Source: Thermoplasmatota archaeon
GTDB taxonomy: Archaea; Thermoplasmatota; Penumbrarchaeia; Penumbrarchaeales; Penumbrarchaeaceae
Direction: 5' to 3'
DNA length: 64,000 nucleotides
Assembly (NCBI GenBank): GCA_029762535.1
Contig: JARVGK010000012.1
Location: forward strand, 1 to 64,000
Numbering within the stretch: position 1 is the first letter of the stretch; every line of letters begins with the position of its first letter. Position numbers and translations under genes: made by a program. Shown piece after piece: positions 1 to 64,000 of this stretch. The notes beneath the pieces were generated by a model, which saw only the letters and a program-made list of their open reading frames with translations, ran no database searches and was not told where the DNA came from.

Positions 1-589
1 ACATCCGGTATTCGCTCGTCGGCTGTGTCTCGATCGTTAGAGGATCGGTAGCGTTGGGGACCATGACGATGTACGAGCCGTCCGGTCCGGTCGTCGTTCC
101 CTGATCGAAATAGGTCCTGTAAACGCTGTGGCCTTTAACGTTGACCTGTATCCCTGAAAGAACAATGCCGGTGAGGCGGTCCTTCACCGTTCCCCGAACG
201 GTATTGATGTTCGAGAGGGCGTTGCCCGATCTCAAATTGACCGATATCCTGTCATCAGGTCCCGCCTCGAACTCCTGATAATCGTGAGCTACGGAGTCGA
301 TCAGCAATCTCACGCTGCAAAGCCCCCAGTTGGAGGCGGTTATGGTGATGTCCACCATCCCCGAGGCGTTGGTCGAGAACATGGGTGAACTGTGGTAGCT
401 CCTGACGTTCTTGAACTGGATCTTGGCGTTCTCCACGGCCGCACCTTCGTGGTCCGTGACGGTTATGGTCGCTACAGCATCATGGTAGGAGATTATCGGC
501 TCTCCGCGATGGGATCCAGACCCCATCATGCTCATCGACGGTATCACAAGCAGTAGCGCTAACGTGATCATTATCATCCTTTTCATCAT
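1..589 (-). CDS. N-terminal part of exported carboxypeptidase-regulatory-like/Ig-domain surface protein (runs off left edge); paralog of 679..4614 and 39648..43607
   Basis: Not in the ORF track; hand translation from ATG at 589 gives MMKRMIMITLALLLVIP..., a signal peptide, then YHDAVATITVTD...INTVRGTVKDRLTG...TTTGPDGSY, matching YHNATVYVNVT...INNINGRITDKSTG...TTTGADGRY of the next gene. Open to the window edge. Confidence 0.8.
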   Translation of the reverse strand, partial: MMKRMIMITLALLLVIPSMSMMGSGSHRGEPIISYHDAVATITVTDHEGAAVENAKIQFKNVRSYHSSPMFSTNASGMVDITITASNWGLCSVRLLIDSVAHDYQEFEAGPDDRISVNLRSGNALSNINTVRGTVKDRLTGIVLSGIQVNVKGHSVYRTYFDQGTTTGPDGSYIVMVPNATDPLTIETQPTSEYRM

Positions 590-632
590 ATCATGACCCC
601 ACATGGTTCGTACTTCTATCGATTATACTGCT

Positions 633-643
633 CATATATAAAT
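633..643 (-). promoter_or_regulatory. TATA-box-like element upstream of the 1..589 gene
   Basis: Minus strand reads TTTATATATG about 45-55 nt upstream of the ATG in a short AT-rich intergenic gap. Confidence 0.45.
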
Positions 644-678
644 CCAATCTATCGGATGCATGTTCTGGACCTATGGCA

Positions 679-3600
679 TCATTCCTCGGCCTTCATGAGG
701 GAGCGCTTCTTTCCCCTTAACACGAGGATGAGGACGATTATCAACATTAGAAGGAAAACGACCAGCGCGAAGCAGCCGATCCCGCAGTATGCCAGGTAGC
801 TGGGACCTTTTGAGGCGCCCCTTTCCGGAGTCCTGAGGTTCCCGTTGAAGGACTCATACCCCTGCATGGGATCCCCGCCGGACCTGTCGGAGAAATGATA
901 GGAGTATTCCACGTCGTATTCGAAATTGTCACCTGGTATCATAAGTTCGTATCTTCCCGGATCCCCTTCGATGATCTTGAAGGATCCCACACCGGATATG
1001 ACAACGTAGATATCCAGACCGGCTCCGCCCTGGACCGATACGTCCCAATCCTTGTTCTTCAAAACGGTCACAACAGCGGAGGTGATGTGCCACGTACCGG
1101 GCGGAAGAGCGGGTTCCTCCGGGGTTCTGAAGGTCCCGGAAAGGATAGGTGCCAGGTCCTCTCCATCAGAGGCGTTCGAGAAATGATAGGAGTACAGAGC
1201 GTCCCAGGCGAAGTTCGTCCCGGGGATCAGGGCCGAGTAAGAGCCGGGATCCCCCTCGGAGACCGGGAACGACCCGATCCCCTGGATGATGATGTACACA
1301 TCCATAGCTTCTCGGCCAAAGACGTTCACTGAAACGTTCTTATGATCGTTCACCCCCACATACGCCGAGTAGATCTCCCACAGAAGGATACCCTCCCCCG
1401 TCGTGAAGCTCCATGATAGGCCTTCCCCTTGCCACAAGGGATAGCCCTCGACCGATATCACCGTCGGTCCGATGATAACACTATAAGTCGTATTCGGTAG
1501 GAACAGGTCATGGTCGATCCTGACGGTCCTCCCATCTTGGTCATCAATGTATTGTATGGTGGCGTTCTCCAGTTCCGGATCGATGATAATGGCTCCCTGC
1601 AAAGAGGCGATGTTGACGGCGTGGGAGAAACCTATTAATACGGGGGCATCCAACGAGATGCCCGAACCTTTCGGCGAGTAGTTGGTGATGTTCAGGTATT
1701 CCGAGGGAGTTGTGACCATGTACTCGAGCTGCGCCTCCATGCTGGCGGATATCTCCTCGAGGCTTATGTTCACCTCCTGAACCACGTAGCCGGACCTGAC
1801 CCCGTCCACGAACGACAGGTGCTCCGGTGGGGAGACCTTGAGGACGTGATCGCCGAAAGGAATGTTCTCGAGGACCAGATTTCCCTCATCGTCCGTTGTT
1901 CCAGCAGCGAGGAATGCTTCGTCTCCATCGTTGACCTCGACGAGGGCCTGCGGGATCCCGTCCGCGAAGGGTCCGCCGCTGCCGGTCACCTTCAGAGAAA
2001 CGTCCCCAGTTGACCTGTTCGAGAGGACGATGCTTAGATCCTTCTCTTCCCATCCGTCGACCGTGAAAGGATCGGAAACGTAGCGATCATAGATGTCGGA
2101 CCTGGCCACGACGATCCTGTATGTCCCGGCAGGTGCCATGAACTGCACCCCGCCATCGGAGTCCGTCTCCTGTATTCCGAACTCGACGTGATCGGATCCC
2201 TCCTGTAGCTCGAGCGTGACCATGGCGCCTGCCACGGACATTCCGAGGAGATCCCCGACATGCACACTTATGAGCGATCTCGGAACGAGATAGAGCATCA
2301 GGTCATCGACGTCGGTCAGGACCTCGATCCCGATGGAATCGTAAAGCGTATCGTTGCCGTAATGGATGGTGAAGTTGCCCGGATAGAGGTGAAGGGCGAA
2401 CTCTCCGTTCTCACCAGTCGTGTTCCATGCGATCTCGAAATCCGGATGCTCGTCGTCAACGACATAAACGTATCCCTCAACGGGATCCGAGTCCTCGTCA
2501 AGGAGGGTTCCGTTCACCCAAAGGCTGAACTCCGGGACGGGCATCAGATATATGTCGTGATCGATAGCTCTCGTCCCCCTCATCTCGAAGCGCTCGTTGA
2601 CCGGGAAATAGCCCTCCTTGTATGCGTGCAGGAACGTGGTGTCCTTCCCCCATACGCGGTAGAAGCCCTCATGTGAGGAGCGAACGTTCATCTGATGGAT
2701 AGGGGCCGCCCTCACGTCGTAGCTCATCATGTTCCCGTCGTATGCCTCCAGCAATCTTACGGAGTAGGTCTCGATGTTGACGTTCTTCAGATCCTCTCCG
2801 GTCCTGGCGTCGAGAACGCTCCCGTGAATTGGCTCGAGCGGACCGGTCCTGTATGCTGTTATATCGGGAAGCGATCCGCCGGTCCCATCGAGGTCGAAAC
2901 TGGTCAGGGGTATGCTCCAGCGACCCCGCTCGTAATACGTGCCCTGATATGTGAACAGTTCAACGGGGCCGATCCCCTGATGGAACCTCAGGATCCCGTC
3001 CTGGTCCGTCATCAGAGTGTTCCACGTCTCCGGGTCCGAGGTCCATATATAGAACGTCGAGAAGGGCACGGGATCCCCTTTTCCATCGACGATCCTGACG
3101 CTGTAGGTATTCTTCACCTCCGGCGGCCAGCCGAGATCGTATCTGGTCAGGGGGATCTCGAGGTCGGGGTTGAGGCCTTCCTTTATAGTGACATTTTCGA
3201 GTACCGCGCTTCCAAGCGAACCTATCACTTCGATGAACCTGTACGTGCCCGCAGGGACCTCGCCGGTGAAGACGCCTGTGGTGTTCGTCTGCTTGTAGAA
3301 ATATATCCATCGTCCTTCATCGGACTCTCCATCCCCGGAGATATATGCAGGAACGGAGAATCCTGTCTCCGGGTCTATCGGCGTCATCGTTATGGACCCG
3401 ACCTTATGTGGTATCGCCTCCGCCTTTTTCAGGGTCACGTTGAGCGTTTGGGTCTCCGGATCGACCTTGATGTACCTTGCTTCATATCCGAACTTATTGA
3501 AATCGATCTCCACCTGAGCATCGGTGGGGATCCCAACCTGCGCCTTGCCTCCTGCGTCCGTGCTGGTACTGCCGCGCACGTGATCTCCATCGATATAGTG

Positions 3601-4614
3601 TATATACGAGACATAGACGTCCTGCAACGGGGATGTGTCGTTCCATACCTCCACTTTCAATAACGAGAGATCGGGAATGCCCACTGGTATCTCGATGTTC
3701 GTGGGGACCGTCGATGGGAATATAGAGGATTCGAAGCGGATGGTGCAGTTGTTTCCCATCGGGTAGGACCTCTGAAGGATGTATTCCCCCGGACCGAGAC
3801 CGACGTCGAAAGCGCCGGTTACGTCCGGTTCGAACGAATACCAGTAACTGTAGGAGTGGTCGAGCTCCGTTTGGTATCCCCTGATATCCATATAGCCTCC
3901 GAGGAGTAATTCATCGCTCTTTTTGTCCAGGAACGATATCGTTGAGTTCTCGGAAGCTGAGTATTTCGGCGTGAGGTCAAGGTCGAGAGTGTAATCCCTC
4001 TGTCCCGATATGAACACCAGGTTCGCCGAGAGCCCGAAATGGTCGCTGTTATGAGCGTATAACGAGAAGGACCTTGAGGAATTAGGGAAATCGATGGCGT
4101 ATCTGCCGTCCGCCCCCGTGGTCGTCGATCTGGAGAAGGAGTTTCCGATCGGGTTCTGGCCGTAAAGGGTGACGGAAGCTGACTGTATCGGAAGGCCGGT
4201 GGACTTGTCGGTTATCCTCCCGTTGATGTTGTTGATATCCGGGTCGGGATCTCGGATAGAGATGTTGGCATAGTATACCCCGTCCGGTTCGATGAAGATA
4301 TGATGATAGTCAAGCAACTTGTAGTGGTTCGTCATTACAAAGAACCTGACGGGGCCCCACATCCCCGGGAGAAGATCGAACTTCACCTCTCCCCCCTCGT
4401 CCGTCGTCAGCGTAAGACCGTTCCCGTTCTTTAGATGTGACGCAGAAACGTACAGGTCCTTGCCAGGCGTCCCGTTCGTATGCGTCACGTTCACGTAAAC
4501 GGTGGCATTGTGGTAAATGGTCATCAGCCGGGTCGGATCCGATGATGCGACGATCCCGGTAAAAATGCTCATGATAAAGAGCGCGCTCAGCAGAAAGGCT
4601 CCAGTTCTCCTCAT
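679..4614 (-). CDS. Large membrane-anchored surface protein: carboxypeptidase-regulatory-like beta-sandwich repeats, Big_5-like Ig domain, two tandem C-terminal repeats, TM anchor
   Basis: 1311 aa; signal peptide; repeated GxVxD..G.P.../TDxxG motifs; ITNYSP...IGFS...PNTTYSV...WSFTTG Ig-like block; hydrophobic C-terminal helix followed by RGKKR...EE. Confidence 0.85.
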   Translation of the reverse strand: MRRTGAFLLSALFIMSIFTGIVASSDPTRLMTIYHNATVYVNVTHTNGTPGKDLYVSASHLKNGNGLTLTTDEGGEVKFDLLPGMWGPVRFFVMTNHYKLLDYHHIFIEPDGVYYANISIRDPDPDINNINGRITDKSTGLPIQSASVTLYGQNPIGNSFSRSTTTGADGRYAIDFPNSSRSFSLYAHNSDHFGLSANLVFISGQRDYTLDLDLTPKYSASENSTISFLDKKSDELLLGGYMDIRGYQTELDHSYSYWYSFEPDVTGAFDVGLGPGEYILQRSYPMGNNCTIRFESSIFPSTVPTNIEIPVGIPDLSLLKVEVWNDTSPLQDVYVSYIHYIDGDHVRGSTSTDAGGKAQVGIPTDAQVEIDFNKFGYEARYIKVDPETQTLNVTLKKAEAIPHKVGSITMTPIDPETGFSVPAYISGDGESDEGRWIYFYKQTNTTGVFTGEVPAGTYRFIEVIGSLGSAVLENVTIKEGLNPDLEIPLTRYDLGWPPEVKNTYSVRIVDGKGDPVPFSTFYIWTSDPETWNTLMTDQDGILRFHQGIGPVELFTYQGTYYERGRWSIPLTSFDLDGTGGSLPDITAYRTGPLEPIHGSVLDARTGEDLKNVNIETYSVRLLEAYDGNMMSYDVRAAPIHQMNVRSSHEGFYRVWGKDTTFLHAYKEGYFPVNERFEMRGTRAIDHDIYLMPVPEFSLWVNGTLLDEDSDPVEGYVYVVDDEHPDFEIAWNTTGENGEFALHLYPGNFTIHYGNDTLYDSIGIEVLTDVDDLMLYLVPRSLISVHVGDLLGMSVAGAMVTLELQEGSDHVEFGIQETDSDGGVQFMAPAGTYRIVVARSDIYDRYVSDPFTVDGWEEKDLSIVLSNRSTGDVSLKVTGSGGPFADGIPQALVEVNDGDEAFLAAGTTDDEGNLVLENIPFGDHVLKVSPPEHLSFVDGVRSGYVVQEVNISLEEISASMEAQLEYMVTTPSEYLNITNYSPKGSGISLDAPVLIGFSHAVNIASLQGAIIIDPELENATIQYIDDQDGRTVRIDHDLFLPNTTYSVIIGPTVISVEGYPLWQGEGLSWSFTTGEGILLWEIYSAYVGVNDHKNVSVNVFGREAMDVYIIIQGIGSFPVSEGDPGSYSALIPGTNFAWDALYSYHFSNASDGEDLAPILSGTFRTPEEPALPPGTWHITSAVVTVLKNKDWDVSVQGGAGLDIYVVISGVGSFKIIEGDPGRYELMIPGDNFEYDVEYSYHFSDRSGGDPMQGYESFNGNLRTPERGASKGPSYLAYCGIGCFALVVFLLMLIIVLILVLRGKKRSLMKAEE

Positions 4615-4693
4615 TATACTACCCCATCCGATAGGACAGTGTAACCTTGGAAGATGTATATCAAATTTTAGAGTAAAATCAAGGCCTGTTCCA

Positions 4694-5206
4694 TCATGCC
4701 TTCTTCCAGGGGCAGTCCCTGGACTGGGGGCATGTACTGCATCCTTTGTGCCTCGCTGAAATAGGCAGCCAGACGAAGGCGACGAGAATGAATACTACCA
4801 TGGCAAGGACCAGTGGCAGGTCCAGCGGGGGATATCTAAAATCGAGGCATGCGATCCCCGCCCCGAGCGGTAGGAACCATTGTATCGCCACGGACCAGAT
4901 ATGTTTCTTAAAGGCCGTTTTGAAGGGTATGTCCCTCCTTCTGTCGAACATCCTTGCCGAGAGTATTCCATAACCGCTCGGGCAGCCCATCGAACCGTAT
5001 CCGAAGCATCTGGTGCATATGTTGTAGAGAAAGTACAGCATGGAGGATGCGGCGACCAGCGCGTAAACCGGAGCGAGAAGGATGTGACACATCCCGAATA
5101 TGACCACGCCCAGGACCAACGTGATCATGTGCGGTATGGAATGGACCAGCCTACCGGACGCTCCTATCGCCATTTTTCGATCGGCACGACCGTCCGAGGC
5201 CATCAT
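4694..5206 (-). CDS. Cys-rich multi-pass membrane protein of unknown function
   Basis: Likely start ATG 5206 overlapping the upstream TGA (ATGA coupling); about 4 hydrophobic segments; CTRC, GCP and CSTCPQSRDC motifs. Confidence 0.7.
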   Translation of the reverse strand: MMASDGRADRKMAIGASGRLVHSIPHMITLVLGVVIFGMCHILLAPVYALVAASSMLYFLYNICTRCFGYGSMGCPSGYGILSARMFDRRRDIPFKTAFKKHIWSVAIQWFLPLGAGIACLDFRYPPLDLPLVLAMVVFILVAFVWLPISARHKGCSTCPQSRDCPWKKA

Positions 5207-8200
5207 TCCTCCCCTTTTGCGCAGCTGGGGCATCTGTAGGCGTCGAAGTCCTGATCGCGCTCCATGACGGAACCGCACTCGGGGCATATGTTATCCTCGA
5301 CGTCCTCTTTCGCCCTTTTTGAGAACAGCAGGAACGAGACCGCAAGCACCACGATAACCATCAATACGGCGAGGCCCAGGAGGAGCGCTATGAGGTAAGG
5401 GAACCCCTTTTCCGGAGGATCCTCCGGCTCTGGACCGAGGGGATCGTCCACGGGTGCCCTCGGGATCGGCCCCGTAGTATAGGTCACGCTGCCATCGTCC
5501 CTCACCCACACCTGGAATGGGGAAATGACTTCCTCTCCTTCGATGGAGGCGGAAACCGTGTAGTTCCCGGGAGGGACCCCCTGGGAGAACAGCACGTTCC
5601 CGGAGGCGTCCGTGATCGCCGAGAAGGAAAGGGAGCCAGACGTCAACGTGACCCTCGCCCCCTGCATGGGTACGCCGTCCTCGTAGAGGAACGGACCGAT
5701 GGCAGGGGTCACGTTCTCGGGTTCCTCGGGGGGAGGGTCCGGTAAAGCCATGACGGTCACGTTCACCATATCGGGAGGGCTTGATGCCCCCTCGTCGTCC
5801 ACCACGACCAGGGTGAAGGAGTAGGGTCCGGGCGATGCAGGGGTGAAGTAGGGATGGGCGCCATCGCTATCATATATTTCCACTTCATGGGTCGTGCAGT
5901 TCCAGATGTAGAAGTCTATCGCCCCGTCCGGATCGAAGCTCGCGGATCCGTCCAGAAGAACGGTCTCCGAAACGTTCACGGTCATGTCCCGCCCGGCGTT
6001 GGCGACGGGAGGCTCGTTCACGTGAACCGCGAGTATCGTCACGCGCACTGTATCGTTCTTCGACCAGGCGGAGAGATTGTCCATGACCCTCAGGGAGAAT
6101 AAATAGATGTCAGGGTCTTCGAGGACGATCGATGGGGAGGAAGTGTTGGCGTTCGTCAGGACCATGTCCTGATGGCTTATGCAACTCCAGTCCCATGTGA
6201 CGATGTGTCCGTCCAGGTCGTAGCTGCCGCTGCCATCCAACTCCACCATGTCTCCCTCGTAATGGACGGAATCGTAGCCTGCATCCGCGGTGGGAGGCAG
6301 GTTCTCGCCAGGTCTTACGACGGTGACATGCACCTCGGAGGGTTCACTGAGAGTGAGGTTGTCGTCCATCACGATGAGCGAGAAGCCGTAGGTCCCCGCC
6401 TCCAGTGGTATGAAGCTCGGCGTGGCGGTGGTCCTGTTGAACATCTCGATATCATGCGTATCACACGTCCAGTTGAACTCTATTATGGTCCCGTCCGGGT
6501 CGTAGCTCCCGGTCCCGTTCAGGGTGATGGTGGTGTTCAACACCCCTGCAAAGGATTTTCCCGCACGAGCGACGGGGGGTTCGTTGGGTTTAATCACCTG
6601 GATGGATACCTCATCGGTGGTATTGGACCATTTCCCGAAGCTGTCCTTCACGGAAAGGGTTAGGATGTATTCTCCCGGCACATCCGGAACGAAGTAAGGG
6701 GTGCTCACTTTGTCAGAAGGGGACAGGCTCCCGTCCCTGATGAGGGATCCCGGCGGATACGAGGTCACGTTCCAGTCGAAAAGGACGTCGTGCCCGTCCG
6801 GGTCGTAGCTCCCGGTCCCGTTCAGGTGAACGGTATGTCCCAGCATCACGCTGGTGTCGTTCCCGGCATCCGGCACGGGGGCGGTGTTGGTCCCCGAGAC
6901 GGTTATCGTCGCCTCGTCGCCTTTGTTGGACCATTTGTCTTTGCCGTCCCTAACCGCAAGCGTGATATTGAATATCCCTTCCGCATCCAGGGTAAGTTTG
7001 ACGCTGGCGTTCTGGTCATTGGGGGAAAAGGATGCGTCGTCCAGAGCGGATGCGCCGGGTTTTCGCGTCAGGTTCCAGTTGTAGCTCAGCAGGGTCCCGG
7101 TCGGATCCCCGGAGGGCGCATCCTCGGGGTCCGATGAAGTGGTCCCCGAAAGGTAGATCGGGGATCCAAGCACGGCACTGCCTCCTCCCGATATCCTTGG
7201 CTTCGGTGGCTCGTTCGCGGTGTCGATGATGGTGAAGTTGGATCGGTACACCTTGACCCCGGATCCCCACGTCGACCCGGCGATGTCCAGCACACCGTCG
7301 TTGTCGAAGTCCAGGAAGGCCGCCCCGACGTACGTCCCGGTCGTTGGCAGTCCCTTGTCAGTGACCTGGGTGAAACGGAAATTGGTACCCTGGGCGACGG
7401 TTCCATTGCCCAGAAACAGATGGAGTCCCCTGCTCTGTTTCGGGGCCAGTAGGTCCAGGTCGCCGTCGCCGTCGATGTCCTTGAAGGTTATCTGGAAAAA
7501 ACGGCTGGAGCCGAGCGCGCTCGGCAGGTTGGAGGACACATCGGTCCACGTGAAGGAAGTTCCCGTAGTGCCGCCGCCGTTGCCCAGCAGCAGTTTCAAT
7601 CCTCCGTTCGATCGCGAGAATAGAATGTCCACATTGCCGTCGTTGTCCACGTCACCCAGGACGACACTGTCCACGTTCCCGCTCTGATAGGTGCTCGGAA
7701 GGCTCGATGACCTGTCCGTCCATCCGTTGCCCGCAGCGTTCTGTGTATAGATCTTTAGCCCCGCACTGCTGTAGCTGCCGGCGGCAAGGTCGGGCAGCCC
7801 GTCGTTGTTGATATCGGCGATATCTATACCGGTGTACTCGCCGGTCGTCGGCAGGCCGTTGGAGTTCGCCGTCCATGTTATGGGGGAGGATCCCGATCCA
7901 TAATAGACCTTGATCCCCTTCGTGTCCCGGTTCGAGTGCGTGAAGGCGATGTCCAGTCCGGGGCCCTTGGTGAAGTTCAGCACCTTGAGGTCGTTGACGT
8001 TTCCGCTGGTGTAAGGCGAGGTTATTCCCGTCGTGGACCACGATCCGGAGGAATACTCCCAAGCGCCGACGCCCCTGATCGTCCCGGAGTAGGATCCCCA
8101 TCCCTCATTGCCAGCATACAGTTCTATCTTTCCGTCCCCGTCCGCATCGGCAAAGGCCACGCCGCCCCAGGAATCGGAGGTGGGAAGGCCAGTGGAGGCT

Positions 8201-8478
8201 GACTGCCATGTCCCGTTCCCGAACCCTCTGTAAACGTAGAGTCCCTGGGTGTTGGCGGAGCCGTAATCGTCCCCCCCGAAGGCCATATCCTCATTACCGT
8301 CACCGTCCGCGTCAGCATGGGCGATGGCATTGTAATCCCCGGATGTGGGCAGGTTCTTCATATGACCCGTCTCGAAGCTGTTGATGGTGACGGTCCTGTC
8401 CCCCAGGACCTGTGTGAGAGGAAGGAAAAGGGCGATCGTCATCAAAGATATCACGGCGATCCGTTTCATTCTATACAA
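5203..8478 (-). CDS. FG-GAP/VCBS beta-propeller + multiple PKD domains, TM anchor and cytoplasmic zinc ribbon
   Basis: Repeated DxDGDGxxD motifs; repeated NxPPxAxAG...LDGSxSYDPDG...W PKD units; TM near the C-terminus; CPECG...CPSC tail. Confidence 0.88.
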   Translation of the reverse strand: MYRMKRIAVISLMTIALFLPLTQVLGDRTVTINSFETGHMKNLPTSGDYNAIAHADADGDGNEDMAFGGDDYGSANTQGLYVYRGFGNGTWQSASTGLPTSDSWGGVAFADADGDGKIELYAGNEGWGSYSGTIRGVGAWEYSSGSWSTTGITSPYTSGNVNDLKVLNFTKGPGLDIAFTHSNRDTKGIKVYYGSGSSPITWTANSNGLPTTGEYTGIDIADINNDGLPDLAAGSYSSAGLKIYTQNAAGNGWTDRSSSLPSTYQSGNVDSVVLGDVDNDGNVDILFSRSNGGLKLLLGNGGGTTGTSFTWTDVSSNLPSALGSSRFFQITFKDIDGDGDLDLLAPKQSRGLHLFLGNGTVAQGTNFRFTQVTDKGLPTTGTYVGAAFLDFDNDGVLDIAGSTWGSGVKVYRSNFTIIDTANEPPKPRISGGGSAVLGSPIYLSGTTSSDPEDAPSGDPTGTLLSYNWNLTRKPGASALDDASFSPNDQNASVKLTLDAEGIFNITLAVRDGKDKWSNKGDEATITVSGTNTAPVPDAGNDTSVMLGHTVHLNGTGSYDPDGHDVLFDWNVTSYPPGSLIRDGSLSPSDKVSTPYFVPDVPGEYILTLSVKDSFGKWSNTTDEVSIQVIKPNEPPVARAGKSFAGVLNTTITLNGTGSYDPDGTIIEFNWTCDTHDIEMFNRTTATPSFIPLEAGTYGFSLIVMDDNLTLSEPSEVHVTVVRPGENLPPTADAGYDSVHYEGDMVELDGSGSYDLDGHIVTWDWSCISHQDMVLTNANTSSPSIVLEDPDIYLFSLRVMDNLSAWSKNDTVRVTILAVHVNEPPVANAGRDMTVNVSETVLLDGSASFDPDGAIDFYIWNCTTHEVEIYDSDGAHPYFTPASPGPYSFTLVVVDDEGASSPPDMVNVTVMALPDPPPEEPENVTPAIGPFLYEDGVPMQGARVTLTSGSLSFSAITDASGNVLFSQGVPPGNYTVSASIEGEEVISPFQVWVRDDGSVTYTTGPIPRAPVDDPLGPEPEDPPEKGFPYLIALLLGLAVLMVIVVLAVSFLLFSKRAKEDVEDNICPECGSVMERDQDFDAYRCPSCAKGEE

Positions 8479-8523
8479 CCTCCGGTAGGAGAGCTGTGAT
8501 GAGAGACGGTATTAGATAATCTT

Positions 8524-11500
8524 TTACCCTTCATTTCCCTCTCCGACCTCTATCGCCCCGTCCTGGTATATCACCATCCCCTTGGCATTATCTCCGGTGA
8601 TCCTGCTCACCGCTCGAACGTATCTTTGGACCTGTTCTTCGTGATGGGGCTGCCTGGAACCGGTCTTGAAATCGATGACGACCCATGATCCGTCCCTCAT
8701 CTTCAGCAGCCTGTCGATCCTCCCTCTCATCCGCTCACCCTCGACGGAAGATAGAAGGGAGATCTCATCGAAGGATCGGAGGGCCCCTTCCGGAACGAGG
8801 CTTTCCATGCTTTGGGCCGTGGGTCCTATACGAATTTCCTCCTCGGGATATCCCATCTCAAGGGCAGCCCTGTGCGGGTCCTTGCCGCTGAGCACCTCGT
8901 GCACCATGGTCCCGAACTGGTCCGGCGAGCATATGCCCCCGGCGTCAAGGTGCGTTCCATCGACCGTTGAGGGATCGGTCTCGCTGGGCCTGATGATCAC
9001 CTCGTCCCCCGACGTTTTGATCGGCAGGACCAGCTTTTCATTTACCGTTCCGGTCCGGGTCGTCCTGACGGTCTCGGTCGAATCGTCCTCGACGATCCGA
9101 TCATGCGCGATCAGCTCCAATTCCAGCCCGCTCCATTCCAGTTTCCCCTCCTTCATCGCGTTCCAGTCGATCGGAACGGATCCAGTGAGAAGGGCCATGA
9201 GCCCCTTCGGATTCATGTCGTTGTCTCCGGGGGCGGGGATCCGTCCCGAGAGGACGAGATGGTCCTTGGCCCTGGTGCAGGCGACGTACAGCAGCCTCTT
9301 TGCCTCCTCGCCCTCCAGTTCCTCCCTCGAGAGCGCGGCCTCGACGTGCGAAGGGGTCCTTACGGTCTCTCCTGTATCGGGATCGAAGACCTTTACGGTC
9401 AGACCCCGGTCCGGATCGACCCTGACGAAGGAGCGGTCGGAACCCTTCGGAAGATGATGCATGCCCATGAGGACAACCATTGGCCATTCCAGACCCTTGG
9501 CGGCATGTATGGTCATGAGCGAAACGGCGTTCTTTGACGAGAGCGGGGGTTCCCCCTCACCGGACTGGCCCTCCGCCATCTCCCTGAGCTCGTCCCTGAG
9601 ATCGAACAGGGTTCCTCTGGTCTGCGTGACGATCTCGATGAGCCTGTCAAGGTTCCTGCATCCCCTCCTCCCGTCCATCATGGCATACATCGCACCGTCG
9701 GATATGATCTTGCCAACGGCGACGTGGGCCGGGTATGTCCGGGCCAACTTTATGTATTCCAATAGCCTGTCACCATGAGGAGAATGGTCCGGAGAGGACC
9801 GCAGTTTTTGGAGAAGGGTAAGCCCGGGGAACGAGGACATCCTGAAGAGTTCCTCGTCATCAAGGGAGAACAGCGGACCTTTGAGGACAGATGCCAGGGC
9901 AACGTCGTTCACGGGACAGCAGAGGAACTCCAGAAGCTGTATGACGTCAGAGATCTCCTGCCTCTCGAAGAACCCCTTTCCCTTGTATACCACATAGGGC
10001 AGTCCCTCGCTCCTGAAGCCCCTTTCATAATGCTCGAGCCTGGTCCTGCCCCGGACCAGTATCGCTATGTCCTCGATCTCGATCGGCCTTTCATCGCCTT
10101 CATTTCCATCGAGGACCGGCCATCCCTCCCGGAGTGCCCTCTTCAGCAGCCGGGCGACCGCGACCCCCTCCCGGAACTCCTCCTCCTCCCTGCCGGCGAC
10201 CCCAATTATGTTCAACCTGGCCCCATCGCTCTTGACGGCATCGAGAGGCTCGAAGGGGACCCCCCATCTCGAGCCGCCCTCGCCCATGACGGACGGGAAC
10301 AGCGAGTTGGCGAACTCCATTATCTCCCTCCGTGACCTGAAGTTGCGGTCGAGGACCACGGAGTCGCCCTCGAGCATTTCCCGGGCCTCGGAGAATATCC
10401 GCACATCGGAGGACCTGAAACCGTAAATGGACTGTTTCGGATCTCCGACCAGGAACAGCCTGGCCGTGCCTCCCTCGCCTCTGATAAGTCTAACCAGTTC
10501 CCACTGTCTTGGATCCGTGTCCTGGAACTCGTCTACCATGATGTGGGAGTATTTACTCCTCAGAGCTTCGAGGGCCTTGATCCCCGGCCCCTTCAAGAGC
10601 CTCAAGGCCAAAGAGACCATGTCGTCGAAGTCCAGCGCCCTCTTCGCCCTCTTCGCCCTGGCGTATTCGTTCTCGAGCGACGCATAGACGGCCGCCAGGT
10701 CCGAGATCGTCCTTCTCGTCCTTCGATCGAGCCCGTCCTTCATGTAGGAAAGGAGGTCCTTATTATCGAAGGCGAAGTCCACGACGGTCCCCAAATGCGT
10801 CCTCATGACATCGATGGAGCCCTTCCAGACCTCCTTTTTTCCCAGGACCCTCGGCGACCTCTTCTGCCCTTTACCGGTCAGAAAGAGCCTATGCACCCTG
10901 GAGAAAGCGCGAACGATCGATCCCGGGTCCTCCTCTTGCGATACCATATCGATGACCCCGGATAGAACCTCCACAAGCCGTGTGGCATTGTCCTCTCCAG
11001 CCGGGCGCGGGAGGGATCCCAGCTCCCTGATGGCCCTGGAGAGCGTCGGGAGCCCATCCTCCGCCGTGCCCATCATGAGCCTCAAGGAAGCGTCGAGGAA
11101 GGAGAGGCTTCTATGTATCGCTTCTTCCGAGGATAGATCGATCCTTGAGGACCCCCTGCATGCGATCATACCGTGCATGGCCTCACGCAGCATCAGGACG
11201 CCGTGATCGACTATCAGCCTCCTGATGGACGCGGAGTGGTCCCCGCTCTTTCTCAGGAGTTCGTTGAAGGCCTCGTCGAACAGTTTTCTCGCCCCGGCCT
11301 CCGAGAGCACCTCGGGGTCGGGGTCCAGCCCGAGTGACAGCGGCTCGGACCTGACGATCCTGGAACAGAACGAGTGTATGGTGGATATGTCCGCGCTCAG
11401 AAGGTCGTCAAGCATCGGTTCGTACCTAGCAGGATCCGCTGCTGACATATCCCTCAAGGCCTTCCCGACCTTCGCTCTCATCTCAGCTGCGGCCTTGTCC

Positions 11501-11670
11501 GTGAAGGTCAGGGCGAGTATATTGCCTGGGCGGAGCTTCGGGTCGTCCCTGAGTATGGAGATGTACCTCTGGACGAGGACCCATGTCTTGCCGGACCCCG
11601 CACCGGCGGTTACGACCCGGTCCCTCTCGAGCACAAGAGCGTCCCTCTGCCGTGGTGTTGGGCCGTTCAT
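8524..11670 (-). CDS. addA: AddA-like UvrD/SF1A helicase with C-terminal PD-(D/E)XK nuclease
   Basis: TPRQ Q-motif, AGAGSGKT, DEFQDT, VGDPKQSIYGFR, NFRS, TIHAAKGLEW, RLLYVACTRA; nuclease motif GRIDRL...IDFKTG; coupled to the addB-like gene. Confidence 0.88.
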   Translation of the reverse strand: MNGPTPRQRDALVLERDRVVTAGAGSGKTWVLVQRYISILRDDPKLRPGNILALTFTDKAAAEMRAKVGKALRDMSAADPARYEPMLDDLLSADISTIHSFCSRIVRSEPLSLGLDPDPEVLSEAGARKLFDEAFNELLRKSGDHSASIRRLIVDHGVLMLREAMHGMIACRGSSRIDLSSEEAIHRSLSFLDASLRLMMGTAEDGLPTLSRAIRELGSLPRPAGEDNATRLVEVLSGVIDMVSQEEDPGSIVRAFSRVHRLFLTGKGQKRSPRVLGKKEVWKGSIDVMRTHLGTVVDFAFDNKDLLSYMKDGLDRRTRRTISDLAAVYASLENEYARAKRAKRALDFDDMVSLALRLLKGPGIKALEALRSKYSHIMVDEFQDTDPRQWELVRLIRGEGGTARLFLVGDPKQSIYGFRSSDVRIFSEAREMLEGDSVVLDRNFRSRREIMEFANSLFPSVMGEGGSRWGVPFEPLDAVKSDGARLNIIGVAGREEEEFREGVAVARLLKRALREGWPVLDGNEGDERPIEIEDIAILVRGRTRLEHYERGFRSEGLPYVVYKGKGFFERQEISDVIQLLEFLCCPVNDVALASVLKGPLFSLDDEELFRMSSFPGLTLLQKLRSSPDHSPHGDRLLEYIKLARTYPAHVAVGKIISDGAMYAMMDGRRGCRNLDRLIEIVTQTRGTLFDLRDELREMAEGQSGEGEPPLSSKNAVSLMTIHAAKGLEWPMVVLMGMHHLPKGSDRSFVRVDPDRGLTVKVFDPDTGETVRTPSHVEAALSREELEGEEAKRLLYVACTRAKDHLVLSGRIPAPGDNDMNPKGLMALLTGSVPIDWNAMKEGKLEWSGLELELIAHDRIVEDDSTETVRTTRTGTVNEKLVLPIKTSGDEVIIRPSETDPSTVDGTHLDAGGICSPDQFGTMVHEVLSGKDPHRAALEMGYPEEEIRIGPTAQSMESLVPEGALRSFDEISLLSSVEGERMRGRIDRLLKMRDGSWVVIDFKTGSRQPHHEEQVQRYVRAVSRITGDNAKGMVIYQDGAIEVGEGNEG

Positions 11671-14645
11671 TCCTCATCCCTCCTGCATACGTCCTTGAAC
11701 TGGCAGTAAGTTCTATTGGGGCATCTGTCCGGGGTGTCGAAGGCCCCGCTCCTCACCGAACGTGCTATGTCCAGGGCGGTATCCAGGGCCCTTTCCATGG
11801 CTGAAATGGAACCGGAGGCATCGTATTCCAGACCTTTGCCGGAGCCTCCCATGACGTATTCCCTCTCGACCCCCCCTCTTTTTCCGACCCAGTAATATCC
11901 CCCTCCCGCGGCCGACCATCCTTCGTGCAGGCTCCGTATCGCTGCGGAGTACAGGGGCACCTGAACGGACCTCTTCCCATCGAAACTCGACCTGCTCCCC
12001 GTCTTGTAATCCCATATTCTGAAAGCATTCGCTCCTTCGATGTTCGCCGAATCGACCCTGTCTATGAAACCACCGAATAGGATCCCCCCCCCATCCTTCG
12101 AGAGGGTCAGGGGCTCGGACCTGCCGAAGGATAGCTCCGTGTACCTGACAGAGAAGGGGCCGGTCTGCGCGCATTCCTTTTCCAGGTACTCCCGCAGCAG
12201 GCCCTTTTCCCCTTCTGCTCCCACCAGGAGGTCCGAGAGAGCATCCCAGAATGGGCCGTTGTAGGGATAGGAGGAGATCACCTCCCTGGCCGAGGCGAGC
12301 ATAAGGGGCCAAGCCTCCTCTATCTTTTCCGGGCCCAGTGATGCTTCCCCCTTCTCGTTCCATCTCCTGTGGAAACCTTCCAGGATGGAATGGATTATCG
12401 TCCCTTTCCGATCCGGAGGCACGTCCGGGTCCAGCTTCTCCACCGGGGATATTCCCAGCACGTAGCGGACGAAGAAGTCGTAGGGACATTTCCGGTAGCT
12501 CTCCAGCTGGGATGCGGACCATATATGGTCGGGGCCGAACCTCCGCTCGAGCACTTCGAGGAGCGATGTGTCGATCAAGGGACCTTTTCCCCTGCAGTTG
12601 ACCCCGTCGAGGAGGGCCGCCCTCTTGCGGTACCTTCCCAGGACCTCCTCTCCACCATCGATGATTTCGAGGGAAGTGGAAGGGTCTATGGGCGCGGGCC
12701 CGGACCCGCTGAGGTCCGATGCGTCCTCTCTGTAAGATGATATGCGCCTCAGGAGCTCGGTCCTCCCAACGGGTTGCTCTCCGAGATCGTATGGTCTCGT
12801 CTCCAATGCTTCGAGGAAAGGGCTGAGCTGAACGGGGGATCCCCCTTCGGTCATGTGATGCGATATGAAGACCCTGTCGCATGTGGTCATGCAGATGGCG
12901 AGGTCCTCCAGCTCCTCCCTCCTCTCCGGATGTTCCCTGAGGCCCAGTGCCGACCTTTCTGCGCTGTCCATGGGTCTGAAGTCCGTCGGCCTCATCGGGA
13001 CCTCTCCTTCGACCGGGGACTGGACCACCAGTACTCGAGCCCTCCTTGAGGTCTGCTGTTTTATCTTCCCCACCCACACGCCGGAGGTTTCCCTGCCCAC
13101 CTTCCTGCCCTGGACCCTGCGGCGAAGCCTCTCGACGATCTCCTCCATCCCCAATGAAGCATTGTGACCTGGCTCGATCGAGGGCAGCTCGGATATGGCC
13201 CTGTCAAGCATGGACAGAGCCCTATGTCCTATATCCTCCTGGTCCCCGGCGGTGGGCCGACAGACCCTGAGTTCGGAGAGGATCCGCCGGATATCCCTGG
13301 CCCTCTCTCTGTGGTCGATGCCGTTGACGTTGAGGCCTTCCAATCTCTTCAGGAGCCACTCCAGGGCCGGTATCGCTTTACCGCAGAGGTCCTTGTACCT
13401 CCCGTCAGGCCGCGACAGATGGTCCTCAAGGGGCTCGATCCAATCCTTTTCAATATCCCTGCCTCCGAAGACCATCGCCTCCCTGAAGAGCAGGTCCATC
13501 TCCTCTCCCGATACCTTATTTTCGTCCTCGGTTCCGATCTGTACGTTCATGAGGGTCAGCGCACGGGTCAATTCCTCCGACCTCATACCTTCACGGTGAG
13601 GTGAGATCAGCTCGAGGAACCCTGACACGGCTGGGACCTCGATCAGTTTAATGAAGGGATCGGAATCGAAAGGGATGCCGTATTCGTCGAATATGATTGG
13701 GATGAACCTCTCGTATAGGTCGCCTCCCGGGGTGACCATGGATATGTCCTTGGGATCGAGTTCTTCCTCGACGATAAGCTTCTTGATGAGCTTGCAGGCG
13801 CACCTGAGCGATGATATGCGGTCCTCGCCCTGGATGGAGTGTATGGTGCCATCATAGGATATACTGTCTCTGAACGCGGTCCCTGCTATGGGGACCCCCA
13901 CCGCGCCGCAGGAGGATTGCGGAACGTGAATTCCGTCCAGATACGAGGGGCATGATCTCAGAGGATGTTCCAAGCACACAGCGTTCGAGCAGTTCCTCAG
14001 TACGCATCGCATCATATCCGAGTAGGAGGGGTCCATATTGCCCAGCATGTACGTCTTGAAACGCAGGTTCGCCGTTATCGACGGATCGTCCACTATCATC
14101 CTCACAACGGCATCGGGCACCATCTCCTCATCTATCATACCTTCCCTTTCAAGGATATCCAGGTATTCCCGATATATCGAGCATAGCTCCGAGGACCGAC
14201 CCGTAGAGGCGATACTGTCCAGATCCGCAGGCGACGTTCGGTTCATCAACAGTTCCTTCAACGCCTTGGACACGTATCCGGCGACCCCCTTGATCCCGCC
14301 TCCTTCAGGGCGCAGATGTACTATTCGCATACCCTCCATGATCCTAATGACCATGGCCTCCCTGAGATCGTCGTCCTTCACCGCCCTTTCGCCGCCGTGA
14401 AGGTCGTATAGATGGATGGCTAGCTTCCCGACGGTCAAGAGCCTGCCGGTGAAGGCCTCTCCAAGATCTCTTGAGATCTCCTTGACCATCCTCTCGGATT
14501 GCAAGATAAGATACGTACTTCCGCCGGGAGAGCGCAGGTCCTCTCCCAGGTCCTTGGCCATCGCCATCGCTCCGTCGGAAGGATGGGCGTATCCGACGGA
14601 TATCCCGGCGTCCGCTTTTATTGGAGTATCGGTTCCTGAGTGCAA
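11667..14645 (-). CDS. addB: AddB-like inactive helicase with PD-(D/E)XK nuclease and probable 4Fe-4S staple
   Basis: SASQLESYRKCPYDFF, GFIDRVD...DYKTG, QVPLY and terminal C..C..C give four Cys; no Walker A; 4-nt overlap with addA. Confidence 0.82.
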   Translation of the reverse strand: MHSGTDTPIKADAGISVGYAHPSDGAMAMAKDLGEDLRSPGGSTYLILQSERMVKEISRDLGEAFTGRLLTVGKLAIHLYDLHGGERAVKDDDLREAMVIRIMEGMRIVHLRPEGGGIKGVAGYVSKALKELLMNRTSPADLDSIASTGRSSELCSIYREYLDILEREGMIDEEMVPDAVVRMIVDDPSITANLRFKTYMLGNMDPSYSDMMRCVLRNCSNAVCLEHPLRSCPSYLDGIHVPQSSCGAVGVPIAGTAFRDSISYDGTIHSIQGEDRISSLRCACKLIKKLIVEEELDPKDISMVTPGGDLYERFIPIIFDEYGIPFDSDPFIKLIEVPAVSGFLELISPHREGMRSEELTRALTLMNVQIGTEDENKVSGEEMDLLFREAMVFGGRDIEKDWIEPLEDHLSRPDGRYKDLCGKAIPALEWLLKRLEGLNVNGIDHRERARDIRRILSELRVCRPTAGDQEDIGHRALSMLDRAISELPSIEPGHNASLGMEEIVERLRRRVQGRKVGRETSGVWVGKIKQQTSRRARVLVVQSPVEGEVPMRPTDFRPMDSAERSALGLREHPERREELEDLAICMTTCDRVFISHHMTEGGSPVQLSPFLEALETRPYDLGEQPVGRTELLRRISSYREDASDLSGSGPAPIDPSTSLEIIDGGEEVLGRYRKRAALLDGVNCRGKGPLIDTSLLEVLERRFGPDHIWSASQLESYRKCPYDFFVRYVLGISPVEKLDPDVPPDRKGTIIHSILEGFHRRWNEKGEASLGPEKIEEAWPLMLASAREVISSYPYNGPFWDALSDLLVGAEGEKGLLREYLEKECAQTGPFSVRYTELSFGRSEPLTLSKDGGGILFGGFIDRVDSANIEGANAFRIWDYKTGSRSSFDGKRSVQVPLYSAAIRSLHEGWSAAGGGYYWVGKRGGVEREYVMGGSGKGLEYDASGSISAMERALDTALDIARSVRSGAFDTPDRCPNRTYCQFKDVCRRDEE

Positions 14646-14714
14646 AGATGGATCTCCTCCAGCGGGAGATGCTGATGTGATGTTATTAATCTTCGCGGGC
14701 AGGGGTCGGTGAAA

Positions 14715-15161
14715 TTAAAAGTTGTCCACCAGAGACATTATGTCCTGGGGTATGATCAGGACAGGGACATCGCACTGCATCATCAGCTCGGAGACGACCC
14801 AGGGTGCGATGACCCCGCCGGAGGAGGCGCCTATGAGTATCATGTCGAAATCGTTGTCCCTGGCGAAGGTTAGCAGCGTTGGGACCAGATCGCCGCTGAC
14901 ATAATGCGAGCTGACGTCGACTCCCATCTCCTTTCCCTTTTCCTGGAAGTACCTTAGGGCCTCCCACGCCTCGGATTCCTTGCTGGTCGCGAGTATGAAG
15001 TTCGGGTCCCTGATGTGAAGGACATGAATGTCAGCCTCCAGCCTGGAGGCCACCTCCAGGATGTATTCGGACCTCTCCTTCGCCGCCAGGTAGCCGGACG
15101 TGGGGACCAGTATCTTCTTGCCCGTCTGCTTCATGTCGACTTGCAAGGCTTCTATCTCCAT
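14715..15161 (-). CDS. Universal stress protein (UspA family)
   Basis: KILVPTSG...VLHI...GD...DMILIGA...DVPVLII pattern, 148 aa. Confidence 0.88.
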   Translation of the reverse strand: MEIEALQVDMKQTGKKILVPTSGYLAAKERSEYILEVASRLEADIHVLHIRDPNFILATSKESEAWEALRYFQEKGKEMGVDVSSHYVSGDLVPTLLTFARDNDFDMILIGASSGGVIAPWVVSELMMQCDVPVLIIPQDIMSLVDNF

Positions 15162-15173
15162 AAACGTTTCGAG

Positions 15174-16109
15174 TCATGTCCTCTCGTGCCTCGAGCCGAC
15201 CCTCAGCTCCCCAAGGGTCGAGACCCTCTCCGCAAGGGCATCGTGCTTGTGTATGGACTCCTCGGAGACCGAGCGGACCCTTATAACGACATCGTCATCG
15301 AGCTCGGGATGGGATCCCAATAGGTCATCGATGATGTCCCTGACTATGTCCTCGACGAACTTGGGCCTCCTGTGGGCTTCGAGGACGACCCTTGCCTCAC
15401 CCATTCTCTTCAGGATCTCGTAGGTGGGGGAAGAGAGGTTCCTCTCGACGATGTCGATGAGCTCGTCGGCGTCCATCATGACCCCGTCCGTGGAGGACAG
15501 GAAAAGCTCCACCCGGTTCTTCTGATTGTGGGTGGGGACCGGGATCAGATCGAGAACCTTTATCTGTTCAGGGGTCGCCCCTCCCTCCGAGAGCTCCTCG
15601 GACAGGAGCTTCCTGACGGTCTCCATCGCGCAGGGGCATGCGCTCATGCCCGACACCTCGACCCCGATCGTTCTCAGTGGCCTCGCATCGCCCCGCCTGA
15701 CCGAAGCGTTGGCGGCGATGACGTAGTTCTCGAGGACGGCCTTGCCGTCTGGCGAGGTCCTCTCCCTGAAGTAATCGGCCCTGAGCCCTATCTCGGCATA
15801 TGTGGCATATTCGTGCGACTCGAGAAGGGATAGGGCTATCCTCTCAACGAACGCCTCCAGGGAATCGTTCTCCATGTCGAGGGCGGAATCGACGGCCCTG
15901 TGTATGACCTCTACGTGCCTGGACATGTGCGATCCCCGCTGCTGGGCCGGGAGGTTGACCATCACGTCTATCGAGGGGACGAGGCTCACGTCCTTTCCCG
16001 GGCGGTGAATGGTGACCGGACGTTTGATCCCCTTTACGCCCACCCTGCTTAGGTTGTAGCTCGAGAACAGTTCCCTTCCCTGCACGTCCGGCAGATCCAT
16101 CTCATGCAC
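15174..16109 (-). CDS. mptA: GTP cyclohydrolase MptA/FolE2 family
   Basis: LPDVQ, RVGV, RGSHMSR, SACPCA, THNQ, PKFVED, ESIHKHDA. Confidence 0.9.
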   Translation of the reverse strand: MHEMDLPDVQGRELFSSYNLSRVGVKGIKRPVTIHRPGKDVSLVPSIDVMVNLPAQQRGSHMSRHVEVIHRAVDSALDMENDSLEAFVERIALSLLESHEYATYAEIGLRADYFRERTSPDGKAVLENYVIAANASVRRGDARPLRTIGVEVSGMSACPCAMETVRKLLSEELSEGGATPEQIKVLDLIPVPTHNQKNRVELFLSSTDGVMMDADELIDIVERNLSSPTYEILKRMGEARVVLEAHRRPKFVEDIVRDIIDDLLGSHPELDDDVVIRVRSVSEESIHKHDALAERVSTLGELRVGSRHERT

Positions 16110-16971
16110 CGCCCGTCAGTTCCTTAACTGCCCGCGCAACCGGTGCGGTGGCCGAGAAAGCGGTGGTCTGGTTCTCGATCGTGTCAGAGGAGAAAAGGCC
16201 GTCGAGGATGTGTTCCAACCTCTCCCGTCCCCCTCCGGTGAACAGGCCGTGGACGCAGCATGCGAAGACCTTCCTGGCCCCCTGCTCCCTAAGAGCCTCA
16301 GAGGCCCTGGCGATGGTCGAGCCCGTGGCGATAATATCGTCCACTATGCACACGTCCTTTCCGTCGACGTCCAGTTCCTTTCTCGCCATCGTGACGGTGG
16401 AGCCGTCTATCCTGGTCTTTTCCAGGTGGTCGAAGGGGCACCCGGCCGTTCTCGCCGCCTCGGCCGCATAGGTTATGGCCCCCTTGTCCGGTGAGAGTAC
16501 CAGGTCCAACCTGCCCTTCATCATTCCCCCCAGTTCGCTCATCACGGAGACGTTCCTTTTTCCGACCGCTGTTCCGAACTCCTCCAGGGTAGCCTGTTTG
16601 TGCAGATTGACGCAAATAACGTCGCTCAGAGAGAGGGATAGATGCCTGGCCATGGTCCGTGCCGCGAAGGATTCTCCTTCCTTGAAGACCCTGTCCTGCC
16701 TGGCGTATCCGAAGTATGGAATGACCCCGATGACCCGCGACGCGCCGTTGTCACGTGTCATGGATGACAGCATAAGCATCTCCAAAGCGTTATCGTCGGG
16801 GTAGGTGGATTGGACGATTAGAACGGTCTCGCCGGTGATATCCTCGAGCAGCCTGGCATACAGCTCTCCATCGGGGAATCGCCTGATGTCAGCATTCAGA
16901 ATTCCGGCATCCAGCTCCTTGGAGAGGGATGTGCACAGGGATGGATTGGAGCTGCCGCAGAGGATTCGCAT
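16102..16971 (-). CDS. prs: Ribose-phosphate pyrophosphokinase
   Basis: RFPDGE, PYFGYARQDR, SPDKGA, IVDDIIATGST, HGLF. Confidence 0.95.
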   Translation of the reverse strand: MRILCGSSNPSLCTSLSKELDAGILNADIRRFPDGELYARLLEDITGETVLIVQSTYPDDNALEMLMLSSMTRDNGASRVIGVIPYFGYARQDRVFKEGESFAARTMARHLSLSLSDVICVNLHKQATLEEFGTAVGKRNVSVMSELGGMMKGRLDLVLSPDKGAITYAAEAARTAGCPFDHLEKTRIDGSTVTMARKELDVDGKDVCIVDDIIATGSTIARASEALREQGARKVFACCVHGLFTGGGRERLEHILDGLFSSDTIENQTTAFSATAPVARAVKELTGGA

Positions 16972-17010
16972 GGATATTTGCCCTCCTTAGATAACATATC
17001 ATCTTCCGAT

Positions 17011-18210
17011 TCAGAGGATCTCCTCGATCCTCATGAGCTCGTTGAGCTTCGCGATCCGCTCGCCCGAGACGGCCCCCGTCTTGATGCATATGGAACCGAA
17101 GGCCACGCCCATATGCGCGATCGCCGAGTCGGTCGTCTCCCCCGATCGATGCGAGATGACGGTCTGATAGCCGGCGTCCCTTGCGAGCCTGACAGCTTCC
17201 ATGGTATCAGTGAGGGTACCTATCTGGTTCGGTTTGATGAGGATGGCGTTGCAGGACCCCTCCTCGATCCCCCTCTCCAGCCTCTCGACGTTGGTCACGA
17301 AGATATCGTCCCCGATGACCAGGCATCGATCGCCGATATTTTCGGTCAGGATCGAATAGCCCTCGTAATCCTCCTCCCAGAGCGGGTCCTCGACCGAGAA
17401 CAGCTCGTATTTGTCGACAAGCTCGCCCACGAAGGCGATCTGCCCGTCACGGTCGAGCTTCCTGTCGGCATAGACGTACCTGTCCTTCTTGTAAAAGGAG
17501 GATGAGGCCAGGTCCAGTCCCGGCTGCACCGGGAAACCGACCTCGTCGGACACCTCCTGGCATGCCGCAAATAGGACCTCGAGCGCCTCTTCATTGGCGA
17601 TGGAAGCCACCCAGGCGCCCTCATCGCCTTTGCCGAGGGCGCGGTCGGGGTATCTCTTCTTGAGCATCTCGGCCACCTTGGCGTGAACGGCCGCGCCCGC
17701 GAAGGCCGATCCTCTGAAGGTCTCGCCCTGGGATATGGCGAGGAACTCCTGTATGTCCGTGCCTCCAATGGCGTGCTTGCCCCCGCCGATGACGTTGCCC
17801 ATGGGGTAGGGCAGATCGCAGGCCATCATGCCTCCGAGATATCTGAAATACGGTATCTCCAGCGATTCCGCCGCCGCCCTCGATGATGCGATGGACAGGG
17901 CCACTGCGAGGTTGCCCCCGATCCTGGACAGGTCATCCGTCCCGTCCACGTCGCGTATGATATCGTCGATCCCCTCCTGATCGAACACGTCGAGCCCCAT
18001 GACCTTGGGCGCGAGCTCGTTCTCGAACAGCTCCATGGCCGCATCCAGCCCGGCCTTGGGTACCGCCACGGCCTCATGCTCGCCGGTGGATGCCCCGCTC
18101 GGGGCCGCGAACATGCCTCCCGCCTCCATTGTCCATACCTCGACCTCCACGGTGGGCTTCCCCCTGCTGTCCAGTATCTTCCTTATGACTATGTCCTCTA
18201 TCTCCGACAT
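17011..18210 (-). CDS. eno: Enolase
   Basis: DSRGKPTVE, PSGASTG, GDEG, EDP, GDD, LIKPNQIGT, SHRSGET; likely start MSEIED at 18210. Confidence 0.97.
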   Translation of the reverse strand: MSEIEDIVIRKILDSRGKPTVEVEVWTMEAGGMFAAPSGASTGEHEAVAVPKAGLDAAMELFENELAPKVMGLDVFDQEGIDDIIRDVDGTDDLSRIGGNLAVALSIASSRAAAESLEIPYFRYLGGMMACDLPYPMGNVIGGGKHAIGGTDIQEFLAISQGETFRGSAFAGAAVHAKVAEMLKKRYPDRALGKGDEGAWVASIANEEALEVLFAACQEVSDEVGFPVQPGLDLASSSFYKKDRYVYADRKLDRDGQIAFVGELVDKYELFSVEDPLWEEDYEGYSILTENIGDRCLVIGDDIFVTNVERLERGIEEGSCNAILIKPNQIGTLTDTMEAVRLARDAGYQTVISHRSGETTDSAIAHMGVAFGSICIKTGAVSGERIAKLNELMRIEEIL

Positions 18211-18311
18211 GGCAACGCCTCGATGGGACCATGACACCCCTGCGTAAAAGGTTTTTGGATGGGTCGATACCCGCCATCATCTATTTCTCCCGAGAATTCC
18301 TTCTCCCCCTC

Positions 18312-18653
18312 ATGCCATCGGACGGGACGAGAACGATCGATCGGTTCAAGGACAGGATAGCCGCTTTCATAGACGAGAGGGACTGGGGAAGGTTCCACAG
18401 GCCCAAGGATGTGGCCGCGGCCCTATCGATCGAGGCCTCGGAACTGCAGGAGCTCTACCTGTGGGACAGGACCCCATCCAGGGAGGACCTGGAGGACGAG
18501 ATCGCGGACGTTCTCTTCTTCCTTATAGACCTTGCAGCAAGGGAAGGGATCGACATCTCCGACGCTTTCGACAGGAAGATGGAGAAGAACGAGGAAAGGT
18601 ACCCGGCCGGGAAGGTCAGGGGAAGCGATAAGAAGTACGACAGTTATGAATGA
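18312..18653 (+). CDS. MazG-like nucleotide pyrophosphohydrolase (dCTPase-type)
   Basis: ERDWGRFHRPKD...EASEL...DEIADV...KMEKNEERYP; likely start at 18312. Confidence 0.88.
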   Translation: MPSDGTRTIDRFKDRIAAFIDERDWGRFHRPKDVAAALSIEASELQELYLWDRTPSREDLEDEIADVLFFLIDLAAREGIDISDAFDRKMEKNEERYPAGKVRGSDKKYDSYE

Positions 18654-18742
18654 GCCCTCGTAGACATCCTCAAGGCAAATTTTATAGAGGCAGGAGTCCG
18701 CTTAAGGATGCCCGTGCGGGGCGATCAGGGGAGAACGCGGTC

Positions 18743-20779
18743 ATGAGCGAAGGCGCATCCGGAAAGGGCGGGATCGAAGACGTTCATAATGGAATACCGG
18801 ACATCCCTACCGGGGAATGTCCATACCTCGAACGCCTCATCGACGAGGTCACTCCTAAGCTGTTCAAGATCCCATCTGAGCAGATAGACCGGTCCATAAT
18901 GGAGATACTATCTGCGGTGGGGGAGAACATCGGGGCGGACAGGTCCTACATATTCCTCTTCAACGAGGACAGGACGAGGATGACCAATACACATGAATGG
19001 GTCAGGCTCGGGGTTGTCGCACTCAAGGACCGTTTCCAGGACATTCCGGTCCTGGCGTACCCCTGGCTGGCAGGAAGGATACTCAACGGTGAGATAATAA
19101 CCAACACCGGGATGGAGAAAAGCGCACATGGTTCGGTCCAGGGAAAGAAGGAGCTGGAGAGCCAGGGGGTCCTGACCTTTTTGAACATACCCATCAAATA
19201 CCAGGGGTCCGTCGTGGGTTTCATAGGGTTCGGAACGGCGTTCTCCACCAGGACATGGTCGGAGCAGTGCATACTGCTCCTGGGATCGATCGGGGACATG
19301 ATCGTCAACGTTCTTTCCAGGAAGTGGATGGAGGAGGAGCTCCAGTTCAGCAGGGAGAAGTACAAGGCCTTGTTCGATCTCTCCCCTCAGGGAATAGCGA
19401 TACTGGACCTTGACGGGCGCATCATAGAGTACAACAATGCGATGGGATCGCTCTCGGACATGCCCAGGGACAGCATCATAGGCAGGCCCTTTACGGACCT
19501 CGAGATCGTCGAGAAGGAGGACATGCCCAGGCTCGTGGGGATGATGATGGACCTTATGGACGGTAAGAGCGTGGGCCCCGTGGAGGTCCGACTGAATATG
19601 CCAGGGAGGCATGTGTGGATCGAGGTCCACTCAGGCCTCATCAGGATGAACGATGAGGTAAGGGGCATACAGATACTTTCGCTCGACATCACAAGGAGGA
19701 AGCAGGCCGAGTTCGAGACCATGAAGTTCAAGTCGGTCTTCGACAACGCCAGCTTCGGAGCGGTCCTGACCGACATGGAGGGCATAATCGTCTATGCCAA
19801 CGATAAGATGGCCCGCATGCACGCTTATTCGGTCGGAGAGCTTTTGGGGAATCACATTTCCATGTTACAAGAGGGTATGGACCCCTCCGTTATGGAGGGG
19901 ATCACGGAGGGCATGATGAAGAAGGGACGTTCCAACGCGATGGAGCTCAGGCAGTCCAGGAAGGACGGCAGCGAATTCCCTGTCCTCATGAACGGGACCC
20001 TTATTATTGGCCCGGAAGGATCGCCCACTCACATAGCCGCTACCATGGTGGACATCACCGAGATATACGAGGCCCGCGAGCTGATCAAGGAGGAGAGGTA
20101 TCGGGCCGAGTTCTACCTGGACCTTCTCAGCCATGATATAGGCAACCTGCATCAGGGGATCTCCTCATGGACGGCCTTCGCAGTGGACCCTGGATCCGAT
20201 GACGATAGGAGGAACCTCGCCCTCAAGCGAATAGACGAGCTGCAGAGAAGGGCGCTCAAGCTCGTCAGGAACGTCCTTCTGCTCTCCAGGCTCAAGAACA
20301 TGAAGGTGGACCTTAGAGAGATAGAGCTGATGGGTATGATCAGGCGCTCCTCGGACGATGTCGCCGGTATGTTCCCGGACAAGCACGTCCACGTCGAGAT
20401 CGTATCGGAGAAAGATGAGGTCAGGATAATGGGAGAGCAGTTGATGGAGGAGATATTCTTCAATCTCATACAGAACTCGTACAAGTTCATAGAGAAGGGA
20501 GAGGGGCGGATCACGGTCCGTGTCGATCACGGCGATGATCGGACGGTGATCACATTCTGCGATAATGGACCGGGTATACCGGACGATCTCAAATCCGAGG
20601 TTCTGAGCCGGATGGGCCGCAGCGGAAAGCACCGCAACACCGGAATAGGCCTGTCTCTCGTGAAGGAGCTGGTGGAGAGGTACGGTGGAACGCTGACCAT
20701 CTCCGACCGGGTCCCGGGAGAACATTCGGATGGAGTGTGCTTCACAATGGACCTTCAAAACGGCGGGAGGGATCGATAG
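18743..20779 (+). CDS. Soluble GAF-PAS-PAS sensor histidine kinase
   Basis: GAF (ADRSYIF..THEW), two PAS domains (DLDGRI, DMEGII, KDGSEFPV, DIT), H-box SHDIGN, N-box NLIQNS, DNGPGI, GIGL. Start uncertain (18650 or 18743). Confidence 0.9.
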   Translation: MSEGASGKGGIEDVHNGIPDIPTGECPYLERLIDEVTPKLFKIPSEQIDRSIMEILSAVGENIGADRSYIFLFNEDRTRMTNTHEWVRLGVVALKDRFQDIPVLAYPWLAGRILNGEIITNTGMEKSAHGSVQGKKELESQGVLTFLNIPIKYQGSVVGFIGFGTAFSTRTWSEQCILLLGSIGDMIVNVLSRKWMEEELQFSREKYKALFDLSPQGIAILDLDGRIIEYNNAMGSLSDMPRDSIIGRPFTDLEIVEKEDMPRLVGMMMDLMDGKSVGPVEVRLNMPGRHVWIEVHSGLIRMNDEVRGIQILSLDITRRKQAEFETMKFKSVFDNASFGAVLTDMEGIIVYANDKMARMHAYSVGELLGNHISMLQEGMDPSVMEGITEGMMKKGRSNAMELRQSRKDGSEFPVLMNGTLIIGPEGSPTHIAATMVDITEIYEARELIKEERYRAEFYLDLLSHDIGNLHQGISSWTAFAVDPGSDDDRRNLALKRIDELQRRALKLVRNVLLLSRLKNMKVDLREIELMGMIRRSSDDVAGMFPDKHVHVEIVSEKDEVRIMGEQLMEEIFFNLIQNSYKFIEKGEGRITVRVDHGDDRTVITFCDNGPGIPDDLKSEVLSRMGRSGKHRNTGIGLSLVKELVERYGGTLTISDRVPGEHSDGVCFTMDLQNGGRDR

Positions 20780-22033
20780 TTGCATGGCGATCTGGTCGTT
20801 CATAACATCGGAAGATTGCTGACCTTTCCTGGGGATGGCCCTGTGGGATGCCCGGAGGTCGAGTCCCCCGTCACCGTGGAAGGTGCCGCGGTCCTGATCA
20901 GGGGAGGAAGGTTCAGCTTCGTGGGGGCGGAGAAGGACCTCTGGGATATTGCGGAGATCCCTCCGGACTGTCGATGCATCGATGCCGGTGGTAGGTGCGC
21001 CGTTCCCGGGTTCGTCGATCCTCATACGCATGCCGTGTTCGCCGGATCGCGTGAGTTCGAGCTGCCCATGAAGCTCAAAGGGGCATCGTATCTGGACATA
21101 CTCCGCGCCGGCGGCGGCATACTCAGGACGATGGAGGAGACCAGGAAAGCCTCCGTGGATGAACTCGTCAGGGGAATGGACGAGAGGCTCGACCGCATGA
21201 TGCTCTACGGGACCACATGTGCGGAGGTCAAGACGGGATACGGGCTGGACGAGCGTTCGGAGATGAGGCTTCTTCGAGCCATAGGCGCATCGGAGCACCC
21301 CGTTCACAGGATAGCTACCTTCCTCGGCCCCCACGCCGTCCCCCCCGAGTACATGGGAAGGCCCGACGATTACATCGATCTGATGATATCCATGCTTCCG
21401 GGGATAGCCGGCGAGGGCCTCGCCACCTATGCCGATATTTTCTGCGAGAGGGACGTGTTCGATGCCGAAATGTCGATGAGGTTCCTCGCAGCGGCAAAGG
21501 AGGCCGGGCTCGGAACGAAGATACACTCCGATGAGATAGAGAACCTTGGCGGTACGATGGTTGGAGCCGAGCTCGGAGCTGTGAGCGCGGAACATCTGCT
21601 CGTCTCCGAGCGACACGACCTCGAAGCGATGAGGAGGTCGGGAACGATCCCGGTACTACTTCCAGGCACGCTCATGACAATATTCGAGGAGAGGGTCCCG
21701 CCCGTTACCATGATGAGGGAGTTGGGTCTGCCCATCGCCCTAGCGACCGACCTCAATCCTAACTGCATGCTCGAGTCAATGCAGCTCGTTCAGGCCCTTG
21801 CCTGCTACAGGCTGAGGATGACACCGAACGAGGTCCTGGCCGCATCCACAGTCAACGCGGCATATGCCGTCGGGATGGGCGGGAAAAAAGGCAGCGTGAC
21901 GCCCGGTCATGACGGCGACCTGCTCATTCTAAAGGATGATTCGTTCGATCACGTCCCTTATCATTTCGGGTCCAACCATGTGGACAGGGTCATCATCGGC
22001 GGGAATGTTATGATAGACGCAGCGGGGTGGTGA
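20780..22033 (+). CDS. hutI: Imidazolonepropionase
   Basis: PGFVDPHTHAVFAGSR, GGGIL, EVKTGYGL, DIFCE, KIHSDE, SAEHL, LATDLNP; TTG start with GGGAGG about 9 nt upstream. Confidence 0.95.
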   Translation: MHGDLVVHNIGRLLTFPGDGPVGCPEVESPVTVEGAAVLIRGGRFSFVGAEKDLWDIAEIPPDCRCIDAGGRCAVPGFVDPHTHAVFAGSREFELPMKLKGASYLDILRAGGGILRTMEETRKASVDELVRGMDERLDRMMLYGTTCAEVKTGYGLDERSEMRLLRAIGASEHPVHRIATFLGPHAVPPEYMGRPDDYIDLMISMLPGIAGEGLATYADIFCERDVFDAEMSMRFLAAAKEAGLGTKIHSDEIENLGGTMVGAELGAVSAEHLLVSERHDLEAMRRSGTIPVLLPGTLMTIFEERVPPVTMMRELGLPIALATDLNPNCMLESMQLVQALACYRLRMTPNEVLAASTVNAAYAVGMGGKKGSVTPGHDGDLLILKDDSFDHVPYHFGSNHVDRVIIGGNVMIDAAGW

Positions 22034-22494
22034 CCATGGAGCTCTGGTCCGCTATGAGCAAAAGGAGATCAGTGAGGAACTTCTCGATCCTGCCTCCTTC
22101 CGATGCGATGATAGAGAAGCTCTTGGAGGCCGCAAGGGCCGCACCTTCGGCGGGAGGGCTTGGGTCTAGGAAGGTCTTCGTCGTGAAGGCCGAGTCCAAG
22201 AGGAGGGCCCTGGCCGACGCTTGCCATGGACAGGAGTTCGTTGCCCAGGCGCATGTGGTACTCCTCTTCTGCGCGGACCTGGATCGGATCACTCCTTACG
22301 GCGACAGGGGCAGGAACCTCTACTGCATACAGGACGTCGCCGCTTCGGTACAGAACGTTCTGCTTCGTGCAGTGGACATCGGCCTGGGAGCCTGCTGGGT
22401 CGGGGCCTTCGACGAGGGAACGGTGTCCGAAATAATCGGCTTGAAGGAGGGCATAAGGCCCTTAGCGTTGGTCCCGGTGGGTTACGAGGCATGA
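22027..22494 (+). CDS. Nitroreductase family protein
   Basis: RRSVRNF, AARAAPSAGG, QNVLL.A..GLGACWVG, PVGY. Confidence 0.92.
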   Translation: MVTMELWSAMSKRRSVRNFSILPPSDAMIEKLLEAARAAPSAGGLGSRKVFVVKAESKRRALADACHGQEFVAQAHVVLLFCADLDRITPYGDRGRNLYCIQDVAASVQNVLLRAVDIGLGACWVGAFDEGTVSEIIGLKEGIRPLALVPVGYEA

Positions 22495-22880
22495 GCATGT
22501 GGGTCTATTCGATAGCGTTCAGGAAGGATGCGGATCCTGGAAATGCCCCTTTCATGATGGTAAGGTCAAAAAAACGGGGTGCATGGGAGATGCCGGGCGG
22601 GCGGGTCGAGGTCGGTGAGGGTCCCCTGGAAGCCGCTGTAAGGGAGTTCCTAGAGGAGACGGGATTGAGGCTCGAAACAGGGGAGAATATGTGCATCGAG
22701 TATGAAGGTGGACGCGTTTTTTGTGGGACCTTTTCGGAGGGAACCCCCTCTCCCCGATGCGATGATGTGTTCGAGGCCAGGGAGTTCAGCGAACTTCCAG
22801 AAGACCTCGCATTTCCCTTCGTGGAATACGCCCCGATGATCGAGGTATGCAGGACCATGTTTAGAAATACCGTCACATGA
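22491..22880 (+). CDS. NUDIX hydrolase
   Basis: Nudix box GGRVEVGEGPLEAAVREFLEETG; ATG 22491 overlaps the nitroreductase stop. Confidence 0.9.
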   Translation: MSMWVYSIAFRKDADPGNAPFMMVRSKKRGAWEMPGGRVEVGEGPLEAAVREFLEETGLRLETGENMCIEYEGGRVFCGTFSEGTPSPRCDDVFEAREFSELPEDLAFPFVEYAPMIEVCRTMFRNTVT

Positions 22881-23907
22881 CCATAGGAACGTCCCATCTA
22901 CCCGGGTCGCCTTCAGGCTGCGGACGGGCCTGTCTCTCCTTTACCGCGTTTGAAAGTGTGAACTTCTCCTGATCGATCCCGGTGGCGATCCCGAATATGT
23001 CGACCTGGCCGGATGGCTCATCGCATCTGAGCGACGTGATGAAGACCGTCCTGCTCCTGTCCCCCAGTTTGCTGAATATCTCGTCCAGTAACCCCTTCAT
23101 GGACGAATCCGGAGCTCCCTTGGGCACCGTCATCTGCAGGAGCAGCCCCTTGCTCGCCCTCACGTCGGCCTTCATCATTATCCGCGATAGGAAGGACGTT
23201 GCGGCGGCCGAGGCGTCGCCGAGATCGTAATCCCCGACGAGAACTGTCCCCTCTCTCCCCTCTTTGAACAAAGTCCTGAGATCGGAGATGGTGATCCCTC
23301 TTTCCGGATGGCCGTACAGGGCCTGGGCAAGGGAGGTGACGACCCCGGATATCAGTATGTCCAGAGCTTGCAGGCTCCTGTGTATAGGGGCATTGCCGTA
23401 TATCTCGAGGAACCTGTCCTGGTCCACGGTGACCATGTTGAAGCCCCTGCGCAGCATGTTGTTCCGGGTGTGGTTGGCGACGGTCCTCGGAAGCGACTCC
23501 AGAACGGCCGACGGTATCGTGCATATATTGATCACGAAGGATCCGGTTGACTCCGCCAAAGATGAGATCACGGGCATCGCTCCCGAACCTGTACCCTTTC
23601 CTAGGGTTCCTATGACTACTGTCAGGTTGTAGTCCTTCATGTATGGTTCTATATCCCTCTTCGCATCCTCGGCGGCCCTCTCCCCCAGCTCGGGGAATCC
23701 GTTCGCTCCCTTTCCTCCGAACAGTCTGTTGCCTATTAGCACCTTGTACCTCGACGAGGCCCTGGAGAGCGAAGACCTGTCCGTCGTAATGAACATGGTG
23801 TCCGCTGTGTCGGATGCGGAATCGTGGACGTGGCGGAGTATCCTGGCGGTGCCCCTTCCCACGCCCACGACGAGTATGCGCCTGCTGGCCGATATCAGTT
23901 GGAACAC
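22873..23907 (-). CDS. Divergent FtsZ/tubulin-superfamily protein
   Basis: VVGVGRG, ITTD, KVLIG, GKGANG.PELGERAA, TLGKGTGSG (cf. GGGTG[T/S]G), IATGI; GTG start. Confidence 0.82.
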   Translation of the reverse strand: MFQLISASRRILVVGVGRGTARILRHVHDSASDTADTMFITTDRSSLSRASSRYKVLIGNRLFGGKGANGFPELGERAAEDAKRDIEPYMKDYNLTVVIGTLGKGTGSGAMPVISSLAESTGSFVINICTIPSAVLESLPRTVANHTRNNMLRRGFNMVTVDQDRFLEIYGNAPIHRSLQALDILISGVVTSLAQALYGHPERGITISDLRTLFKEGREGTVLVGDYDLGDASAAATSFLSRIMMKADVRASKGLLLQMTVPKGAPDSSMKGLLDEIFSKLGDRSRTVFITSLRCDEPSGQVDIFGIATGIDQEKFTLSNAVKERQARPQPEGDPGRWDVPMVM

Positions 23908-23911
23908 CGTC

Positions 23912-24166
23912 CTACTTCAACGAGTAGACCAGGGGTTCCATACCCGAATATCTCTGCTCCAGAACGTGCAGGGCCTGAGTGTACATCGCTGTGGCCCTGA
24001 TGTACTCCGGAGTGTTCATGGTGTTCTTGCAGTACATGTCCATCTGCTCCAGATAGAGCAGGTCGCTCGTCATCCTCTCGCTCAGTTCATTTTCATTTTC
24101 TGGCATATGTCCCATCCCCTTCATATTCCACTGCACGGAAATTTCCACGAAAGGCCGTTCTTCCAC
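23912..24166 (-). CDS. Small hypothetical protein between the RHH gene and the FtsZ-like gene
   Basis: Fills the gap co-directionally, 4 nt before the ftsZ-like start; true start may be the internal MPENENE. Confidence 0.55.
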   Translation of the reverse strand: MEERPFVEISVQWNMKGMGHMPENENELSERMTSDLLYLEQMDMYCKNTMNTPEYIRATAMYTQALHVLEQRYSGMEPLVYSLK

Positions 24167-24178
24167 TCCTTATCTGGC

Positions 24179-24565
24179 CTACCTCTGGTTCAAAGCCGCC
24201 GTCTGCAAGTCCATCGCGTCCGCCTCCGACGCCACCCTCTCGAGCTCCAGTTCGTTCTGTCTCCTGCGGATGTACTCCGATATGAGCGCATCCAGTCCAG
24301 GTTCGACCGCCTTTTCCAGGAGCTCCGGGATCGAGGAGGCGATCCCCTTTTCGTGGACCAGCTTCGCGGCCCTTCTCTTCACATCGCGTGGGATAGTTAT
24401 GGTGACAGTCGAGGCTGCGGATCCCGTCCCCATCTGACCGAGAAGCTCCAGCGCTTTTTGTATTACATCGGTTTTCGAAAGCTCGAGCTCCGATGAAAGC
24501 TTCTCGAGGATCCCGAGATGTTCCCCCGAGATCCTGGCAGATACCGTTACCACCTTCTCCGACAC
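24179..24565 (-). CDS. Tandem ribbon-helix-helix (CopG-like) DNA-binding protein with helical tail
   Basis: From GTG 24565: VVTVSARISGEHLGILEKL...SKTDVIQKALE and TVTITIPRDVKRRAAKLVHEKG..SIPELLEKAV, two beta-alpha-alpha patterns. Confidence 0.72.
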   Translation of the reverse strand: MSEKVVTVSARISGEHLGILEKLSSELELSKTDVIQKALELLGQMGTGSAASTVTITIPRDVKRRAAKLVHEKGIASSIPELLEKAVEPGLDALISEYIRRRQNELELERVASEADAMDLQTAALNQR

Positions 24566-24623
24566 CGTATTTATTCCCCTTGAACCCCCGTAATACGAGA
24601 GTATTACATGGAATAGCATAGGG

Positions 24624-24640
24624 GGTATATATTTTTTTTT
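24624..24640 (-). promoter_or_regulatory. BRE/TATA-like promoter of the RHH-ftsZ-like operon
   Basis: Minus strand reads AAAAAAAAATATATACC about 60 nt upstream of the GTG. Confidence 0.5.
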
Positions 24641-24784
24641 ACGGAGGTATCGGCCCGGGCAAGGATGGAAGGGTGGATGTTTTGACATGTGCAGGTAACG
24701 TATATATACGCTGATGGACGCTTTTTGGAGCGATCCCCAACGGGGACGGACCCTTGAAGGGGATATGTGGTTGGAGCATCCGAA

Positions 24785-27460
24785 ATGAGGTCAAGGGCAG
24801 CTTTGGCACTGTTGATGTTGCTGTCGGGATCGATCCTATTCATGATGGACCCCCCCGTCGGGGGGATGGGAATGGACGGGTCGGGGACGGCGGGGGATCC
24901 CTACGTTATAAGAGACCTGTGGGACCTGCAGAAAATGAGAGAGGACCTTTGCGCCCACTACGTCCTCGGGAACGACATTGATGCTTCGGATACGTATAAC
25001 TGGTATGGTGGGAAAGGCTTCCTCCCCGTGGGAAATTACGAGAACAGGTTCAGGGGGAACCTCGACGGCAGGGCCCATATCATTCGGGAACTTTACATCA
25101 ATCGCTCGGATATGAACGATGTTGGACTCTTCGGTTACATCGTTACGGCGGGCTCCATCAGGAACGTCAAGATGTTTATGGCGAACATAACCGGGAACGA
25201 TCGCGTGGGCGCTCTGGCGGGAGAGTTGTCCTATCTCAAGGTGGTCTCGAACTGCCACGTTTCAGGTGAGATATATGGCAACAGATACGTAGGGGGCCTT
25301 GTCGGATATATAGACAGGGCCACTGTCTCGGACTGCTCTTCCAGGGCGGAGGTCAGGGGAGTGTCCTACGTCGGAGGGCTTTTGGGATATATCTGGTTCG
25401 GAAAGGTTCATACCTCCTGCGCTAAGGGTCTGGCGAACTCGACCGATCTCTTTTCAAGGGTAGGAGGTCTGGTCGGTTACAACAAGAACGGCACCGTATG
25501 CAACTGTTATTCCACGGCGACGGCCCAGGGTATATATCGAGTAGGGGGTCTATTGGGTTTCAACAATCACGGAACGGTTTCCAGATCCTTTTCCGCGGGA
25601 CGGACCGAGGGTGTGGACTGGCACGTGGGGGGACTTATCGGGACCTGCTACGAAGGGATCGTCACGGACAGCTTCTGGGACTGCAACAGCACAGGCCAGG
25701 GGAACAGCTCCGGGGGGGCGGCCAGCACCACGGTGCAGATGAGACATAGAAGCACATTCCTTGATGCGGGGTGGGACCTGGATGGGATGTGGTGCATGGT
25801 CGAGAACGCGACATATCCCTTCTTTCGATGGGAGGATACCGAGGACCCGGTCGCCGATGCGGGACCTGACCAGACCATCGAGGTCGGGCGTTACGCTTTT
25901 TTTAACGGTGGAGCGAGCCATGACGACACTTTCGTGTACGGCCATACTTGGCGTTTCGAGGATAAGGGCCCGGTCGTGTTATTCGGGGTCGAGGCGTTCC
26001 ACAGGTTCATGGACATCGGGACGTACATCGTTACGCTGTATGTTCGGGATCCTCTCGGAAAGCACGGCACCGACGAGATGAGCGTCGAGGTCAGGGATTT
26101 TACCGATCCCTACGCCGACGCCGGGAATAACCTGTACGTCGATGAGGGGACAGTCGTCACCTTGGATGGCAGCAACAGCCGAGACAATTACGGAATAGCG
26201 AACTTTACGTGGAGCTTCATCGACGGGTACGCCATCATCCTTTTCGGAGCGACTAACACATACAGGTTCGATGATCCAGGCCAGTACCGGGTAACGCTCA
26301 AGGTGACCGACCTCTGTGGTAATTGGGCCGTCGATACGGTCATGGTCACCGTTTTGGATACGACACCTCCTACGCCGATCGCGGGCCCTGACCGTGTAGT
26401 CAGAGGGGATACCACCATCGTGTTCGACGGGAGCGGCAGCTTCGACAACGTAGGGATCACCGGCTATACCTGGTCGTTCCATGACGGGATCGAGCATGTC
26501 GTGCTACACGGACCATCCCCGGCGCATATATTCGTCGTACCGGGGACGTACACGGTCACTCTCACCGTCATCGACGAGGTTTATAACAGCATGTCCGACA
26601 CCATCACCGTAACTGTCCTGGACCACATCCCTCCGGTGGCCTACGCCGGGGAAGATAGGACGGTCCCCGCTGGGAGGGAGGTGGTGCTTAATGGGTCTCT
26701 GTCGAGCGATAACATCGGGATCGAGAAATACCGGTGGTCCCTCGTTTACGATGAAGAGGAATTGATATTTCTTGAAGAGGAGTTCAGATCCACATTCGAT
26801 GTCGGTGGCGTATATCGGGTGTCTCTATATGTGTTCGACGCTGAGATGAATCACGACGAGACGTTCGTGACGCTGACCGTGTTGGATACCGGGGTCGTTC
26901 GAGGGACGGTCGCGGATGCCGATTCGAAAAGGATAGGGGGCGTGGACGTCGATATAGTCGCATCCGACGGGAAAATGTATTCCACGAGGACGAGGGCCGA
27001 TGGGAACTTCTCGATAGAGGTCCATTACGGGCCGTTCGAATGGACGATCTCGAAGAAGGGCTACAGGTCCATCAATGGGAGCTCGTATCTGAACGCGATG
27101 GAGGACGAATACCTGGACCTTGATACTACTCCCTTGATATGGATAGGAGGGGATGGCCCCAAAAACCCCCTGCCCTATATACTGTCATCTTTCTTCCTGA
27201 TCGTGTTGATCATCTCGATATCCGCCGGATCGGTCATGTTCTTTACCCTGAAGAGGCCGACAGGAAAGAGGGTGGATGCGGACCCGGAGGGAGATTATAA
27301 AATCCACGAAGATGTTGATCGGACCAATACCGGGTATATCCCTTCGCTTTACAAGGAGGAAGGGGTATGGACCAAGGATCCCTATACGGGATCATATCCT
27401 GAATACCGTTCATATAACCATGAGGATCCAGCGGAGGATTTGATAGAATGTCGATGGTAG
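24785..27460 (+). CDS. GLUG-motif beta-helix + 4 PKD + carboxypeptidase-regulatory domain surface protein, TM anchored
   Basis: GSGTAGDPYVI, repeated VGGLVG, P.ADAG...FDGS.S.DN.GI..Y.W PKD units, TM near aa 805-830. Confidence 0.88.
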   Translation: MRSRAALALLMLLSGSILFMMDPPVGGMGMDGSGTAGDPYVIRDLWDLQKMREDLCAHYVLGNDIDASDTYNWYGGKGFLPVGNYENRFRGNLDGRAHIIRELYINRSDMNDVGLFGYIVTAGSIRNVKMFMANITGNDRVGALAGELSYLKVVSNCHVSGEIYGNRYVGGLVGYIDRATVSDCSSRAEVRGVSYVGGLLGYIWFGKVHTSCAKGLANSTDLFSRVGGLVGYNKNGTVCNCYSTATAQGIYRVGGLLGFNNHGTVSRSFSAGRTEGVDWHVGGLIGTCYEGIVTDSFWDCNSTGQGNSSGGAASTTVQMRHRSTFLDAGWDLDGMWCMVENATYPFFRWEDTEDPVADAGPDQTIEVGRYAFFNGGASHDDTFVYGHTWRFEDKGPVVLFGVEAFHRFMDIGTYIVTLYVRDPLGKHGTDEMSVEVRDFTDPYADAGNNLYVDEGTVVTLDGSNSRDNYGIANFTWSFIDGYAIILFGATNTYRFDDPGQYRVTLKVTDLCGNWAVDTVMVTVLDTTPPTPIAGPDRVVRGDTTIVFDGSGSFDNVGITGYTWSFHDGIEHVVLHGPSPAHIFVVPGTYTVTLTVIDEVYNSMSDTITVTVLDHIPPVAYAGEDRTVPAGREVVLNGSLSSDNIGIEKYRWSLVYDEEELIFLEEEFRSTFDVGGVYRVSLYVFDAEMNHDETFVTLTVLDTGVVRGTVADADSKRIGGVDVDIVASDGKMYSTRTRADGNFSIEVHYGPFEWTISKKGYRSINGSSYLNAMEDEYLDLDTTPLIWIGGDGPKNPLPYILSSFFLIVLIISISAGSVMFFTLKRPTGKRVDADPEGDYKIHEDVDRTNTGYIPSLYKEEGVWTKDPYTGSYPEYRSYNHEDPAEDLIECRW
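24881..24975 (+). repeat. Direct repeat copy 1 shared between the two GLUG genes
   Basis: TCGGGGACGGCGGGGGATCCCTACGT (24881-24906) and GCGCCCACTACGTCCTCGGGAACGA (24951-24975) recur identically, with the same spacing, at 27592 and 27662. Confidence 0.85.
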
Positions 27461-30400
27461 AAGGGATGAGGATGATAAAAGCGAGTAATGTGATCATTAT
27501 TTTGCTGTCCACTGCCATTATTCAGCTACTTGTCTTGCCAGGGCCCACCTCCCTGGGGGATCCGATCCCGGAGCAATCCTTCGGGGGCGGATCGGGGACG
27601 GCGGGGGATCCCTACGTCATCGAGGACGTGTGGGATCTCCAGAATATGAGCAAGGATCTCAGCGCCCACTACGTCCTCGGGAACGATATCGACGCCTCCG
27701 ATACGATCAATTGGAACTCGGGGGCGGGATTCGATCCGATCGGGACCAAAACGATCAATTTCAAGGGAAGCCTGGATGGAGAGGGACATTCCATCAACGG
27801 CCTGTTCATAAATCGTTCTGAAGAGGATTACGTAGGTTTGATCGATATATTATATTATGGAGGAAGGATCATCGATCTGAATATATACGATTCAAATATA
27901 ACCGGCGGATCCTATGTTGGAGGTCTGTCCGGGTATAACTTAGGTTATATTGAAAATTCGTCCTTTTCAGGGAGGGTCAGTGGTAAGAACTATACTGGGA
28001 TGATAACAGGATATAATATTGGAAGTATATCAGGTTCTCATACTTACGGGATCATGATCGGAGGAAATTATGTTGGAGGTATCGTAGGTTTCCAATATTC
28101 ATATTATCATTATTATTCTGGAAAGATCGAGAATACTTTTTCTGAAGCGAATGTGATAGGAAAATCGCATATCGGAGGGTTATGTGGTTCCAACACCGGA
28201 CCGATCATAGATTCTTTTTATACTGGAAATGTATCTGGCGATAAAGCTGTAGGAGGTATACTTGGCAGTATAGGAGAGGACGGATACGTCTCGAATTCCT
28301 TCTATGATGTGGATAATGTACTCATCAACGGTCGGAATCATCTGACCATCGGCGGATTGTTCCATGATGAGTATGAGGATTGGTTTAGAAACAATAGGAC
28401 CTTGAACATTTCACACTATAATGATACTTTGATACCTTCCGGAGACCATTATGAGATAAATGCTGTAGATGGAATGAAAAAATTGCTCGTTTTCTCTCAT
28501 ATCGAAGATTATAAGTTCAGATTGTCTTCGGACATAGATCTTATTATATTCCCCGGGCTACATATCCCTTTCTTTCGCGCAGCGGAATTCAATGGGAACG
28601 GATACAAGGTATACAACCTATGTCTGGATCAGGATTTTTCATATTATACTGGACTCTTTGGATTTAATTCAGGAGGTTTTATCTCAAATTTATCCATGGT
28701 CGATGTTAATGTGAAGGGTGATAATAATGTAAGTGGTTTGATAGGTTATAATCATAAGGGTGACGTCAAGGATATTCAGGTAAATGGAATCATATCTGGT
28801 AAGAATAACATTGGAGGTGTCATCGGATCAAATTATAATACGAATGTCATAAGCTCTTCAAATTTTAATGGAACCATAAATGGGGCATTCTCTGTCGGCG
28901 GTATTGTTGGTAATAATCTTGGAAATGTTTTCAATTGTTATTCATCTGTTAATATTTATGGACGGAGAAACAATATTGGGGGAATATGCGGGTCGAATAC
29001 CGGTTCGATCAAGAACTCGAACGTTTACGGGAACCTGAGTGGCGATCATAACGTCGGTGGAATAGTTGGATCGACCTCCGGTCCTGTCTCTTTTTGCAGG
29101 TCATATTCATATGCTACGGGAAACAGGTCCATAGGATGCATTGCAGGAACGAATACAGGAACTATATCGGATGTGCTATCGGAAGGATTCGCCCATGGTG
29201 ATCTATCTGTCGGTGGGATTTCGGGCAAAGCGAATGGACATATAATGAGGTCCAGATCTAAATCAAACATCGATGGTCGTTCATCTATAGGCGGAATTGC
29301 CGGAAACAGCAATCGGATTATCATGGATTGTGCGTTCTCAGGAAAGATTGTTTCGACCGGATATTCTTCGGGTGGAATAGTTGGGGACTTGCAGGGTTCA
29401 AATTGGGATAATTCCGGGTACGTGATGGATAGTGTATCCTCTGGGGAGGTAGATGGACATATTTCTGTCGGGGGAATAGCTGGTTACAGCAGCGGAACCA
29501 TCGTTGATTCATGTTCATTGACAAATGTTAGCGGTATTCTGCATGTCGGTGGCGTTGTCGGTTTGTACAGAGGAATTGTGAATAATTGTTATTACAATAT
29601 AGATAAGGTACTAATCAACGGCATACATCAGGTTACATATTGTGGCCTGTTCGATCGCCAGTATTTGGATTGGATCCAAAGCAATAAGGTTTTGAACATT
29701 TCGGATTACGGCGAATGGTTGGTTCAAACACATGATGGCTATGATGTGTCATCCATAGATGGATTAAAATATCTTCTCGGTTTTTCCCATGAAAATAATA
29801 TCCGTATAAGCATAATTGCAGATATCGATCTGTCCAATAAATATAATCTCCACATCCCATATTTTTCGGGAGAGGAATTCGATGGGAACGGTCACAAATT
29901 ATTGAATTTGACAGTAGACCAGGATTTCTCTAATTATCTCGGTTTGATAGGTTACAACGATGGCGGGACGATCAGGGACCTATCCCTCTTCCATCTGAAT
30001 ATTACTGGCCAAAGATATATTGGGGGAATTACAGGATACAACAACGGAGGAAAGATCACCAATGTATTGGTCGATGGTGCCATATGTGGAAAGGATGAAC
30101 ACACAGGCGGAATAGTCGGATACAATTCAGGCAACCTTCACAATTCTTCCTCAAGTGGAATGCTCTCTGGAAAAAATGTTGTAGGCGGTTTGATAGGAGA
30201 ACACTGGGGTTCATTGACGGATTCATATTCATCGATGAATATCAATGGCGAAGGGTCCATAGGAGTATTGGTCGGAAGAAATCATGGAAAGATATTCAAC
30301 TCATTTTATAATATAGATCAAGTTGAGATAAATGGAATGAATCATATTTATAGAGGGGGGATCTTCGATCGACAGTTCAACGATTGGATAACGAATGATA

Positions 30401-33400
30401 GATCACTTGACATCAATGATTACAAAGATTCACTTCCATTTTCGAGAGGGTTTTATGAGATATCGTCCGTTCAGGGGATCAGGGATGTTTTGGGCTTTTC
30501 GTCATCTGAAGGGCTGAGGTTTAGAATGGTTTCGGATATCGATCTCAAGGATGAGTCGGGTTTACACATCCCTCATTTTTCCGCGGAGGAATTCGATGGA
30601 AATGGTTTTACAGTATCAAACTTGAATATGGAAAATAATTTTTCAGAGAAGATCGGTTTTTTTGGAGAGGTGTCCAGAGGAAATATCAGAAACGTAGTTC
30701 TAAAGGATGTAAGGATAACCGGAACGAACCACGTTGGTTCGTTGGCGGGATCGAATAATGGCAACATATACCATTCATATTCCGAAGGTTCTATCTCGGC
30801 ATGGGACAATGTGGGCCTTTTAGTGGGAAGTAATTCAGGAACGATCTTGAATTCAAGAACGGAGGGAACCTTGAATGGAAGAAGTCGTGCAGGTCTTATT
30901 GCTGGTATGAATTATGGAGCAATTTTAGATTCATCCGTTGAAGGTATATTAAAAGGAAAGGACTTTATTGGGGGATTGGCCGGTGAGAATCGAGGTTTTA
31001 TAAATAGATCCTTTTCAACAACCCAGGTCAAAGGCAGTGTAGAGTGTGTGGGGGGCATATGTGGTATGAATACAGGATCGATCTCAGAAACCTGTTCAAA
31101 CGGAGAGGTAAAAGGTTCTGAGAAAGTAGGTGGTCTGGTGGGATATAATGGTATGTTCGGAAAAATTAAGGATTCATATTCAATATCATCGGTCGAGGGA
31201 AATAAGAATATTGGAGGTTTGGTAGGAGCCAATGAATTATATTCTTTAATATCGAATGTATATTCTTCAGGAAGGATTGTAGGCAATATGAATGTCGGCG
31301 CCATCACAGGATATAACGGTGGGACAATCAAGAACAGTTTCTGGGACAATGAGTCTTCCCTTCAGACCTCAAGCGCTGGAGGAATGGGTAAAAGCACATC
31401 GGAACTCATGAAAAACAAGACCTATACAAGCGCAGGATGGGATATGGATGACGTTTGGTGGATGATTGATACGGCCACGCGGCCAATATTGAGGATGGAG
31501 TGGTCTGAAAGTATATCCAATATACATCAATTACAGATGATGGCAGCTAATTTAAGCGCTGATTATGAACTCGTGAGCGATCTGGACCTATCATCGATCA
31601 CAGAAGAGTCGGAAATTTGGGGAACGAATCTTTCATCTGGTAAGGGATTTTTCCCAATAGGGGATATGAATGGACCATTTTTAGGCACCTTCGATGGTTT
31701 GGATTATGAGATCAAAAATTTATATATCAATAATGCCGATAAGGACAATGTTGGATTGTTTGGTTATATTGGGAAAGGAGGGGCCTTGACAAATGTAAAG
31801 ATATCTGATGTATATGTCATAGGTAATTCATATGTCGGTGGGATCGCCGGGTATATTTACTATGGATATTTGACTTTTTCATATTCGAAAGGATTTATTA
31901 AAGGAAATGAATATGTTGGAGGGATAACGGGCAGTCTATTGGGCACGACGATATCACACTCTTTTTCAGAAGGGAGCGTTAAAGGTCATGGTATCGTTGG
32001 AGGACTGGCGGGTTCGAATAATGCTGCTGGAGTGATATCGAATTCCTATTCCAATGTTGTATGTGATGGTATCATACGGGTAGGAGGTATGGTAGGATAT
32101 AATGCGGGTAAAATATACAATTCATATTCATCCGGGAGAGTAACAGGAAATGAGAGGATAGGCGGTATGGTCGGATCGGATTATGGGTTGGTAATATTGA
32201 GTTTCTGGGATAATGAAACATCAGGACAAACCAGCAGCCCGGGAGGGATTGGAAAGAATACTTCAGAGATGAAGATTAGAATAACCTTCTCAAATGCTCA
32301 TTGGGACCTATCAAATATCTGGTGTATTGCGGAAGGTTTGACATATCCACTTCTGAGGTGGCAGGATAAGGCACCTCCAATAGCCAATGCGGGAAATGAT
32401 ATAACCATCGACCAGGGAACGTTATTGAAATTTAACGGAAGCGCCAGCTATGACGATCTGATGATAGCTCAATTCGAATGGACATTTAATATCGATGATT
32501 ATGCGGTTGTATTATATGGTAAAGGTCCCACATATCTGTTCGATAGACCGGGGACCTTCCTGGTCACTTTGACCGTCATTGATGTTGTTGACCTTATCGA
32601 TAGCGATACCATTATAGTGAATGTAAGAGAGGTCGAAGGTTACGATCCGTTCCCTCCTGTTGCTAATGCGGGAAATGATATTATTATTGTCAATGGAAGT
32701 AAGGTTACTTTTGACGGCAGTGCATCTTATGATAATATTGGTATCGTCAATTATACCTGGACCTTATACGACAATAAAACGATCTTCCTTTATGGTGTGA
32801 ACCCAACGTATATTTTCAACTTTGTTGGATCATATTGTGTTACATTGAATGTAAGTGATGCTTGGGGGTCTTGGAGTGTCGATATGATCAATGTGACCGT
32901 CATTGAATTGCCATATGTCGATGAAACGTCTCCCATCTGCATAGCAGGATCTGATGTGGAGATTAATGAAAGAGAGAGAGTCTATTTCGATGGAAGAGGA
33001 AGCCACGATAACGTCGGGATCGCAAGCTATACCTGGACCTTCTTCGACGGGATCGAGGACGTGGTCCTTCAAGGGAGCACTCCCTCCCACATATTCACCG
33101 TTCCCGGAAGATACACCATAACTCTCACCGTCATGGACGAGGCGGGGAACTCCGGATCCGACACGATGACCGTGTCGGTTCGGGACATAACCCCTCCCAT
33201 CGCGAACGCCGGGGAAGATCTCGTAATTGATGAGGGATCCCCTGTCCAGTTCGACGGAAGCGAGAGCTCCGACAACGTGATGATAGTGAACTACACATGG
33301 ACCGTGATATCGGGGTCCCGAAGGACCTCCCTCTATGGCGTGGACCCTGTCCACGTCTTCGGGGATCCGGGAGTGTACGTCGTGACATTGGAGGTCCTTG

Positions 33401-33837
33401 ACGGGGCAGGTCTCACCGACAGCCATGCCATAATGATCACCGTTCTTGATGCAACACCCCCTGCCTCTGTCGCCGGTCCGGATCGGACCGTGGATGTCGG
33501 CACCCTGGTGATTTTCGACGGCAGCGGAAGTTCCGACAACGTCGGGATCGTGAATTACACCTGGACCTTCAACGACGGATCGGCCAATGTGATACTTTAT
33601 GGAATACATCCATCTCACACATTTTCGATCCCCGGGACATATACCGTCACATTGACCGTAAGGGACGAGGCGGGGAACGAGGGGATCGACTCATTTTCCG
33701 TGAATGTGATCGCCGAGGAAAAGGCAGATGACCATCTCGCCGCTCAGATCGCTGCCATGGTCATGCTGGTTCCCCTTTCAGTCCTTGTCCTCTATCTTCT
33801 GGTCCGATCGAAAAGGAGGAGGGGGCCCGAGGAATGA
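27448..33837 (+). CDS. Giant GLUG-repeat + 5 PKD surface adhesin-like protein, TM anchored
   Basis: 2129 aa; many GGI/LxGxN GLUG motifs, three copies of an internal ~105-aa block, five PKD units, C-terminal TM then RSKRRRGPEE. Start uncertain. Confidence 0.88.
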   Translation: MSMVEGMRMIKASNVIIILLSTAIIQLLVLPGPTSLGDPIPEQSFGGGSGTAGDPYVIEDVWDLQNMSKDLSAHYVLGNDIDASDTINWNSGAGFDPIGTKTINFKGSLDGEGHSINGLFINRSEEDYVGLIDILYYGGRIIDLNIYDSNITGGSYVGGLSGYNLGYIENSSFSGRVSGKNYTGMITGYNIGSISGSHTYGIMIGGNYVGGIVGFQYSYYHYYSGKIENTFSEANVIGKSHIGGLCGSNTGPIIDSFYTGNVSGDKAVGGILGSIGEDGYVSNSFYDVDNVLINGRNHLTIGGLFHDEYEDWFRNNRTLNISHYNDTLIPSGDHYEINAVDGMKKLLVFSHIEDYKFRLSSDIDLIIFPGLHIPFFRAAEFNGNGYKVYNLCLDQDFSYYTGLFGFNSGGFISNLSMVDVNVKGDNNVSGLIGYNHKGDVKDIQVNGIISGKNNIGGVIGSNYNTNVISSSNFNGTINGAFSVGGIVGNNLGNVFNCYSSVNIYGRRNNIGGICGSNTGSIKNSNVYGNLSGDHNVGGIVGSTSGPVSFCRSYSYATGNRSIGCIAGTNTGTISDVLSEGFAHGDLSVGGISGKANGHIMRSRSKSNIDGRSSIGGIAGNSNRIIMDCAFSGKIVSTGYSSGGIVGDLQGSNWDNSGYVMDSVSSGEVDGHISVGGIAGYSSGTIVDSCSLTNVSGILHVGGVVGLYRGIVNNCYYNIDKVLINGIHQVTYCGLFDRQYLDWIQSNKVLNISDYGEWLVQTHDGYDVSSIDGLKYLLGFSHENNIRISIIADIDLSNKYNLHIPYFSGEEFDGNGHKLLNLTVDQDFSNYLGLIGYNDGGTIRDLSLFHLNITGQRYIGGITGYNNGGKITNVLVDGAICGKDEHTGGIVGYNSGNLHNSSSSGMLSGKNVVGGLIGEHWGSLTDSYSSMNINGEGSIGVLVGRNHGKIFNSFYNIDQVEINGMNHIYRGGIFDRQFNDWITNDRSLDINDYKDSLPFSRGFYEISSVQGIRDVLGFSSSEGLRFRMVSDIDLKDESGLHIPHFSAEEFDGNGFTVSNLNMENNFSEKIGFFGEVSRGNIRNVVLKDVRITGTNHVGSLAGSNNGNIYHSYSEGSISAWDNVGLLVGSNSGTILNSRTEGTLNGRSRAGLIAGMNYGAILDSSVEGILKGKDFIGGLAGENRGFINRSFSTTQVKGSVECVGGICGMNTGSISETCSNGEVKGSEKVGGLVGYNGMFGKIKDSYSISSVEGNKNIGGLVGANELYSLISNVYSSGRIVGNMNVGAITGYNGGTIKNSFWDNESSLQTSSAGGMGKSTSELMKNKTYTSAGWDMDDVWWMIDTATRPILRMEWSESISNIHQLQMMAANLSADYELVSDLDLSSITEESEIWGTNLSSGKGFFPIGDMNGPFLGTFDGLDYEIKNLYINNADKDNVGLFGYIGKGGALTNVKISDVYVIGNSYVGGIAGYIYYGYLTFSYSKGFIKGNEYVGGITGSLLGTTISHSFSEGSVKGHGIVGGLAGSNNAAGVISNSYSNVVCDGIIRVGGMVGYNAGKIYNSYSSGRVTGNERIGGMVGSDYGLVILSFWDNETSGQTSSPGGIGKNTSEMKIRITFSNAHWDLSNIWCIAEGLTYPLLRWQDKAPPIANAGNDITIDQGTLLKFNGSASYDDLMIAQFEWTFNIDDYAVVLYGKGPTYLFDRPGTFLVTLTVIDVVDLIDSDTIIVNVREVEGYDPFPPVANAGNDIIIVNGSKVTFDGSASYDNIGIVNYTWTLYDNKTIFLYGVNPTYIFNFVGSYCVTLNVSDAWGSWSVDMINVTVIELPYVDETSPICIAGSDVEINERERVYFDGRGSHDNVGIASYTWTFFDGIEDVVLQGSTPSHIFTVPGRYTITLTVMDEAGNSGSDTMTVSVRDITPPIANAGEDLVIDEGSPVQFDGSESSDNVMIVNYTWTVISGSRRTSLYGVDPVHVFGDPGVYVVTLEVLDGAGLTDSHAIMITVLDATPPASVAGPDRTVDVGTLVIFDGSGSSDNVGIVNYTWTFNDGSANVILYGIHPSHTFSIPGTYTVTLTVRDEAGNEGIDSFSVNVIAEEKADDHLAAQIAAMVMLVPLSVLVLYLLVRSKRRRGPEE
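27592..27686 (+). repeat. Direct repeat copy 2 shared between the two GLUG genes
   Basis: Same 26-bp and 25-bp blocks as 24881-24975. Confidence 0.85.
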
Positions 33838-33843
33838 TCCCGA

Positions 33844-35643
33844 TCAGATCCTTCTGGTTCGGTCCTTCAACCATTTCCTGGTATCCGGATCCAGCCTTCG
33901 GGTGAGGCGGTGGTACACGTCCCTGTGATAGTTGTTGAGCCACTTCCTCTCTTCGTTGGTAAGGAGATGGACGTTGATAAGCCTCCTGTCTATGGGGGCC
34001 AAGGTTATGGTCTCGAAGCGAAGGAAAGTGGTATCCTCCGTCGAGAACTCCTCGTCCCTGACGACCACTATCACGTTCTCTATCCTCATGCCGTACTCGC
34101 CGACCTTGTAGAAACCCGGCTCGTTCGATAACACGTTCCCATCGGCGAGAGGGACGCCCGTATCCCGAGGAGTTATTCCCATCGGTCCCTCATGGACGTT
34201 TAGATAATGTCCGATGCCATGCCCCGTCCCATGATTGTAGTTCATACCGGCATCCCATAGCGCCCTTCTGGCGAAAGCGTCTATCTGCTTTCCTGAGAAC
34301 CCCTTGGGGAACCTCAAGGATGCGATAGCTATATGCCCCTTCAGTACCCGGGTGAAATGGTCCTTCTGCTCCTCGGTCACATCTCCGGTCGTCACCGTCC
34401 TGGTTATGTCCGTCGTGCCATACAGGTACTGACCGCCTGAATCGAGAAGGAATATCCCTTTGCCAACGGGGATGTTCGTCTCCTCCGTCGGCTCGTAATG
34501 TATTATAGCGCCGTGCTCACCGAACGATGCTATTGTTGAGAAGCTCGGCCCGATGTGGTCCTTGTTCTGGGCCCTGAACTCCTCGACCTTACGAGCGGCA
34601 TCGAGCTCGGTGACCGTTTCGCCCATCCTCAACGATCTCTCGAGCCATCGCAGGAACCTGCACACCGCGATCCCGTCATGTACGTGTGCCTTCTTGAAGC
34701 CCTTCAACTCTCTATCGTTCTTGATGGATTTGAACTCCACCACAGGGGACCTATCCCTTATCAGACCCTTCGCCTCGCCGAGCTTGAGCTCTATCCATTT
34801 GTTCGTGACCTTCTCATCGGTCCAGATCCTGCCCTTCTGCTTTCCCAACCCCTCGAGGAACATTCCAATGTCCCTGTAATCGTGGATCTCAACATATCTC
34901 TTGAGCTTCTTCCTCATCCTGGCGTTCACCTTTTGGAGATCGATGAAAAGATGGGACCTCCTGGGTCCAATGACAGCGTAGGATATGAACACGGGGTTGT
35001 ATTTGACATCGCTCCCCCGCAGGTTGAAGGTCCATGCGACGGCGTCCAGCTGCGTGAGTATCATCGATGTCGCATTGTTCTTCTTCATCCTCTCCCTGAT
35101 CCTCGTAAGCTTGTCAGGCATCGATTCTCCGGCGATGCTCGTGGGAAGTATTGAGATCGGGTCCGAAGGCAGCTTCGGTCTATCCTCCCAAAGCTCATCG
35201 ACGAGGTTCCTCTCGACATATCTGAACGAGATGCCCTTCTTGGAGAGCCGGCCATCCAGCTCTTTCGCCCTCTCCATGGACAGAAGCCTGGGGTCTATTC
35301 CTACCTTATCGCCCCTGGACAGTTCTTCGATGAGGAACTCCTCCATCTTGGGCACATCGGGCATCCCCATCCTGTAGAGGTCGATCCCCGATCCGGAAAG
35401 CTGCTCCTCGGCCTGAACGAAGTACCTGCCGTCCGTCCAGAGTCCAGCCTTGTCCATCGTGACGACGACATCTCCGGCGGACCCTGTGAAACGGGAGACC
35501 CACGCCCTTCTCTGCCAGCATTCCGGGACGTATTCGCTTTGATGTGGGTCCGTGCTCGGTATCAAATAGGCCGAGAGCCTCTCCGTCATCATCAGGTTCC
35601 TCAAGGCCTCGATCCTTTCAGATGTCCCTTTCATATTATGCAC
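33844..35643 (-). CDS. Xaa-Pro aminopeptidase (M24B, long three-domain type)
   Basis: DPHQSEY, FTGSAG, WTDGRY, DSGGQY..GTTDITRT, HGTGHGIG..LNVHEGP, SNEPG, RIEN. Confidence 0.95.
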   Translation of the reverse strand: MHNMKGTSERIEALRNLMMTERLSAYLIPSTDPHQSEYVPECWQRRAWVSRFTGSAGDVVVTMDKAGLWTDGRYFVQAEEQLSGSGIDLYRMGMPDVPKMEEFLIEELSRGDKVGIDPRLLSMERAKELDGRLSKKGISFRYVERNLVDELWEDRPKLPSDPISILPTSIAGESMPDKLTRIRERMKKNNATSMILTQLDAVAWTFNLRGSDVKYNPVFISYAVIGPRRSHLFIDLQKVNARMRKKLKRYVEIHDYRDIGMFLEGLGKQKGRIWTDEKVTNKWIELKLGEAKGLIRDRSPVVEFKSIKNDRELKGFKKAHVHDGIAVCRFLRWLERSLRMGETVTELDAARKVEEFRAQNKDHIGPSFSTIASFGEHGAIIHYEPTEETNIPVGKGIFLLDSGGQYLYGTTDITRTVTTGDVTEEQKDHFTRVLKGHIAIASLRFPKGFSGKQIDAFARRALWDAGMNYNHGTGHGIGHYLNVHEGPMGITPRDTGVPLADGNVLSNEPGFYKVGEYGMRIENVIVVVRDEEFSTEDTTFLRFETITLAPIDRRLINVHLLTNEERKWLNNYHRDVYHRLTRRLDPDTRKWLKDRTRRI

Positions 35644-35832
35644 AACCTTTTTATGCCCAATTACCGCCTTTTATATCTTTATTTTGGATATTATTAGCTT
35701 GAGCAACTATCATGGAAGGTCCGTTTGAGAACTCTGAGAGGAACAGGTATTCAATTATAGATGAATCTATATCCAAAATATGATTAAAGCGGTGATAAAA
35801 CGCTATATATCAATTCGTGTCATTACTGAAGC

Positions 35833-36060
35833 ATGTCTCGGAAAGGTCTCTGGTCCTGGATCGCCGTCGCGGGGTTGGTCCTTCTGATAATTGGCAGCTT
35901 CCTTCTGTTCATTCCTTATCTTGGACTGGTAACTCTCGGTCTGGGGACGATCCTCATGTTCATCGGCATCATAGCATTGATACCGATACTTATCAGGGAG
36001 ATGAAAAAGGACGACGCCGAGATGAGAGAGGCGATATCCGAGAGGGAGTTGAGACCGTGA
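35833..36060 (+). CDS. Small two-TM membrane protein
   Basis: Two hydrophobic helices with a charged tail; stop overlaps the GTG of the next gene. Confidence 0.7.
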   Translation: MSRKGLWSWIAVAGLVLLIIGSFLLFIPYLGLVTLGLGTILMFIGIIALIPILIREMKKDDAEMREAISERELRP

Positions 36061-36380
36061 AGGTGAGCAACAGGGACAGCATAGCGGGTTACGAGATAAC
36101 AGAGGACCTTGGTTTGGTCCGGGCCAACGTCGTGAGGGCCAAACACATAGGCAAGGACCTCATCGCGGGGCTGAAGAACGTGGTGGGAGGCGAGGTCAGG
36201 GAGTACACTGAAATGCTCTCCGAATCCAGGGAGATCGCCCTCAAGAGGATGGAGAAGAAGGCCGAGGAGATGGGTGCCGACGCCGTGGTCAACGTCCGCT
36301 TCATGACCTCGGCGATAGCGGGATCCGCCGCCGAGATCATGGCCTACGGGACGGCGGTCAGGTTGAGGAAGATAATATGA
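36057..36380 (+). CDS. YbjQ/UPF0145 family protein
   Basis: GKDLIAGLKNVVGGE..EYT.ML..SRE.AL.RM...A..MGADAVV.VRF...EIMAYGTAV; GTG start 36057. Confidence 0.92.
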   Translation: MKVSNRDSIAGYEITEDLGLVRANVVRAKHIGKDLIAGLKNVVGGEVREYTEMLSESREIALKRMEKKAEEMGADAVVNVRFMTSAIAGSAAEIMAYGTAVRLRKII

Positions 36381-36491
36381 AGCATACAAAAGATACATGT
36401 TCCCGTTAGTACATCCCCAAACATTGGACCCCGGTCCGCCCCAGCTTGATGGCATTTCGCTGGGCAGCGGATCCCATTCGGGAGATGACCC

Positions 36492-38156
36492 ATGAGGAGG
36501 ATATTGACCCTCGATCTGATAAGGGGATCGAGCATAATCTTCATGATAGGCGCCCATATGTTCAGGGACCTGTACGACAGTTCATGGGTTGGAACGGAGC
36601 TGGCCCATTCGAAGTCCCTTCTCGAGGTCATGTTCCTCTTTTTCATGACATATCTGGGCGGTTTCGCCGGATTGTTCATCATGGTGTCCATCACCTCACA
36701 CACCCTATCTATCCAGGGTCAGTTGGGGAAAGGGGCCGAACTGAGGTCCGTGATGGTCAGGCAGTTGGTGGGCGGGTTCATACTTCTCGCATTCGCGTTC
36801 CTGGTGGAATCCACCATAGGGCAGTATGGCTTCCTGGGCCGGATGGCCTATTTCGATCCCGCGGGTCCATTGACATTTGGCGAGGCCGTCGGTTCGAACC
36901 TGTCCCGCATATACTACAGGGGATTCCACTTCATGACGCTTCATGTGATAGCGTGGTCCATCATATTGAACACTATCATACAATGGATACTGTATCGGAA
37001 CGGGGGGGTCCATCGGATCAGGAGGAACGTTATCATCTACGGCGTACTGATCATCGTAACACTGATGTTGACCCCGCTCATGTGGGAACTGGCCGGTACG
37101 CTGGTACCCGGCTATCCTTTCGCAACTTATCCAGGTTCGTTCAGGAGGGTGCAGTATCCAATGGAAGGCGTCACAACGCCCTTTCAAATGGTCCTGCTGT
37201 TCTTCATGGGCCCACTGGCCGGCCAGACCGAACCATTGTTCCCCTTCTTCATCTTTTCATTGATAGGTGCGATCATCGGGATATACCTGGGCATGGACCG
37301 CCCGCCCCGGGCCTTCTGCGCGAAGGGCTTGATGATAGGGTCGATCCTGATCGTGACGGGGATCATCGGGACCTTTCTGTTCTGGAGGTTGGGATCGGAT
37401 ACTTGGTCCGATCTGATGGAGAACACTTTCATAATCATGAAGATGAACGGATGGCTTTGTTTGATAATGCTCGTCTGCGGAGGAATGCTGATCCTGTTCT
37501 TCGGAGCGCTTCGGCTGATCGAGTACAGAGGCGTCTCATACGAGATCGCGAATAGGTTCAGTTTCGTAAGGCGCTTCGCGGCCGCTTCCCTGACGGTGTA
37601 TACCTTTCAGTATCTGGATGCCATCCCGAGGTTGCTGCTTTCGAGACTGCCCTGGATCACGGTGGGGTCCAAGGGTACGGGATTGTTCACCACCCTGTTC
37701 GCCATACTTCTCGTTGTCGTCCTATGGGATCTGGTACTTCGCGTCTGGGCCAAGATGGGATTCGCGGGAAGCGTCGAATGGTCACTAACCCTCATCCAGG
37801 GGATGTTCGCTCGAAAGGACACTCGAAAAGTCACGGGGCGTAGATGGTATGAGGTCCCCAAGCTCGATCTGTTAAAGAAGGACCCCGGCATCGAATGGAT
37901 ACAGTATATTGAAAATGAGCGCGGTTCCGAAAGGAACGTGATCAAGGAATCCACTCTGGCCCGGGACCTATCTTTACTGGGGATCATCTTCTTTCCGATC
38001 TCATTTCTGGCATTGTGTATTTCCCTTCCTCTGATGAAAAAAGGTCACCGGAACGGGAGTTTGGTGTTCTCGATAGCATTGTCGAAGATCGGGATCGCCT
38101 TGGGCGCCGTGGAGTTGATCATACTTTCGTACATCGACAATCCGATCGTTACATGA
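36492..38156 (+). CDS. Polytopic membrane protein, DUF1624/HGSNAT-like acyltransferase N-terminus
   Basis: RILTLDLIRG..I.FMI..H start motif, PLFPF motif, more than 10 TM segments. Confidence 0.65.
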   Translation: MRRILTLDLIRGSSIIFMIGAHMFRDLYDSSWVGTELAHSKSLLEVMFLFFMTYLGGFAGLFIMVSITSHTLSIQGQLGKGAELRSVMVRQLVGGFILLAFAFLVESTIGQYGFLGRMAYFDPAGPLTFGEAVGSNLSRIYYRGFHFMTLHVIAWSIILNTIIQWILYRNGGVHRIRRNVIIYGVLIIVTLMLTPLMWELAGTLVPGYPFATYPGSFRRVQYPMEGVTTPFQMVLLFFMGPLAGQTEPLFPFFIFSLIGAIIGIYLGMDRPPRAFCAKGLMIGSILIVTGIIGTFLFWRLGSDTWSDLMENTFIIMKMNGWLCLIMLVCGGMLILFFGALRLIEYRGVSYEIANRFSFVRRFAAASLTVYTFQYLDAIPRLLLSRLPWITVGSKGTGLFTTLFAILLVVVLWDLVLRVWAKMGFAGSVEWSLTLIQGMFARKDTRKVTGRRWYEVPKLDLLKKDPGIEWIQYIENERGSERNVIKESTLARDLSLLGIIFFPISFLALCISLPLMKKGHRNGSLVFSIALSKIGIALGAVELIILSYIDNPIVT

Positions 38157-38240
38157 TGTATCGATCGTGGCAGATATTAAAGCAAAATGGGGTCCACCCG
38201 ATGCTCTCACTCATCATCAACTTGATCTTCGAAATACAGT

Positions 38241-39506
38241 TCAACGTTCGTGTATGAGTGTCTCTATCGGATCGTTCTTTCCATTGAGGATCATCCTCGA
38301 AGCGAACAGTAGCGACCCCATTATGCAGATCGACCCGCCAAAACCGAGCGTTAGCGGAGCGCCGAAGCGGTCCGCAAAAAACCCCATGAAAAGGCTTCCC
38401 AAGGGGAAGATCCCGACTATCGCCAGAGCATAGAAGCTCATCACCCTGGCCCTCTTGTCGTCGTCCACGATCGTCTGAAGTATGGTGTTGCTCGACGCTG
38501 TCAGGAGTATCATCCCGAGGCCGATGAATGACATGAGTACCAGGGAGAGCACCAGCCACCTGGATAACGAGAACGCCACGAGAACGATGGAGAAGCCGAC
38601 GGACGAACCCGCGATGATCCTCGTCAGCCCTCTGGCATCCTTTCTCGAGGCCAGGTAGAGCGCCCCGATCAAGGCACCCGCCCCCATGGCCCCCATCAGG
38701 AAACCGTATGTCCTCGGACCGCCCATAAGAACATCCTTGGCGAATACCGGCATCAGAACGATGAAGGGCATTCCCATGAAGCTGAGGAGGGCAAGGAGGA
38801 CCATTATGTTCCTCACCGGCGCGAAACCGAACGTGTATGCGAAACCTTCCCTTATGACCCTCATCACGGCCTGCCCCTTTCCGTGCAGTTCCTTTTCCCT
38901 GAGGTTCATCGCGAGCAGAGAACCTATGACGAAGATGAAGCTCGCCCCGTTGACAGCGAAGCAGATACCCTCGTTCGTCAGGGCTATCATGATCCCCGCC
39001 ACCGAGGGTCCGACGAGGCGTGCGGCATTGAACATGGAGGAGTTAAGCGCGATCGCGTTGCCCAGGTCCTTCCTGTCATCCACCATATCGACGACGAAGG
39101 ACTGCCTCGCCGGAATGTCGAAAGCGTTGATGCATCCCAATAACAGGCTCAGAGCGATCAACACAAGCGGGTCCGATCCCCCCGTGAAATAATATACCGA
39201 CAAGGCCAGAGCCTGTGCCATGGAGAGGACCTGGGTCCATAACAGCACCTTGTAGCGGTCCCATCTGTCTATGATCGCCCCGGCCACAGGTGATAATATG
39301 ATGGCAGGGATCCACCCCGCAAAGGAGACAACTCCCAGAAGGAAAGGGGATCCGGTCAGGCGGAATACATACCAGGGCAAGGCGATCCTCTGGATCCATG
39401 TCCCCATCAAAGACACGCCCTGTCCGGCGAAGAACAGCCGGTAGTTCCTGTATCTGAGGGAGCGGAACGTGCTTCTCAACCACGTCTTCCCCCAAATATC
39501 GCTCAT
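38241..39506 (-). CDS. MFS transporter (MFS_3-like)
   Basis: RSLRYRNYRLFFAGQ.VS..G.W.Q, GAIIDRWDR, PARQS, NAIALNS; likely start MSDIWG at 39506. Confidence 0.92.
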   Translation of the reverse strand: MSDIWGKTWLRSTFRSLRYRNYRLFFAGQGVSLMGTWIQRIALPWYVFRLTGSPFLLGVVSFAGWIPAIILSPVAGAIIDRWDRYKVLLWTQVLSMAQALALSVYYFTGGSDPLVLIALSLLLGCINAFDIPARQSFVVDMVDDRKDLGNAIALNSSMFNAARLVGPSVAGIMIALTNEGICFAVNGASFIFVIGSLLAMNLREKELHGKGQAVMRVIREGFAYTFGFAPVRNIMVLLALLSFMGMPFIVLMPVFAKDVLMGGPRTYGFLMGAMGAGALIGALYLASRKDARGLTRIIAGSSVGFSIVLVAFSLSRWLVLSLVLMSFIGLGMILLTASSNTILQTIVDDDKRARVMSFYALAIVGIFPLGSLFMGFFADRFGAPLTLGFGGSICIMGSLLFASRMILNGKNDPIETLIHER

Positions 39507-39647
39507 GATACCACCTCGATGATCCGCGATCCAATAAACATTCGGGAGAGTCCGATCCTGCATATTAGCGTTGCTGGGGGGGCATTCACAAAATGTATAA
39601 TAATACCCTCAACGTTGCAATAGCGGGGAATCCCAGGGGACACTTCT

Positions 39648-42600
39648 ATGGACAGGTCGTTGAAGCTAGCCGCTTTTATAGTTGTTTCTTTGATGTTGAT
39701 CACGCCTTTGTTGTCATCGGCCGACTCGTTCCCGGTCACAAGGGCCTCGTATCCGAAGATGGCACAGGTCACGGTCCGCCTCACATATCCGAACGCCACT
39801 GTAGCTAAGGGATGCAACGTTTATGTACACAAATTCGATAGTGGATACGGCTACACCCACTCATCTGGGGTGACGGATGTTACGGGAATGGTCGAGATAG
39901 ATGTCACTCCTTACGAACTGGGACCATGCTATATAACGGCCCAAAACGAAACTGGCCTGAGGTTCGTAAGGGAACAGATATACATCGAGCCGGGAGGAGT
40001 TTACGAGAGGAACATGGTCCTTTGGGAGGGCATGCCCTTCGATTACAATATACACGGGACCGTAAGGAACCTGAAGACGGGTGGGACGATTTCGGGAGCA
40101 AGCGTACAGATATACGGATCGGATGAGATGACCCGCAATATAAACATCAACCGAAAAACAGGGTCCGATGGGAGATACTCATTGTATGTCCCATATTCAC
40201 CTTATCCATACAGCATCCAGGTAGGAATGTCCGGCATTCCCGGGATGAGGTCCTATTCATCGACCCTATACCTGAACAGGTCGATTACCAGCTATCAGAT
40301 GGATGTCGATCTGAGGTCCGATCCGCCCACGAACCCGCTGAACATCAGGTTCCTCGATAGTTCGACGGGACAGCCTATAGAGTTTCCTAACATTGTGGTA
40401 AGCGGGACCAAGGCATACGACGATCATATACCATATTATTATGACTCATATTTTGGGCTCGGCTCACCATGGTGGCTTAACCTGTCTTTGGGGAAGGGAG
40501 AGTACGTCTATAGCTTTCACAAGTCTGTATATCGCGGGGGCGGAAGTATGACCTTCTCTACGAATTACGGGGTCATCATGGAAGACATTCCGATAACAAG
40601 GGAGGTCTCGGTTCCCATAGTCCATGATCTCAGGAACGTCACCTTCAGGGTCGTTACCAAGGGAACGGGAGTGCCGATCCCATCGGTCAACATATTCTCA
40701 AATGAGGTCCATTACGAGGATCTGGGAATACTGATGAGGACCATCTCATCCGGTTACACCAACGCGACCGGCCATGTGACCATGCCGATGCTGCCCGGAA
40801 GGGAATACGAGTTCAGATTTTCGAGATACTCCTATGATGAAACGTCGATCACAATTCCCGCCGGCCCCGTTACCGATCACAGAAATATCGAGGTGGAGAT
40901 GGAGCATCGTCCGAAACCATCACCTGGTTCGGGTAACATATCCATACTGGCGAAGGATCAGGCCACAGGCAGGATACTTCCGTATGTCACTTTGACCGGC
41001 AGAAGCGATGATATGTATTTCGTGGGGAACACTATGGAAGATGGCTACATGAACATGTCCGTCCCGGCGGTGAGATACTACGAGATAGAGCTCAAATGCG
41101 GCCTGGGAACGGGGACGGTCAACGATGTTTTGGTCCAGAAGGACGGGACAACCACCTTGACAATGTTCCTCACTGAAAGGAGGACCTTCTATGAGAAACC
41201 AAGATATGAATATTCATTCAGGCTCGTGAACGAGGCGGGGGATCCCCTGCCCAACAAGTACGTCCCGATCACGAAAGAAGTTGATGGCGGCGGAGGTTGG
41301 TGGCTTCTGAGCTCCCATTCTGATGGGGACGGATCGGTCCGCATTATCTGGGAAGAGGGTGATTATGAGATATTCAAGACCGAAGTTTATGGCCGATACG
41401 ATATCATGACCCAGACCAGAACACATCACGTTCCCGCCGTTGGGGACGGGTTCACGGTAGGCGCCCCGGGCGGGATGGGGCCGGACATAACGCTCTACAG
41501 CGCCCATCCGTTCACCGACGTCTCGGGTACTGTTAAAGAGCTTGGAAGCGGGGATCCGATCTTCAACGCGGGGATAGAGTACAGCACAGGAAGGGGTCTG
41601 GACGAGGATCCGGGCCTGGATGTGGTGTACATGAAGAGCCGTTTCTCATCGACCACCGAGGGCAGATACAGGATGTGGGGCAAGGACGAGATCGAATACA
41701 GATGCACGAGGCCGGGTTATTTCCCTAAAAGCGGCATGGTCGATACATCCTCCAGAGGCCCCACCATGGACATATTCCTCGAGCCCCTGCTCGAGATGAT
41801 CACGTTCGTCAACGGCACACTTGTGGACTATATGAACGTGACCAGTAGCGGTTACGTGGAGATATACGATCTTGACAGGGACCTCTACGAGGTGGGTGTA
41901 TACATGCCCTCGGAGGATGGACTATTCTCCATACCGGTATATCCGGGCAGGTTCGAGATCAGATACGGGAACGATACGATCCACGAGATCGTCGAGATCA
42001 CCGTCGGCGAGGATGGATTGGAAGATTTGCTTCTGGTCATGACGCCGGAGACAGTTATCGAGGGCATGGTGGTGAACTGGAGCGAGGATCCCCTCGAGGG
42101 GATCGATGTGGACCTGATATCGGGCGATGATGTCGTGGATACAGCCACGACAGATGGAGAGGGCCATTACATTTTCGAGGCCCTTCCCGGGACATATCAC
42201 CTAATAGTAGCCGGCAGCGAGCTCTACGAGGAATACATGAGCGAGGACATAGTGGCGACGGGATACAATGCATTCACTATCGACATCACGCTCATGAACC
42301 GTACAACGGGAGATCTCCAAGGAATGGTCATCGGCGACTCACCAATTGGCCAAGGTCCGATCATCGGAGCCCTCGTTGACCTCATGATCGGATCGAACGA
42401 TACGGTATCGTCCACAACGACAGACGAGGATGGCCTCTTTTCGTTCGCCGATGTGGAATATGCTTCGGGTTACCACCTTCATGTCGAACCTCCCGCGAAT
42501 ATGACATACGATGAGGAGGAACGAATTCCCGGGTACCTTCCGACTATCCATGGTCCCTTCGATCTGATGACGATGGACCTATTGATCGAGGTAGAACTGG

Positions 42601-43607
42601 AGTATCGTGAGATCGAATATCCCGGGTATTACAACATCACGACCTATTCTCCATCAGGTAGCGATGTTTTCCTGAACGAGCCGATCTGGATGAGGTTCTC
42701 CCACGCGATCAACATATCGACGTTCAACGACAATGTGATCGTCCATCCCGAACTGGCGGAACCGGTTGTGGTGTGGAGCGAGGGCAACACGAAGCTGATG
42801 ATCGATCATTTTGGTTTCACGCCCAACACCACATACACGGTGAGGGTCCTTCCGGGGCTCCTGTCCGTGGAGGGCTATTCGCTCTTCACCAGACCTTACT
42901 TTGTCTGGAACTTCACGACCGGTATGGAGGAGATCACCTGGCGCCTGGACAACAAGGTCATCTCCATATTCGACAACAGGACCGTTCAGGTGTCCGTAAC
43001 TGGGCTTGAGGGTTTGATCGTGTACTTCGTTATCGAGGGTATCGACTCATTCCCGCTCACCGAGGAGCCCCTCGGCACATACAGAGGCTTCGTTCAGGGA
43101 TCGCTTCTGGAATGGGATACGGAGTATGATTACCATTTCTCCGATGCGGATGGAGGTCCCGACAGAGCACCGGCCCTCGCCGGCAGCTTCATGACGCCGG
43201 AGGAGGTAATTCCATGGAAGCTGGATTCCGCCAGTGTGAAAATAGACAAGGACGGCAACTGGGTCGTGAAGGCCGAGGGCAACCCCGGTCAGGACGTTCA
43301 CATCGTGATAGATGGAGTTGGGTCCTTCAAGCTGACGGAGACGTCTCCCGGCATCTACGAGACAGAGATCCAGGCCAGGGAGTTCGATGAGGGCGAGGAA
43401 TACGATTACTGGTTCTCCGACGCCGTAGACGGCGAGGACAAGGCCCCTGCGCTTTCCGGGTCATTGAAGGCCAAGGCCGAGGATCCCGCCGGAGGGATGT
43501 GGTGGCTATGCTGCCTCGCAGGCCTGGTCAGCGTCATACTCCTTATGCTTGTCGTAATCATTGTCCTTGTTCTCAAGAAGGGAAAGGGATCCGACATCGA
43601 GGAATGA
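39648..43607 (+). CDS. Large membrane-anchored surface protein, paralog of 679..4614
   Basis: Collinear motifs (YRMWGKD vs YRVWGKD, YGNDT, PNTTY, WNFTTG, YHFSD), signal peptide, TM then KKGKG...EE. Confidence 0.87.
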   Translation: MDRSLKLAAFIVVSLMLITPLLSSADSFPVTRASYPKMAQVTVRLTYPNATVAKGCNVYVHKFDSGYGYTHSSGVTDVTGMVEIDVTPYELGPCYITAQNETGLRFVREQIYIEPGGVYERNMVLWEGMPFDYNIHGTVRNLKTGGTISGASVQIYGSDEMTRNININRKTGSDGRYSLYVPYSPYPYSIQVGMSGIPGMRSYSSTLYLNRSITSYQMDVDLRSDPPTNPLNIRFLDSSTGQPIEFPNIVVSGTKAYDDHIPYYYDSYFGLGSPWWLNLSLGKGEYVYSFHKSVYRGGGSMTFSTNYGVIMEDIPITREVSVPIVHDLRNVTFRVVTKGTGVPIPSVNIFSNEVHYEDLGILMRTISSGYTNATGHVTMPMLPGREYEFRFSRYSYDETSITIPAGPVTDHRNIEVEMEHRPKPSPGSGNISILAKDQATGRILPYVTLTGRSDDMYFVGNTMEDGYMNMSVPAVRYYEIELKCGLGTGTVNDVLVQKDGTTTLTMFLTERRTFYEKPRYEYSFRLVNEAGDPLPNKYVPITKEVDGGGGWWLLSSHSDGDGSVRIIWEEGDYEIFKTEVYGRYDIMTQTRTHHVPAVGDGFTVGAPGGMGPDITLYSAHPFTDVSGTVKELGSGDPIFNAGIEYSTGRGLDEDPGLDVVYMKSRFSSTTEGRYRMWGKDEIEYRCTRPGYFPKSGMVDTSSRGPTMDIFLEPLLEMITFVNGTLVDYMNVTSSGYVEIYDLDRDLYEVGVYMPSEDGLFSIPVYPGRFEIRYGNDTIHEIVEITVGEDGLEDLLLVMTPETVIEGMVVNWSEDPLEGIDVDLISGDDVVDTATTDGEGHYIFEALPGTYHLIVAGSELYEEYMSEDIVATGYNAFTIDITLMNRTTGDLQGMVIGDSPIGQGPIIGALVDLMIGSNDTVSSTTTDEDGLFSFADVEYASGYHLHVEPPANMTYDEEERIPGYLPTIHGPFDLMTMDLLIEVELEYREIEYPGYYNITTYSPSGSDVFLNEPIWMRFSHAINISTFNDNVIVHPELAEPVVVWSEGNTKLMIDHFGFTPNTTYTVRVLPGLLSVEGYSLFTRPYFVWNFTTGMEEITWRLDNKVISIFDNRTVQVSVTGLEGLIVYFVIEGIDSFPLTEEPLGTYRGFVQGSLLEWDTEYDYHFSDADGGPDRAPALAGSFMTPEEVIPWKLDSASVKIDKDGNWVVKAEGNPGQDVHIVIDGVGSFKLTETSPGIYETEIQAREFDEGEEYDYWFSDAVDGEDKAPALSGSLKAKAEDPAGGMWWLCCLAGLVSVILLMLVVIIVLVLKKGKGSDIEE

Positions 43608-43652
43608 TGTTCCGGCAAGAAAAAATAATAGTATACATGCCATGCACCCGTT

Positions 43653-44453
43653 ATGCCAAGCTGCGCCCTGCTCTACACATCGACAACTATGAATACGAAG
43701 CTCGCATGCGAGCACCTCACGAGGAGGATCCCCCAGGTCGAGTTCGAGCTGTTCGACATGCGGGACCTCACCGGTTTCGACCCGCAAAGGTACACCTTTG
43801 TGGGCTTTGCATCATACGTCGATCATCAGGCCCCGCCCCTTTCTTTCATGGAGGCATTGTCGGGACTCGGGGATGCGGGGGGAAAGGAGGCTTTCGTCCT
43901 GCTCACATATGCGGCGCTGCAGGGGACGGCGCTCCTGCGCATGGCTGATGCGGTACGGGGCAGGGGATACAGGGTCATTCACGGCCACGCACTACCTATG
44001 CCGGAGAACTATCCCCCGCAGCGTAAGCGGGGTATGAAACTGGACGAGAACCCCAAAGATGTTGAAATGGATAGATTCAGGCAGTTCATAAGGGAGATCG
44101 GGGACCTCATCGTCACGAGGGAGCTCAAGGGAGAGGTCCGACCGAGGAAGATCTCCGTGGGACTGGTGAACTCCCTGTTCAGGAAGGGCGTGAGGAAGGA
44201 TGGGGCCAAGGGCATGGGCAAAAAGATTGTCGATGGGGATCTCTGCACTCGCTGCGGGGCATGTGAGAGGAACTGCCCTTACGGGGCGATACGTATGGAG
44301 GATGGCCCGATATTCGACGAGGATCGATGCCATTCCTGTTTCTCCTGTTACAATCACTGTCACGTTGGCGCCATCACATCGGAGAAGGTCAGGACATCGG
44401 ATCACAGGTATTCTGGTCCATCCGAGGAGCTGAAAAAGAGGATGAGCTACTGA
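43653..44453 (+). CDS. EFR1-family flavodoxin-ferredoxin fusion
   Basis: YTSTTMNTKL flavodoxin loop, MPENY, two ferredoxin motifs CTRCGACERNCP and CHSCFSCYNHCH. Confidence 0.88.
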   Translation: MPSCALLYTSTTMNTKLACEHLTRRIPQVEFELFDMRDLTGFDPQRYTFVGFASYVDHQAPPLSFMEALSGLGDAGGKEAFVLLTYAALQGTALLRMADAVRGRGYRVIHGHALPMPENYPPQRKRGMKLDENPKDVEMDRFRQFIREIGDLIVTRELKGEVRPRKISVGLVNSLFRKGVRKDGAKGMGKKIVDGDLCTRCGACERNCPYGAIRMEDGPIFDEDRCHSCFSCYNHCHVGAITSEKVRTSDHRYSGPSEELKKRMSY

Positions 44454-44582
44454 TGGTCCTATCGATAATGAAAGGGTCCAGGTCGAAGTTGTAAGGAATA
44501 TGCGGATAAGTAGACGGATACGCGTATATTCTTCATAAAAAGAGGAAAAGGCATAACTATGAAAAGAAACAAGAATATCAAT

Positions 44583-44774
44583 ATGTACGGAAAAGAAGAT
44601 ATCGAAAATATCATCGTGGAATATGAAAGAGCACTTCGCAGCTCGAAGGATCCCTTCAGCGAAGATCAGGTCCGATCCCTGAAGACCGCTTTTGGAATGG
44701 GGATCACACAAGCTCTCCTTCTCATCGAGAGGCGTATAGAGGCGGCTCCCAGCTCGATAAGGACGATGAAATAA
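44583..44774 (+). CDS. Small hypothetical protein
   Basis: About 63 aa amphipathic ORF downstream of an AT-rich promoter-like stretch, convergent with lrp. Confidence 0.5.
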   Translation: MYGKEDIENIIVEYERALRSSKDPFSEDQVRSLKTAFGMGITQALLLIERRIEAAPSSIRTMK

Positions 44775-44780
44775 AGGAAG

Positions 44781-45224
44781 TTAAGGGATCTCGAAGAGGG
44801 CATCCTTGACCCTCTTCATGACTATCTGGACCGAGCAATCCGCAACGCCGCAGGAGAGGAGCCTCGATGTGACGAAGGTGTTGAGGTCCTCCATGTCGGA
44901 GAAGAAACCTATGGCCATTACCGAATGGTCTCCGGTTATCTGATATATCGATACCAGCTCCTTGAATTCCTTCAGCTGTCTGATCATCTTTCCACTGTTG
45001 TCTCCCTGCACTTTGATCATGAGGACCGCCTGGACCCGCCTGTTGAACTTGGTAGGATTGAGTATCGCTGTATACCCTTTGATGTGTCCGGTCCTCTCCA
45101 GCTTCTCGAGCCTGTACCTGACCCCGTTCTCGCTGAGCTGTACCTTTCTCGCTATATCGGATATGGTGATCCTGGCGTTGTCCTGCAGCAGTCTGATGAT
45201 CTCCGTGTCGATCCTGCTTGCCAT
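44781..45224 (-). CDS. Lrp/AsnC family transcriptional regulator
   Basis: IDTEIIRLLQDNARI..SDIA....LSE..V.YR..KLE..G.I.GY; ITGD in the RAM domain. Confidence 0.95.
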   Translation of the reverse strand: MASRIDTEIIRLLQDNARITISDIARKVQLSENGVRYRLEKLERTGHIKGYTAILNPTKFNRRVQAVLMIKVQGDNSGKMIRQLKEFKELVSIYQITGDHSVMAIGFFSDMEDLNTFVTSRLLSCGVADCSVQIVMKRVKDALFEIP

Positions 45225-45383
45225 CCTATCACCAATGGTCGAGCATGTCGTTCATGATAGATTAGGATTCCGCAGAAAAACGGAACAAAAACCTCCGTAT
45301 CCTCAAAGAATCTATTTAAAACAGAAACCAGAACCCCATGAAGATATGAGAAAATAAAAATATCTCAACGGTGGGGCGAGCAT

Positions 45384-46757
45384 ATGGACGAACGTATAGA
45401 AAAGAAACTTTACAACCGCAGGGTGGGAAGGACGCCTCTTGTCAGAGCAAAGGGCCTGGAGAAGGCTCTGGACATGGAGGGTCTATACTTGAAGCTCGAG
45501 GGCACGAATCCCTCCGGGCATAAATGCGACCGCAGGTCCATATACACGGTCAAGCAGGCAAAGATAAGAAAGGCCGCGGACCTGACCATAGGTACCATCG
45601 GGTATATGGCCCGGTCCCTATCTGTACTCTGCCAGATGCACGATATCGATTTCCATCCATTCATCGCCTCGGGATATCCGGATGTCGAGGTCCCGGAGGG
45701 AGGGATCAAGGTGAAAGGAACTCTCGAGGACGCCGTCAAGAAGAGCATGGAGGCCGCGAAGGCGAACGGATGGTACGATGCAAATTCGCAGATGCCCCAG
45801 AGCCTGGACGATCTCGCCTACTCCTCGATATCCCGGGAGATACATTCGTCCCTGGGACTGATACCCGCTTGCATCTCGATGTCCGTATCGTCCGGGTCAA
45901 TGGCCTATGGCATACACGCAGGGTTTCTCGAGATATCGGTGCTTGAGGATGCGCAGCGGATGCCTGTGATGATAGGTGGGACCAGCAGGTATGGGAACGC
46001 CGTTCTGGCATCATATGAAAAGGGAGCGGACAGGGTAGAACACATGGTCATCGATATCCCATCGATGAAGAGCCCGATGTCGCCGCTCTTCCATTCCGGA
46101 GGTCAGGACGGTTCCCAGGTACTGGATGCTTTCAGGGACACCGGCGGTGGCATCTTCGGTTTCGAAAGGGAGCAACTGACGGCGACGAGAACGCTTCTGC
46201 GCAGGAAGGAGGGTATAGACTGCGATCTCTATTCCATTGCGGGATTGAACGCCTTGATAAAGGCCAGGGAGAACGGCCTGATCGGAAATGGCCCGAACAT
46301 CGTCGTCCTCTCCACGGGAAGGCCCGATACCGTTGTCAGAAGGATGGCGGGATCCGAGATCGACACGCATGATCTGGCATTGACATTGGATTCCTGGCTT
46401 GGAAGGTTCACCGACCCCATCGAGGAGATCGAGGATGCCGTCCAGAACGCTTTCGATGAGGGATTCGTCATCGGAGCCTACCGGGGTGATGACCTCAGCG
46501 GGATAGTGATACTGTCCAGGATGCATTTCGATAGCTTCTTTCCAAAATATCATCTATCCTACATAGCCTCGGACCCGAGGTCCACCGGCAGGGGGATCGG
46601 CACCAGTTTGATGGACAAGGCGATCGAGCTGACCGACGGTGATTTCTCGCTTCATGTGGAACCGGACAACCGAAAGGCGATAAACGTCTACAGGAAGATG
46701 GGTATGGACGTCAAGTACCTTCGTATGCATTTCAGGAAGCCCAAGGAGGAGGCTTGA
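45384..46757 (+). CDS. Threonine-synthase-like PLP fold-II domain (degenerate) fused to a GNAT acetyltransferase
   Basis: GRTPLV...LYLKLEGTNPSG; C-terminal YIASDP..TGRGIGT.LM...LHVEPDN..AI..Y.KMG. Confidence 0.8.
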   Translation: MDERIEKKLYNRRVGRTPLVRAKGLEKALDMEGLYLKLEGTNPSGHKCDRRSIYTVKQAKIRKAADLTIGTIGYMARSLSVLCQMHDIDFHPFIASGYPDVEVPEGGIKVKGTLEDAVKKSMEAAKANGWYDANSQMPQSLDDLAYSSISREIHSSLGLIPACISMSVSSGSMAYGIHAGFLEISVLEDAQRMPVMIGGTSRYGNAVLASYEKGADRVEHMVIDIPSMKSPMSPLFHSGGQDGSQVLDAFRDTGGGIFGFEREQLTATRTLLRRKEGIDCDLYSIAGLNALIKARENGLIGNGPNIVVLSTGRPDTVVRRMAGSEIDTHDLALTLDSWLGRFTDPIEEIEDAVQNAFDEGFVIGAYRGDDLSGIVILSRMHFDSFFPKYHLSYIASDPRSTGRGIGTSLMDKAIELTDGDFSLHVEPDNRKAINVYRKMGMDVKYLRMHFRKPKEEA

Positions 46758-47803
46758 TGCCCCCGAGGGTAAGGATAGACCTCAAGGCTATAAGCGACAA
46801 CGCCCGGATGTTGATGGAACTGTGTTCCAAACGATCGATATCGATATCCGGCGTGACCAAGGCGAGCGCCGGAAGCATGGAAGTGGCTCAAGCGATGATC
46901 GATGGAGGGGTAAGGGAGATCGCCGATTCACGCATCGCTAATCTGATGAGGTATTCAAAACTCGACGTTAAGAGGATGCTCTTGAGGCCCGTGACCCCGG
47001 AACAGGCCGGACCCGCAGTTGAGGCATGCGATACGAGCCTGAACACGGAACTGGAGACCATCAAGTCGTTGGGCAGAGAGGCCCTTCGAAGGGGTGTGGA
47101 GCATCGTGTGATCATCATGGTGGACCTGGGTGATAGGCGCGAGGGTGTGATGCCCCGGGATGCTACGGCGATCTGCGAGGAGGCCTCGAGCATCGATGGG
47201 ATCGATCTCAGGGGCATAGGGACGAACCTCGCATGTTTCGCGGGGATCATCCCGACCCCGGTGAAGATGGCCCAGCTGAGCCATATCGCCGAGATGGTGG
47301 AGGACAGGATCGGGCTCCCACTCGAGACAGTGTCCGGTGGAAACAGCGCCAATCTGGGAATGGTCCTGAAAGGATCGAACCATCACAGGGTCAATGATCT
47401 CAGATTGGGGGAATCCATACTCCTGGGCCTCGAGACCGTTAACAGGACTCCAGTGCCAGGTCTGAGAACGGACGCCTTCATCGTCTCGGGTGACCTCATC
47501 GAGGTCAAGGAGAAGCCCTCCAAACCCGATGGCGATGTCGGACAGGATGCTTTCGGGAACACCGTGGAGATAAAGGACGAAGGCATGCAGATAAAGGGGA
47601 TAGTCAACCTGGGTCGGCAGGACGTGGACCCTTCCGACCTCGTACCTGTCGGTGACGTGAAGGTCCTTGGCGGGAGCAGCGATCACACTTTGCTGAGCTT
47701 GAGACGATCGCTGAAGGTGGGTTCGAGCATCGGTTTCATACCCGGGTACGGATCACTTCTGCGCTGTATGACATCGCCCTATGTGGAGAAGGTGTACGTA
47801 TGA
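46754..47803 (+). CDS. Alanine/ornithine racemase-family PLP enzyme (Orr-like)
   Basis: GVTK, ADSRI.N, MVDLGD.REG, GIGTNLAC, SGGNSA, LRLGE.I..G, GRQDV, GGSSDH, Y..L...MTSPYV. Confidence 0.88.
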   Translation: MMPPRVRIDLKAISDNARMLMELCSKRSISISGVTKASAGSMEVAQAMIDGGVREIADSRIANLMRYSKLDVKRMLLRPVTPEQAGPAVEACDTSLNTELETIKSLGREALRRGVEHRVIIMVDLGDRREGVMPRDATAICEEASSIDGIDLRGIGTNLACFAGIIPTPVKMAQLSHIAEMVEDRIGLPLETVSGGNSANLGMVLKGSNHHRVNDLRLGESILLGLETVNRTPVPGLRTDAFIVSGDLIEVKEKPSKPDGDVGQDAFGNTVEIKDEGMQIKGIVNLGRQDVDPSDLVPVGDVKVLGGSSDHTLLSLRRSLKVGSSIGFIPGYGSLLRCMTSPYVEKVYV

Positions 47804-47949
47804 TGGATGATGAGAAGATATGCCCCAAGTGCGGGAAAAGGAGTGCCCAGAGAAGGTTATTGAACAACAGGAAGTACATCATCGTCTGCTCCATTTGCGG
47901 ATACTCATCCGATGAGCTTCCAGTATCCGGCGGAAAGGACGTGGTCTGA
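47800..47949 (+). CDS. CPxCG-type zinc-finger microprotein (49 aa)
   Basis: Below the ORF-track cutoff; hand translation MMDDEKICPKCGKRSAQRRLLNNRKYIIVCSICGYSSDELPVSGGKDVV; ATG overlaps the racemase TGA. Confidence 0.7.
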   Translation: MMDDEKICPKCGKRSAQRRLLNNRKYIIVCSICGYSSDELPVSGGKDVV

Positions 47950-48636
47950 TCAGAACAATATGAACAGGACCAGGATCCAGCATACGGCGCTGACGGCTGT
48001 GGAAGTTCCGAAATATACTTTCCTGTCTATTTTCTGTATTTCCACGTGCAGGTTGTCGTATAGGGCGAACACCGGAACGGAGATCCCGCCGAGGAGGGCA
48101 GCATAGAAGGCCCTCCCGGCGATCAGGGGGAGAATGTTGACGACATCCATGATGACGAGCGTTGCCCCGGTGAAGACCGGGGTTAGTATCTGGGTCGTAA
48201 CGTATCCTATCGAGAACACCGTGAAACCGCTGATCACTCCCAGGGACGCGAGCGCCCGGACATCCTTCCTGCCCCAGAGGTTATCCATGAACACTTTTCG
48301 GCCGACGATCATTTCGAAGACCATGCCCTCGACAGCGATCGCTATCGCCGAGCATATCACGCAGGACCCTATGGGCGCGAAATATCTCATTATCGAGGCG
48401 ACAAGAGCGACAAGGAAGACCGCTCCCGTGAAGTTGAACATCCTCCTTGCAAGTATCATGAACCCAAGCCCGAACAGACCGGCCATGACCGCACCCATGG
48501 ATATGTAAAGCCCGGAAACGCTCCATTTGAGGCCTCCCAGAGTGCATTCGAGCAATCCCCAGATGGACCCCAGGAGGACAATCCCGGCAAGGACCATGGC
48601 ACGATCGATGGCGGACCTGCTCACTTTCATGTTCAT
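47950..48636 (-). CDS. Six-TM membrane protein, ECF S-component-like
   Basis: 228 aa, about 6 TM segments, GSIWGLLECTLGG and AIAVEG motifs; coupled to the upstream lipoprotein. Confidence 0.55.
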   Translation of the reverse strand: MNMKVSRSAIDRAMVLAGIVLLGSIWGLLECTLGGLKWSVSGLYISMGAVMAGLFGLGFMILARRMFNFTGAVFLVALVASIMRYFAPIGSCVICSAIAIAVEGMVFEMIVGRKVFMDNLWGRKDVRALASLGVISGFTVFSIGYVTTQILTPVFTGATLVIMDVVNILPLIAGRAFYAALLGGISVPVFALYDNLHVEIQKIDRKVYFGTSTAVSAVCWILVLFILF

Positions 48637-49355
48637 ATCACCTCTATCTCCACGATGTCAGATATATGGAACTTCTTGGACAGATGAGGGAAGAAGCTTT
48701 TCCTACCTTCTTCGACGAGTATTCCCTGGGTCATGTCCTCCCAGCTCACTGTCCTGTTGTAACCGTCGCTGCCTATGATATTGTAAGTGTGTGAGGCCTG
48801 ATCGTTGGCTATTGTCAGGTTGATGACCTGGGACAGGTAAACGCCTTCTATGTCGTTCTCGTCGGCGTCCTTTAGCGTGACGGTATCGTCGATCATGTGG
48901 AAGGGCTGCTTCCATGTGAAGAGGTGGTCGTTCACCAATATTGTGGGGACGCTGACGGTCTCGATCTCGACCACGTTCTTGACCCTATACTTACCCGGCA
49001 GCCCTGGGAACGCGGTCATGGTATCCTCTTCCACAAGGACCCCCTTCATCATATCGTCCCAGGTGACGTCCTGATAATAATCGTCATCTGCTGTTATGCG
49101 ATACTGATGGTCCCCGGGCGAAGCGAGCCCCGTGCTGTTAACGATATTGCTGAGAGGGACACCGGTATAATCTTTACCCCCCGTGTTAACGGTAATAGTC
49201 CCGTATCCCTCGAACATCTCATCGAGCGAGATCTCCTCGCCGTTGAAGAGTATGGTCGGCCCTTGTCCCTCTTCGCTTTCAAGGCATCCGGCCACGAGAA
49301 CGGTCAAGAGGACCAAGGCCGCGGATGCCGCCAGATATATCTTTCCATCTTTCAT
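48633..49355 (-). CDS. Lipoprotein with two sulfite-oxidase/Oxidored_molyb-like domains
   Basis: Lipobox VAGC; two repeats YTGVPLS..ADDDY..V.W.D..G..PG..VK.VVEIE and GVYLS..GSDGY..V.W.D..G..ISDIVEIEV. Confidence 0.65.
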   Translation of the reverse strand: MKDGKIYLAASAALVLLTVLVAGCLESEEGQGPTILFNGEEISLDEMFEGYGTITVNTGGKDYTGVPLSNIVNSTGLASPGDHQYRITADDDYYQDVTWDDMMKGVLVEEDTMTAFPGLPGKYRVKNVVEIETVSVPTILVNDHLFTWKQPFHMIDDTVTLKDADENDIEGVYLSQVINLTIANDQASHTYNIIGSDGYNRTVSWEDMTQGILVEEGRKSFFPHLSKKFHISDIVEIEVI

Positions 49356-49356
49356 C

Positions 49357-49791
49357 TCATATCACCTCTATCTCCACTATATCCCTGACCCAGAAGGCCT
49401 TGGCCATACCTGGCAGCACGACCTTCTTCTCCTCGATGACTATGAATCCGTTACCTATGTCCTCTCCGGGCACCTCCTTGCGGTACCCGTCGGCCCCTAT
49501 GAACCTGAAGGACCTCGAACCCACGTCCTTGACCCCGGCATCCTCGAGGAGGGCCACCAGTGAGATCCCGGTCCTGCCCTCGTGCTCGATCATGGGAAGA
49601 TCTCTTTCGAGGGATCCCCAATCATACTCCTTATCGTTCACGATGAGCACATCGGTTTCCTCGGTGCTCATGGCGTTGTACACCAGAGCGCTGAACGATC
49701 CGATCAGAATTATCAGCGCAAGGACAGCAAGGATAAGATTGATCCTCGTTCCGAAGAAGCGTATCCTGCTCCCGTTTTCCTTCCCGAGCAT
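49357..49791 (-). CDS. Membrane-anchored single Oxidored_molyb-like domain protein
   Basis: N-terminal TM, TGISL..LL, GADGY, PG...FWVRDIVEIEVI; same C-terminal DIVEIEVI as the neighbour. Confidence 0.65.
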   Translation of the reverse strand: MLGKENGSRIRFFGTRINLILAVLALIILIGSFSALVYNAMSTEETDVLIVNDKEYDWGSLERDLPMIEHEGRTGISLVALLEDAGVKDVGSRSFRFIGADGYRKEVPGEDIGNGFIVIEEKKVVLPGMAKAFWVRDIVEIEVI

Positions 49792-49962
49792 ATGCCCACC
49801 TCAGAGACCATCTGGCCGCTTCGGGATAGAGATTAATCGACTATAATCTTTACCATCGGCCTCTGTCAAAACCCACATCGATATCGGTCAGGGCTGCTCC
49901 CATCAGGTCATGTTTGGGGGCTGGAATCAGCAGGATAGATGACCATCCCTCCTGATTATCGT

Positions 49963-50682
49963 TCATTTTTCCCCATCATCTTCCCGTCGATCCCAAAGGG
50001 AACCATCGATGTCCCAAGAACTCTGGAGCAACATCAGTCCGGAGACCAGGTGGAAGTAAGGGGCGATCAGAAAGACCGCGATCACGATCGTTTCCTCCTC
50101 CATGATCAGCAGGCAGAAAGAGAGGAAATAGAGTATCATCAGGTTCAGACCTATACCTATCCACAGACCCACACCTCTCCTGATGAACTGCAGCTGCAGT
50201 CCGATCCCGAGAAGGAACAGGGCGGGACCCATCATCGTAACCAGAAAGATATGTTCCGAATCCAGATGGTATGTCATGAATGGGCCCGAGATGAGTATCA
50301 AAGCTCCCGCATAAGAGATCCATCTCGCGATGCGGAAATGCCATCTATCGATCTCTCCCAAGGCATGCGTCAGCTCGTGCATCTTGAAGAGAATGAATAC
50401 CGATACCCCCATCAGGCACAGTATCATAACGACAAGTGTGATACCCATGAGCGGGTAAAGGCCCGATAGCATCATGGGATACAGCGATATATCCAGAAGG
50501 ACGATCGTTTCGATAAGGACCAATATCCCAAGGGCCAGCGTGAATACGATAAGTCCGCGATAGAGGATCCTGGACACTTTATGTGGAGGGCGGCTTACTT
50601 CTGTGATCCCGGGATCGGATATGCCCATGACCTTGGAGAGATCGTAGGATGACGAGTCCAAATGAACACCTCTTCCATCCAT
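49963..50682 (-). CDS. Hypothetical polytopic membrane protein
   Basis: 239 aa with about 6 hydrophobic segments; no family recognised. Confidence 0.6.
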   Translation of the reverse strand: MDGRGVHLDSSSYDLSKVMGISDPGITEVSRPPHKVSRILYRGLIVFTLALGILVLIETIVLLDISLYPMMLSGLYPLMGITLVVMILCLMGVSVFILFKMHELTHALGEIDRWHFRIARWISYAGALILISGPFMTYHLDSEHIFLVTMMGPALFLLGIGLQLQFIRRGVGLWIGIGLNLMILYFLSFCLLIMEEETIVIAVFLIAPYFHLVSGLMLLQSSWDIDGSLWDRREDDGEK

Positions 50683-50824
50683 CTTTCGAGCCCACGGCCC
50701 CGACCATGGGGACGACCATCCGAAGGACCATAAGGATCCTTTTCAAGGACGCGAACACATCATCCCATAACGTGCTATAAATAATCTACCAGTGCCTGGA
50801 TCCCTATATGCTGGAGGATCCCCC

Positions 50825-52324
50825 TCATCGGGATCGATATTTACCCTGCCCGGACCTCTTCTTTCGTCCGTTGGGATGGGTTCGATGTGAATTGAAGCTG
50901 TTCGATCTTTCATTCTTTCCCGGGCGGGCCCGATCCCCTCTTGGAGCATCGCGTTCGAATGCTGGTTTGGAACTTTTATTGAAAGTGTGCCTATTCTCCT
51001 GTCTTTCGGAGTGTGTCCTGTTCCTGTGGGGGGTGTCGAACACGATATCCTCCTTTATGCTCGCACCGAAGGACTGCCTCAGAAGCGCTGATACAAGGTC
51101 CTCGGCGGATCCCTGACTCAGGAGATCCCTGGCCAGGAGCCTGAATTCATCGTCTATGTCTCCGGAGCGGATCCCGTCCCTGATGGAGTTGATGCGTTTC
51201 TCCATTATCTCCTTCTTGCCGGGGACATTGACCCTCCTGATGTCGGATCCTATGAACCTGACGATGGCACCGAGCTTCCTGTTCTCGGACGGGGTCACGA
51301 AGGTTATTGCAACCCCTTTGCTGCCGGCCCTGCCGGTCCTCCCTATCCTGTGAACGTAGGATTCGGGGTTCTGGGGCATGGAATGGTTCACGACATGGGT
51401 CAGATCCTTGACATCGATGCCCCGGGCGGCCACATCCGTCGCGATCAATACCAGGACCTGCCTGTCCCTGAACCTGGCCAGTATCCTCTCCCTTGTGGGC
51501 TGGGCTATGTCCCCATGTAGACCTTCCGCTTTGTAACCCCTATCCTTGAGCCGGGCGGAGAGCGTATCCACATCCGCTCGGGTCTTGCAGAATACGATAC
51601 CGTAGAAATCCTTCTCCAGGTCCAGGATACGTGAGAGAGCCTCCTCCCTCTGCTCCGCCCGGACCTCATAATAAATCTGCTCGGTCAGATCGGTGGTCAT
51701 ATCCTTTTCTGACCTGATATATGCGCTCTCGCCCATGTATCTCGAGGCCAGCTTCTTGATCCTGTTGGGCATCGTCGCCGAGAAAAGCAGGGTTCTCTTT
51801 CTCTTGGGGGTATGACCTATGATGGTCTCTATGTCCTCTATGAACCCCATATTGAGCATCTCATCGGCCTCGTCGAGGATGAGGAACTCCATACCTTCGA
51901 GAGTAAGCCTGCCACGTCGAATATGATCGAGGATCCTCCCAGGGGTCCCCACAACGATGGAGGGCCCCGCCTTGAGGCCCCTGAGCTGGATCGAATAGGG
52001 GCTCCCTCCGTATATCGGAAGCACATCTATCGGAGCCTCCCCCTTGAGAGAATCGATCTCGGCGCATATCTGAAGGACCAGCTCCCTGGTGGGGGCGAGT
52101 ATCAATGCCTGGACATGGCCGCACGGGAAGAGTTTCTCTATAAGCGGCAGGGCGAAGGCCGCGGTCTTGCCCGTTCCGGTCTGGGCCTGGGCGATGATGT
52201 CCACTTCGTTCTTCATAAGTAGAGGGATCGCCATGGATTGGATCTCCGTGGGTTCCAGGAAACCCTTCTTTCTGAGCGTCAGAAGGTTCGCCTCCGACAG
52301 GCCCAGTTCTCTGAAATCTTTCAT
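50825..52324 (-). CDS. DEAD-box RNA helicase (CshA/DeaD-like)
   Basis: PTEIQ, AQTGTGKT, PTREL, TPGR, DEAD, SAT, ARGID, HRIGRTGRAG, basic tail; likely start MKDF at 52324. Confidence 0.96.
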   Translation of the reverse strand: MKDFRELGLSEANLLTLRKKGFLEPTEIQSMAIPLLMKNEVDIIAQAQTGTGKTAAFALPLIEKLFPCGHVQALILAPTRELVLQICAEIDSLKGEAPIDVLPIYGGSPYSIQLRGLKAGPSIVVGTPGRILDHIRRGRLTLEGMEFLILDEADEMLNMGFIEDIETIIGHTPKRKRTLLFSATMPNRIKKLASRYMGESAYIRSEKDMTTDLTEQIYYEVRAEQREEALSRILDLEKDFYGIVFCKTRADVDTLSARLKDRGYKAEGLHGDIAQPTRERILARFRDRQVLVLIATDVAARGIDVKDLTHVVNHSMPQNPESYVHRIGRTGRAGSKGVAITFVTPSENRKLGAIVRFIGSDIRRVNVPGKKEIMEKRINSIRDGIRSGDIDDEFRLLARDLLSQGSAEDLVSALLRQSFGASIKEDIVFDTPHRNRTHSERQENRHTFNKSSKPAFERDAPRGDRARPGKNERSNSFNSHRTHPNGRKKRSGQGKYRSR

Positions 52325-52559
52325 TACGAGGCCGGCCCACACAGGATGGTGTATTTATACTTGTCCTAGTTATCGGACATCAGAACTTTCCTGGGTCCCA
52401 CGCTCGGGTCTTGACGATCTCGCTTTCCTTCAAATGATCCTCGCCCCTCTTGTAGCCTACGATCCGCGGGATATATCGTTGCTCACAGGTATGAAGGACG
52501 ATCTCTGCAGATTCATGACAGCCCCTCAATGATGCTTCCAAGAGTTCTTTGCTTTTCGT

Positions 52560-52660
52560 GGTTAAAATTTTTCAATGAACATAAATAATTAAAATTTATA
52601 ACGTTAATATTTATATATTATATTTGGTCGATATAACATCACAGGACGTGAAAAGGAGGA
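52560..52660 (+). promoter_or_regulatory. Very AT-rich promoter region with TATA-like runs and AGGAGG Shine-Dalgarno for the VWA gene
   Basis: TTTATATATTATAT near 52610-52623; AAAAGGAGG at 52651-52659, about 8 nt before ATG 52668. Confidence 0.6.
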
Positions 52661-52667
52661 AAAAAAT

Positions 52668-53265
52668 ATGACATAACGGAACAGGACGGAAGTAGTGTTC
52701 ATCATCGACCGTTCCGGATCGATGGAGATGATAAAGGACGACGCCATCGGCGGGTTCAACAATTTTCTCGAGGAGCAGAGGAAGCTTCCCGGGGAGGCGA
52801 CCGTCACGCTCGTGATGTTCGATCACGAGTACGAGATCTCATACCAGAGCGTCGATCTCTTGAAGGTCGAACCTTTGACGGAGAGAACATATGTCCCCCG
52901 GGGGAACGACCGCGCTCCTCGACGCGGTGGGAAGGACGATAAACGATGTGGAGGCCAGGATGGCCAAGGCGGAGGATCGACCCGACAAGGTCATGATCTG
53001 CATCCTCACCGACGGGATGGAGAACGCATCCAGGGAGTTCAGTAAGGACAGGATAAAGGAGATGATCGAGGGCAAAAGGAAGGACCAGGGTTGGGAGTTC
53101 GCCTTCCTCGCCGCCAACCAGGATGCTTTCCAGGAAGGAGGAAACATGGGGATCGCCCTGAACATGATAGCGAAATTCGACGCGACGAAGGAGGGCACCA
53201 AAGGTGCCTTCCATCACATGAACGTGCTCACAACGGATTACCGGACCAAGGATAGGTCCAGGTGA
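52668..53265 (+). pseudogene. VWA-domain protein, disrupted (in-frame TAA at codon 3 and +1 frameshift near 52900)
   Basis: ATG ACA TAA then ...VFIIDRSGSM (MIDAS DxSxS); frame switches at CCCCCGGGGG to TTALLDAVG...ILTDGMENAS...FLAANQDA. Confidence 0.78.
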
Positions 53266-53321
53266 GAAACGCTTCTTCATTTGTTGGATCAATCGCATCG
53301 AGATGTGATCCCAATACCTGT

Positions 53322-53336
53322 TTGTTCTTTTTTTCT
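53322..53336 (+). terminator. Oligo-T tract, archaeal-type terminator candidate
   Basis: TTTGTTCTTTTTTTC about 55 nt after the VWA stop, preceded by an imperfect hairpin. Confidence 0.4.
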
Positions 53337-53431
53337 CTACATAAAATGTATTCTCATGATGGATTTCGATCCTCCAAAGGGTGGGCCCCTCCCAGAAGAG
53401 GATCCCCTCGGACACGAATCCCCTGAACATA

Positions 53432-53457
53432 TTCAATCCGACCTTGATCGGATTGAA
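53432..53457. promoter_or_regulatory. Perfect 10-bp inverted repeat (operator candidate)
   Basis: TTCAATCCGA-ccttga-TCGGATTGAA, just upstream of an AT-rich TATA-like run and the 53487 gene. Confidence 0.5.
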
Positions 53458-53486
53458 ACAATTATTTAGTTGGATGCATATACGGA

Positions 53487-55625
53487 ATGGGGATAATCAT
53501 GAGGGCCGGATGTTTGGTCACAGCAGTATCTTTGATGGTTCTGACAATGATGCCTATGGTCTCAGCCGACAATGACCCTTTGAAGGTCGTGCTTACCATA
53601 GAGGAGGAAGAGTTCGCCATAAACTCGACCATTCATTTCAAGGTCCATGTCTTTTACAGGGGAGAACCGGAGGACCCGGACGAACCTCCATGGGTCAGGT
53701 TCGGCTCTATGGGACGCAACAACATATCCGTCACCAGGATGGGAAAAGGCATCTATTCGGGCGAGGCCAAATTGATCCCCGAACTGGTCGGTGGTGATGA
53801 GTTAGTGACGCTCTGGGCTTCAGCAACAAAGGGAAAGGAAGGGGCGGAGGATAAGGTCTATGACATGAATGCGGACCCTGTCACACTTCTGGTTATGGGT
53901 ATTGGTGTGAACGTCGAATGCGAGATAGTATCCCTATCTGACAGCGTGGTCAAGGTAGGGACCAAGGCGGTCTTCAGGGCAAGGGTGATGAAGCACGGGG
54001 TTCTGTTCGATCCCGACAGCTTCGTTTTCACCCTTTTTTACAAGAACTCATCAAGGAAAAACGTCGAGGTCGAAATGCCCCATGAGAAGATATCCGTGGG
54101 AAGATACGAGACCACATTGACGGTCCCTGATGCAGGAAGTGACACGGTATTCACGGTCACAGGAGAGGCGAGGGATAACTACCAGGATTTTAGCGGGTCT
54201 GCCTCCATCTTCTATGACCCTTTGACCGTCATCTACCACATGGTGGACAGGAAGGTGTTCGATGAGGTATCCTCCCAGTATCTGACCCGGTTCGACCTGT
54301 ATGTGGGGGATGGGAACGGCGAGGTCGTCGAGGGTGCCAGGTTCGATCTCGAATACTATCCCAACTCCAACATGTACGATGCAAAGTATCTGGAGGACAT
54401 AGAACCTACGGGACCTGACGGCAGAACAAGGGTCGAGATCCCGCTGACCGATCGCATCAGGGATATCTTCGTCAAAGGAAAGGTCAAAAGCGGTGGAACG
54501 ATCCAATCATTGGGAGGGACGATATTCATCAAGGTACCGACACCTTCTACCGGGACCGGAGGCTACATCGAACCGGATGAGAGGCCTGAACCGAGAGGGG
54601 GGTATCATTCATTCTGCGCCCAGCACTCATCAGGTAGTGGCGGACAGACGTATGGATCCGGAGAGAAGGTCACAAGGAAGCTATGGGTATACAATGATTC
54701 CATCCCCTGGGCAAACAAGGAGGTCTATGTCTATATACTATCAGGAACGAACCCTGACTACACCTATAGCTGGATGTATCTCAGAAAAAGTGTGGAAGCG
54801 AGGAAGATGATGACCGATGGAAGCGGCAGGCTGAACATAACCGTTCAGACGGAAAAAGATAAGGATGTCGATCACAGGATCCATATAGTCAGTGCAACTG
54901 GAAGCCATCCGACCCTGGAGCAGCGCTTCAACCATGAGAGCAACGACGGTCTGTACTACAATAAGGCGGAGGACTATTTCTACACAAGAAAGGAGGGTAG
55001 CTCTCCAATGACCGGGGTCGAGATAGGTGATGTGAAGGCCGGGGAGACCGTCCGGATAACCTACCCCGCCGAAGATGGCGATCCCGACATCGCCGTTGCC
55101 CAATGGTTCGTCAATGTCTATGCCGAAAAGGAGGAGTACGGTGAATGGAGCGTCTGGGCTGGTCCATATTCGTACCTGACCAAAAAGGATGGAAAGTTCG
55201 AAGGTAGCTTCATGGTGCCGTCATTCATGCCCTCCGATATGGATTATCTTGTCAGAACGGAGGTTCTAACCGGGAAGGAGCCGCGGTCGGCCTATTCGAT
55301 CCCTGTTGGCGGCAAGGGGGTGGATGACGACCCAAATAACGGGAGATCTCCGTTATGCTACATATGCTGCGGTGCGGCGATCCTGATCATCCTGGTGATA
55401 GCCGTTGTAGTCGCCATCATGGTGATCTCGAAGAAGAGGAACAACGACGAGGAACCGCGGACCTCTGAGGTTGAAATGAAGGATCACATAACAGCAGGTG
55501 ACGGGATCGGAATGGAGGGAGGGAAGGAGAATGATCCCCACCCGAAAGTGGATGACGCAAATGATCAAGATAAAGATCAGGAAGATAGGGTGGATGATGT
55601 TTTGAATAAAGAGATCGAAGAGTGA
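53487..55625 (+). CDS. Exported beta-rich protein with C-terminal TM anchor and acidic cytoplasmic tail
   Basis: Signal peptide, Ig-like strands, PLCYICCG then TM, SKKR, D/E-rich tail ending EIEE. Confidence 0.8.
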   Translation: MGIIMRAGCLVTAVSLMVLTMMPMVSADNDPLKVVLTIEEEEFAINSTIHFKVHVFYRGEPEDPDEPPWVRFGSMGRNNISVTRMGKGIYSGEAKLIPELVGGDELVTLWASATKGKEGAEDKVYDMNADPVTLLVMGIGVNVECEIVSLSDSVVKVGTKAVFRARVMKHGVLFDPDSFVFTLFYKNSSRKNVEVEMPHEKISVGRYETTLTVPDAGSDTVFTVTGEARDNYQDFSGSASIFYDPLTVIYHMVDRKVFDEVSSQYLTRFDLYVGDGNGEVVEGARFDLEYYPNSNMYDAKYLEDIEPTGPDGRTRVEIPLTDRIRDIFVKGKVKSGGTIQSLGGTIFIKVPTPSTGTGGYIEPDERPEPRGGYHSFCAQHSSGSGGQTYGSGEKVTRKLWVYNDSIPWANKEVYVYILSGTNPDYTYSWMYLRKSVEARKMMTDGSGRLNITVQTEKDKDVDHRIHIVSATGSHPTLEQRFNHESNDGLYYNKAEDYFYTRKEGSSPMTGVEIGDVKAGETVRITYPAEDGDPDIAVAQWFVNVYAEKEEYGEWSVWAGPYSYLTKKDGKFEGSFMVPSFMPSDMDYLVRTEVLTGKEPRSAYSIPVGGKGVDDDPNNGRSPLCYICCGAAILIILVIAVVVAIMVISKKRNNDEEPRTSEVEMKDHITAGDGIGMEGGKENDPHPKVDDANDQDKDQEDRVDDVLNKEIEE

Positions 55626-55883
55626 ATTGGGATAAGGTCAAACTCTGAAAATCAATGATGTTATGGATCGACGATGTTCATCATTCCAATATTCGATCGC
55701 CAAATACGCCTTACTCAGGGGATCTCCCTTATTTCAAGGAGAAGCCCCCATATCGTTGTGGGGATCCCTCCCCGCAGAGGAACGATGACCAGAACTTTAA
55801 TATGTAGGTCCAATTGGTTAAATTATCAGATTAACGCAAATGAAAACCACATAAATATATACTATAATGATTATTCCGTTTGC

Positions 55884-57239
55884 ATGAACAAGGAAGAGCT
55901 CTTCATTCATCTCAAAACGAACAACTATTGGTGGTCGGGAACGCCCGTCAAGGATGAGGACAAAGGGATTTCTCGCGAATACATAGGCAACATAGAGAGG
56001 GGGTTCGAACTGGACAGGATCGTTTGCATATCGGGTATAAGGAGGTCGGGAAAGACGACCATATCCTACCAGTATATCGATCATCTCATCAAAAAGGGGA
56101 TCGATCCTGAACGTATAGTCCATGTCAAGGTCGATCTCGTTTCAAGGTACATCGACGACCTCAGGCAGATAATCTCGGCATATACGGAGCTCACGGGAGT
56201 GGATCCCCGAACAGAGGAGGTCCATCTTATCCTTGATGAGGTCCAGACGATGGAGGATTGGCAGGTCCAGGTCAAGGAGTTCATCGATATGCGTATGAAA
56301 TTGAAGACCATCGTCCTCGGTTCCTCGGTGACCTTGATGTACCTGAACGCCTCCGAGAGCCTTGCAGGCCGTATAACCTTCATCAACGTCAAACCGCTCT
56401 CCTTCCGTGAGTTCCTGACATTCGAGGGTCTTTTAATACCCCAGACAGACGATATGGTATCACTTTACAATATCCTTTTGACCGATAGGGAAAGGATACT
56501 CTATCATTTCAACGAGTACGTAAAGGCCGGAGGTTTTCCGGAATGGTTCAGGGTCAAGGACACGGAAAGGTGGTACCGGGTCCTATTCGATGAATACCTG
56601 AACCTGATACTTATGAAGGATATCGTCAGGGTCTTCAAGGTCAAGGACCCAAGACTGCTCGAGAACCTGGTCAGGGAGATCGCCCTCCTATCCTGCGAAC
56701 GATTCTCGTACAAGGGACTCGCTGACAGGCTAGATGCCGACCGTGAGACATTGAAGCTCTATCTTTACTATCTAAGATCGGCTGGCCTTGTTCACGTGAT
56801 GCAGATATACTCGAAAAAGAAGATATCCCGGGAGAGGACCGAGAAGAAGATCGCATTCTTCGACGAGGGCATGAGAAGGGCTCTCACTCTGGATTTCGAA
56901 AGCCTCAGGTTCACCGAGACGCTGGTGAACGCCCACCTGATCTCGATAGGAAAAGGATCCACGCATCTATTCGAGCCTTATTATTGGAAGAACGACTGCG
57001 AGGTGGATTTCATATACGATGACGGGAAACATCTTGTCCCGGTAGAGGTCAAGTATCGCAAAGATCCCACCGATACCAAAGGTATCGTCGAGTTCATGGA
57101 AGATCTCGACTGCAAGAGGGGTATCGTGGTTACGAAGGACCTATTTGGATCGGACGATGTGGGATTGTCGAGGACCGTGGATTACGTACCTCTGTGGTTC
57201 TTCCTGTTGTGCGACGGCAAGATGTTGGGACTATTGTGA
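55884..57239 (+). CDS. AAA_14 + DUF4143-type ATP-binding protein
   Basis: GIRRSGKTT, ILDEVQ, LGSS, ESLAGR, PLSFREF, GGFP, EVDF, PVEVKY; likely start MNKEEL. Confidence 0.9.
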   Translation: MNKEELFIHLKTNNYWWSGTPVKDEDKGISREYIGNIERGFELDRIVCISGIRRSGKTTISYQYIDHLIKKGIDPERIVHVKVDLVSRYIDDLRQIISAYTELTGVDPRTEEVHLILDEVQTMEDWQVQVKEFIDMRMKLKTIVLGSSVTLMYLNASESLAGRITFINVKPLSFREFLTFEGLLIPQTDDMVSLYNILLTDRERILYHFNEYVKAGGFPEWFRVKDTERWYRVLFDEYLNLILMKDIVRVFKVKDPRLLENLVREIALLSCERFSYKGLADRLDADRETLKLYLYYLRSAGLVHVMQIYSKKKISRERTEKKIAFFDEGMRRALTLDFESLRFTETLVNAHLISIGKGSTHLFEPYYWKNDCEVDFIYDDGKHLVPVEVKYRKDPTDTKGIVEFMEDLDCKRGIVVTKDLFGSDDVGLSRTVDYVPLWFFLLCDGKMLGLL

Positions 57240-57361
57240 TCATAGTTCTGGTTCAGGATTATGGATATTATATTTCCAGGAGGAGCATCCATATCTTTTG
57301 GGGCGGGGAGGGGATCCCTTGGGTATCGAGGCGATACTACATCCCCAAGAGGTTGAAAAAA

Positions 57362-57410
57362 TTATAAATAGTAACATTTCTATCAACTTATGTAAGATTA
57401 CAAAGGTTGA
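57362..57410 (+). promoter_or_regulatory. TATA box followed by a 28-bp near-palindromic operator
   Basis: TTATAAAT at 57362 after an A-run; TCAACTTATGTAAGATTACAAAGGTTGA (57383-57410) ends 5 nt before the ATG. Confidence 0.65.
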
Positions 57411-57415
57411 CACAT

Positions 57416-57868
57416 ATGTCAGAGAATCGGTTCGCGAACGAAGCACAGTTCATTTATTGGAACCTCAGAAGAGGAATGTTGTCGCAATCCGGCATTGCAA
57501 GAAAGTTCCATATAACAAGACAGTCGGTATCCAAATCCGTCAAGATACAGGAAAGGAATGTCGTTATACGATTGCTAGATTGCGCCCAGGTGTCCGGTAT
57601 TATGCCTACTTATTATGATCCGGTACTCGGCATCCTGATCGGCTTGATCCCTCCCCTGGGAAACCTGAGGTGCATCCTTGTGATAGACGACAAGAACGAT
57701 TCAAGGATATTCTATGACCCGGCAGCCAACCCCGACATCGACTCCAGTCTCTCTACACAAAAGGAACTGAACGGCATATTGAACACCGTATGCCTAACGA
57801 AGGATTTCGACGGGATGAACTTCGAAAAAGCGATAGATCACCTGAAGAAGATTAAGAGAGGTGTTTGA
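57416..57868 (+). CDS. HTH-containing protein, probable regulator
   Basis: SQSGIARKFHITRQSVSKSV helix-turn-helix; ATG 57416. Confidence 0.7.
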   Translation: MSENRFANEAQFIYWNLRRGMLSQSGIARKFHITRQSVSKSVKIQERNVVIRLLDCAQVSGIMPTYYDPVLGILIGLIPPLGNLRCILVIDDKNDSRIFYDPAANPDIDSSLSTQKELNGILNTVCLTKDFDGMNFEKAIDHLKKIKRGV

Positions 57869-59344
57869 ATGAGCATTGGTCCCGGCTCTCCGAGAAATAC
57901 ATGGAAGCAATATCCAATGTTGGTCGTCATTCTTGGATTGTTCTTCATATCAATATATGGTGTAGGTGCATCAGCTCAGGTCGAGCCCCCTCCGATCGAG
58001 AGCATTCGAGAACAACTCCCAACTGCTACACTGCTGAAAAGGGATGTAAAGGTAAAAGGAGAAGTGACCCTCGATCAAAACAATAGTGTTTTCGACCTCT
58101 ATAAAACATCGATAACGCCAAGTATGTCATTTCCACCGCGCAATGATTACATCTATCTTAACATAGAGGGGAACGATCCGGCAAACGGCAGGATCAATGT
58201 AATATATTTGTATGATGACCTAACCCCAGGTTCCGACAGCTATGATCTATGGATAGAATCTGATTCGACATTGAATGTTGCTATCTCAACTAAGGAGCCA
58301 TTCGAGAACTGTACAATCTATTTCATCATTTACGGCGATGGAGAATATACCATCGAGATATGGGGCCCTCCCTATTCGAGCTTCTTTTGCTTTCTGGTCC
58401 CGTTATTCTGCTGCTTTATTCCTTTCATGTTGCTCATTCTCGCGATCATTGGACTGGTGATTTTTTTACCATTCTGGTCAGTGAAAAAGAAAACGGAACA
58501 GAGAAGGGAAATGATAAGAAGAAAGGAAAAGATAGTGATACCTCAAGAGTTGAGTGACCCAATGGGGTATTTCAGGTCCAGCAGGAACATGATGAGATAC
58601 AGAAGCTTCCTGAACATTGTGATGATCGTATTGGGATTGATTGGGGGGTTGATTATGTTCATCGGCTTCACAATTTCAATAACCCAACCCGAATCTCTAG
58701 TTTACTTACCATTGATAGGTATAGGTTACCTCATGATCATCGGTTCAACTGTCTTGATGTTGCTCCTTTTGATAGAATCGATATCCCAGAGGACTCAAGT
58801 CCCTCCATATGAAAGATCGATCGGGGTGAACAATGCATGGATGAAACCGTTCAAGGAGATCCTTCCAAATCGTATGGTGGTAATACCCCCCATCTTTTTG
58901 TTGTTCCTTTTCTTATTCATACAGATAATTTTCTATCTATCGGAGGTTTCTATACCCTCTCTCATTATCATTGAATTCCTGGTGATAGGTCTCTTGTCGG
59001 CTTTCATCATTCCTGTTTTTTCATTTTTCAATGTTCGGGCAATGGATGACAGGATCGAATTCCATTTCGGTCCGAGGAGTTTGTGGAATAACATGAGATT
59101 TCTGGGTAAGACCTTAATGATAGACGGTATCTATTCGATAACCCCTGTATCCGTTAATCGATTAAGGGATTATCACATAGGAACCTGGTGGGTTGTGATC
59201 GGTGGAAGAGGAGAGTATGGATACCTGACGAGCGACCGGACCGGGGTTAGCATCATCACCAAGGATGGCAAGGAGTACGTGATCTCAACGAGAGACCCCA
59301 TGAGGCTGGTCAAGTTCGTCCAGGAACGACAGAGCGATAATTGA
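57869..59344 (+). CDS. Membrane protein with exported N-terminal domain, several TMs and a PH-like C-terminal domain
   Basis: Signal peptide, about 5 TM segments, C-terminal GV.I.TKDGKEYVIST.DP..L motif; visibly AT-richer than flanks. Confidence 0.65.
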   Translation: MSIGPGSPRNTWKQYPMLVVILGLFFISIYGVGASAQVEPPPIESIREQLPTATLLKRDVKVKGEVTLDQNNSVFDLYKTSITPSMSFPPRNDYIYLNIEGNDPANGRINVIYLYDDLTPGSDSYDLWIESDSTLNVAISTKEPFENCTIYFIIYGDGEYTIEIWGPPYSSFFCFLVPLFCCFIPFMLLILAIIGLVIFLPFWSVKKKTEQRREMIRRKEKIVIPQELSDPMGYFRSSRNMMRYRSFLNIVMIVLGLIGGLIMFIGFTISITQPESLVYLPLIGIGYLMIIGSTVLMLLLLIESISQRTQVPPYERSIGVNNAWMKPFKEILPNRMVVIPPIFLLFLFLFIQIIFYLSEVSIPSLIIIEFLVIGLLSAFIIPVFSFFNVRAMDDRIEFHFGPRSLWNNMRFLGKTLMIDGIYSITPVSVNRLRDYHIGTWWVVIGGRGEYGYLTSDRTGVSIITKDGKEYVISTRDPMRLVKFVQERQSDN

Positions 59345-59669
59345 TGATATGATCGATGGTATGCATTCTTAATAATGATCATCTTGGTTCTTTTGATCGT
59401 TCGTGATGTGGGTTTGAGCGATGTTCCATCTCGTTCCCGGAACGGGAGGATGTACCTCGGATCAAGACATCGAATTTATTATCTGCCCTCCTCTTCATTG
59501 TATTGTTCTTTATCCAATATAGGTGGGGACCCCCCCCGCAGGAGACCTCCCCGACGGGAGATCTCTGTGGAAGATGGCTTCTTTTATCCGATCCTGTTAT
59601 CGGTTGTCGTATCGGCAAATGTAATTTTATACCGACACCGGTATAAGCTATAAAATATATCGGGACTAC

Positions 59670-60599
59670 ATGAATAAAGCCGATACCGATACGATGTTAA
59701 GATCGATACATCGGGCGGATGCGCTCAGGAAACAACTGGACGATCACAGGCCTCTTCCTCTGGATGCGGTTCGAAGGCTTCAGAAGGAGATCAGGCTCAG
59801 GCATACCTATCATACCGATGCCATAGAGGGTAACACTCTGACCCTGAACGAGACCAGACTGGTGGTCGAGGAAGGGATCACGATAAGCGGGAAACCTCTG
59901 AAAGACCATATAGAGGCCAGGAACGGCCACGAGGCCTTCGGCACGATGATGGACATGGCCACGAAAAAGGAGAGGATAGGCCATGTTCCGGTCCAGAAGT
60001 TACACGAGGCCGTGACGAGGGGGGTCCTCCACGATCCAGGCAGGTACAGGACCACCAACGTGAGGATAACCGGATCCACGATCACTCCTCCTCCATTTAT
60101 TAAAGTGGTAAAGGAGATGGATCGCTATTTCGAGATCGTGAACTCGTCACAAGGCCATCCTGTGGAGGTATCCGCCCTCATACACCACGGTCTTGTAAGG
60201 ATACATCCCTTCACGGATGGGAACGGAAGGGTAGCAAGATTGTTGATGAACCTCCATCTGATGAGCGAGGGTTATCCTCCGATCGTTCTGAGAAAGGAGG
60301 ATAGAAAAAGATATTATCTCTCTCTCAGAAGAGCCGATGGAGGGGATCTGTCCTATCTGACGGATATGATAGCCAAGGCGCTTCAGGGATCGCTCCTTCT
60401 CTATCTTTCGGCGCTATCGGACGATCATCATCTGAAACCCCTGAATGAACTGTCGAAAGGTACGAAATATTCTCAGGAATACCTCAGCCTCCGAGCGAGG
60501 CAGGGAAGATTGGATGCGGTCAAGATCGATGGGACCTGGTACTCTTCAAATGAGGCTTTGAAGAGTTATCTGCTTGGGATCGGTCAATATTCCTCCTAG
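59670..60599 (+). CDS. Fic family protein (N-terminal autoinhibitory motif) with C-terminal HTH-like domain
   Basis: HPFTDGNGRVAR catalytic motif; TDAIEGN fits (S/T)xxxE(G/N); tail YSQEYLSLRARQGRLDAVK..W. Confidence 0.93.
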   Translation: MNKADTDTMLRSIHRADALRKQLDDHRPLPLDAVRRLQKEIRLRHTYHTDAIEGNTLTLNETRLVVEEGITISGKPLKDHIEARNGHEAFGTMMDMATKKERIGHVPVQKLHEAVTRGVLHDPGRYRTTNVRITGSTITPPPFIKVVKEMDRYFEIVNSSQGHPVEVSALIHHGLVRIHPFTDGNGRVARLLMNLHLMSEGYPPIVLRKEDRKRYYLSLRRADGGDLSYLTDMIAKALQGSLLLYLSALSDDHHLKPLNELSKGTKYSQEYLSLRARQGRLDAVKIDGTWYSSNEALKSYLLGIGQYSS

Positions 60600-60650
60600 T
60601 GGGGGATTTCAAGGCTGTTTTTCTGGTATGCTAGCAGGGGATCCCTCCCA

Positions 60651-63600
60651 TCACTCTTCGTGACGTAACATTATTGAGGTCTCATGGGCCTTCTTATTCC
60701 TCTGGTAAAGGAATCCCATGATGGCGAGGCCGGATACAAGTATCATGATCACCACTAATGCGACTATCGCCTCGGTCAGGGTCTCCTTCTCATTTCCGGA
60801 TCCCCCTGGCGGGTCCTCTTCGTCTATGGGGTCGGATATCGTGATCTCTATCCAGGCGCTCACGTTGTGGGACCCATCGTCCGCGAACAGGGAGATCCTA
60901 TGCACTCCTTTGGGAAGCGTGACCTCGACCATAAAGCCGGATCCCAGGTATCCCGATCGGTTCGATGTCCATGTGAGCAGAACGGGATCGTGTGCCCCTA
61001 TACCATCGTCCCTGGTGCCCGCGGCGGAGAGGACTATAGGGGTTCCGGTGTTGAACCTTGAACCATTGGCGGGAATTGATATGATCGGCGTCGGAGGCAG
61101 GTTCTCCGGCGGGACTGTCACCGACAGTTCGAACGATGCGGTCCCGATGTTGCCTGCCAGGTCACGGACGCGGTACCGGATCTTCACCTCACCCTCGGGT
61201 AGTGTCAGGTCCTGGGTCACTATCCAGGGATCGCCAGTGTATTCGTATGGCAATGGGGTCCATATATCGTCGTTGCCGAGACCGAACTCGAGCGAGTCCG
61301 GATCCGGCCCGGAATCCATGTCCCGCACTCGGATGGATACTCGATAGGGAGGTGAACTTTCGAACCTGCCATCACCCGGGGACATGAGCAGGATCTCGGG
61401 AGATGCCGTATCGACCCCTATCGAGATAGGTCCCGAAGCCCCCTTGTTCCCGGCCAGGTCCAACACCTCCATATCGATCCTTCCTCTGAACCTGGGACCA
61501 AGTTCTGGCGAGATCAGCGCGGTGAAGGAGACCATCCTGTCCTCCATCATGACGGCATCGTCGATCCTCACATCGGAGTCGATCCAGGTGCCGAAGGCCT
61601 CACCTTCATCGAGTACCCTGTATCTGAACGAGAACTGGTCCAGGCCGATGTCATCCGATACAGGTATCCTGAAAAGAGGTGATGTCTCGTTGGTCCAGGA
61701 GGGGATCCCGGTCGCATCGATCATCGGCGGGGAGAGGTCCAGTTCCGCGGTGGCGGATCCCCGATCCGAGGAGATCCCGACCCAGTCGATCGCTTCCACG
61801 GCCCAGGTGGTGTCGGAAGGTCCATCTATCTCGATCATGGTACTGTTCGTCGGGCCGTACAGCACATGGGAAGGGACCACCTCGACGGTCCCGTTGTCAT
61901 CCTTCCACCATAGATGTATGGAGGGGGACTGATCCTGGTCCCTGTGAAAGTAGTATATCACGACCTCATGCAGATCCTCTGAGGACAGGTAAAGGTCCGT
62001 GGTCCCCGGTCCCAGCGTGAGATCGTCCATCGGGATCGCCACATCACCGTCCAGTAGCATCATCCCCTCGCCCCTGCCCCTGAGCTCCAATTTATACATT
62101 CCTGTGTTATCGACCCTGATGTAGCCGTGCCATCTTGCGGAGAAACCCTTCGGCGGCAATATCTGCAGTTCGGGATAAGGCCCCCACAGGCCCCAGTCTT
62201 TGTCCAATCCATCCTCATCGATGGAAAGGCCATGTTCCCTCATATCCATGTCCATGTAATATGTGGCATGGAGCCGCCCGCTCTCGAGCATCGGTGTTGA
62301 GCCGCCACTGTCGATCATCCTGTATTCCTTCACCCCGGATCCATCGGAATCGTACTCCGGACCCAGCCCCCCTTCGCACTCGAGCTTCCAAGCCCCTATT
62401 TTACCCAGGTCCGCTCTCTGCGTGAGCGTTACCGATGGCTGATCGGGTTTGGTCCCGTCCACGGGGAACCTCATGGCATGCCCTTTCTCAAGCATGGGTG
62501 AATTGATAGGTGTTTCTCTCAGTTCTATATCGAGTGAATAGACCTGCTCAGGCTGGGTCACAAGGACATCCTCGAACTCCCACGATGGATGGTAAAGGAT
62601 GGAGTCATCCCCTATCCTGATCGATGCCTCCCCTGCCGGGACCATCCTGTCGTAACCCGTGTACACTATGGGGATCCCGGAGATCCGGACCTCATCCCCC
62701 AAACCTGCCCAGATACCCCTCGCGGGGATGTCGATCCCATTTATGGTGATCGATCCCCCTTCACCGAAGGAAAGGTCCCTGGCCACCATGAAAGCGTTCC
62801 TGTACGTCCGGGTCACATGGCATCCTTCGGCATCGGTTACCGTGAATGCTATATCGGTCAGGTCCTGGGGGAAATCCCACGTGAACTCACATTCGAACCA
62901 GGCCGTTGTGCCCCCGATCCCTCCTGAGGGATCATTGAAGAAATGATAAGAAACGATATCCTGCACGTCGATCATCATACCTCCGATCTCCACTTTGAGG
63001 CCTGTCAAGGGGATCGATGGACGGTCGTTCTTGATCGGTATCTCGAACCGGACCCTGCCCCCGGATGCGAATATCGTCCCATCCTCGTGTCCATCCCCCG
63101 TGATCGATAGTCCTTGAAGCCTGATGTGCGAGGAGTAGATGACGAACATCTCCCCGCACTTGCCTCTGTCGTTCCCGATACCGTCGGCGCTCGGGGCGCC
63201 TATAAAGATATCGTCCAGGCCGTCACCGTTGAGGTCACCCGTTCCCAGATGGAAACCCAGGCCGTCCTCGAGGTCCATGCCCTCGATGGTGAAAAGACCC
63301 GAGGGGTTCCCGAGACGGACCACGCGTGACCCGAACGCTGTGGAATGGTCGTAGAAGAGGACGACCCCGGCCATATATCTCGGATCGGTCCCGATGGAGG
63401 GCAGGTCCTGTCCGTGAACGGTGGTGATCAGGTCCAGTTCACCATCGCCCGTGAGGTCCGTGATCGAGAACTGCCTGCCAAGCTGGAATCCAGATCCCTG
63501 CCTGTTGACGGGATCCTCGGCTCCCAGGACCAGCAAGTCGAAGCTGTTCTCGTCATACATTTCGGACGGGAACCCAATCTTCGGTCTGCCGTTGAATATG

Positions 63601-64000
63601 AATATGGCCCCGCAGTCACGGGTGTCGTCTCCCGGGCCGTCGTTGTTTGGTGATGACGCTATCACATCGTCCTTACCGTCGCCGTTCAGGTCCCTGAGCA
63701 TGACGGAGTATCCCAGCTGGTCGTTGTCGCCGGAACCGTGGATCACCGTCTTGCGGGAGGTATCGTATCGCTCGAGCCTCACATCCCTCAGTCCGGTGAT
63801 GTTGAAGTATATGCTCACGTTACCGCACTGTTTCAGCATTTCCGTGCTTCCGAGCGGGGTCCCAACTGCCATATCCAGGTATCCGTCCCCGTCGATGTCG
63901 CCGATGTCCATGGAAAAACCGAAACGATCGTAGTTCTCCTTGTAGATGACAGTCAGCTCCATCTCATCGTGTGGCCCTCCCCAGATGATCCTAACGTTGC
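60651..64000 (-). CDS. C-terminal part of a large FG-GAP/integrin-like + PA14 + Ig/PKD surface protein, TM anchored (runs off right edge)
   Basis: FG..GDIDGDG..D..VG.P repeats; FSARWHGYI PA14-like block; DLAGN Ig motifs; TM then RNKK...HEE. Frame stays open from 63962 to the window end. Confidence 0.85.
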   Translation of the reverse strand, partial: NVRIIWGGPHDEMELTVIYKENYDRFGFSMDIGDIDGDGYLDMAVGTPLGSTEMLKQCGNVSIYFNITGLRDVRLERYDTSRKTVIHGSGDNDQLGYSVMLRDLNGDGKDDVIASSPNNDGPGDDTRDCGAIFIFNGRPKIGFPSEMYDENSFDLLVLGAEDPVNRQGSGFQLGRQFSITDLTGDGELDLITTVHGQDLPSIGTDPRYMAGVVLFYDHSTAFGSRVVRLGNPSGLFTIEGMDLEDGLGFHLGTGDLNGDGLDDIFIGAPSADGIGNDRGKCGEMFVIYSSHIRLQGLSITGDGHEDGTIFASGGRVRFEIPIKNDRPSIPLTGLKVEIGGMMIDVQDIVSYHFFNDPSGGIGGTTAWFECEFTWDFPQDLTDIAFTVTDAEGCHVTRTYRNAFMVARDLSFGEGGSITINGIDIPARGIWAGLGDEVRISGIPIVYTGYDRMVPAGEASIRIGDDSILYHPSWEFEDVLVTQPEQVYSLDIELRETPINSPMLEKGHAMRFPVDGTKPDQPSVTLTQRADLGKIGAWKLECEGGLGPEYDSDGSGVKEYRMIDSGGSTPMLESGRLHATYYMDMDMREHGLSIDEDGLDKDWGLWGPYPELQILPPKGFSARWHGYIRVDNTGMYKLELRGRGEGMMLLDGDVAIPMDDLTLGPGTTDLYLSSEDLHEVVIYYFHRDQDQSPSIHLWWKDDNGTVEVVPSHVLYGPTNSTMIEIDGPSDTTWAVEAIDWVGISSDRGSATAELDLSPPMIDATGIPSWTNETSPLFRIPVSDDIGLDQFSFRYRVLDEGEAFGTWIDSDVRIDDAVMMEDRMVSFTALISPELGPRFRGRIDMEVLDLAGNKGASGPISIGVDTASPEILLMSPGDGRFESSPPYRVSIRVRDMDSGPDPDSLEFGLGNDDIWTPLPYEYTGDPWIVTQDLTLPEGEVKIRYRVRDLAGNIGTASFELSVTVPPENLPPTPIISIPANGSRFNTGTPIVLSAAGTRDDGIGAHDPVLLTWTSNRSGYLGSGFMVEVTLPKGVHRISLFADDGSHNVSAWIEITISDPIDEEDPPGGSGNEKETLTEAIVALVVIMILVSGLAIMGFLYQRNKKAHETSIMLRHEE

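What the first reader, a model, noticed from the sequence alone, without database searches (positions are those of the whole stretch)
22873..24640. Tandem-RHH + small protein + degenerate FtsZ operon
Seen: the FtsZ fold is recognisable but nearly every nucleotide loop deviates. T1 is GVGRGT (cf. GxGGxG), NTD is TTD, the signature is GKGTGSG (cf. GGGTG[T/S]G), PF..E..R is PSAVLESLPR, and the T7 catalytic loop NxDxxD reads GITISD. A hydrophobic C-terminal peptide (WDVPMVM) is retained. Established: T7 acidic residues drive GTP hydrolysis, and in haloarchaea the single-RHH regulator CdrS is encoded before ftsZ2. Here the regulator has two RHH units plus a helical tail, with an extra small gene in between. 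Inference: a GTPase-impaired FtsZ paralog acting as a modulator or cap, or a new cytoskeletal or segregation module reminiscent of TubZ/TubR.
Basis: partly seen in the sequence, partly recalled or inferred. Interest (0 to 1): 0.72.

Follow-up and report, generated by a model that had tools for sequence, protein, structure and literature searches.

The report
Remodelled FtsZ paralog operon, one archaeal family
An uncultured Thermoplasmatota archaeon keeps, under strong selection, a three-gene operon (double ribbon-helix-helix regulator, orphan 64-residue helical protein, FtsZ paralog whose GTP-binding loops are all rewritten but fixed); it is a fast-evolved, family-specific offshoot of the archaeal regulator-plus-FtsZ2 cell-division module, not a decaying gene and not a plasmid-type segregation system.

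Summary

- **Family-restricted:** the FtsZ-like protein and the small protein occur only in the window's own GTDB family (20-21 of 23 sampled genomes plus this one). They were not found in about 378 other Thermoplasmatota genomes.
- **Not decaying:** dN/dS is 0.04-0.07, tighter than the neighbouring genes. The altered nucleotide loops are the most invariant columns, so the site is remodelled rather than degenerate. One T7 aspartate (EcD212 position) is invariant.
- **Origin:** sister families of the same class carry a homologous tandem-RHH gene next to an FtsZ with canonical motifs and the same RWDI-type tail. One of them has the same operator. The window's operon is therefore a fast-evolved ortholog (stem branch 5.5-6.8 substitutions/site) that gained an orphan small gene. 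These genomes lack classical CdrS-FtsZ2.
- **Regulator:** a two-heptamer operator (GTAWTAC-N4-GTAWTAC) lies over the predicted transcription start in 16 of 16 loci. This fits an autoregulator, not a centromere.

The TubZ/TubR reading is not supported. GTPase impairment and a modulator role remain inferences. This scan has already noted tandem-RHH plus divergent or truncated FtsZ2 in other Thermoplasmata genomes.

The parts
24625..24634 (-). TATA-like box (AAATATATAC) of the operon promoter
   Evidence: Read from the sequence. A TATA-like box lies 22-27 nt upstream of the operator in the 11 related loci where the scan found one; the four loci L005, L007, L010 and L015 have TTTATATAA or TTTAAATAA boxes, seen.
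24590..24607 (-). Bipartite operator GTAATAC-TCTC-GTATTAC: two near-palindromic heptamers 11 bp apart, over the predicted transcription start
   Evidence: It is the only match in the 2.96-Mb genome at up to 1 mismatch, although the reversed-pattern control also gave one site. An equivalent pair of heptamers is in the promoter of 15 of 15 related loci, with 0 hits in the other 147 kb; the motif was defined after seeing the data. The same site type is upstream of the same-class operon L035.
24179..24565 (-). Tandem (single-chain double) ribbon-helix-helix protein with a long C-terminal helix, 128 aa, GTG start
   Evidence: Alignment A3 of 16 orthologs. hhalign to class-level homologs A4 gives probability 97% and E 7e-11 over both units. 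Those homologs pass Pfam RHH_1 and RHH_8. The AF2 model has pLDDT 76 with helices 14-26, 31-44, 60-73 and 79-126. The best local fold matches are CopG, Arc and MazE, with no significant E-value. dN/dS is 0.04-0.25.
23912..24106 (-). Orphan 64-aa acidic helical-hairpin protein (conserved NTxNTPEY loop, six conserved Tyr)
   Evidence: Alignment A2 has 25 invariant columns. The AF2 model has pLDDT 82 with helices 3-28 and 34-52. It has no Pfam or NCBIfam match and no fold match. It is found only in the own GTDB family, always directly upstream of the FtsZ-like gene. It has 40 clusters in 5.8 billion proteins, all hypothetical proteins of Thermoplasmatota. dN/dS is 0-0.17.
22873..23907 (-). FtsZ-fold paralog, 344 aa, with remodelled nucleotide loops and a C-terminal RWDVPMVM peptide; its GTG start lies 4 nt after the small gene's stop
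   Evidence: dN/dS is 0.036-0.072. It forms a clade with 100% SH-aLRT support on a stem of 5.5-6.8 substitutions per site.

Best explanation
**What it is.** A chromosomal, vertically inherited, autoregulated operon. It is the fast-evolved version, specific to one GTDB family of Thermoplasmatota (the ex4484_6-type lineage), of a wider 'tandem-RHH regulator + FtsZ2-like protein' unit. That unit is itself a relative of the archaeal cdrS-ftsZ2 cell-division module.

**Shown.**
- The three genes are conserved together and under strong purifying selection.
- The regulator is homologous to tandem-RHH proteins that sit next to canonical-motif FtsZ genes in sister families.
- Those FtsZs share the RWDI-type C-terminal peptide.
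- A conserved two-heptamer site lies between the TATA box and the start codon.
- The altered nucleotide-loop residues are fixed across the family.

**Inferred.**
1. Each tandem-RHH chain acts as a built-in pseudo-dimer on one GTAWTAC heptamer. Two chains side by side, possibly joined through the long C-terminal helix, cover the transcription start and repress the operon. This would set the dose of the other two proteins, as CdrL does for cdrS-ftsZ2.
2. The FtsZ-like protein still folds as FtsZ and still uses its pocket and T7 loop, but with changed chemistry:
   - T4 is GKGTGSG with an invariant Lys.
   - T7 has lost the Asn and the first Asp but keeps the second Asp.
   - Hydrolysis in its filaments or co-filaments is therefore likely slow. 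It would work as a stabilising or modulating division or cytoskeletal subunit rather than a standard treadmilling FtsZ.
3. The RWD[IV]PM[IV] tail is a derived form of the FtsZ C-terminal docking peptide and recruits a partner. The candidates are SepF (single copy in this genome) or one of the two operon proteins.
4. The orphan hairpin arose together with the burst of FtsZ change and is its dedicated partner or modulator.
For: **Conserved operon.**
- The three-gene order is kept in 15 of 15 related loci, with convergent Nudix and nitroreductase genes downstream.

**Restricted distribution, in about 400 sampled genomes of the phylum.**
- FtsZ-like protein: 20 of 23 other genomes of the own family (plus this one) score 480-604 bits. 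The best score elsewhere is 159 bits.
- Small protein: 21 of 23 in the own family, 0 of 377 elsewhere.
- The representative library shows the same gap for the FtsZ-like protein, 564 against 193 bits.

**Purifying selection.**
- Unsaturated pairs give dN/dS of 0.036-0.072 (FtsZ-like), 0-0.17 (small) and 0.04-0.25 (RHH).
- The flanking genes give 0.17-0.26 (Nudix) and 0.04-0.15 (nitroreductase).

**Remodelled pocket.**
- 49 of the 72 invariant columns lie in the N-terminal nucleotide domain and concentrate in the T3, T4, T5, T6 and T7 loops.

**Class-level relatives.**
- L033, L034 and L036 have a tandem RHH next to an FtsZ with canonical motifs that ends RWDIQSIM, KWDIPLVG or RWDIQLIR.
- They are the best BLASTP hits end to end.
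- The RHH proteins are homologous (hhalign 97%) and pass Pfam RHH_1 and RHH_8.
- L035 carries the same operator type.

**Tree.**
- The family sits outside the starred FtsZ1 clade.
- The AU test does not reject a clade of the family with the RWD-tail group (p 0.46).

**Operator.**
-.

**Genome content.**
- The own genome has two FtsZ1-type genes, 71% identical to each other, one SepF and no other FtsZ2.

**Knowledge from papers.**
- CdrL binds only the cdrS-ftsZ2 promoter (PMC7439475).
- The archaeal FtsZ C-terminal domain centres on a GID motif that binds SepF (PMC8178401).

**From my own knowledge.**
- E. coli FtsZ mutants at N207, D209 and D212 lose most GTPase activity.
Against: - No biochemical data exist; nucleotide binding, hydrolysis and polymerisation are all inferred from sequence.
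- The phylogenetic position is not resolved. AU tests also fail to reject a clade with FtsZ1 (p 0.13) and only marginally reject one with CdrS-linked FtsZ2 (p 0.043). The 5.5-6.8 substitutions/site stem invites long-branch artefacts, and the 'careful' tree search did not finish.
- Orthology with the class-level operons rests on the regulator, the tail and one shared operator. There are no shared flanks.
- The tail has lost the GID core of the SepF-binding motif, so SepF binding is uncertain.
- The class-level small ORFs (45-47 aa) show no detectable similarity to the 64-aa protein, so its origin is unknown.
- The operator motif was defined after seeing the sequences.
- The AF2 model of the regulator did not form the expected β-ribbon (pTM 0.37).
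Confidence: 0.62

Rival explanations
1. It is simply this lineage's FtsZ2. The protein does the standard FtsZ2 job in the division ring (constriction with FtsZ1 and SepF), and the sequence changes are lineage drift with compensation, with no new mechanism. The small protein is an unrelated accessory.
For: The family's genomes have no other FtsZ2-type gene. The tree places the family in the non-FtsZ1 assemblage. An RHH gene lies upstream, as for cdrS-ftsZ2 (PMC7439475). The core aligns to FtsZ without indels. The second T7 Asp, the guanine-contact Asp and the ribose-contact Glu are retained.
Against: Sister-class genomes hold both a CdrS-FtsZ2 pair and the tandem-RHH-FtsZ unit (G146: L037 and L033; G186: L032 and L036), so the unit is a paralog of classical FtsZ2. 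The sister family of the same order has only two FtsZ1-type genes (94% complete genome), so an FtsZ2 function is not obligatory there. Simultaneous fixed changes in T1, T2, T4, T5, T6 and T7, plus a co-arising orphan partner and a 5.5-6.8 substitutions/site stem, are more than drift.
Confidence: 0.25
2. It is a TubZ/TubR-like DNA segregation module. The RHH protein binds a centromere, and the FtsZ-like filament, through its C-terminal tail, pushes or pulls DNA.
For: The layout is a DNA-binding adaptor gene plus a tubulin-family gene with a conserved C-terminal peptide. From general knowledge, RHH adaptors (ParR, ParG) serve in other partition systems.
Against: Only FtsZ chains, and no TubZ, appear among the 49 solved relatives. 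The locus is chromosomal with conserved housekeeping flanks in all relatives. The best plasmid and phage matches are ordinary FtsZ at 29% identity or less. The DNA site is two heptamers at the transcription start, unique in the genome, not an array. Related operons carry canonical FtsZ.
Confidence: 0.06
3. It is a decaying duplicate: a redundant FtsZ copy under relaxed selection on its way to loss.
For: It deviates at nearly every canonical motif and scores far below the ftsZ equivalog threshold. Pfam does not detect an FtsZ_C domain.
Against: dN/dS is 0.036-0.072, tighter than the flanking genes. Reading frames are intact in 20 or more genomes of seven genera. The deviating residues are invariant across members that are 45-50% identical.
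Confidence: 0.02

Closest known systems
cdrS-ftsZ2 operon (with cdrL) of Halobacteria and other Euryarchaeota (Darnell et al. 2020, PMC7439475; Liao et al. 2021, PMC8406309)
   Same: One or more ribbon-helix-helix regulator genes sit directly upstream of, and co-oriented with, a non-FtsZ1 FtsZ paralog. Like CdrL, the regulator here appears to have a single dedicated site at its own operon's promoter. The three-gene layout is long RHH, small protein, FtsZ.
   Different: The regulator is one chain with two RHH units and a helical tail. It is neither the ~60-80-aa single-RHH CdrS nor CdrL, which is RHH plus a double zinc ribbon; this protein has no Cys. The middle gene is an acidic helical hairpin with no RHH features. 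The FtsZ has remodelled GTP loops and an RWDI tail. Classical CdrS-FtsZ2 pairs coexist with the tandem-RHH unit in sister genomes, so this is a paralogous unit.
Canonical archaeal FtsZ1 (M. jannaschii FtsZ, PDB 1FSZ/1W5A)
   Same: Same fold and length, with a gap-free alignment over about 307 residues. The T3 core G-x-G-A-x-G, T4 G-x-G-T-G-S-G, T5 Glu and Arg, H7 Asp and the last T7 Asp are retained.
   Different: About 25% identity. T1 GGxG is replaced by G[RSK]G[TSA], NTD by [TS][TS]D, the T4 second Gly by an invariant Lys, PF by PS, the T6 Asn by Gln, and T7 NxDxxD by [GSC]x[TS]xSD. The tail RFGIDFIR becomes RWD[IV]PM[IV]x.
Tandem-RHH + divergent or truncated FtsZ2 operons of other Thermoplasmata
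   Same: A double-RHH regulator of about 113-127 aa sits next to an FtsZ-like gene, with GTMWTAC-type sites upstream.
   Different: Those FtsZs are either near-canonical or lack the C-terminal half. None has this family's motif set, the RWDI tail together with the orphan small gene, or the 480-604-bit profile scores.
TubZ-TubR-tubC (type III plasmid and phage partition)
   Same: An adaptor-plus-tubulin-family gene pair, with a C-terminal tail as a likely docking element.
   Different: Not a TubZ by sequence, not on a mobile element, no centromere array, and the adaptor is RHH rather than winged-helix TubR.
Single-chain tandem RHH proteins such as F-plasmid TraY (recalled from knowledge, not tested)
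   Same: Two RHH units in one polypeptide form an intramolecular pseudo-dimer.
   Different: No detectable sequence relation was tested. The role here is promoter-proximal regulation of a cytoskeletal operon.

Membership tests
FtsZ (tubulin/FtsZ superfamily; TIGR00065 equivalog) | Tubulin/FtsZ GTPase domain (PF00091) above the gathering score | tested here: met
   66.5 bits against a cut-off of 33.
FtsZ (tubulin/FtsZ superfamily; TIGR00065 equivalog) | Score above the ftsZ equivalog cut-off (295 bits) | tested here: not met
   128.9 bits. The genome's two canonical copies score 423 bits.
FtsZ (tubulin/FtsZ superfamily; TIGR00065 equivalog) | Tubulin signature GGGTG[ST]G in T4 | tested here: not met
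   GKGT[GA]SG, with the Lys invariant in 14 of 14 members.
FtsZ (tubulin/FtsZ superfamily; TIGR00065 equivalog) | T7 synergy loop NxDxxD | tested here: not met
   [GSC][LI][TS]xSD; only the last Asp is retained and it is invariant.
FtsZ (tubulin/FtsZ superfamily; TIGR00065 equivalog) | FtsZ_C domain (PF12327) | tested here: inconclusive
   Pfam does not detect it (precomputed domains). The sequence nevertheless aligns through the C-terminal domain of M. jannaschii FtsZ to residue 343.
FtsZ (tubulin/FtsZ superfamily; TIGR00065 equivalog) | GTP binding, GTPase activity and polymerisation | not testable with these tools
   Needs biochemistry.
cdrS-ftsZ2 module | RHH gene directly upstream of, and co-oriented with, the FtsZ gene | tested here: met
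   although a small non-RHH gene lies in between.
cdrS-ftsZ2 module | The regulator is a small single-RHH protein (CdrS) | tested here: not met
   128 aa with two RHH units plus a helical tail.
cdrS-ftsZ2 module | The FtsZ belongs to the FtsZ2 clade | tested here: inconclusive
   It falls in the non-FtsZ1 assemblage. The AU test marginally rejects a clade with the CdrS-linked FtsZ2 pair (p 0.043) and does not reject FtsZ1 (p 0.13).
CdrL | RHH plus a C-terminal double zinc ribbon; restricted to Halobacteria (PMC7439475) | tested here: not met
   The 128-aa protein has no cysteine (read from the translation), and the organism is a Thermoplasmatota archaeon.
TubZRC partition system | TubZ-family protein | tested here: not met
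   All 49 solved-structure relatives are FtsZ; no TubZ appears at E up to 1e-3.
TubZRC partition system | Centromere made of several adaptor-binding repeats | tested here: not met
   There are two heptamers only, at the promoter. The site is unique in the genome.
TubZRC partition system | Carried on a plasmid or phage | tested here: not met
   The chromosomal flanks are conserved, and there is no close match in the plasmid or phage collections.
Ribbon-helix-helix (CopG/Arc/MetJ) superfamily, tandem form | RHH profile match for each unit | tested here: inconclusive
   The window protein itself has no Pfam RHH hit. It is homologous over both units (hhalign 97%, E 7e-11) to proteins that pass RHH_1 for unit 1 and RHH_8 for unit 2.
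Ribbon-helix-helix (CopG/Arc/MetJ) superfamily, tandem form | β-α-α fold with a paired β-ribbon | tested here: inconclusive
   The AF2 model gives two helix pairs but no β-strands (pTM 0.37). The local best fold match is CopG, with TM 0.84 and rmsd 0.8 Å over 39 columns, but no significant E-value.

The most novel reading that the evidence does not exclude
In this one archaeal family, the FtsZ-like protein and its orphan 64-aa hairpin form a new two-component cytoskeletal switch.
- The rewritten but fixed pocket (invariant Lys in T4, Gln for the T6 Asn, single-Asp T7) binds nucleotide with different specificity or turnover.
- The hairpin, not intrinsic GTPase, controls assembly.
- The pair has taken over, or replaced, the FtsZ2 role in a lineage that lost classical FtsZ2.
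Probability: 0.2. Interest if true: 0.75.

Novelty: new variant of a known kind. Interest (0 to 1): 0.55.

Why it matters
**Open question in the field.** Archaeal FtsZ-based division is understood from a few model haloarchaea and methanogens, with two FtsZs, SepF and CdrS. This locus shows that Thermoplasmatota carry a third, separately regulated FtsZ unit with a single-chain double-RHH regulator.

**What this family adds.** In one family that unit went through a burst of change, rewriting every nucleotide-contact loop and then freezing the new state, at the same time as an orphan partner gene appeared.

**Why it is useful.** It is a natural experiment on how far the FtsZ active site can be retuned while staying functional, comparable to the non-catalytic T7 of β-tubulin.

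**Testable handles.**
- An 18-bp operator.
- An 8-residue tail peptide.
- A 64-aa candidate modulator.

**If it proves ordinary.** If the protein turns out to be a slow or non-hydrolysing subunit, it would be a natural counterpart of the T7 mutants used experimentally to poison FtsZ rings.

Tried and rejected
- **Synteny look-up.** Synteny was obtained from the search for related loci and the genome search instead.
- **Complex prediction.** Complex prediction on the FtsZ-like protein (A1) plus the small protein (A2) gave 'no answer' (score 0.07 against a mark of 0.32). It counts neither for nor against binding.
- **Small protein.**
  - Foldseek against PDB gave only generic helical hairpins, all with E above 4.
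  - The ESM Atlas gave no usable hit.
  - hhalign against the 45-47-aa ORFs at the same position in class-level operons gave no similarity.
- **Regulator.** Foldseek gave no E below 1e-3, only local CopG, Arc and MazE matches.
- **Phylogeny.**
  - The 'careful' IQ-TREE search did not finish in two 300-s runs on one CPU, so quick trees and AU tests were used.
  - The sister group of the family is unresolved and changed between runs.
- **Wider synteny.** None was found between the window and class-level loci beyond the operon.
- **Top non-family profile hits.** P0099-P0102 score high only because they hold two complete FtsZ units.
- **Literature.** Searches found no description of this family or of tandem-RHH-FtsZ operons in the held library. 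An 'FtsZ3' hit was only a reference-number artefact.
Full report
**1. What is there**

The minus strand of window 22873-24688 holds three co-oriented ORFs.

*The FtsZ-fold gene (22873-23907, 344 aa).*
- It matches the Pfam Tubulin/FtsZ GTPase domain at 66.5 bits (cut-off 33).
- It reaches only 128.9 bits on the NCBIfam ftsZ equivalog model (cut-off 295).
- Against solved structures it matches only FtsZ chains. It aligns almost without gaps to M. jannaschii FtsZ1, residues 8-314 against 37-343.
  - T1 GVGRGT, TTD for NTD, GKGTGSG for GGGTGTG, and PS…E…R for PF…E…R;
  - DQDRF for PNDKL;
  - GITISD aligned to NVDFAD;
  - a C-terminal RWDVPMVM.

*Three refinements.*
- The second T7 aspartate (E. 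coli D212 position) is retained.
- The regulator most likely starts at GTG 24565 (128 aa). All orthologs start there, and the promoter lies inside the longer ORF.
- The small protein most likely starts at ATG 24106 (64 aa), behind a GGGG ribosome-binding motif. This matches the mostly 62-64-aa gene calls of its relatives.

**2. It is a real, constrained, lineage-restricted operon**

*A tight family.*
- A search of 5.8 billion proteins found 14 members at 45-94% identity, then a drop to about 25% identity with ordinary FtsZ.
- A profile search of 1.8 billion cluster representatives shows the same gap, 564 against 193 bits. The 193-bit hits are double-FtsZ fusion proteins that score high only because they hold two units.

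*Restricted to one GTDB family.*
- In about 400 sampled genomes of the phylum, full-strength matches (480-604 bits) occur in 20 of 23 other genomes of the window's own family, in seven genera.
- The three without a match are 62-76% complete.
- The best score elsewhere is 159 bits.
- The related contigs are all Thermoplasmatota MAGs. Names given to the small protein include 'Thermoplasmatales archaeon ex4484_6'.

*Conserved gene order.* All 15 related loci with upstream DNA keep the order regulator, small gene, FtsZ-like gene. Convergent Nudix and nitroreductase genes lie downstream, which indicates a vertically inherited chromosomal locus.

*Strong purifying selection.* Nei-Gojobori dN/dS on unsaturated pairs:

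| Gene | dN/dS |
|---|---|
| FtsZ-like | 0.036-0.072 |
| Small protein | 0-0.17 |
| Regulator | 0.04-0.25 |
| Flanking Nudix | 0.17-0.26 |
| Flanking nitroreductase | 0.04-0.15 |

The 'decaying duplicate' reading is refuted.

**3. The pocket is remodelled, not degenerate**

- Of 72 invariant columns in the family alignment, 49 lie in the N-terminal nucleotide domain. They cluster in the following elements:
  - T3 (G-x-G-A-x-G) and the helix after it;
  - T4 (G-K-G-T-x-S-G), T5 (P-S…E…R) and T6 (D-Q-[DE]-R-F);
  - T7 (S-D-L).
- The guanine-contact Asp of H7 and the ribose-contact Glu are kept.
- A decayed site would vary between members that are only 45-50% identical. Here a new consensus is frozen.
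- From knowledge of E. coli FtsZ T7 mutants (N207, D209, D212), losing the Asn and the first Asp should lower hydrolysis strongly. That is an inference, not a result.

**4. Where it came from**

*FtsZ content of this genome.*
- It has two canonical FtsZ genes. They are 71% identical to each other, and both end in RFGIDFIR.
- One sits in the secE-nusG / rpoA''-L30e context. Both are FtsZ1-type.
- No classical FtsZ2 is present.

*FtsZ content of sister families of the same class.*
- Two FtsZ1-type genes.
- In some genomes, a classical single-RHH (CdrS-like) + FtsZ2 pair (L037, L032).
- A third unit: a 112-140-aa tandem-RHH protein, sometimes a 45-47-aa ORF, and an FtsZ with fully canonical motifs.
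- In three of the four third-unit loci the FtsZ ends RWDIQSIM, KWDIPLVG or RWDIQLIR (L033, L034, L036); the fourth is L035.

*Evidence tying the window's operon to that third unit.*
- Those third-unit FtsZs are the window protein's best end-to-end BLASTP hits.
- Their regulators pass Pfam RHH_1 (unit 1) and RHH_8 (unit 2). They are homologous to the window's regulator over both units (hhalign 97%, E 7e-11).
- L035 also carries the same operator type.

*Trees and AU tests.*
- The family is a 100%-supported clade on a stem of 5.5-6.8 substitutions/site, outside the starred FtsZ1 clade. Its sister group is unresolved.
- AU test results:

| Constraint | p | Outcome |
|---|---|---|
| Family + RWD-tail group | 0.46 | not rejected |
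| Family + FtsZ1 | 0.13 | not rejected |
| Family + CdrS-linked FtsZ2 | 0.043 | marginally rejected |

- The tree alone therefore cannot place the family. The regulator homology, the tail and the operator carry the orthology argument.

*The wider pattern.*
- Other Thermoplasmatota genomes hold RHH proteins of about 113-127 aa next to full-length or half-length FtsZ-like genes. Three of the short-FtsZ loci (L043, L055, L061) have GTMWTAC-type sites upstream.
- Earlier notes of this scan report the same theme in other genomes.
- I found no description of it in the held literature.

**5. The regulator and its site**

- Between a TATA-like box (24625-24634) and the GTG start lies GTAATAC-TCTC-GTATTAC (24590-24607). 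These are two near-palindromic heptamers 11 bp apart, starting 22 nt after the TATA box, which is where an archaeal transcription start is expected.
- An equivalent heptamer pair lies in the promoter of all 15 related loci and nowhere else in their remaining 147 kb. The motif was defined after seeing the data.
- In the 2.96-Mb genome it is the only match at up to 1 mismatch. The reversed-pattern control also gave one site, so uniqueness alone is not significant.
- One pseudo-dimeric chain per palindromic heptamer, two chains per helical turn, is the natural reading.
- It resembles CdrL, whose only reproducible ChIP site is the cdrS-ftsZ2 promoter (PMC7439475). This protein lacks CdrL's zinc ribbons.
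- There is no repeat array, and no close relative lies on plasmids or phages. The TubZ/TubR analogy is therefore not supported.

**6. The small protein**

- It is a confident helical hairpin (pLDDT 82) and it is acidic.
- It has 25 invariant columns of about 62, including an NTxNTPEY loop.
- It has no family, fold or Atlas relative.
- It exists only in the family that has the remodelled FtsZ, always directly upstream of it.
- It shows no similarity to the small ORFs of the class-level operons.
- Its appearance coincides with the burst of FtsZ change. This suggests, but does not show, that it is a dedicated partner.

**7. The tail**

- Archaeal FtsZ C-terminal peptides centre on a nearly invariant GID motif that binds SepF (PMC8178401).
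- The FtsZ1 copies here end RFGIDFIR. The FtsZ-like protein ends RWD[IV]PM[IV]x. The pattern of charge, aromatic and hydrophobic positions is the same, but the G and D are lost.
- The genome has one SepF.
- The tail is invariant (R337, W338, P341, M342), so it is functional. Its partner is open.

**8. Verdict**

It is an FtsZ paralog with a changed catalytic loop and a tandem-RHH regulator, related to cdrS-ftsZ2.
- It is partly wrong on two points. The locus is not TubZ/TubR-like, and the site is remodelled and strongly constrained rather than degenerate.
- It is a new variant of a known kind: a family-specific, neofunctionalised branch of a Thermoplasmatota-wide, apparently undescribed tandem-RHH-FtsZ unit.

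*Limits of this analysis.*
- No biochemistry.
- No 3-D model of the FtsZ-like protein.
- The 'careful' tree search did not finish.
- The single complex prediction gave no verdict.

Noticed in passing
L001:973-2160 (G000 contig C33) and L002:1003-2199 (G000 contig C28): The genome has two FtsZ1-type paralogs, 71% identical, both ending RFGIDFIR. The same pair exists in the sister family and across the class (L023-L031), so the FtsZ1 duplication is old in this class while classical FtsZ2 is patchy.
   Followed up: partly
L043:1306-2019, L055:1450-2187, L061:1240-2073, L048:1096-1944 (other Thermoplasmatota genomes): Short (237-282 aa) FtsZ-like genes are each preceded by an RHH protein of 99-122 aa. 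Three of the four (L043, L055, L061) have GTMWTAC-type repeats upstream. Earlier notes of this scan describe such half-FtsZ operons.
   Followed up: partly
L036:2115-2258 and L034:1069-1206: ORFs of 45-47 aa lie between the tandem-RHH gene and the canonical-motif FtsZ in two class-level operons. They share an IIELWVN motif with each other but have no detectable similarity to the window's 64-aa protein. L033 and L035 have no such ORF.
   Followed up: partly
P0099, P0100, P0101, P0102 (metagenome proteins, 731-840 aa): These are single polypeptides with two complete FtsZ units (Tubulin + FtsZ_C twice). They are either natural tandem FtsZ fusions or read-through gene calls.
   Followed up: partly
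window 24699-24710: A perfect palindrome CGTATATATACG lies in the divergent intergenic region between the operon and the 897-aa surface-protein gene that starts at 24767. It may be the TATA element of that divergent promoter.
   Followed up: no
window 23639-24496 (+): A 285-aa open frame runs antisense across the small gene and the regulator gene. It has no support from homologs and is most likely a by-product of GC-rich coding sequence on the other strand.
   Followed up: no
window 22497-22880 (+): The convergent Nudix gene (homologs align from residue ~93 of the 219-aa ORF) ends 8 nt inside the 3' end of the FtsZ-like gene. This convergent Nudix + nitroreductase pair is conserved downstream of the operon in 13 related loci.
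   Followed up: partly

Follow-up and report, generated by a model that had tools for sequence, protein, structure and literature searches.

In N-acetylglutamate synthases of the ArgA type, an inactive amino-acid-kinase domain with a regulatory role lies N-terminal to an active GNAT acetyltransferase. Acetylation-driven racemisation has a precedent in DgcN/DgcA (EC 2.3.1.312 and EC 5.1.1.25), which acts on D-glutamate (PMC12363236, PMC11747546), and the residues of the racemase OrnR that serve catalysis and PLP binding are K36, R129, N161, C164 and R220 (Phillips et al. 2025, PMC13397332). The literature that we searched on ornithine racemase, DUF1611 and D-amino-acid acetyltransferases described neither the gene fusion nor the GNAT-racemase pair analysed here, and a protein atlas gave only generically named PALP-GNAT clusters.

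Organization of the locus

The locus lies in a stretch of 64,000 nucleotides from a Thermoplasmatota archaeon (GCA_029762535.1, JARVGK010000012.1:1-64000), hereafter the window, with positions counted from its first nucleotide. The following features were identified:

44559-44774, plus strand: 71-aa ORF without a family match
44781-45224, minus strand: Lrp/AsnC-family regulator, divergent from the operon (Pfam HTH_AsnC-type and AsnC_trans_reg)
45225-45383, no strand: divergent intergenic region of 159 bp, with A/T-rich, TATA-like stretches on reading the sequence
45384-46757, plus strand: fusion protein of 457 aa, a Lys-less, threonine-synthase-like domain of fold-type II followed by a GNAT acetyltransferase (Pfam, NCBIfam, AF2, Foldseek)
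45507-45536, plus strand: former Schiff-base loop NPSGHKCDRR, residues 42-51 of the fusion, with Cys48 and Lys47
46416-46706, plus strand: GNAT core, residues 345-441 of the fusion, with the acetyl-CoA motif RSTGRGIG
46757-47803, plus strand: OrnR/Orr-type fold-III PLP racemase with K36 and C161 (NF040742), its start overlapping the fusion stop (TGATG)
47800-47949, plus strand: 49-aa C4 zinc-ribbon ORF (CPKC...CSIC), its start overlapping the racemase stop (ATGA)

The fusion stop codon TGA (46755-46757) and the racemase ATG (46757) have one A in common, with GGAGGAGG just 5' of it, and ATGA at 47800-47803 forms both the stop of the racemase and the start of the zinc ribbon. The proteins of the cassette are all small and soluble. 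As the initial annotation had described, the Lrp/AsnC gene is divergent from the operon across a 159-bp spacer, which is presumed to hold the promoter and the Lrp target. Its product matched the AsnC-type HTH (PF13404, 47.6 bits) and the ligand-binding RAM domain (PF01037, 42.1 bits) and fell below the cut-offs of the NCBIfam Lrp and LysM models.

The same annotation had presented the operon as Lrp-linked and counted the zinc finger as a member, and neither claim extended beyond close relatives. Lrp adjoins the cassette in only three loci (the window, L053 and the P0010 contig), and a role as general cassette regulator was rejected for this reason. Zinc-ribbon homologs close to the cassette were confined to the window's own family (L040, L041, L054, L057 and L058), where they are placed upstream in divergent orientation, as is the 71-aa ORF, unlike the arrangement in the window; tblastn placed homologs of the 71-aa ORF next to the zinc ribbon, upstream of the cassette, in the same-family genomes L040, L054 and L057. 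The zinc ribbon was therefore also rejected as a general member, and both linkages are lineage-local. Clustering of ORFs from 40 archaeal and 30 further, mostly bacterial, loci found no widely recurring neighbors beyond the fusion, an M20 deacylase and the racemase.

A fold-type II domain without its Schiff-base lysine

Pfam PALP covered residues 13-312 of the fusion (103 bits), for which there were about 90 homolog clusters. The best Foldseek matches of its AF2 model (pLDDT 91.5, pTM 0.89) were threonine synthases (E about 1e-17, target-normalised TM-score 0.70-0.74), and by Pfam PALP, AF2 and Foldseek together the N-terminal domain is predicted to have the tryptophan-synthase-beta-like two-domain fold. 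Among NCBIfam models the best match was PRK06381, at 166.6 bits against a cut-off of 266, and TIGR00260 reached 22 against 167.

All of the motifs on which the initial annotation was built were present in the translation of 45384-46757, which carries LEGTNPSGHKCDRRS (residues 38-52), TIGY (71-74) and VSSGS (168-172). An ungapped HMMER alignment with the Thermus threonine synthase motif NPTGSFKDRG paired Cys48 with the Schiff-base Lys and Lys47 with Phe, and as the NP...DR spacing was identical in 198 aligned relatives, the shift of the Lys by one residue is no alignment artefact. The Schiff-base position was Lys in 17/17 canonical fusions, 34/34 unfused relatives and 18/18 threonine synthases (69/69), Glu in 81/81 fusions of the HxE type, and Ser, Cys, Tyr or Val in the HK type, to which the window protein belongs. 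Asking whether the displaced Lys is conserved among homologs, as the initial annotation had proposed, gave a divided answer: Lys47 was invariant in the HK clade (19 HK-type sequences), whereas the residue was Arg in 72 of the 81 HxE fusions, whose gene context is the same. With Lys or Arg at residue 47, a Schiff base there is unlikely.

The remainder of the site has also changed. In the Lys-less fusions the Asn contacting O3' is replaced by Thr or Tyr (Tyr74 in the window protein), the Thr contacting N1 by Asn, Asp or Ser (Ser310 in the window protein), and the phosphate loop GNG[ST]T reads SSGSM in the window protein, with G171 and S172 kept. The replacements are themselves conserved, with H46, a basic side chain at position 47 and, in 80/81, D311; in the alignments three of the four PLP contacts appear as remodelled yet conserved within the clade. 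The Lys-less fusions were monophyletic in the tree (80/80 tips, support 0.94), and their sister group was the Lys-bearing PALP (PRK06381-type) of a PALP-DUF1611-GNAT operon. Mean pairwise identities of the PALP and GNAT parts were 0.59 and 0.68 in HxE fusions and 0.65 and 0.72 in Lys-bearing fusions, and the most conserved residues of the fusion were concentrated in the former active-site loops. These patterns indicate that the Lys-less PLP-like domain is under purifying selection and that, judged by its residues, it is no canonical PLP enzyme; most likely it is without PLP chemistry. Members of the Lys-less clade are currently annotated as 'threonine synthase' or 'PLP-dependent enzyme', very likely in error.

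The domain might still be a PLP enzyme, either through an aldimine on Lys47 in the HK type or with PLP held non-covalently, carrying out a beta- or gamma-replacement or a racemisation before N-acetylation. This would suit the invariance of Lys47 in the HK type, the Lys at the same position in the basal Lys-less lineage P0094, the retention of Ser310-Thr-Gly, G171 and S172 in the window protein, and a predicted fold that is intact at high model confidence. However, residue 47 is Arg in most of the racemase-linked HxE orthologs and Met, Ile, Leu or Val in others, which argues for conservation of charge rather than of a Schiff base; Tyr stands in place of the O3' Asn; the canonical Lys is missing from all 80 tips of the clade; and the domain appears to be dispensable, since stand-alone GNATs paired with the racemase nest within the fusion GNAT clade. 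We therefore regard a surviving PLP enzyme as unlikely. The HK clade, including the window protein, is less degenerate than the HxE clade, with Lys47 beside the old position, G171 and S172 kept and a Ser310-Thr311-Gly312 that resembles the canonical N1 contact, and for this reason it may have residual PLP binding.

We read the Lys-less domain as a part accessory to the GNAT that binds a ligand, either substrate-selecting or allosteric. The sensor or scaffold role that the initial annotation had given it agrees with these observations, as close stand-alone GNATs keep the racemase and most orthologous cassettes have Arg at residue 47.

The acetyltransferase and the racemase

Pfam Acetyltransf_1 (PF00583) matched residues 345-441 of the fusion at 47 bits against a cut-off of 20.7, and the acetyl-CoA motif was intact, as had been claimed, with G402 and G404 conserved family-wide. 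The closest solved structures to the GNAT profile were the N-alpha-acetyltransferases Naa30, Naa50, RimI and archaeal Ard1 (E down to 2e-9), and RimI was the best NCBIfam match to the GNAT, under its cut-off. As these nearest relatives act on protein N-termini, a protein or peptide substrate is possible, such as the racemase itself or a released peptide in place of a free amino acid. We consider this extremely unlikely: similarity at this level is weak and usual for GNATs of small size, the genes conserved beside the GNAT encode amino-acid enzymes that act on small molecules and symporters of the amino-acid type, and the acetyltransferase that replaces the GNAT as partner elsewhere is DgcN-like, named for a free amino-acid acetyltransferase.

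The racemase has GVTK with K36, and K36, R129, N158, C161 and R217 were each invariant in 40/40 relatives; the PLP lysine, the catalytic cysteine, the two PLP-binding arginines and the Asn that replaces the stacking His are thus all present. Together with the TGATG overlap, this bears out the reported coupling of the fusion to an intact racemase. Against NF040742 it scored 352.6 bits over positions 4-348 of 349, under the equivalog cut-off of 480, and the racemases of related cassettes scored 380-405. Of the other genes of the ornithine pathway, reported as absent from the window, OrtB, the marker of clostridial ornithine fermentation, was not found in the 93%-complete genome either (best 26.5 bits against a cut-off of 550), and genes of the OraSE/Ord/OrtAB type were absent among the conserved neighbors. 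Clostridial ornithine fermentation was rejected because OrtB was not found. A complex prediction for the fusion and the racemase from custom alignments scored 0.26 against a mark of 0.32, which speaks neither for nor against binding.

Conservation of the cassette and its partners

Thirty-one archaeal Lys-less loci were fetched (29 HxE or HK, and 2 without motif typing), of which 24 had the order fusion-M20-racemase, 3 had fusion-racemase and 2 broke off short of where the racemase would lie; other look-ups supplied two further contigs with fusion and racemase. In a phylum sample of 401 genomes, a racemase ortholog was found in 43, including all 37 with a Lys-less fusion (27/27 HxE/HK, 5/5 ERS-type and 5/5 with a fragmentary fusion), and in 0/9 with a Lys-bearing fusion. 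The neighborhood survey suggested by the initial annotation thus upheld the linkage to the racemase strongly, so that the loss of linkage which would have counted against that annotation was not observed; it did not uphold that to Lrp or the zinc ribbon, and added the M20 deacylase as the usual third member. This M20 is of the ArgE/DapE type, with DapE and ArgE as nearest structures and a TIGR01910 score of 208.7 bits, just under the cut-off of 217.6; it was under the cut-off of every equivalog model. The source genome has an M20 ortholog (54% identical) that is unlinked, on another contig (G000:C52:4985-6262).

Acetyltransferase and deacylase together would suit a cycle of synthesis and breakdown, and N-acetylated compatible solutes such as N-epsilon-acetyl-beta-lysine and N-delta-acetylornithine are analogues of what such a cycle might handle. 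The module could thus make, and with the M20 degrade, an N-acetylated D- or diamino-acid solute, for which the racemase would supply an unusual enantiomer. In three lineages (L035/L039; L051; L040/L041/L054), MscS channel genes adjoin the cassette or are close to it, an OpuA-type ABC transporter is near two bacterial fusions (L079 and L101), and Na+ symporters occur within operons (SNF; SSF in L157 and L160). However, these channel and transporter neighbors are few, mostly from related genomes and counted without a background comparison, symporters within the operon suit uptake and catabolism no less well, and the literature searched did not report such a solute from these lineages. A solute role is improbable in our view.

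The M20 of ArgE/DapE type could also be read as ArgE, with the fusion as a new N-acetylglutamate synthase for arginine biosynthesis and the Lys-less domain in a regulatory role. The fusion follows argC-argJ in one operon of a Bacillota MAG (L089), argC and argJ are about 3 kb from the fusion in a same-family archaeon (L130), and the product of the DgcN/DgcA route is likewise N-acetyl-L-glutamate. Yet arg linkage was found in only 2 of >70 loci, ArgA/NAGS models were absent among the NCBIfam matches of the GNAT, and the tightly linked racemase would be left without a role. Contig C4 of the source genome carries argB, argC and argJ as a group, and C43 a second argB/argC pair, so there is no gap in arginine synthesis to fill, and the fusion and M20 were rejected as gap-fillers. 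An N-acetylglutamate synthase is accordingly very unlikely.

Homologous GNATs that stand alone immediately precede a racemase gene of this type in archaea, Bacteroidota, Chlorobiota and Bdellovibrio. Stand-alone GNATs with 50-54% identity to the fusion GNAT overlap the start of an Ala_racemase_N gene by 4 nt. Pairs of GNAT and racemase were present in 6/8 GNAT-only loci (Bacteroidota, Chlorobiota and Bdellovibrio), and sequence comparison thus indicates that the core module is GNAT plus racemase, in several phyla. Bacterial Lys-less fusions, which include those of the cultured Alkaliphilus peptidifermentans DSM 18978, Clostridium lacusfryxellense DSM 14205 and C. tagluense, mostly have no adjacent racemase (their contexts are argC-argJ, an OpuA-type transporter or none), suggesting that the fusion can function without it. 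The racemase has further partners among D-amino-acid enzymes, DgcN-like acetyltransferases and VanX-like dipeptidases: DgcN-like DUF1611 adjoins the racemase in L175 and L176, DUF1611 adjoins a racemase-VanX-like M15 fusion in L080 and L173, and alanine racemase is found with an M20 amidohydrolase in L078 and L159.

Proposed function and significance

We propose that the operon is probably a module for acetylation-coupled amino-acid racemisation in which the Lys-less domain would have an accessory, ligand-binding role, a reading to which the Na+ symporters within operons also lend weight. Going by its family and catalytic residues, the OrnR-type PLP racemase (Lys36/Cys161) would interconvert the L and D forms of a free amino acid, and the fusion GNAT would then N-acetylate one enantiomer with acetyl-CoA, probably at the alpha-amine, which would make the conversion irreversible. 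The ArgE/DapE-type M20 deacylase might take the acetyl group off again or free the amino acid from a precursor. If the M20 deacetylated an L-product of the GNAT, the result would be a futile cycle, and the logic of the module works for some assignments of enantiomer specificity only.

The physiological role is most likely the handling of D-amino acids, by salvage, detoxification or formation of an N-acetyl-D-amino acid that is metabolically inert. The substrate may be a diamino acid, for example ornithine, lysine or diaminopimelate (DAP), or it may be D-Ala or D-Glu, both amino acids of the cell wall. The basic amino acid favored by the initial annotation, whose interpretation is partly supported overall, is suggested by family resemblance only (OrnR-like, ArgE/DapE-like), and the VanX-like M15, DgcN-like and alanine racemase contexts point instead to D-amino acids of the peptidoglycan type.

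More tentatively, and with considerable doubt, the PLP fold II domain may now be a cofactor-free, enantiomer-selective amino-acid receptor that captures and presents the racemase product to the fused GNAT, giving one-way racemisation driven by acetyl-CoA. If so, the route would be widespread in Thermoplasmatota, would exist as GNAT and racemase alone in Bacteroidota, Chlorobiota and Bdellovibrio, and would either make N-acetyl-D-amino acids or bring D-amino acids from the environment into metabolism. For a PLP enzyme to become a binding module, with the Schiff-base lysine lost throughout a clade and the loss maintained by selection, would be uncommon; the literature searched described no Lys-less fold-type II clade and gave no explanation for a GNAT-OrnR-type racemase pair conserved across archaeal and bacterial phyla. 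The pairing looks like an undescribed route for D/L amino acids, and probably represents a part of D-amino-acid metabolism still missing from the picture of the abundant, heterotrophic, uncultured Thermoplasmatota, many small-genome lineages included.

Comparison with known systems

The fusion shares with threonine synthase-like fold-type II enzymes (PF00291; PRK06381 group) the fold, the NP[ST]G...DR loop, the GxTPL loop and G171. Unlike threonine synthases, it has Cys (mostly Glu in relatives) in place of the Schiff-base Lys, the O3' Asn is replaced and the N1 Thr mostly replaced, and the domain is fused to a GNAT. By analogy with ArgA, it would be a dead enzyme-derived domain N-terminal to a GNAT; unlike ArgA, that domain is of PLP fold II and not a kinase, and similarity to ArgA models was not detected. 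The M20 resembles the ArgE/DapE deacylases (208.7 bits on TIGR01910) but is below the cut-off, and in the source genome it lies outside the operon. For the racemase, K36, R129, N158, C161 and R217 correspond to K36, R129, N161, C164 and R220 of OrnR (PMC13397332), whereas it is paired with an acetyltransferase and has no context of ornithine fermentation, D-ornithine/lysine decarboxylase or siderophore synthesis.

In coupling N-acetylation to racemisation, the module is like DgcN/DgcA, by analogy only. Its acetyltransferase is a GNAT and not DUF1611, which was not found in the 93%-complete source genome, and a second racemase family was not recurrent among the conserved neighbors. DgcN-like DUF1611 proteins are nevertheless alternative partners of the racemase family, and they are also partners of the Lys-bearing ancestor of the PLP-like domain. 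The DgcN/DgcA racemase takes an N-acetyl amino acid as substrate, whereas that of the cassette is predicted to be PLP-dependent and would require a free amine; the two systems must therefore differ in the order of their steps.

Gene content of the operon

Four genuine open reading frames (ORFs) were found at this locus:

44781-45224, minus strand: Lrp/AsnC regulator, 147 aa (Pfam)
45384-46757, plus strand: PALP-GNAT fusion, 457 aa (Pfam PALP at residues 13-312, 103 bits; GNAT at residues 345-441, 47 bits)
46754/46757-47803, plus strand: Ala_racemase_N protein, 349 aa (top NCBIfam model ornithine racemase Orr, 352.6 bits, under the equivalog cut-off of 480)
47800-47949, plus strand: C4 zinc ribbon, 49 aa (ORF and profile search)

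The TGA stop of the fusion and the ATG of the racemase have one A in common (TGATG), with GGAGGAGG upstream of this junction, and the racemase stop and zinc-ribbon start form ATGA. All motifs quoted in the initial annotation were found in the translation, and a gap-free HMMER alignment bore out its placement of Cys at the Schiff-base Lys position, pairing NPSGHKCDRR with the NPTGSFKDRG of solved threonine synthases. The GNAT domain is intact.

Elsewhere in the window, positions 28001-32000 had a G+C content of ~0.40, compared to 0.52-0.60 in the remainder, with strongly positive GC skew, and could represent a foreign island, an RNA-rich segment or repeats. A 1319-aa ORF (39648-43607, plus strand) with a signal-like N-terminal segment and a hydrophobic C-terminal anchor presumably encodes a large surface protein. 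Four consecutive minus-strand ORFs occupied 47950-50682, the two of them scanned being without a Pfam match; they encode two membrane proteins (228 and 239 aa) and two proteins (240 and 144 aa) that look secreted and share a C-terminal ...DIVEIEVI, of which the 240-aa protein has an additional internal copy.

Remodelling of the PLP site

PALP-GNAT fusions formed 90 clusters in a word-indexed search, and an exhaustive search gave 36 representatives (50% identity, E<1e-30) and, at E<=0.001, 809 homologs. They differed in the loop that normally carries the Schiff-base Lys.

Loop types at the Schiff-base position of the fusions and their unfused relatives
Unfused relatives, ~320 aa: NPTGT[QH]KDR, canonical Lys
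One fusion group: GTQKDR, canonical Lys
HxE type, most fusions: GH[R]EDR, without Lys
HK type, the clade of the window protein: GHK[C/S/V/Y]DR, Lys shifted by one
Other fusions: GERSDR, GHMHDR, GRIQDR, GYRIDR and more, without Lys

Across an alignment of 198 sequences, the Schiff-base position was K in 69/69 Lys-bearing proteins and E in 81/81 HxE fusions. The remainder of the site had changed as well: the O3'-binding Asn was replaced by Thr in HxE and Tyr in HK proteins, and the N1-binding Thr by Asn or Asp in HxE and by a mixture of Ser, Gly, Asn and Asp in HK, with Ser in the window protein. Just G171 and one Ser/Thr were retained from the phosphate loop of Lys-less fusions, in which H46, a basic residue at 47 and D311 (80/81 HxE) were newly fixed. 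Conservation of the displaced Lys had been proposed as a check; the residue is kept as Lys47 in the HK clade of the window protein and in the basal protein P0094, but is Arg in 72/81 HxE fusions. The shared property is thus positive charge, and this makes it unlikely that Lys47 took over as the Schiff base. Since the site is less eroded in HK than in HxE proteins, HK members may retain some PLP binding.

Descent and maintenance of the Lys-less domain

When the PLP-like domain was analysed by maximum likelihood, all 80 Lys-less tips fell in one clade (support 0.94), sister to the K-bearing pair P0122/P0125 (support 0.991), with the Lys-bearing fusions in a clade apart. P0125 is the PALP gene within a Thermoplasmata PALP-DUF1611-GNAT operon. 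Mean pairwise identity was 0.59 for the PLP-like domain versus 0.68 for the GNAT in HxE fusions, and 0.65 versus 0.72 in Lys-bearing fusions; the residues of highest conservation lay in the former active-site loops. An AlphaFold2 model of the fusion was confident and two-domained (pLDDT 91.5, pTM 0.89), its closest solved folds being threonine synthases. By these comparisons, the Lys-less domain is selectively maintained and not decaying.

Unfused, K-bearing 'threonine synthases' of the PRK06381 type always had a DUF1611 (DgcN-like) gene next downstream (L115:1331-3815; L107, L110, L114, L117, L121, L123, L150; bacterial loci L124, L127, L128, L131, L133, L136), with a small GNAT in third place at the Thermoplasmata loci. 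This uncharacterised operon is conserved in archaea, Bacteroidota and Acidobacteriota. On contig L098, attributed to Clostridium thermobutyricum, two fusion copies lay ~6 kb apart (7995-9344 and 15566-16798).

Linkage of the fusion to the racemase

Neighbourhoods of up to 7 kb per side, where the contig allowed, were surveyed for 40 fusion loci from the phylum sample and for further contigs. Linkage to the racemase, as initially proposed, was kept in most Lys-less archaeal loci. Among 31 loci carrying Lys-less fusions of the HxE or HK type (29 assigned by their motif, two untyped), the order fusion-M20-racemase, M20 being a deacylase gene, occurred in 24, and fusion then racemase without M20 between them in the window, L051 and L053. 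Two short contigs among the 31 stop before the racemase position. Separate look-ups added the fusion-racemase order in L001 and on the contig of the HK-type protein P0010, where an SNF symporter follows the racemase. No racemase lay within reach of the fusion at any of the nine Lys-bearing or five GERSDR loci; all five GERSDR genomes had a racemase ortholog elsewhere. One of these unlinked orthologs (G369:C74:4780-6954) lies within a 724-aa ORF, the extra part of which matched none of the queries used.

Racemase orthologs (E<=1e-60) were present in 43 of the 401 sampled genomes of the phylum, including 27/27 with HxE or HK fusions, 5/5 with GERSDR fusions and 5/5 with fragmentary Lys-less fusions, and in 0/9 genomes of this sample with Lys-bearing fusions; related genomes are not independent in these counts, and the pattern covers at least six families. 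The cassette M20 is of ArgE/DapE type (TIGR01910, 208.7 bits versus a cut-off of 217.6), and the window's genome has an unlinked ortholog, 54% identical, at G000:C52:4985-6262. Fusion, M20 and racemase were the only recurring neighbours. The Lrp gene and zinc ribbon, initially counted in the linked operon, proved to be local additions, found at three loci and solely in the window's own family, respectively. In a few lineages the neighbours include MscS and OpuA genes, so the module may have an osmolyte role.

The GNAT-racemase pair without the PLP-like domain

Two stand-alone archaeal GNATs (148 and 162 aa, on four contigs) were 50-54% identical to the GNAT domain of the window protein, each with an Ala_racemase_N gene downstream at a 4-nt overlap. 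They fell within the Lys-less fusion clade in a GNAT tree, which has low resolution for so short a domain. The nearest bacterial GNAT homologs (Bacteroidota L153, L157, L158 and L159; Chlorobiota L155; Bdellovibrio L160) likewise had a racemase immediately downstream, 28-33% identical to that of the window. L159 has the order GNAT, M20 amidohydrolase, alanine racemase, OrnR-like racemase, and the L157 and L160 operons contain a sodium:solute symporter. GNAT plus racemase is the core module.

Most bacterial Lys-less fusions lacked the racemase neighbour. In a Bacillota MAG (L089:5342-9383), a Lys-less PALP-GNAT fusion with the loop NPSGQRADR shares one operon with argC and argJ, and from this single case the fusion may have a role in N-acetylglutamate formation. 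The window's genome has an argB, argC, argJ cluster (G000:C4:76377-80664) and a second argB/argC-like pair (G000:C43:7026-8771) that may belong to a LysW-type pathway.

The racemase and its other partners

Ornithine racemases use Lys36 and Cys164, hold PLP through Arg129 and Arg220, and have Asn161 in place of the stacking His (Phillips et al., PMC13397332). The window racemase has K36, R129, N158, C161 and R217, each invariant in 40/40 collected relatives, and by these residues is intact and of the Cys type. OrtB, a marker of ornithine fermentation, was not found in the window's genome.

Two genomes (G186, G147) had the racemase without any fusion and a DUF1611 protein directly upstream; such racemase-linked proteins scored ~150 bits against the NCBIfam D-glutamate N-acetyltransferase DgcN (cut-off 480). 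At L080:5923-7662 and L173:363-2102, DUF1611 was followed by a 579-aa fusion of an OrnR-like racemase to a VanX-like M15 D-Ala-D-Ala dipeptidase domain; in some genomes this fusion represents the second copy of the racemase. Across its DUF1611, GNAT and M15 contexts, the racemase family thus pairs with acetyltransferases of two unrelated types, as well as with peptidases of the kind found in D-amino-acid metabolism.

Proposed mechanism and comparison with known systems

Genomic coupling of GNAT and racemase was very strong, with frequent addition of the ArgE/DapE-type deacylase. In the inferred mechanism, the racemase would bring the L and D forms of a free amino acid into equilibrium, with the GNAT then acetylating one enantiomer and so driving conversion forward; racemisation would come before acetylation because a PLP racemase requires a free amine. 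The M20 could reverse acetylation or supply the pathway. Most simply, the Lys-less domain would be an accessory binding or regulatory part, since close relatives do without it and charged residues are conserved in its remodelled pocket. Candidate substrates are a diamino acid, from the resemblance to OrnR and ArgE/DapE, and cell-wall D-amino acids, to which the VanX-like, DgcN-like and alanine-racemase neighbours point. The DgcN/DgcA route, described as irreversible racemisation of D-glutamate by way of N-acetylation (PMC12363236, PMC11747546), is a precedent for the logic of acetylation-coupled racemisation, although its order of steps differs from that proposed for the window module.
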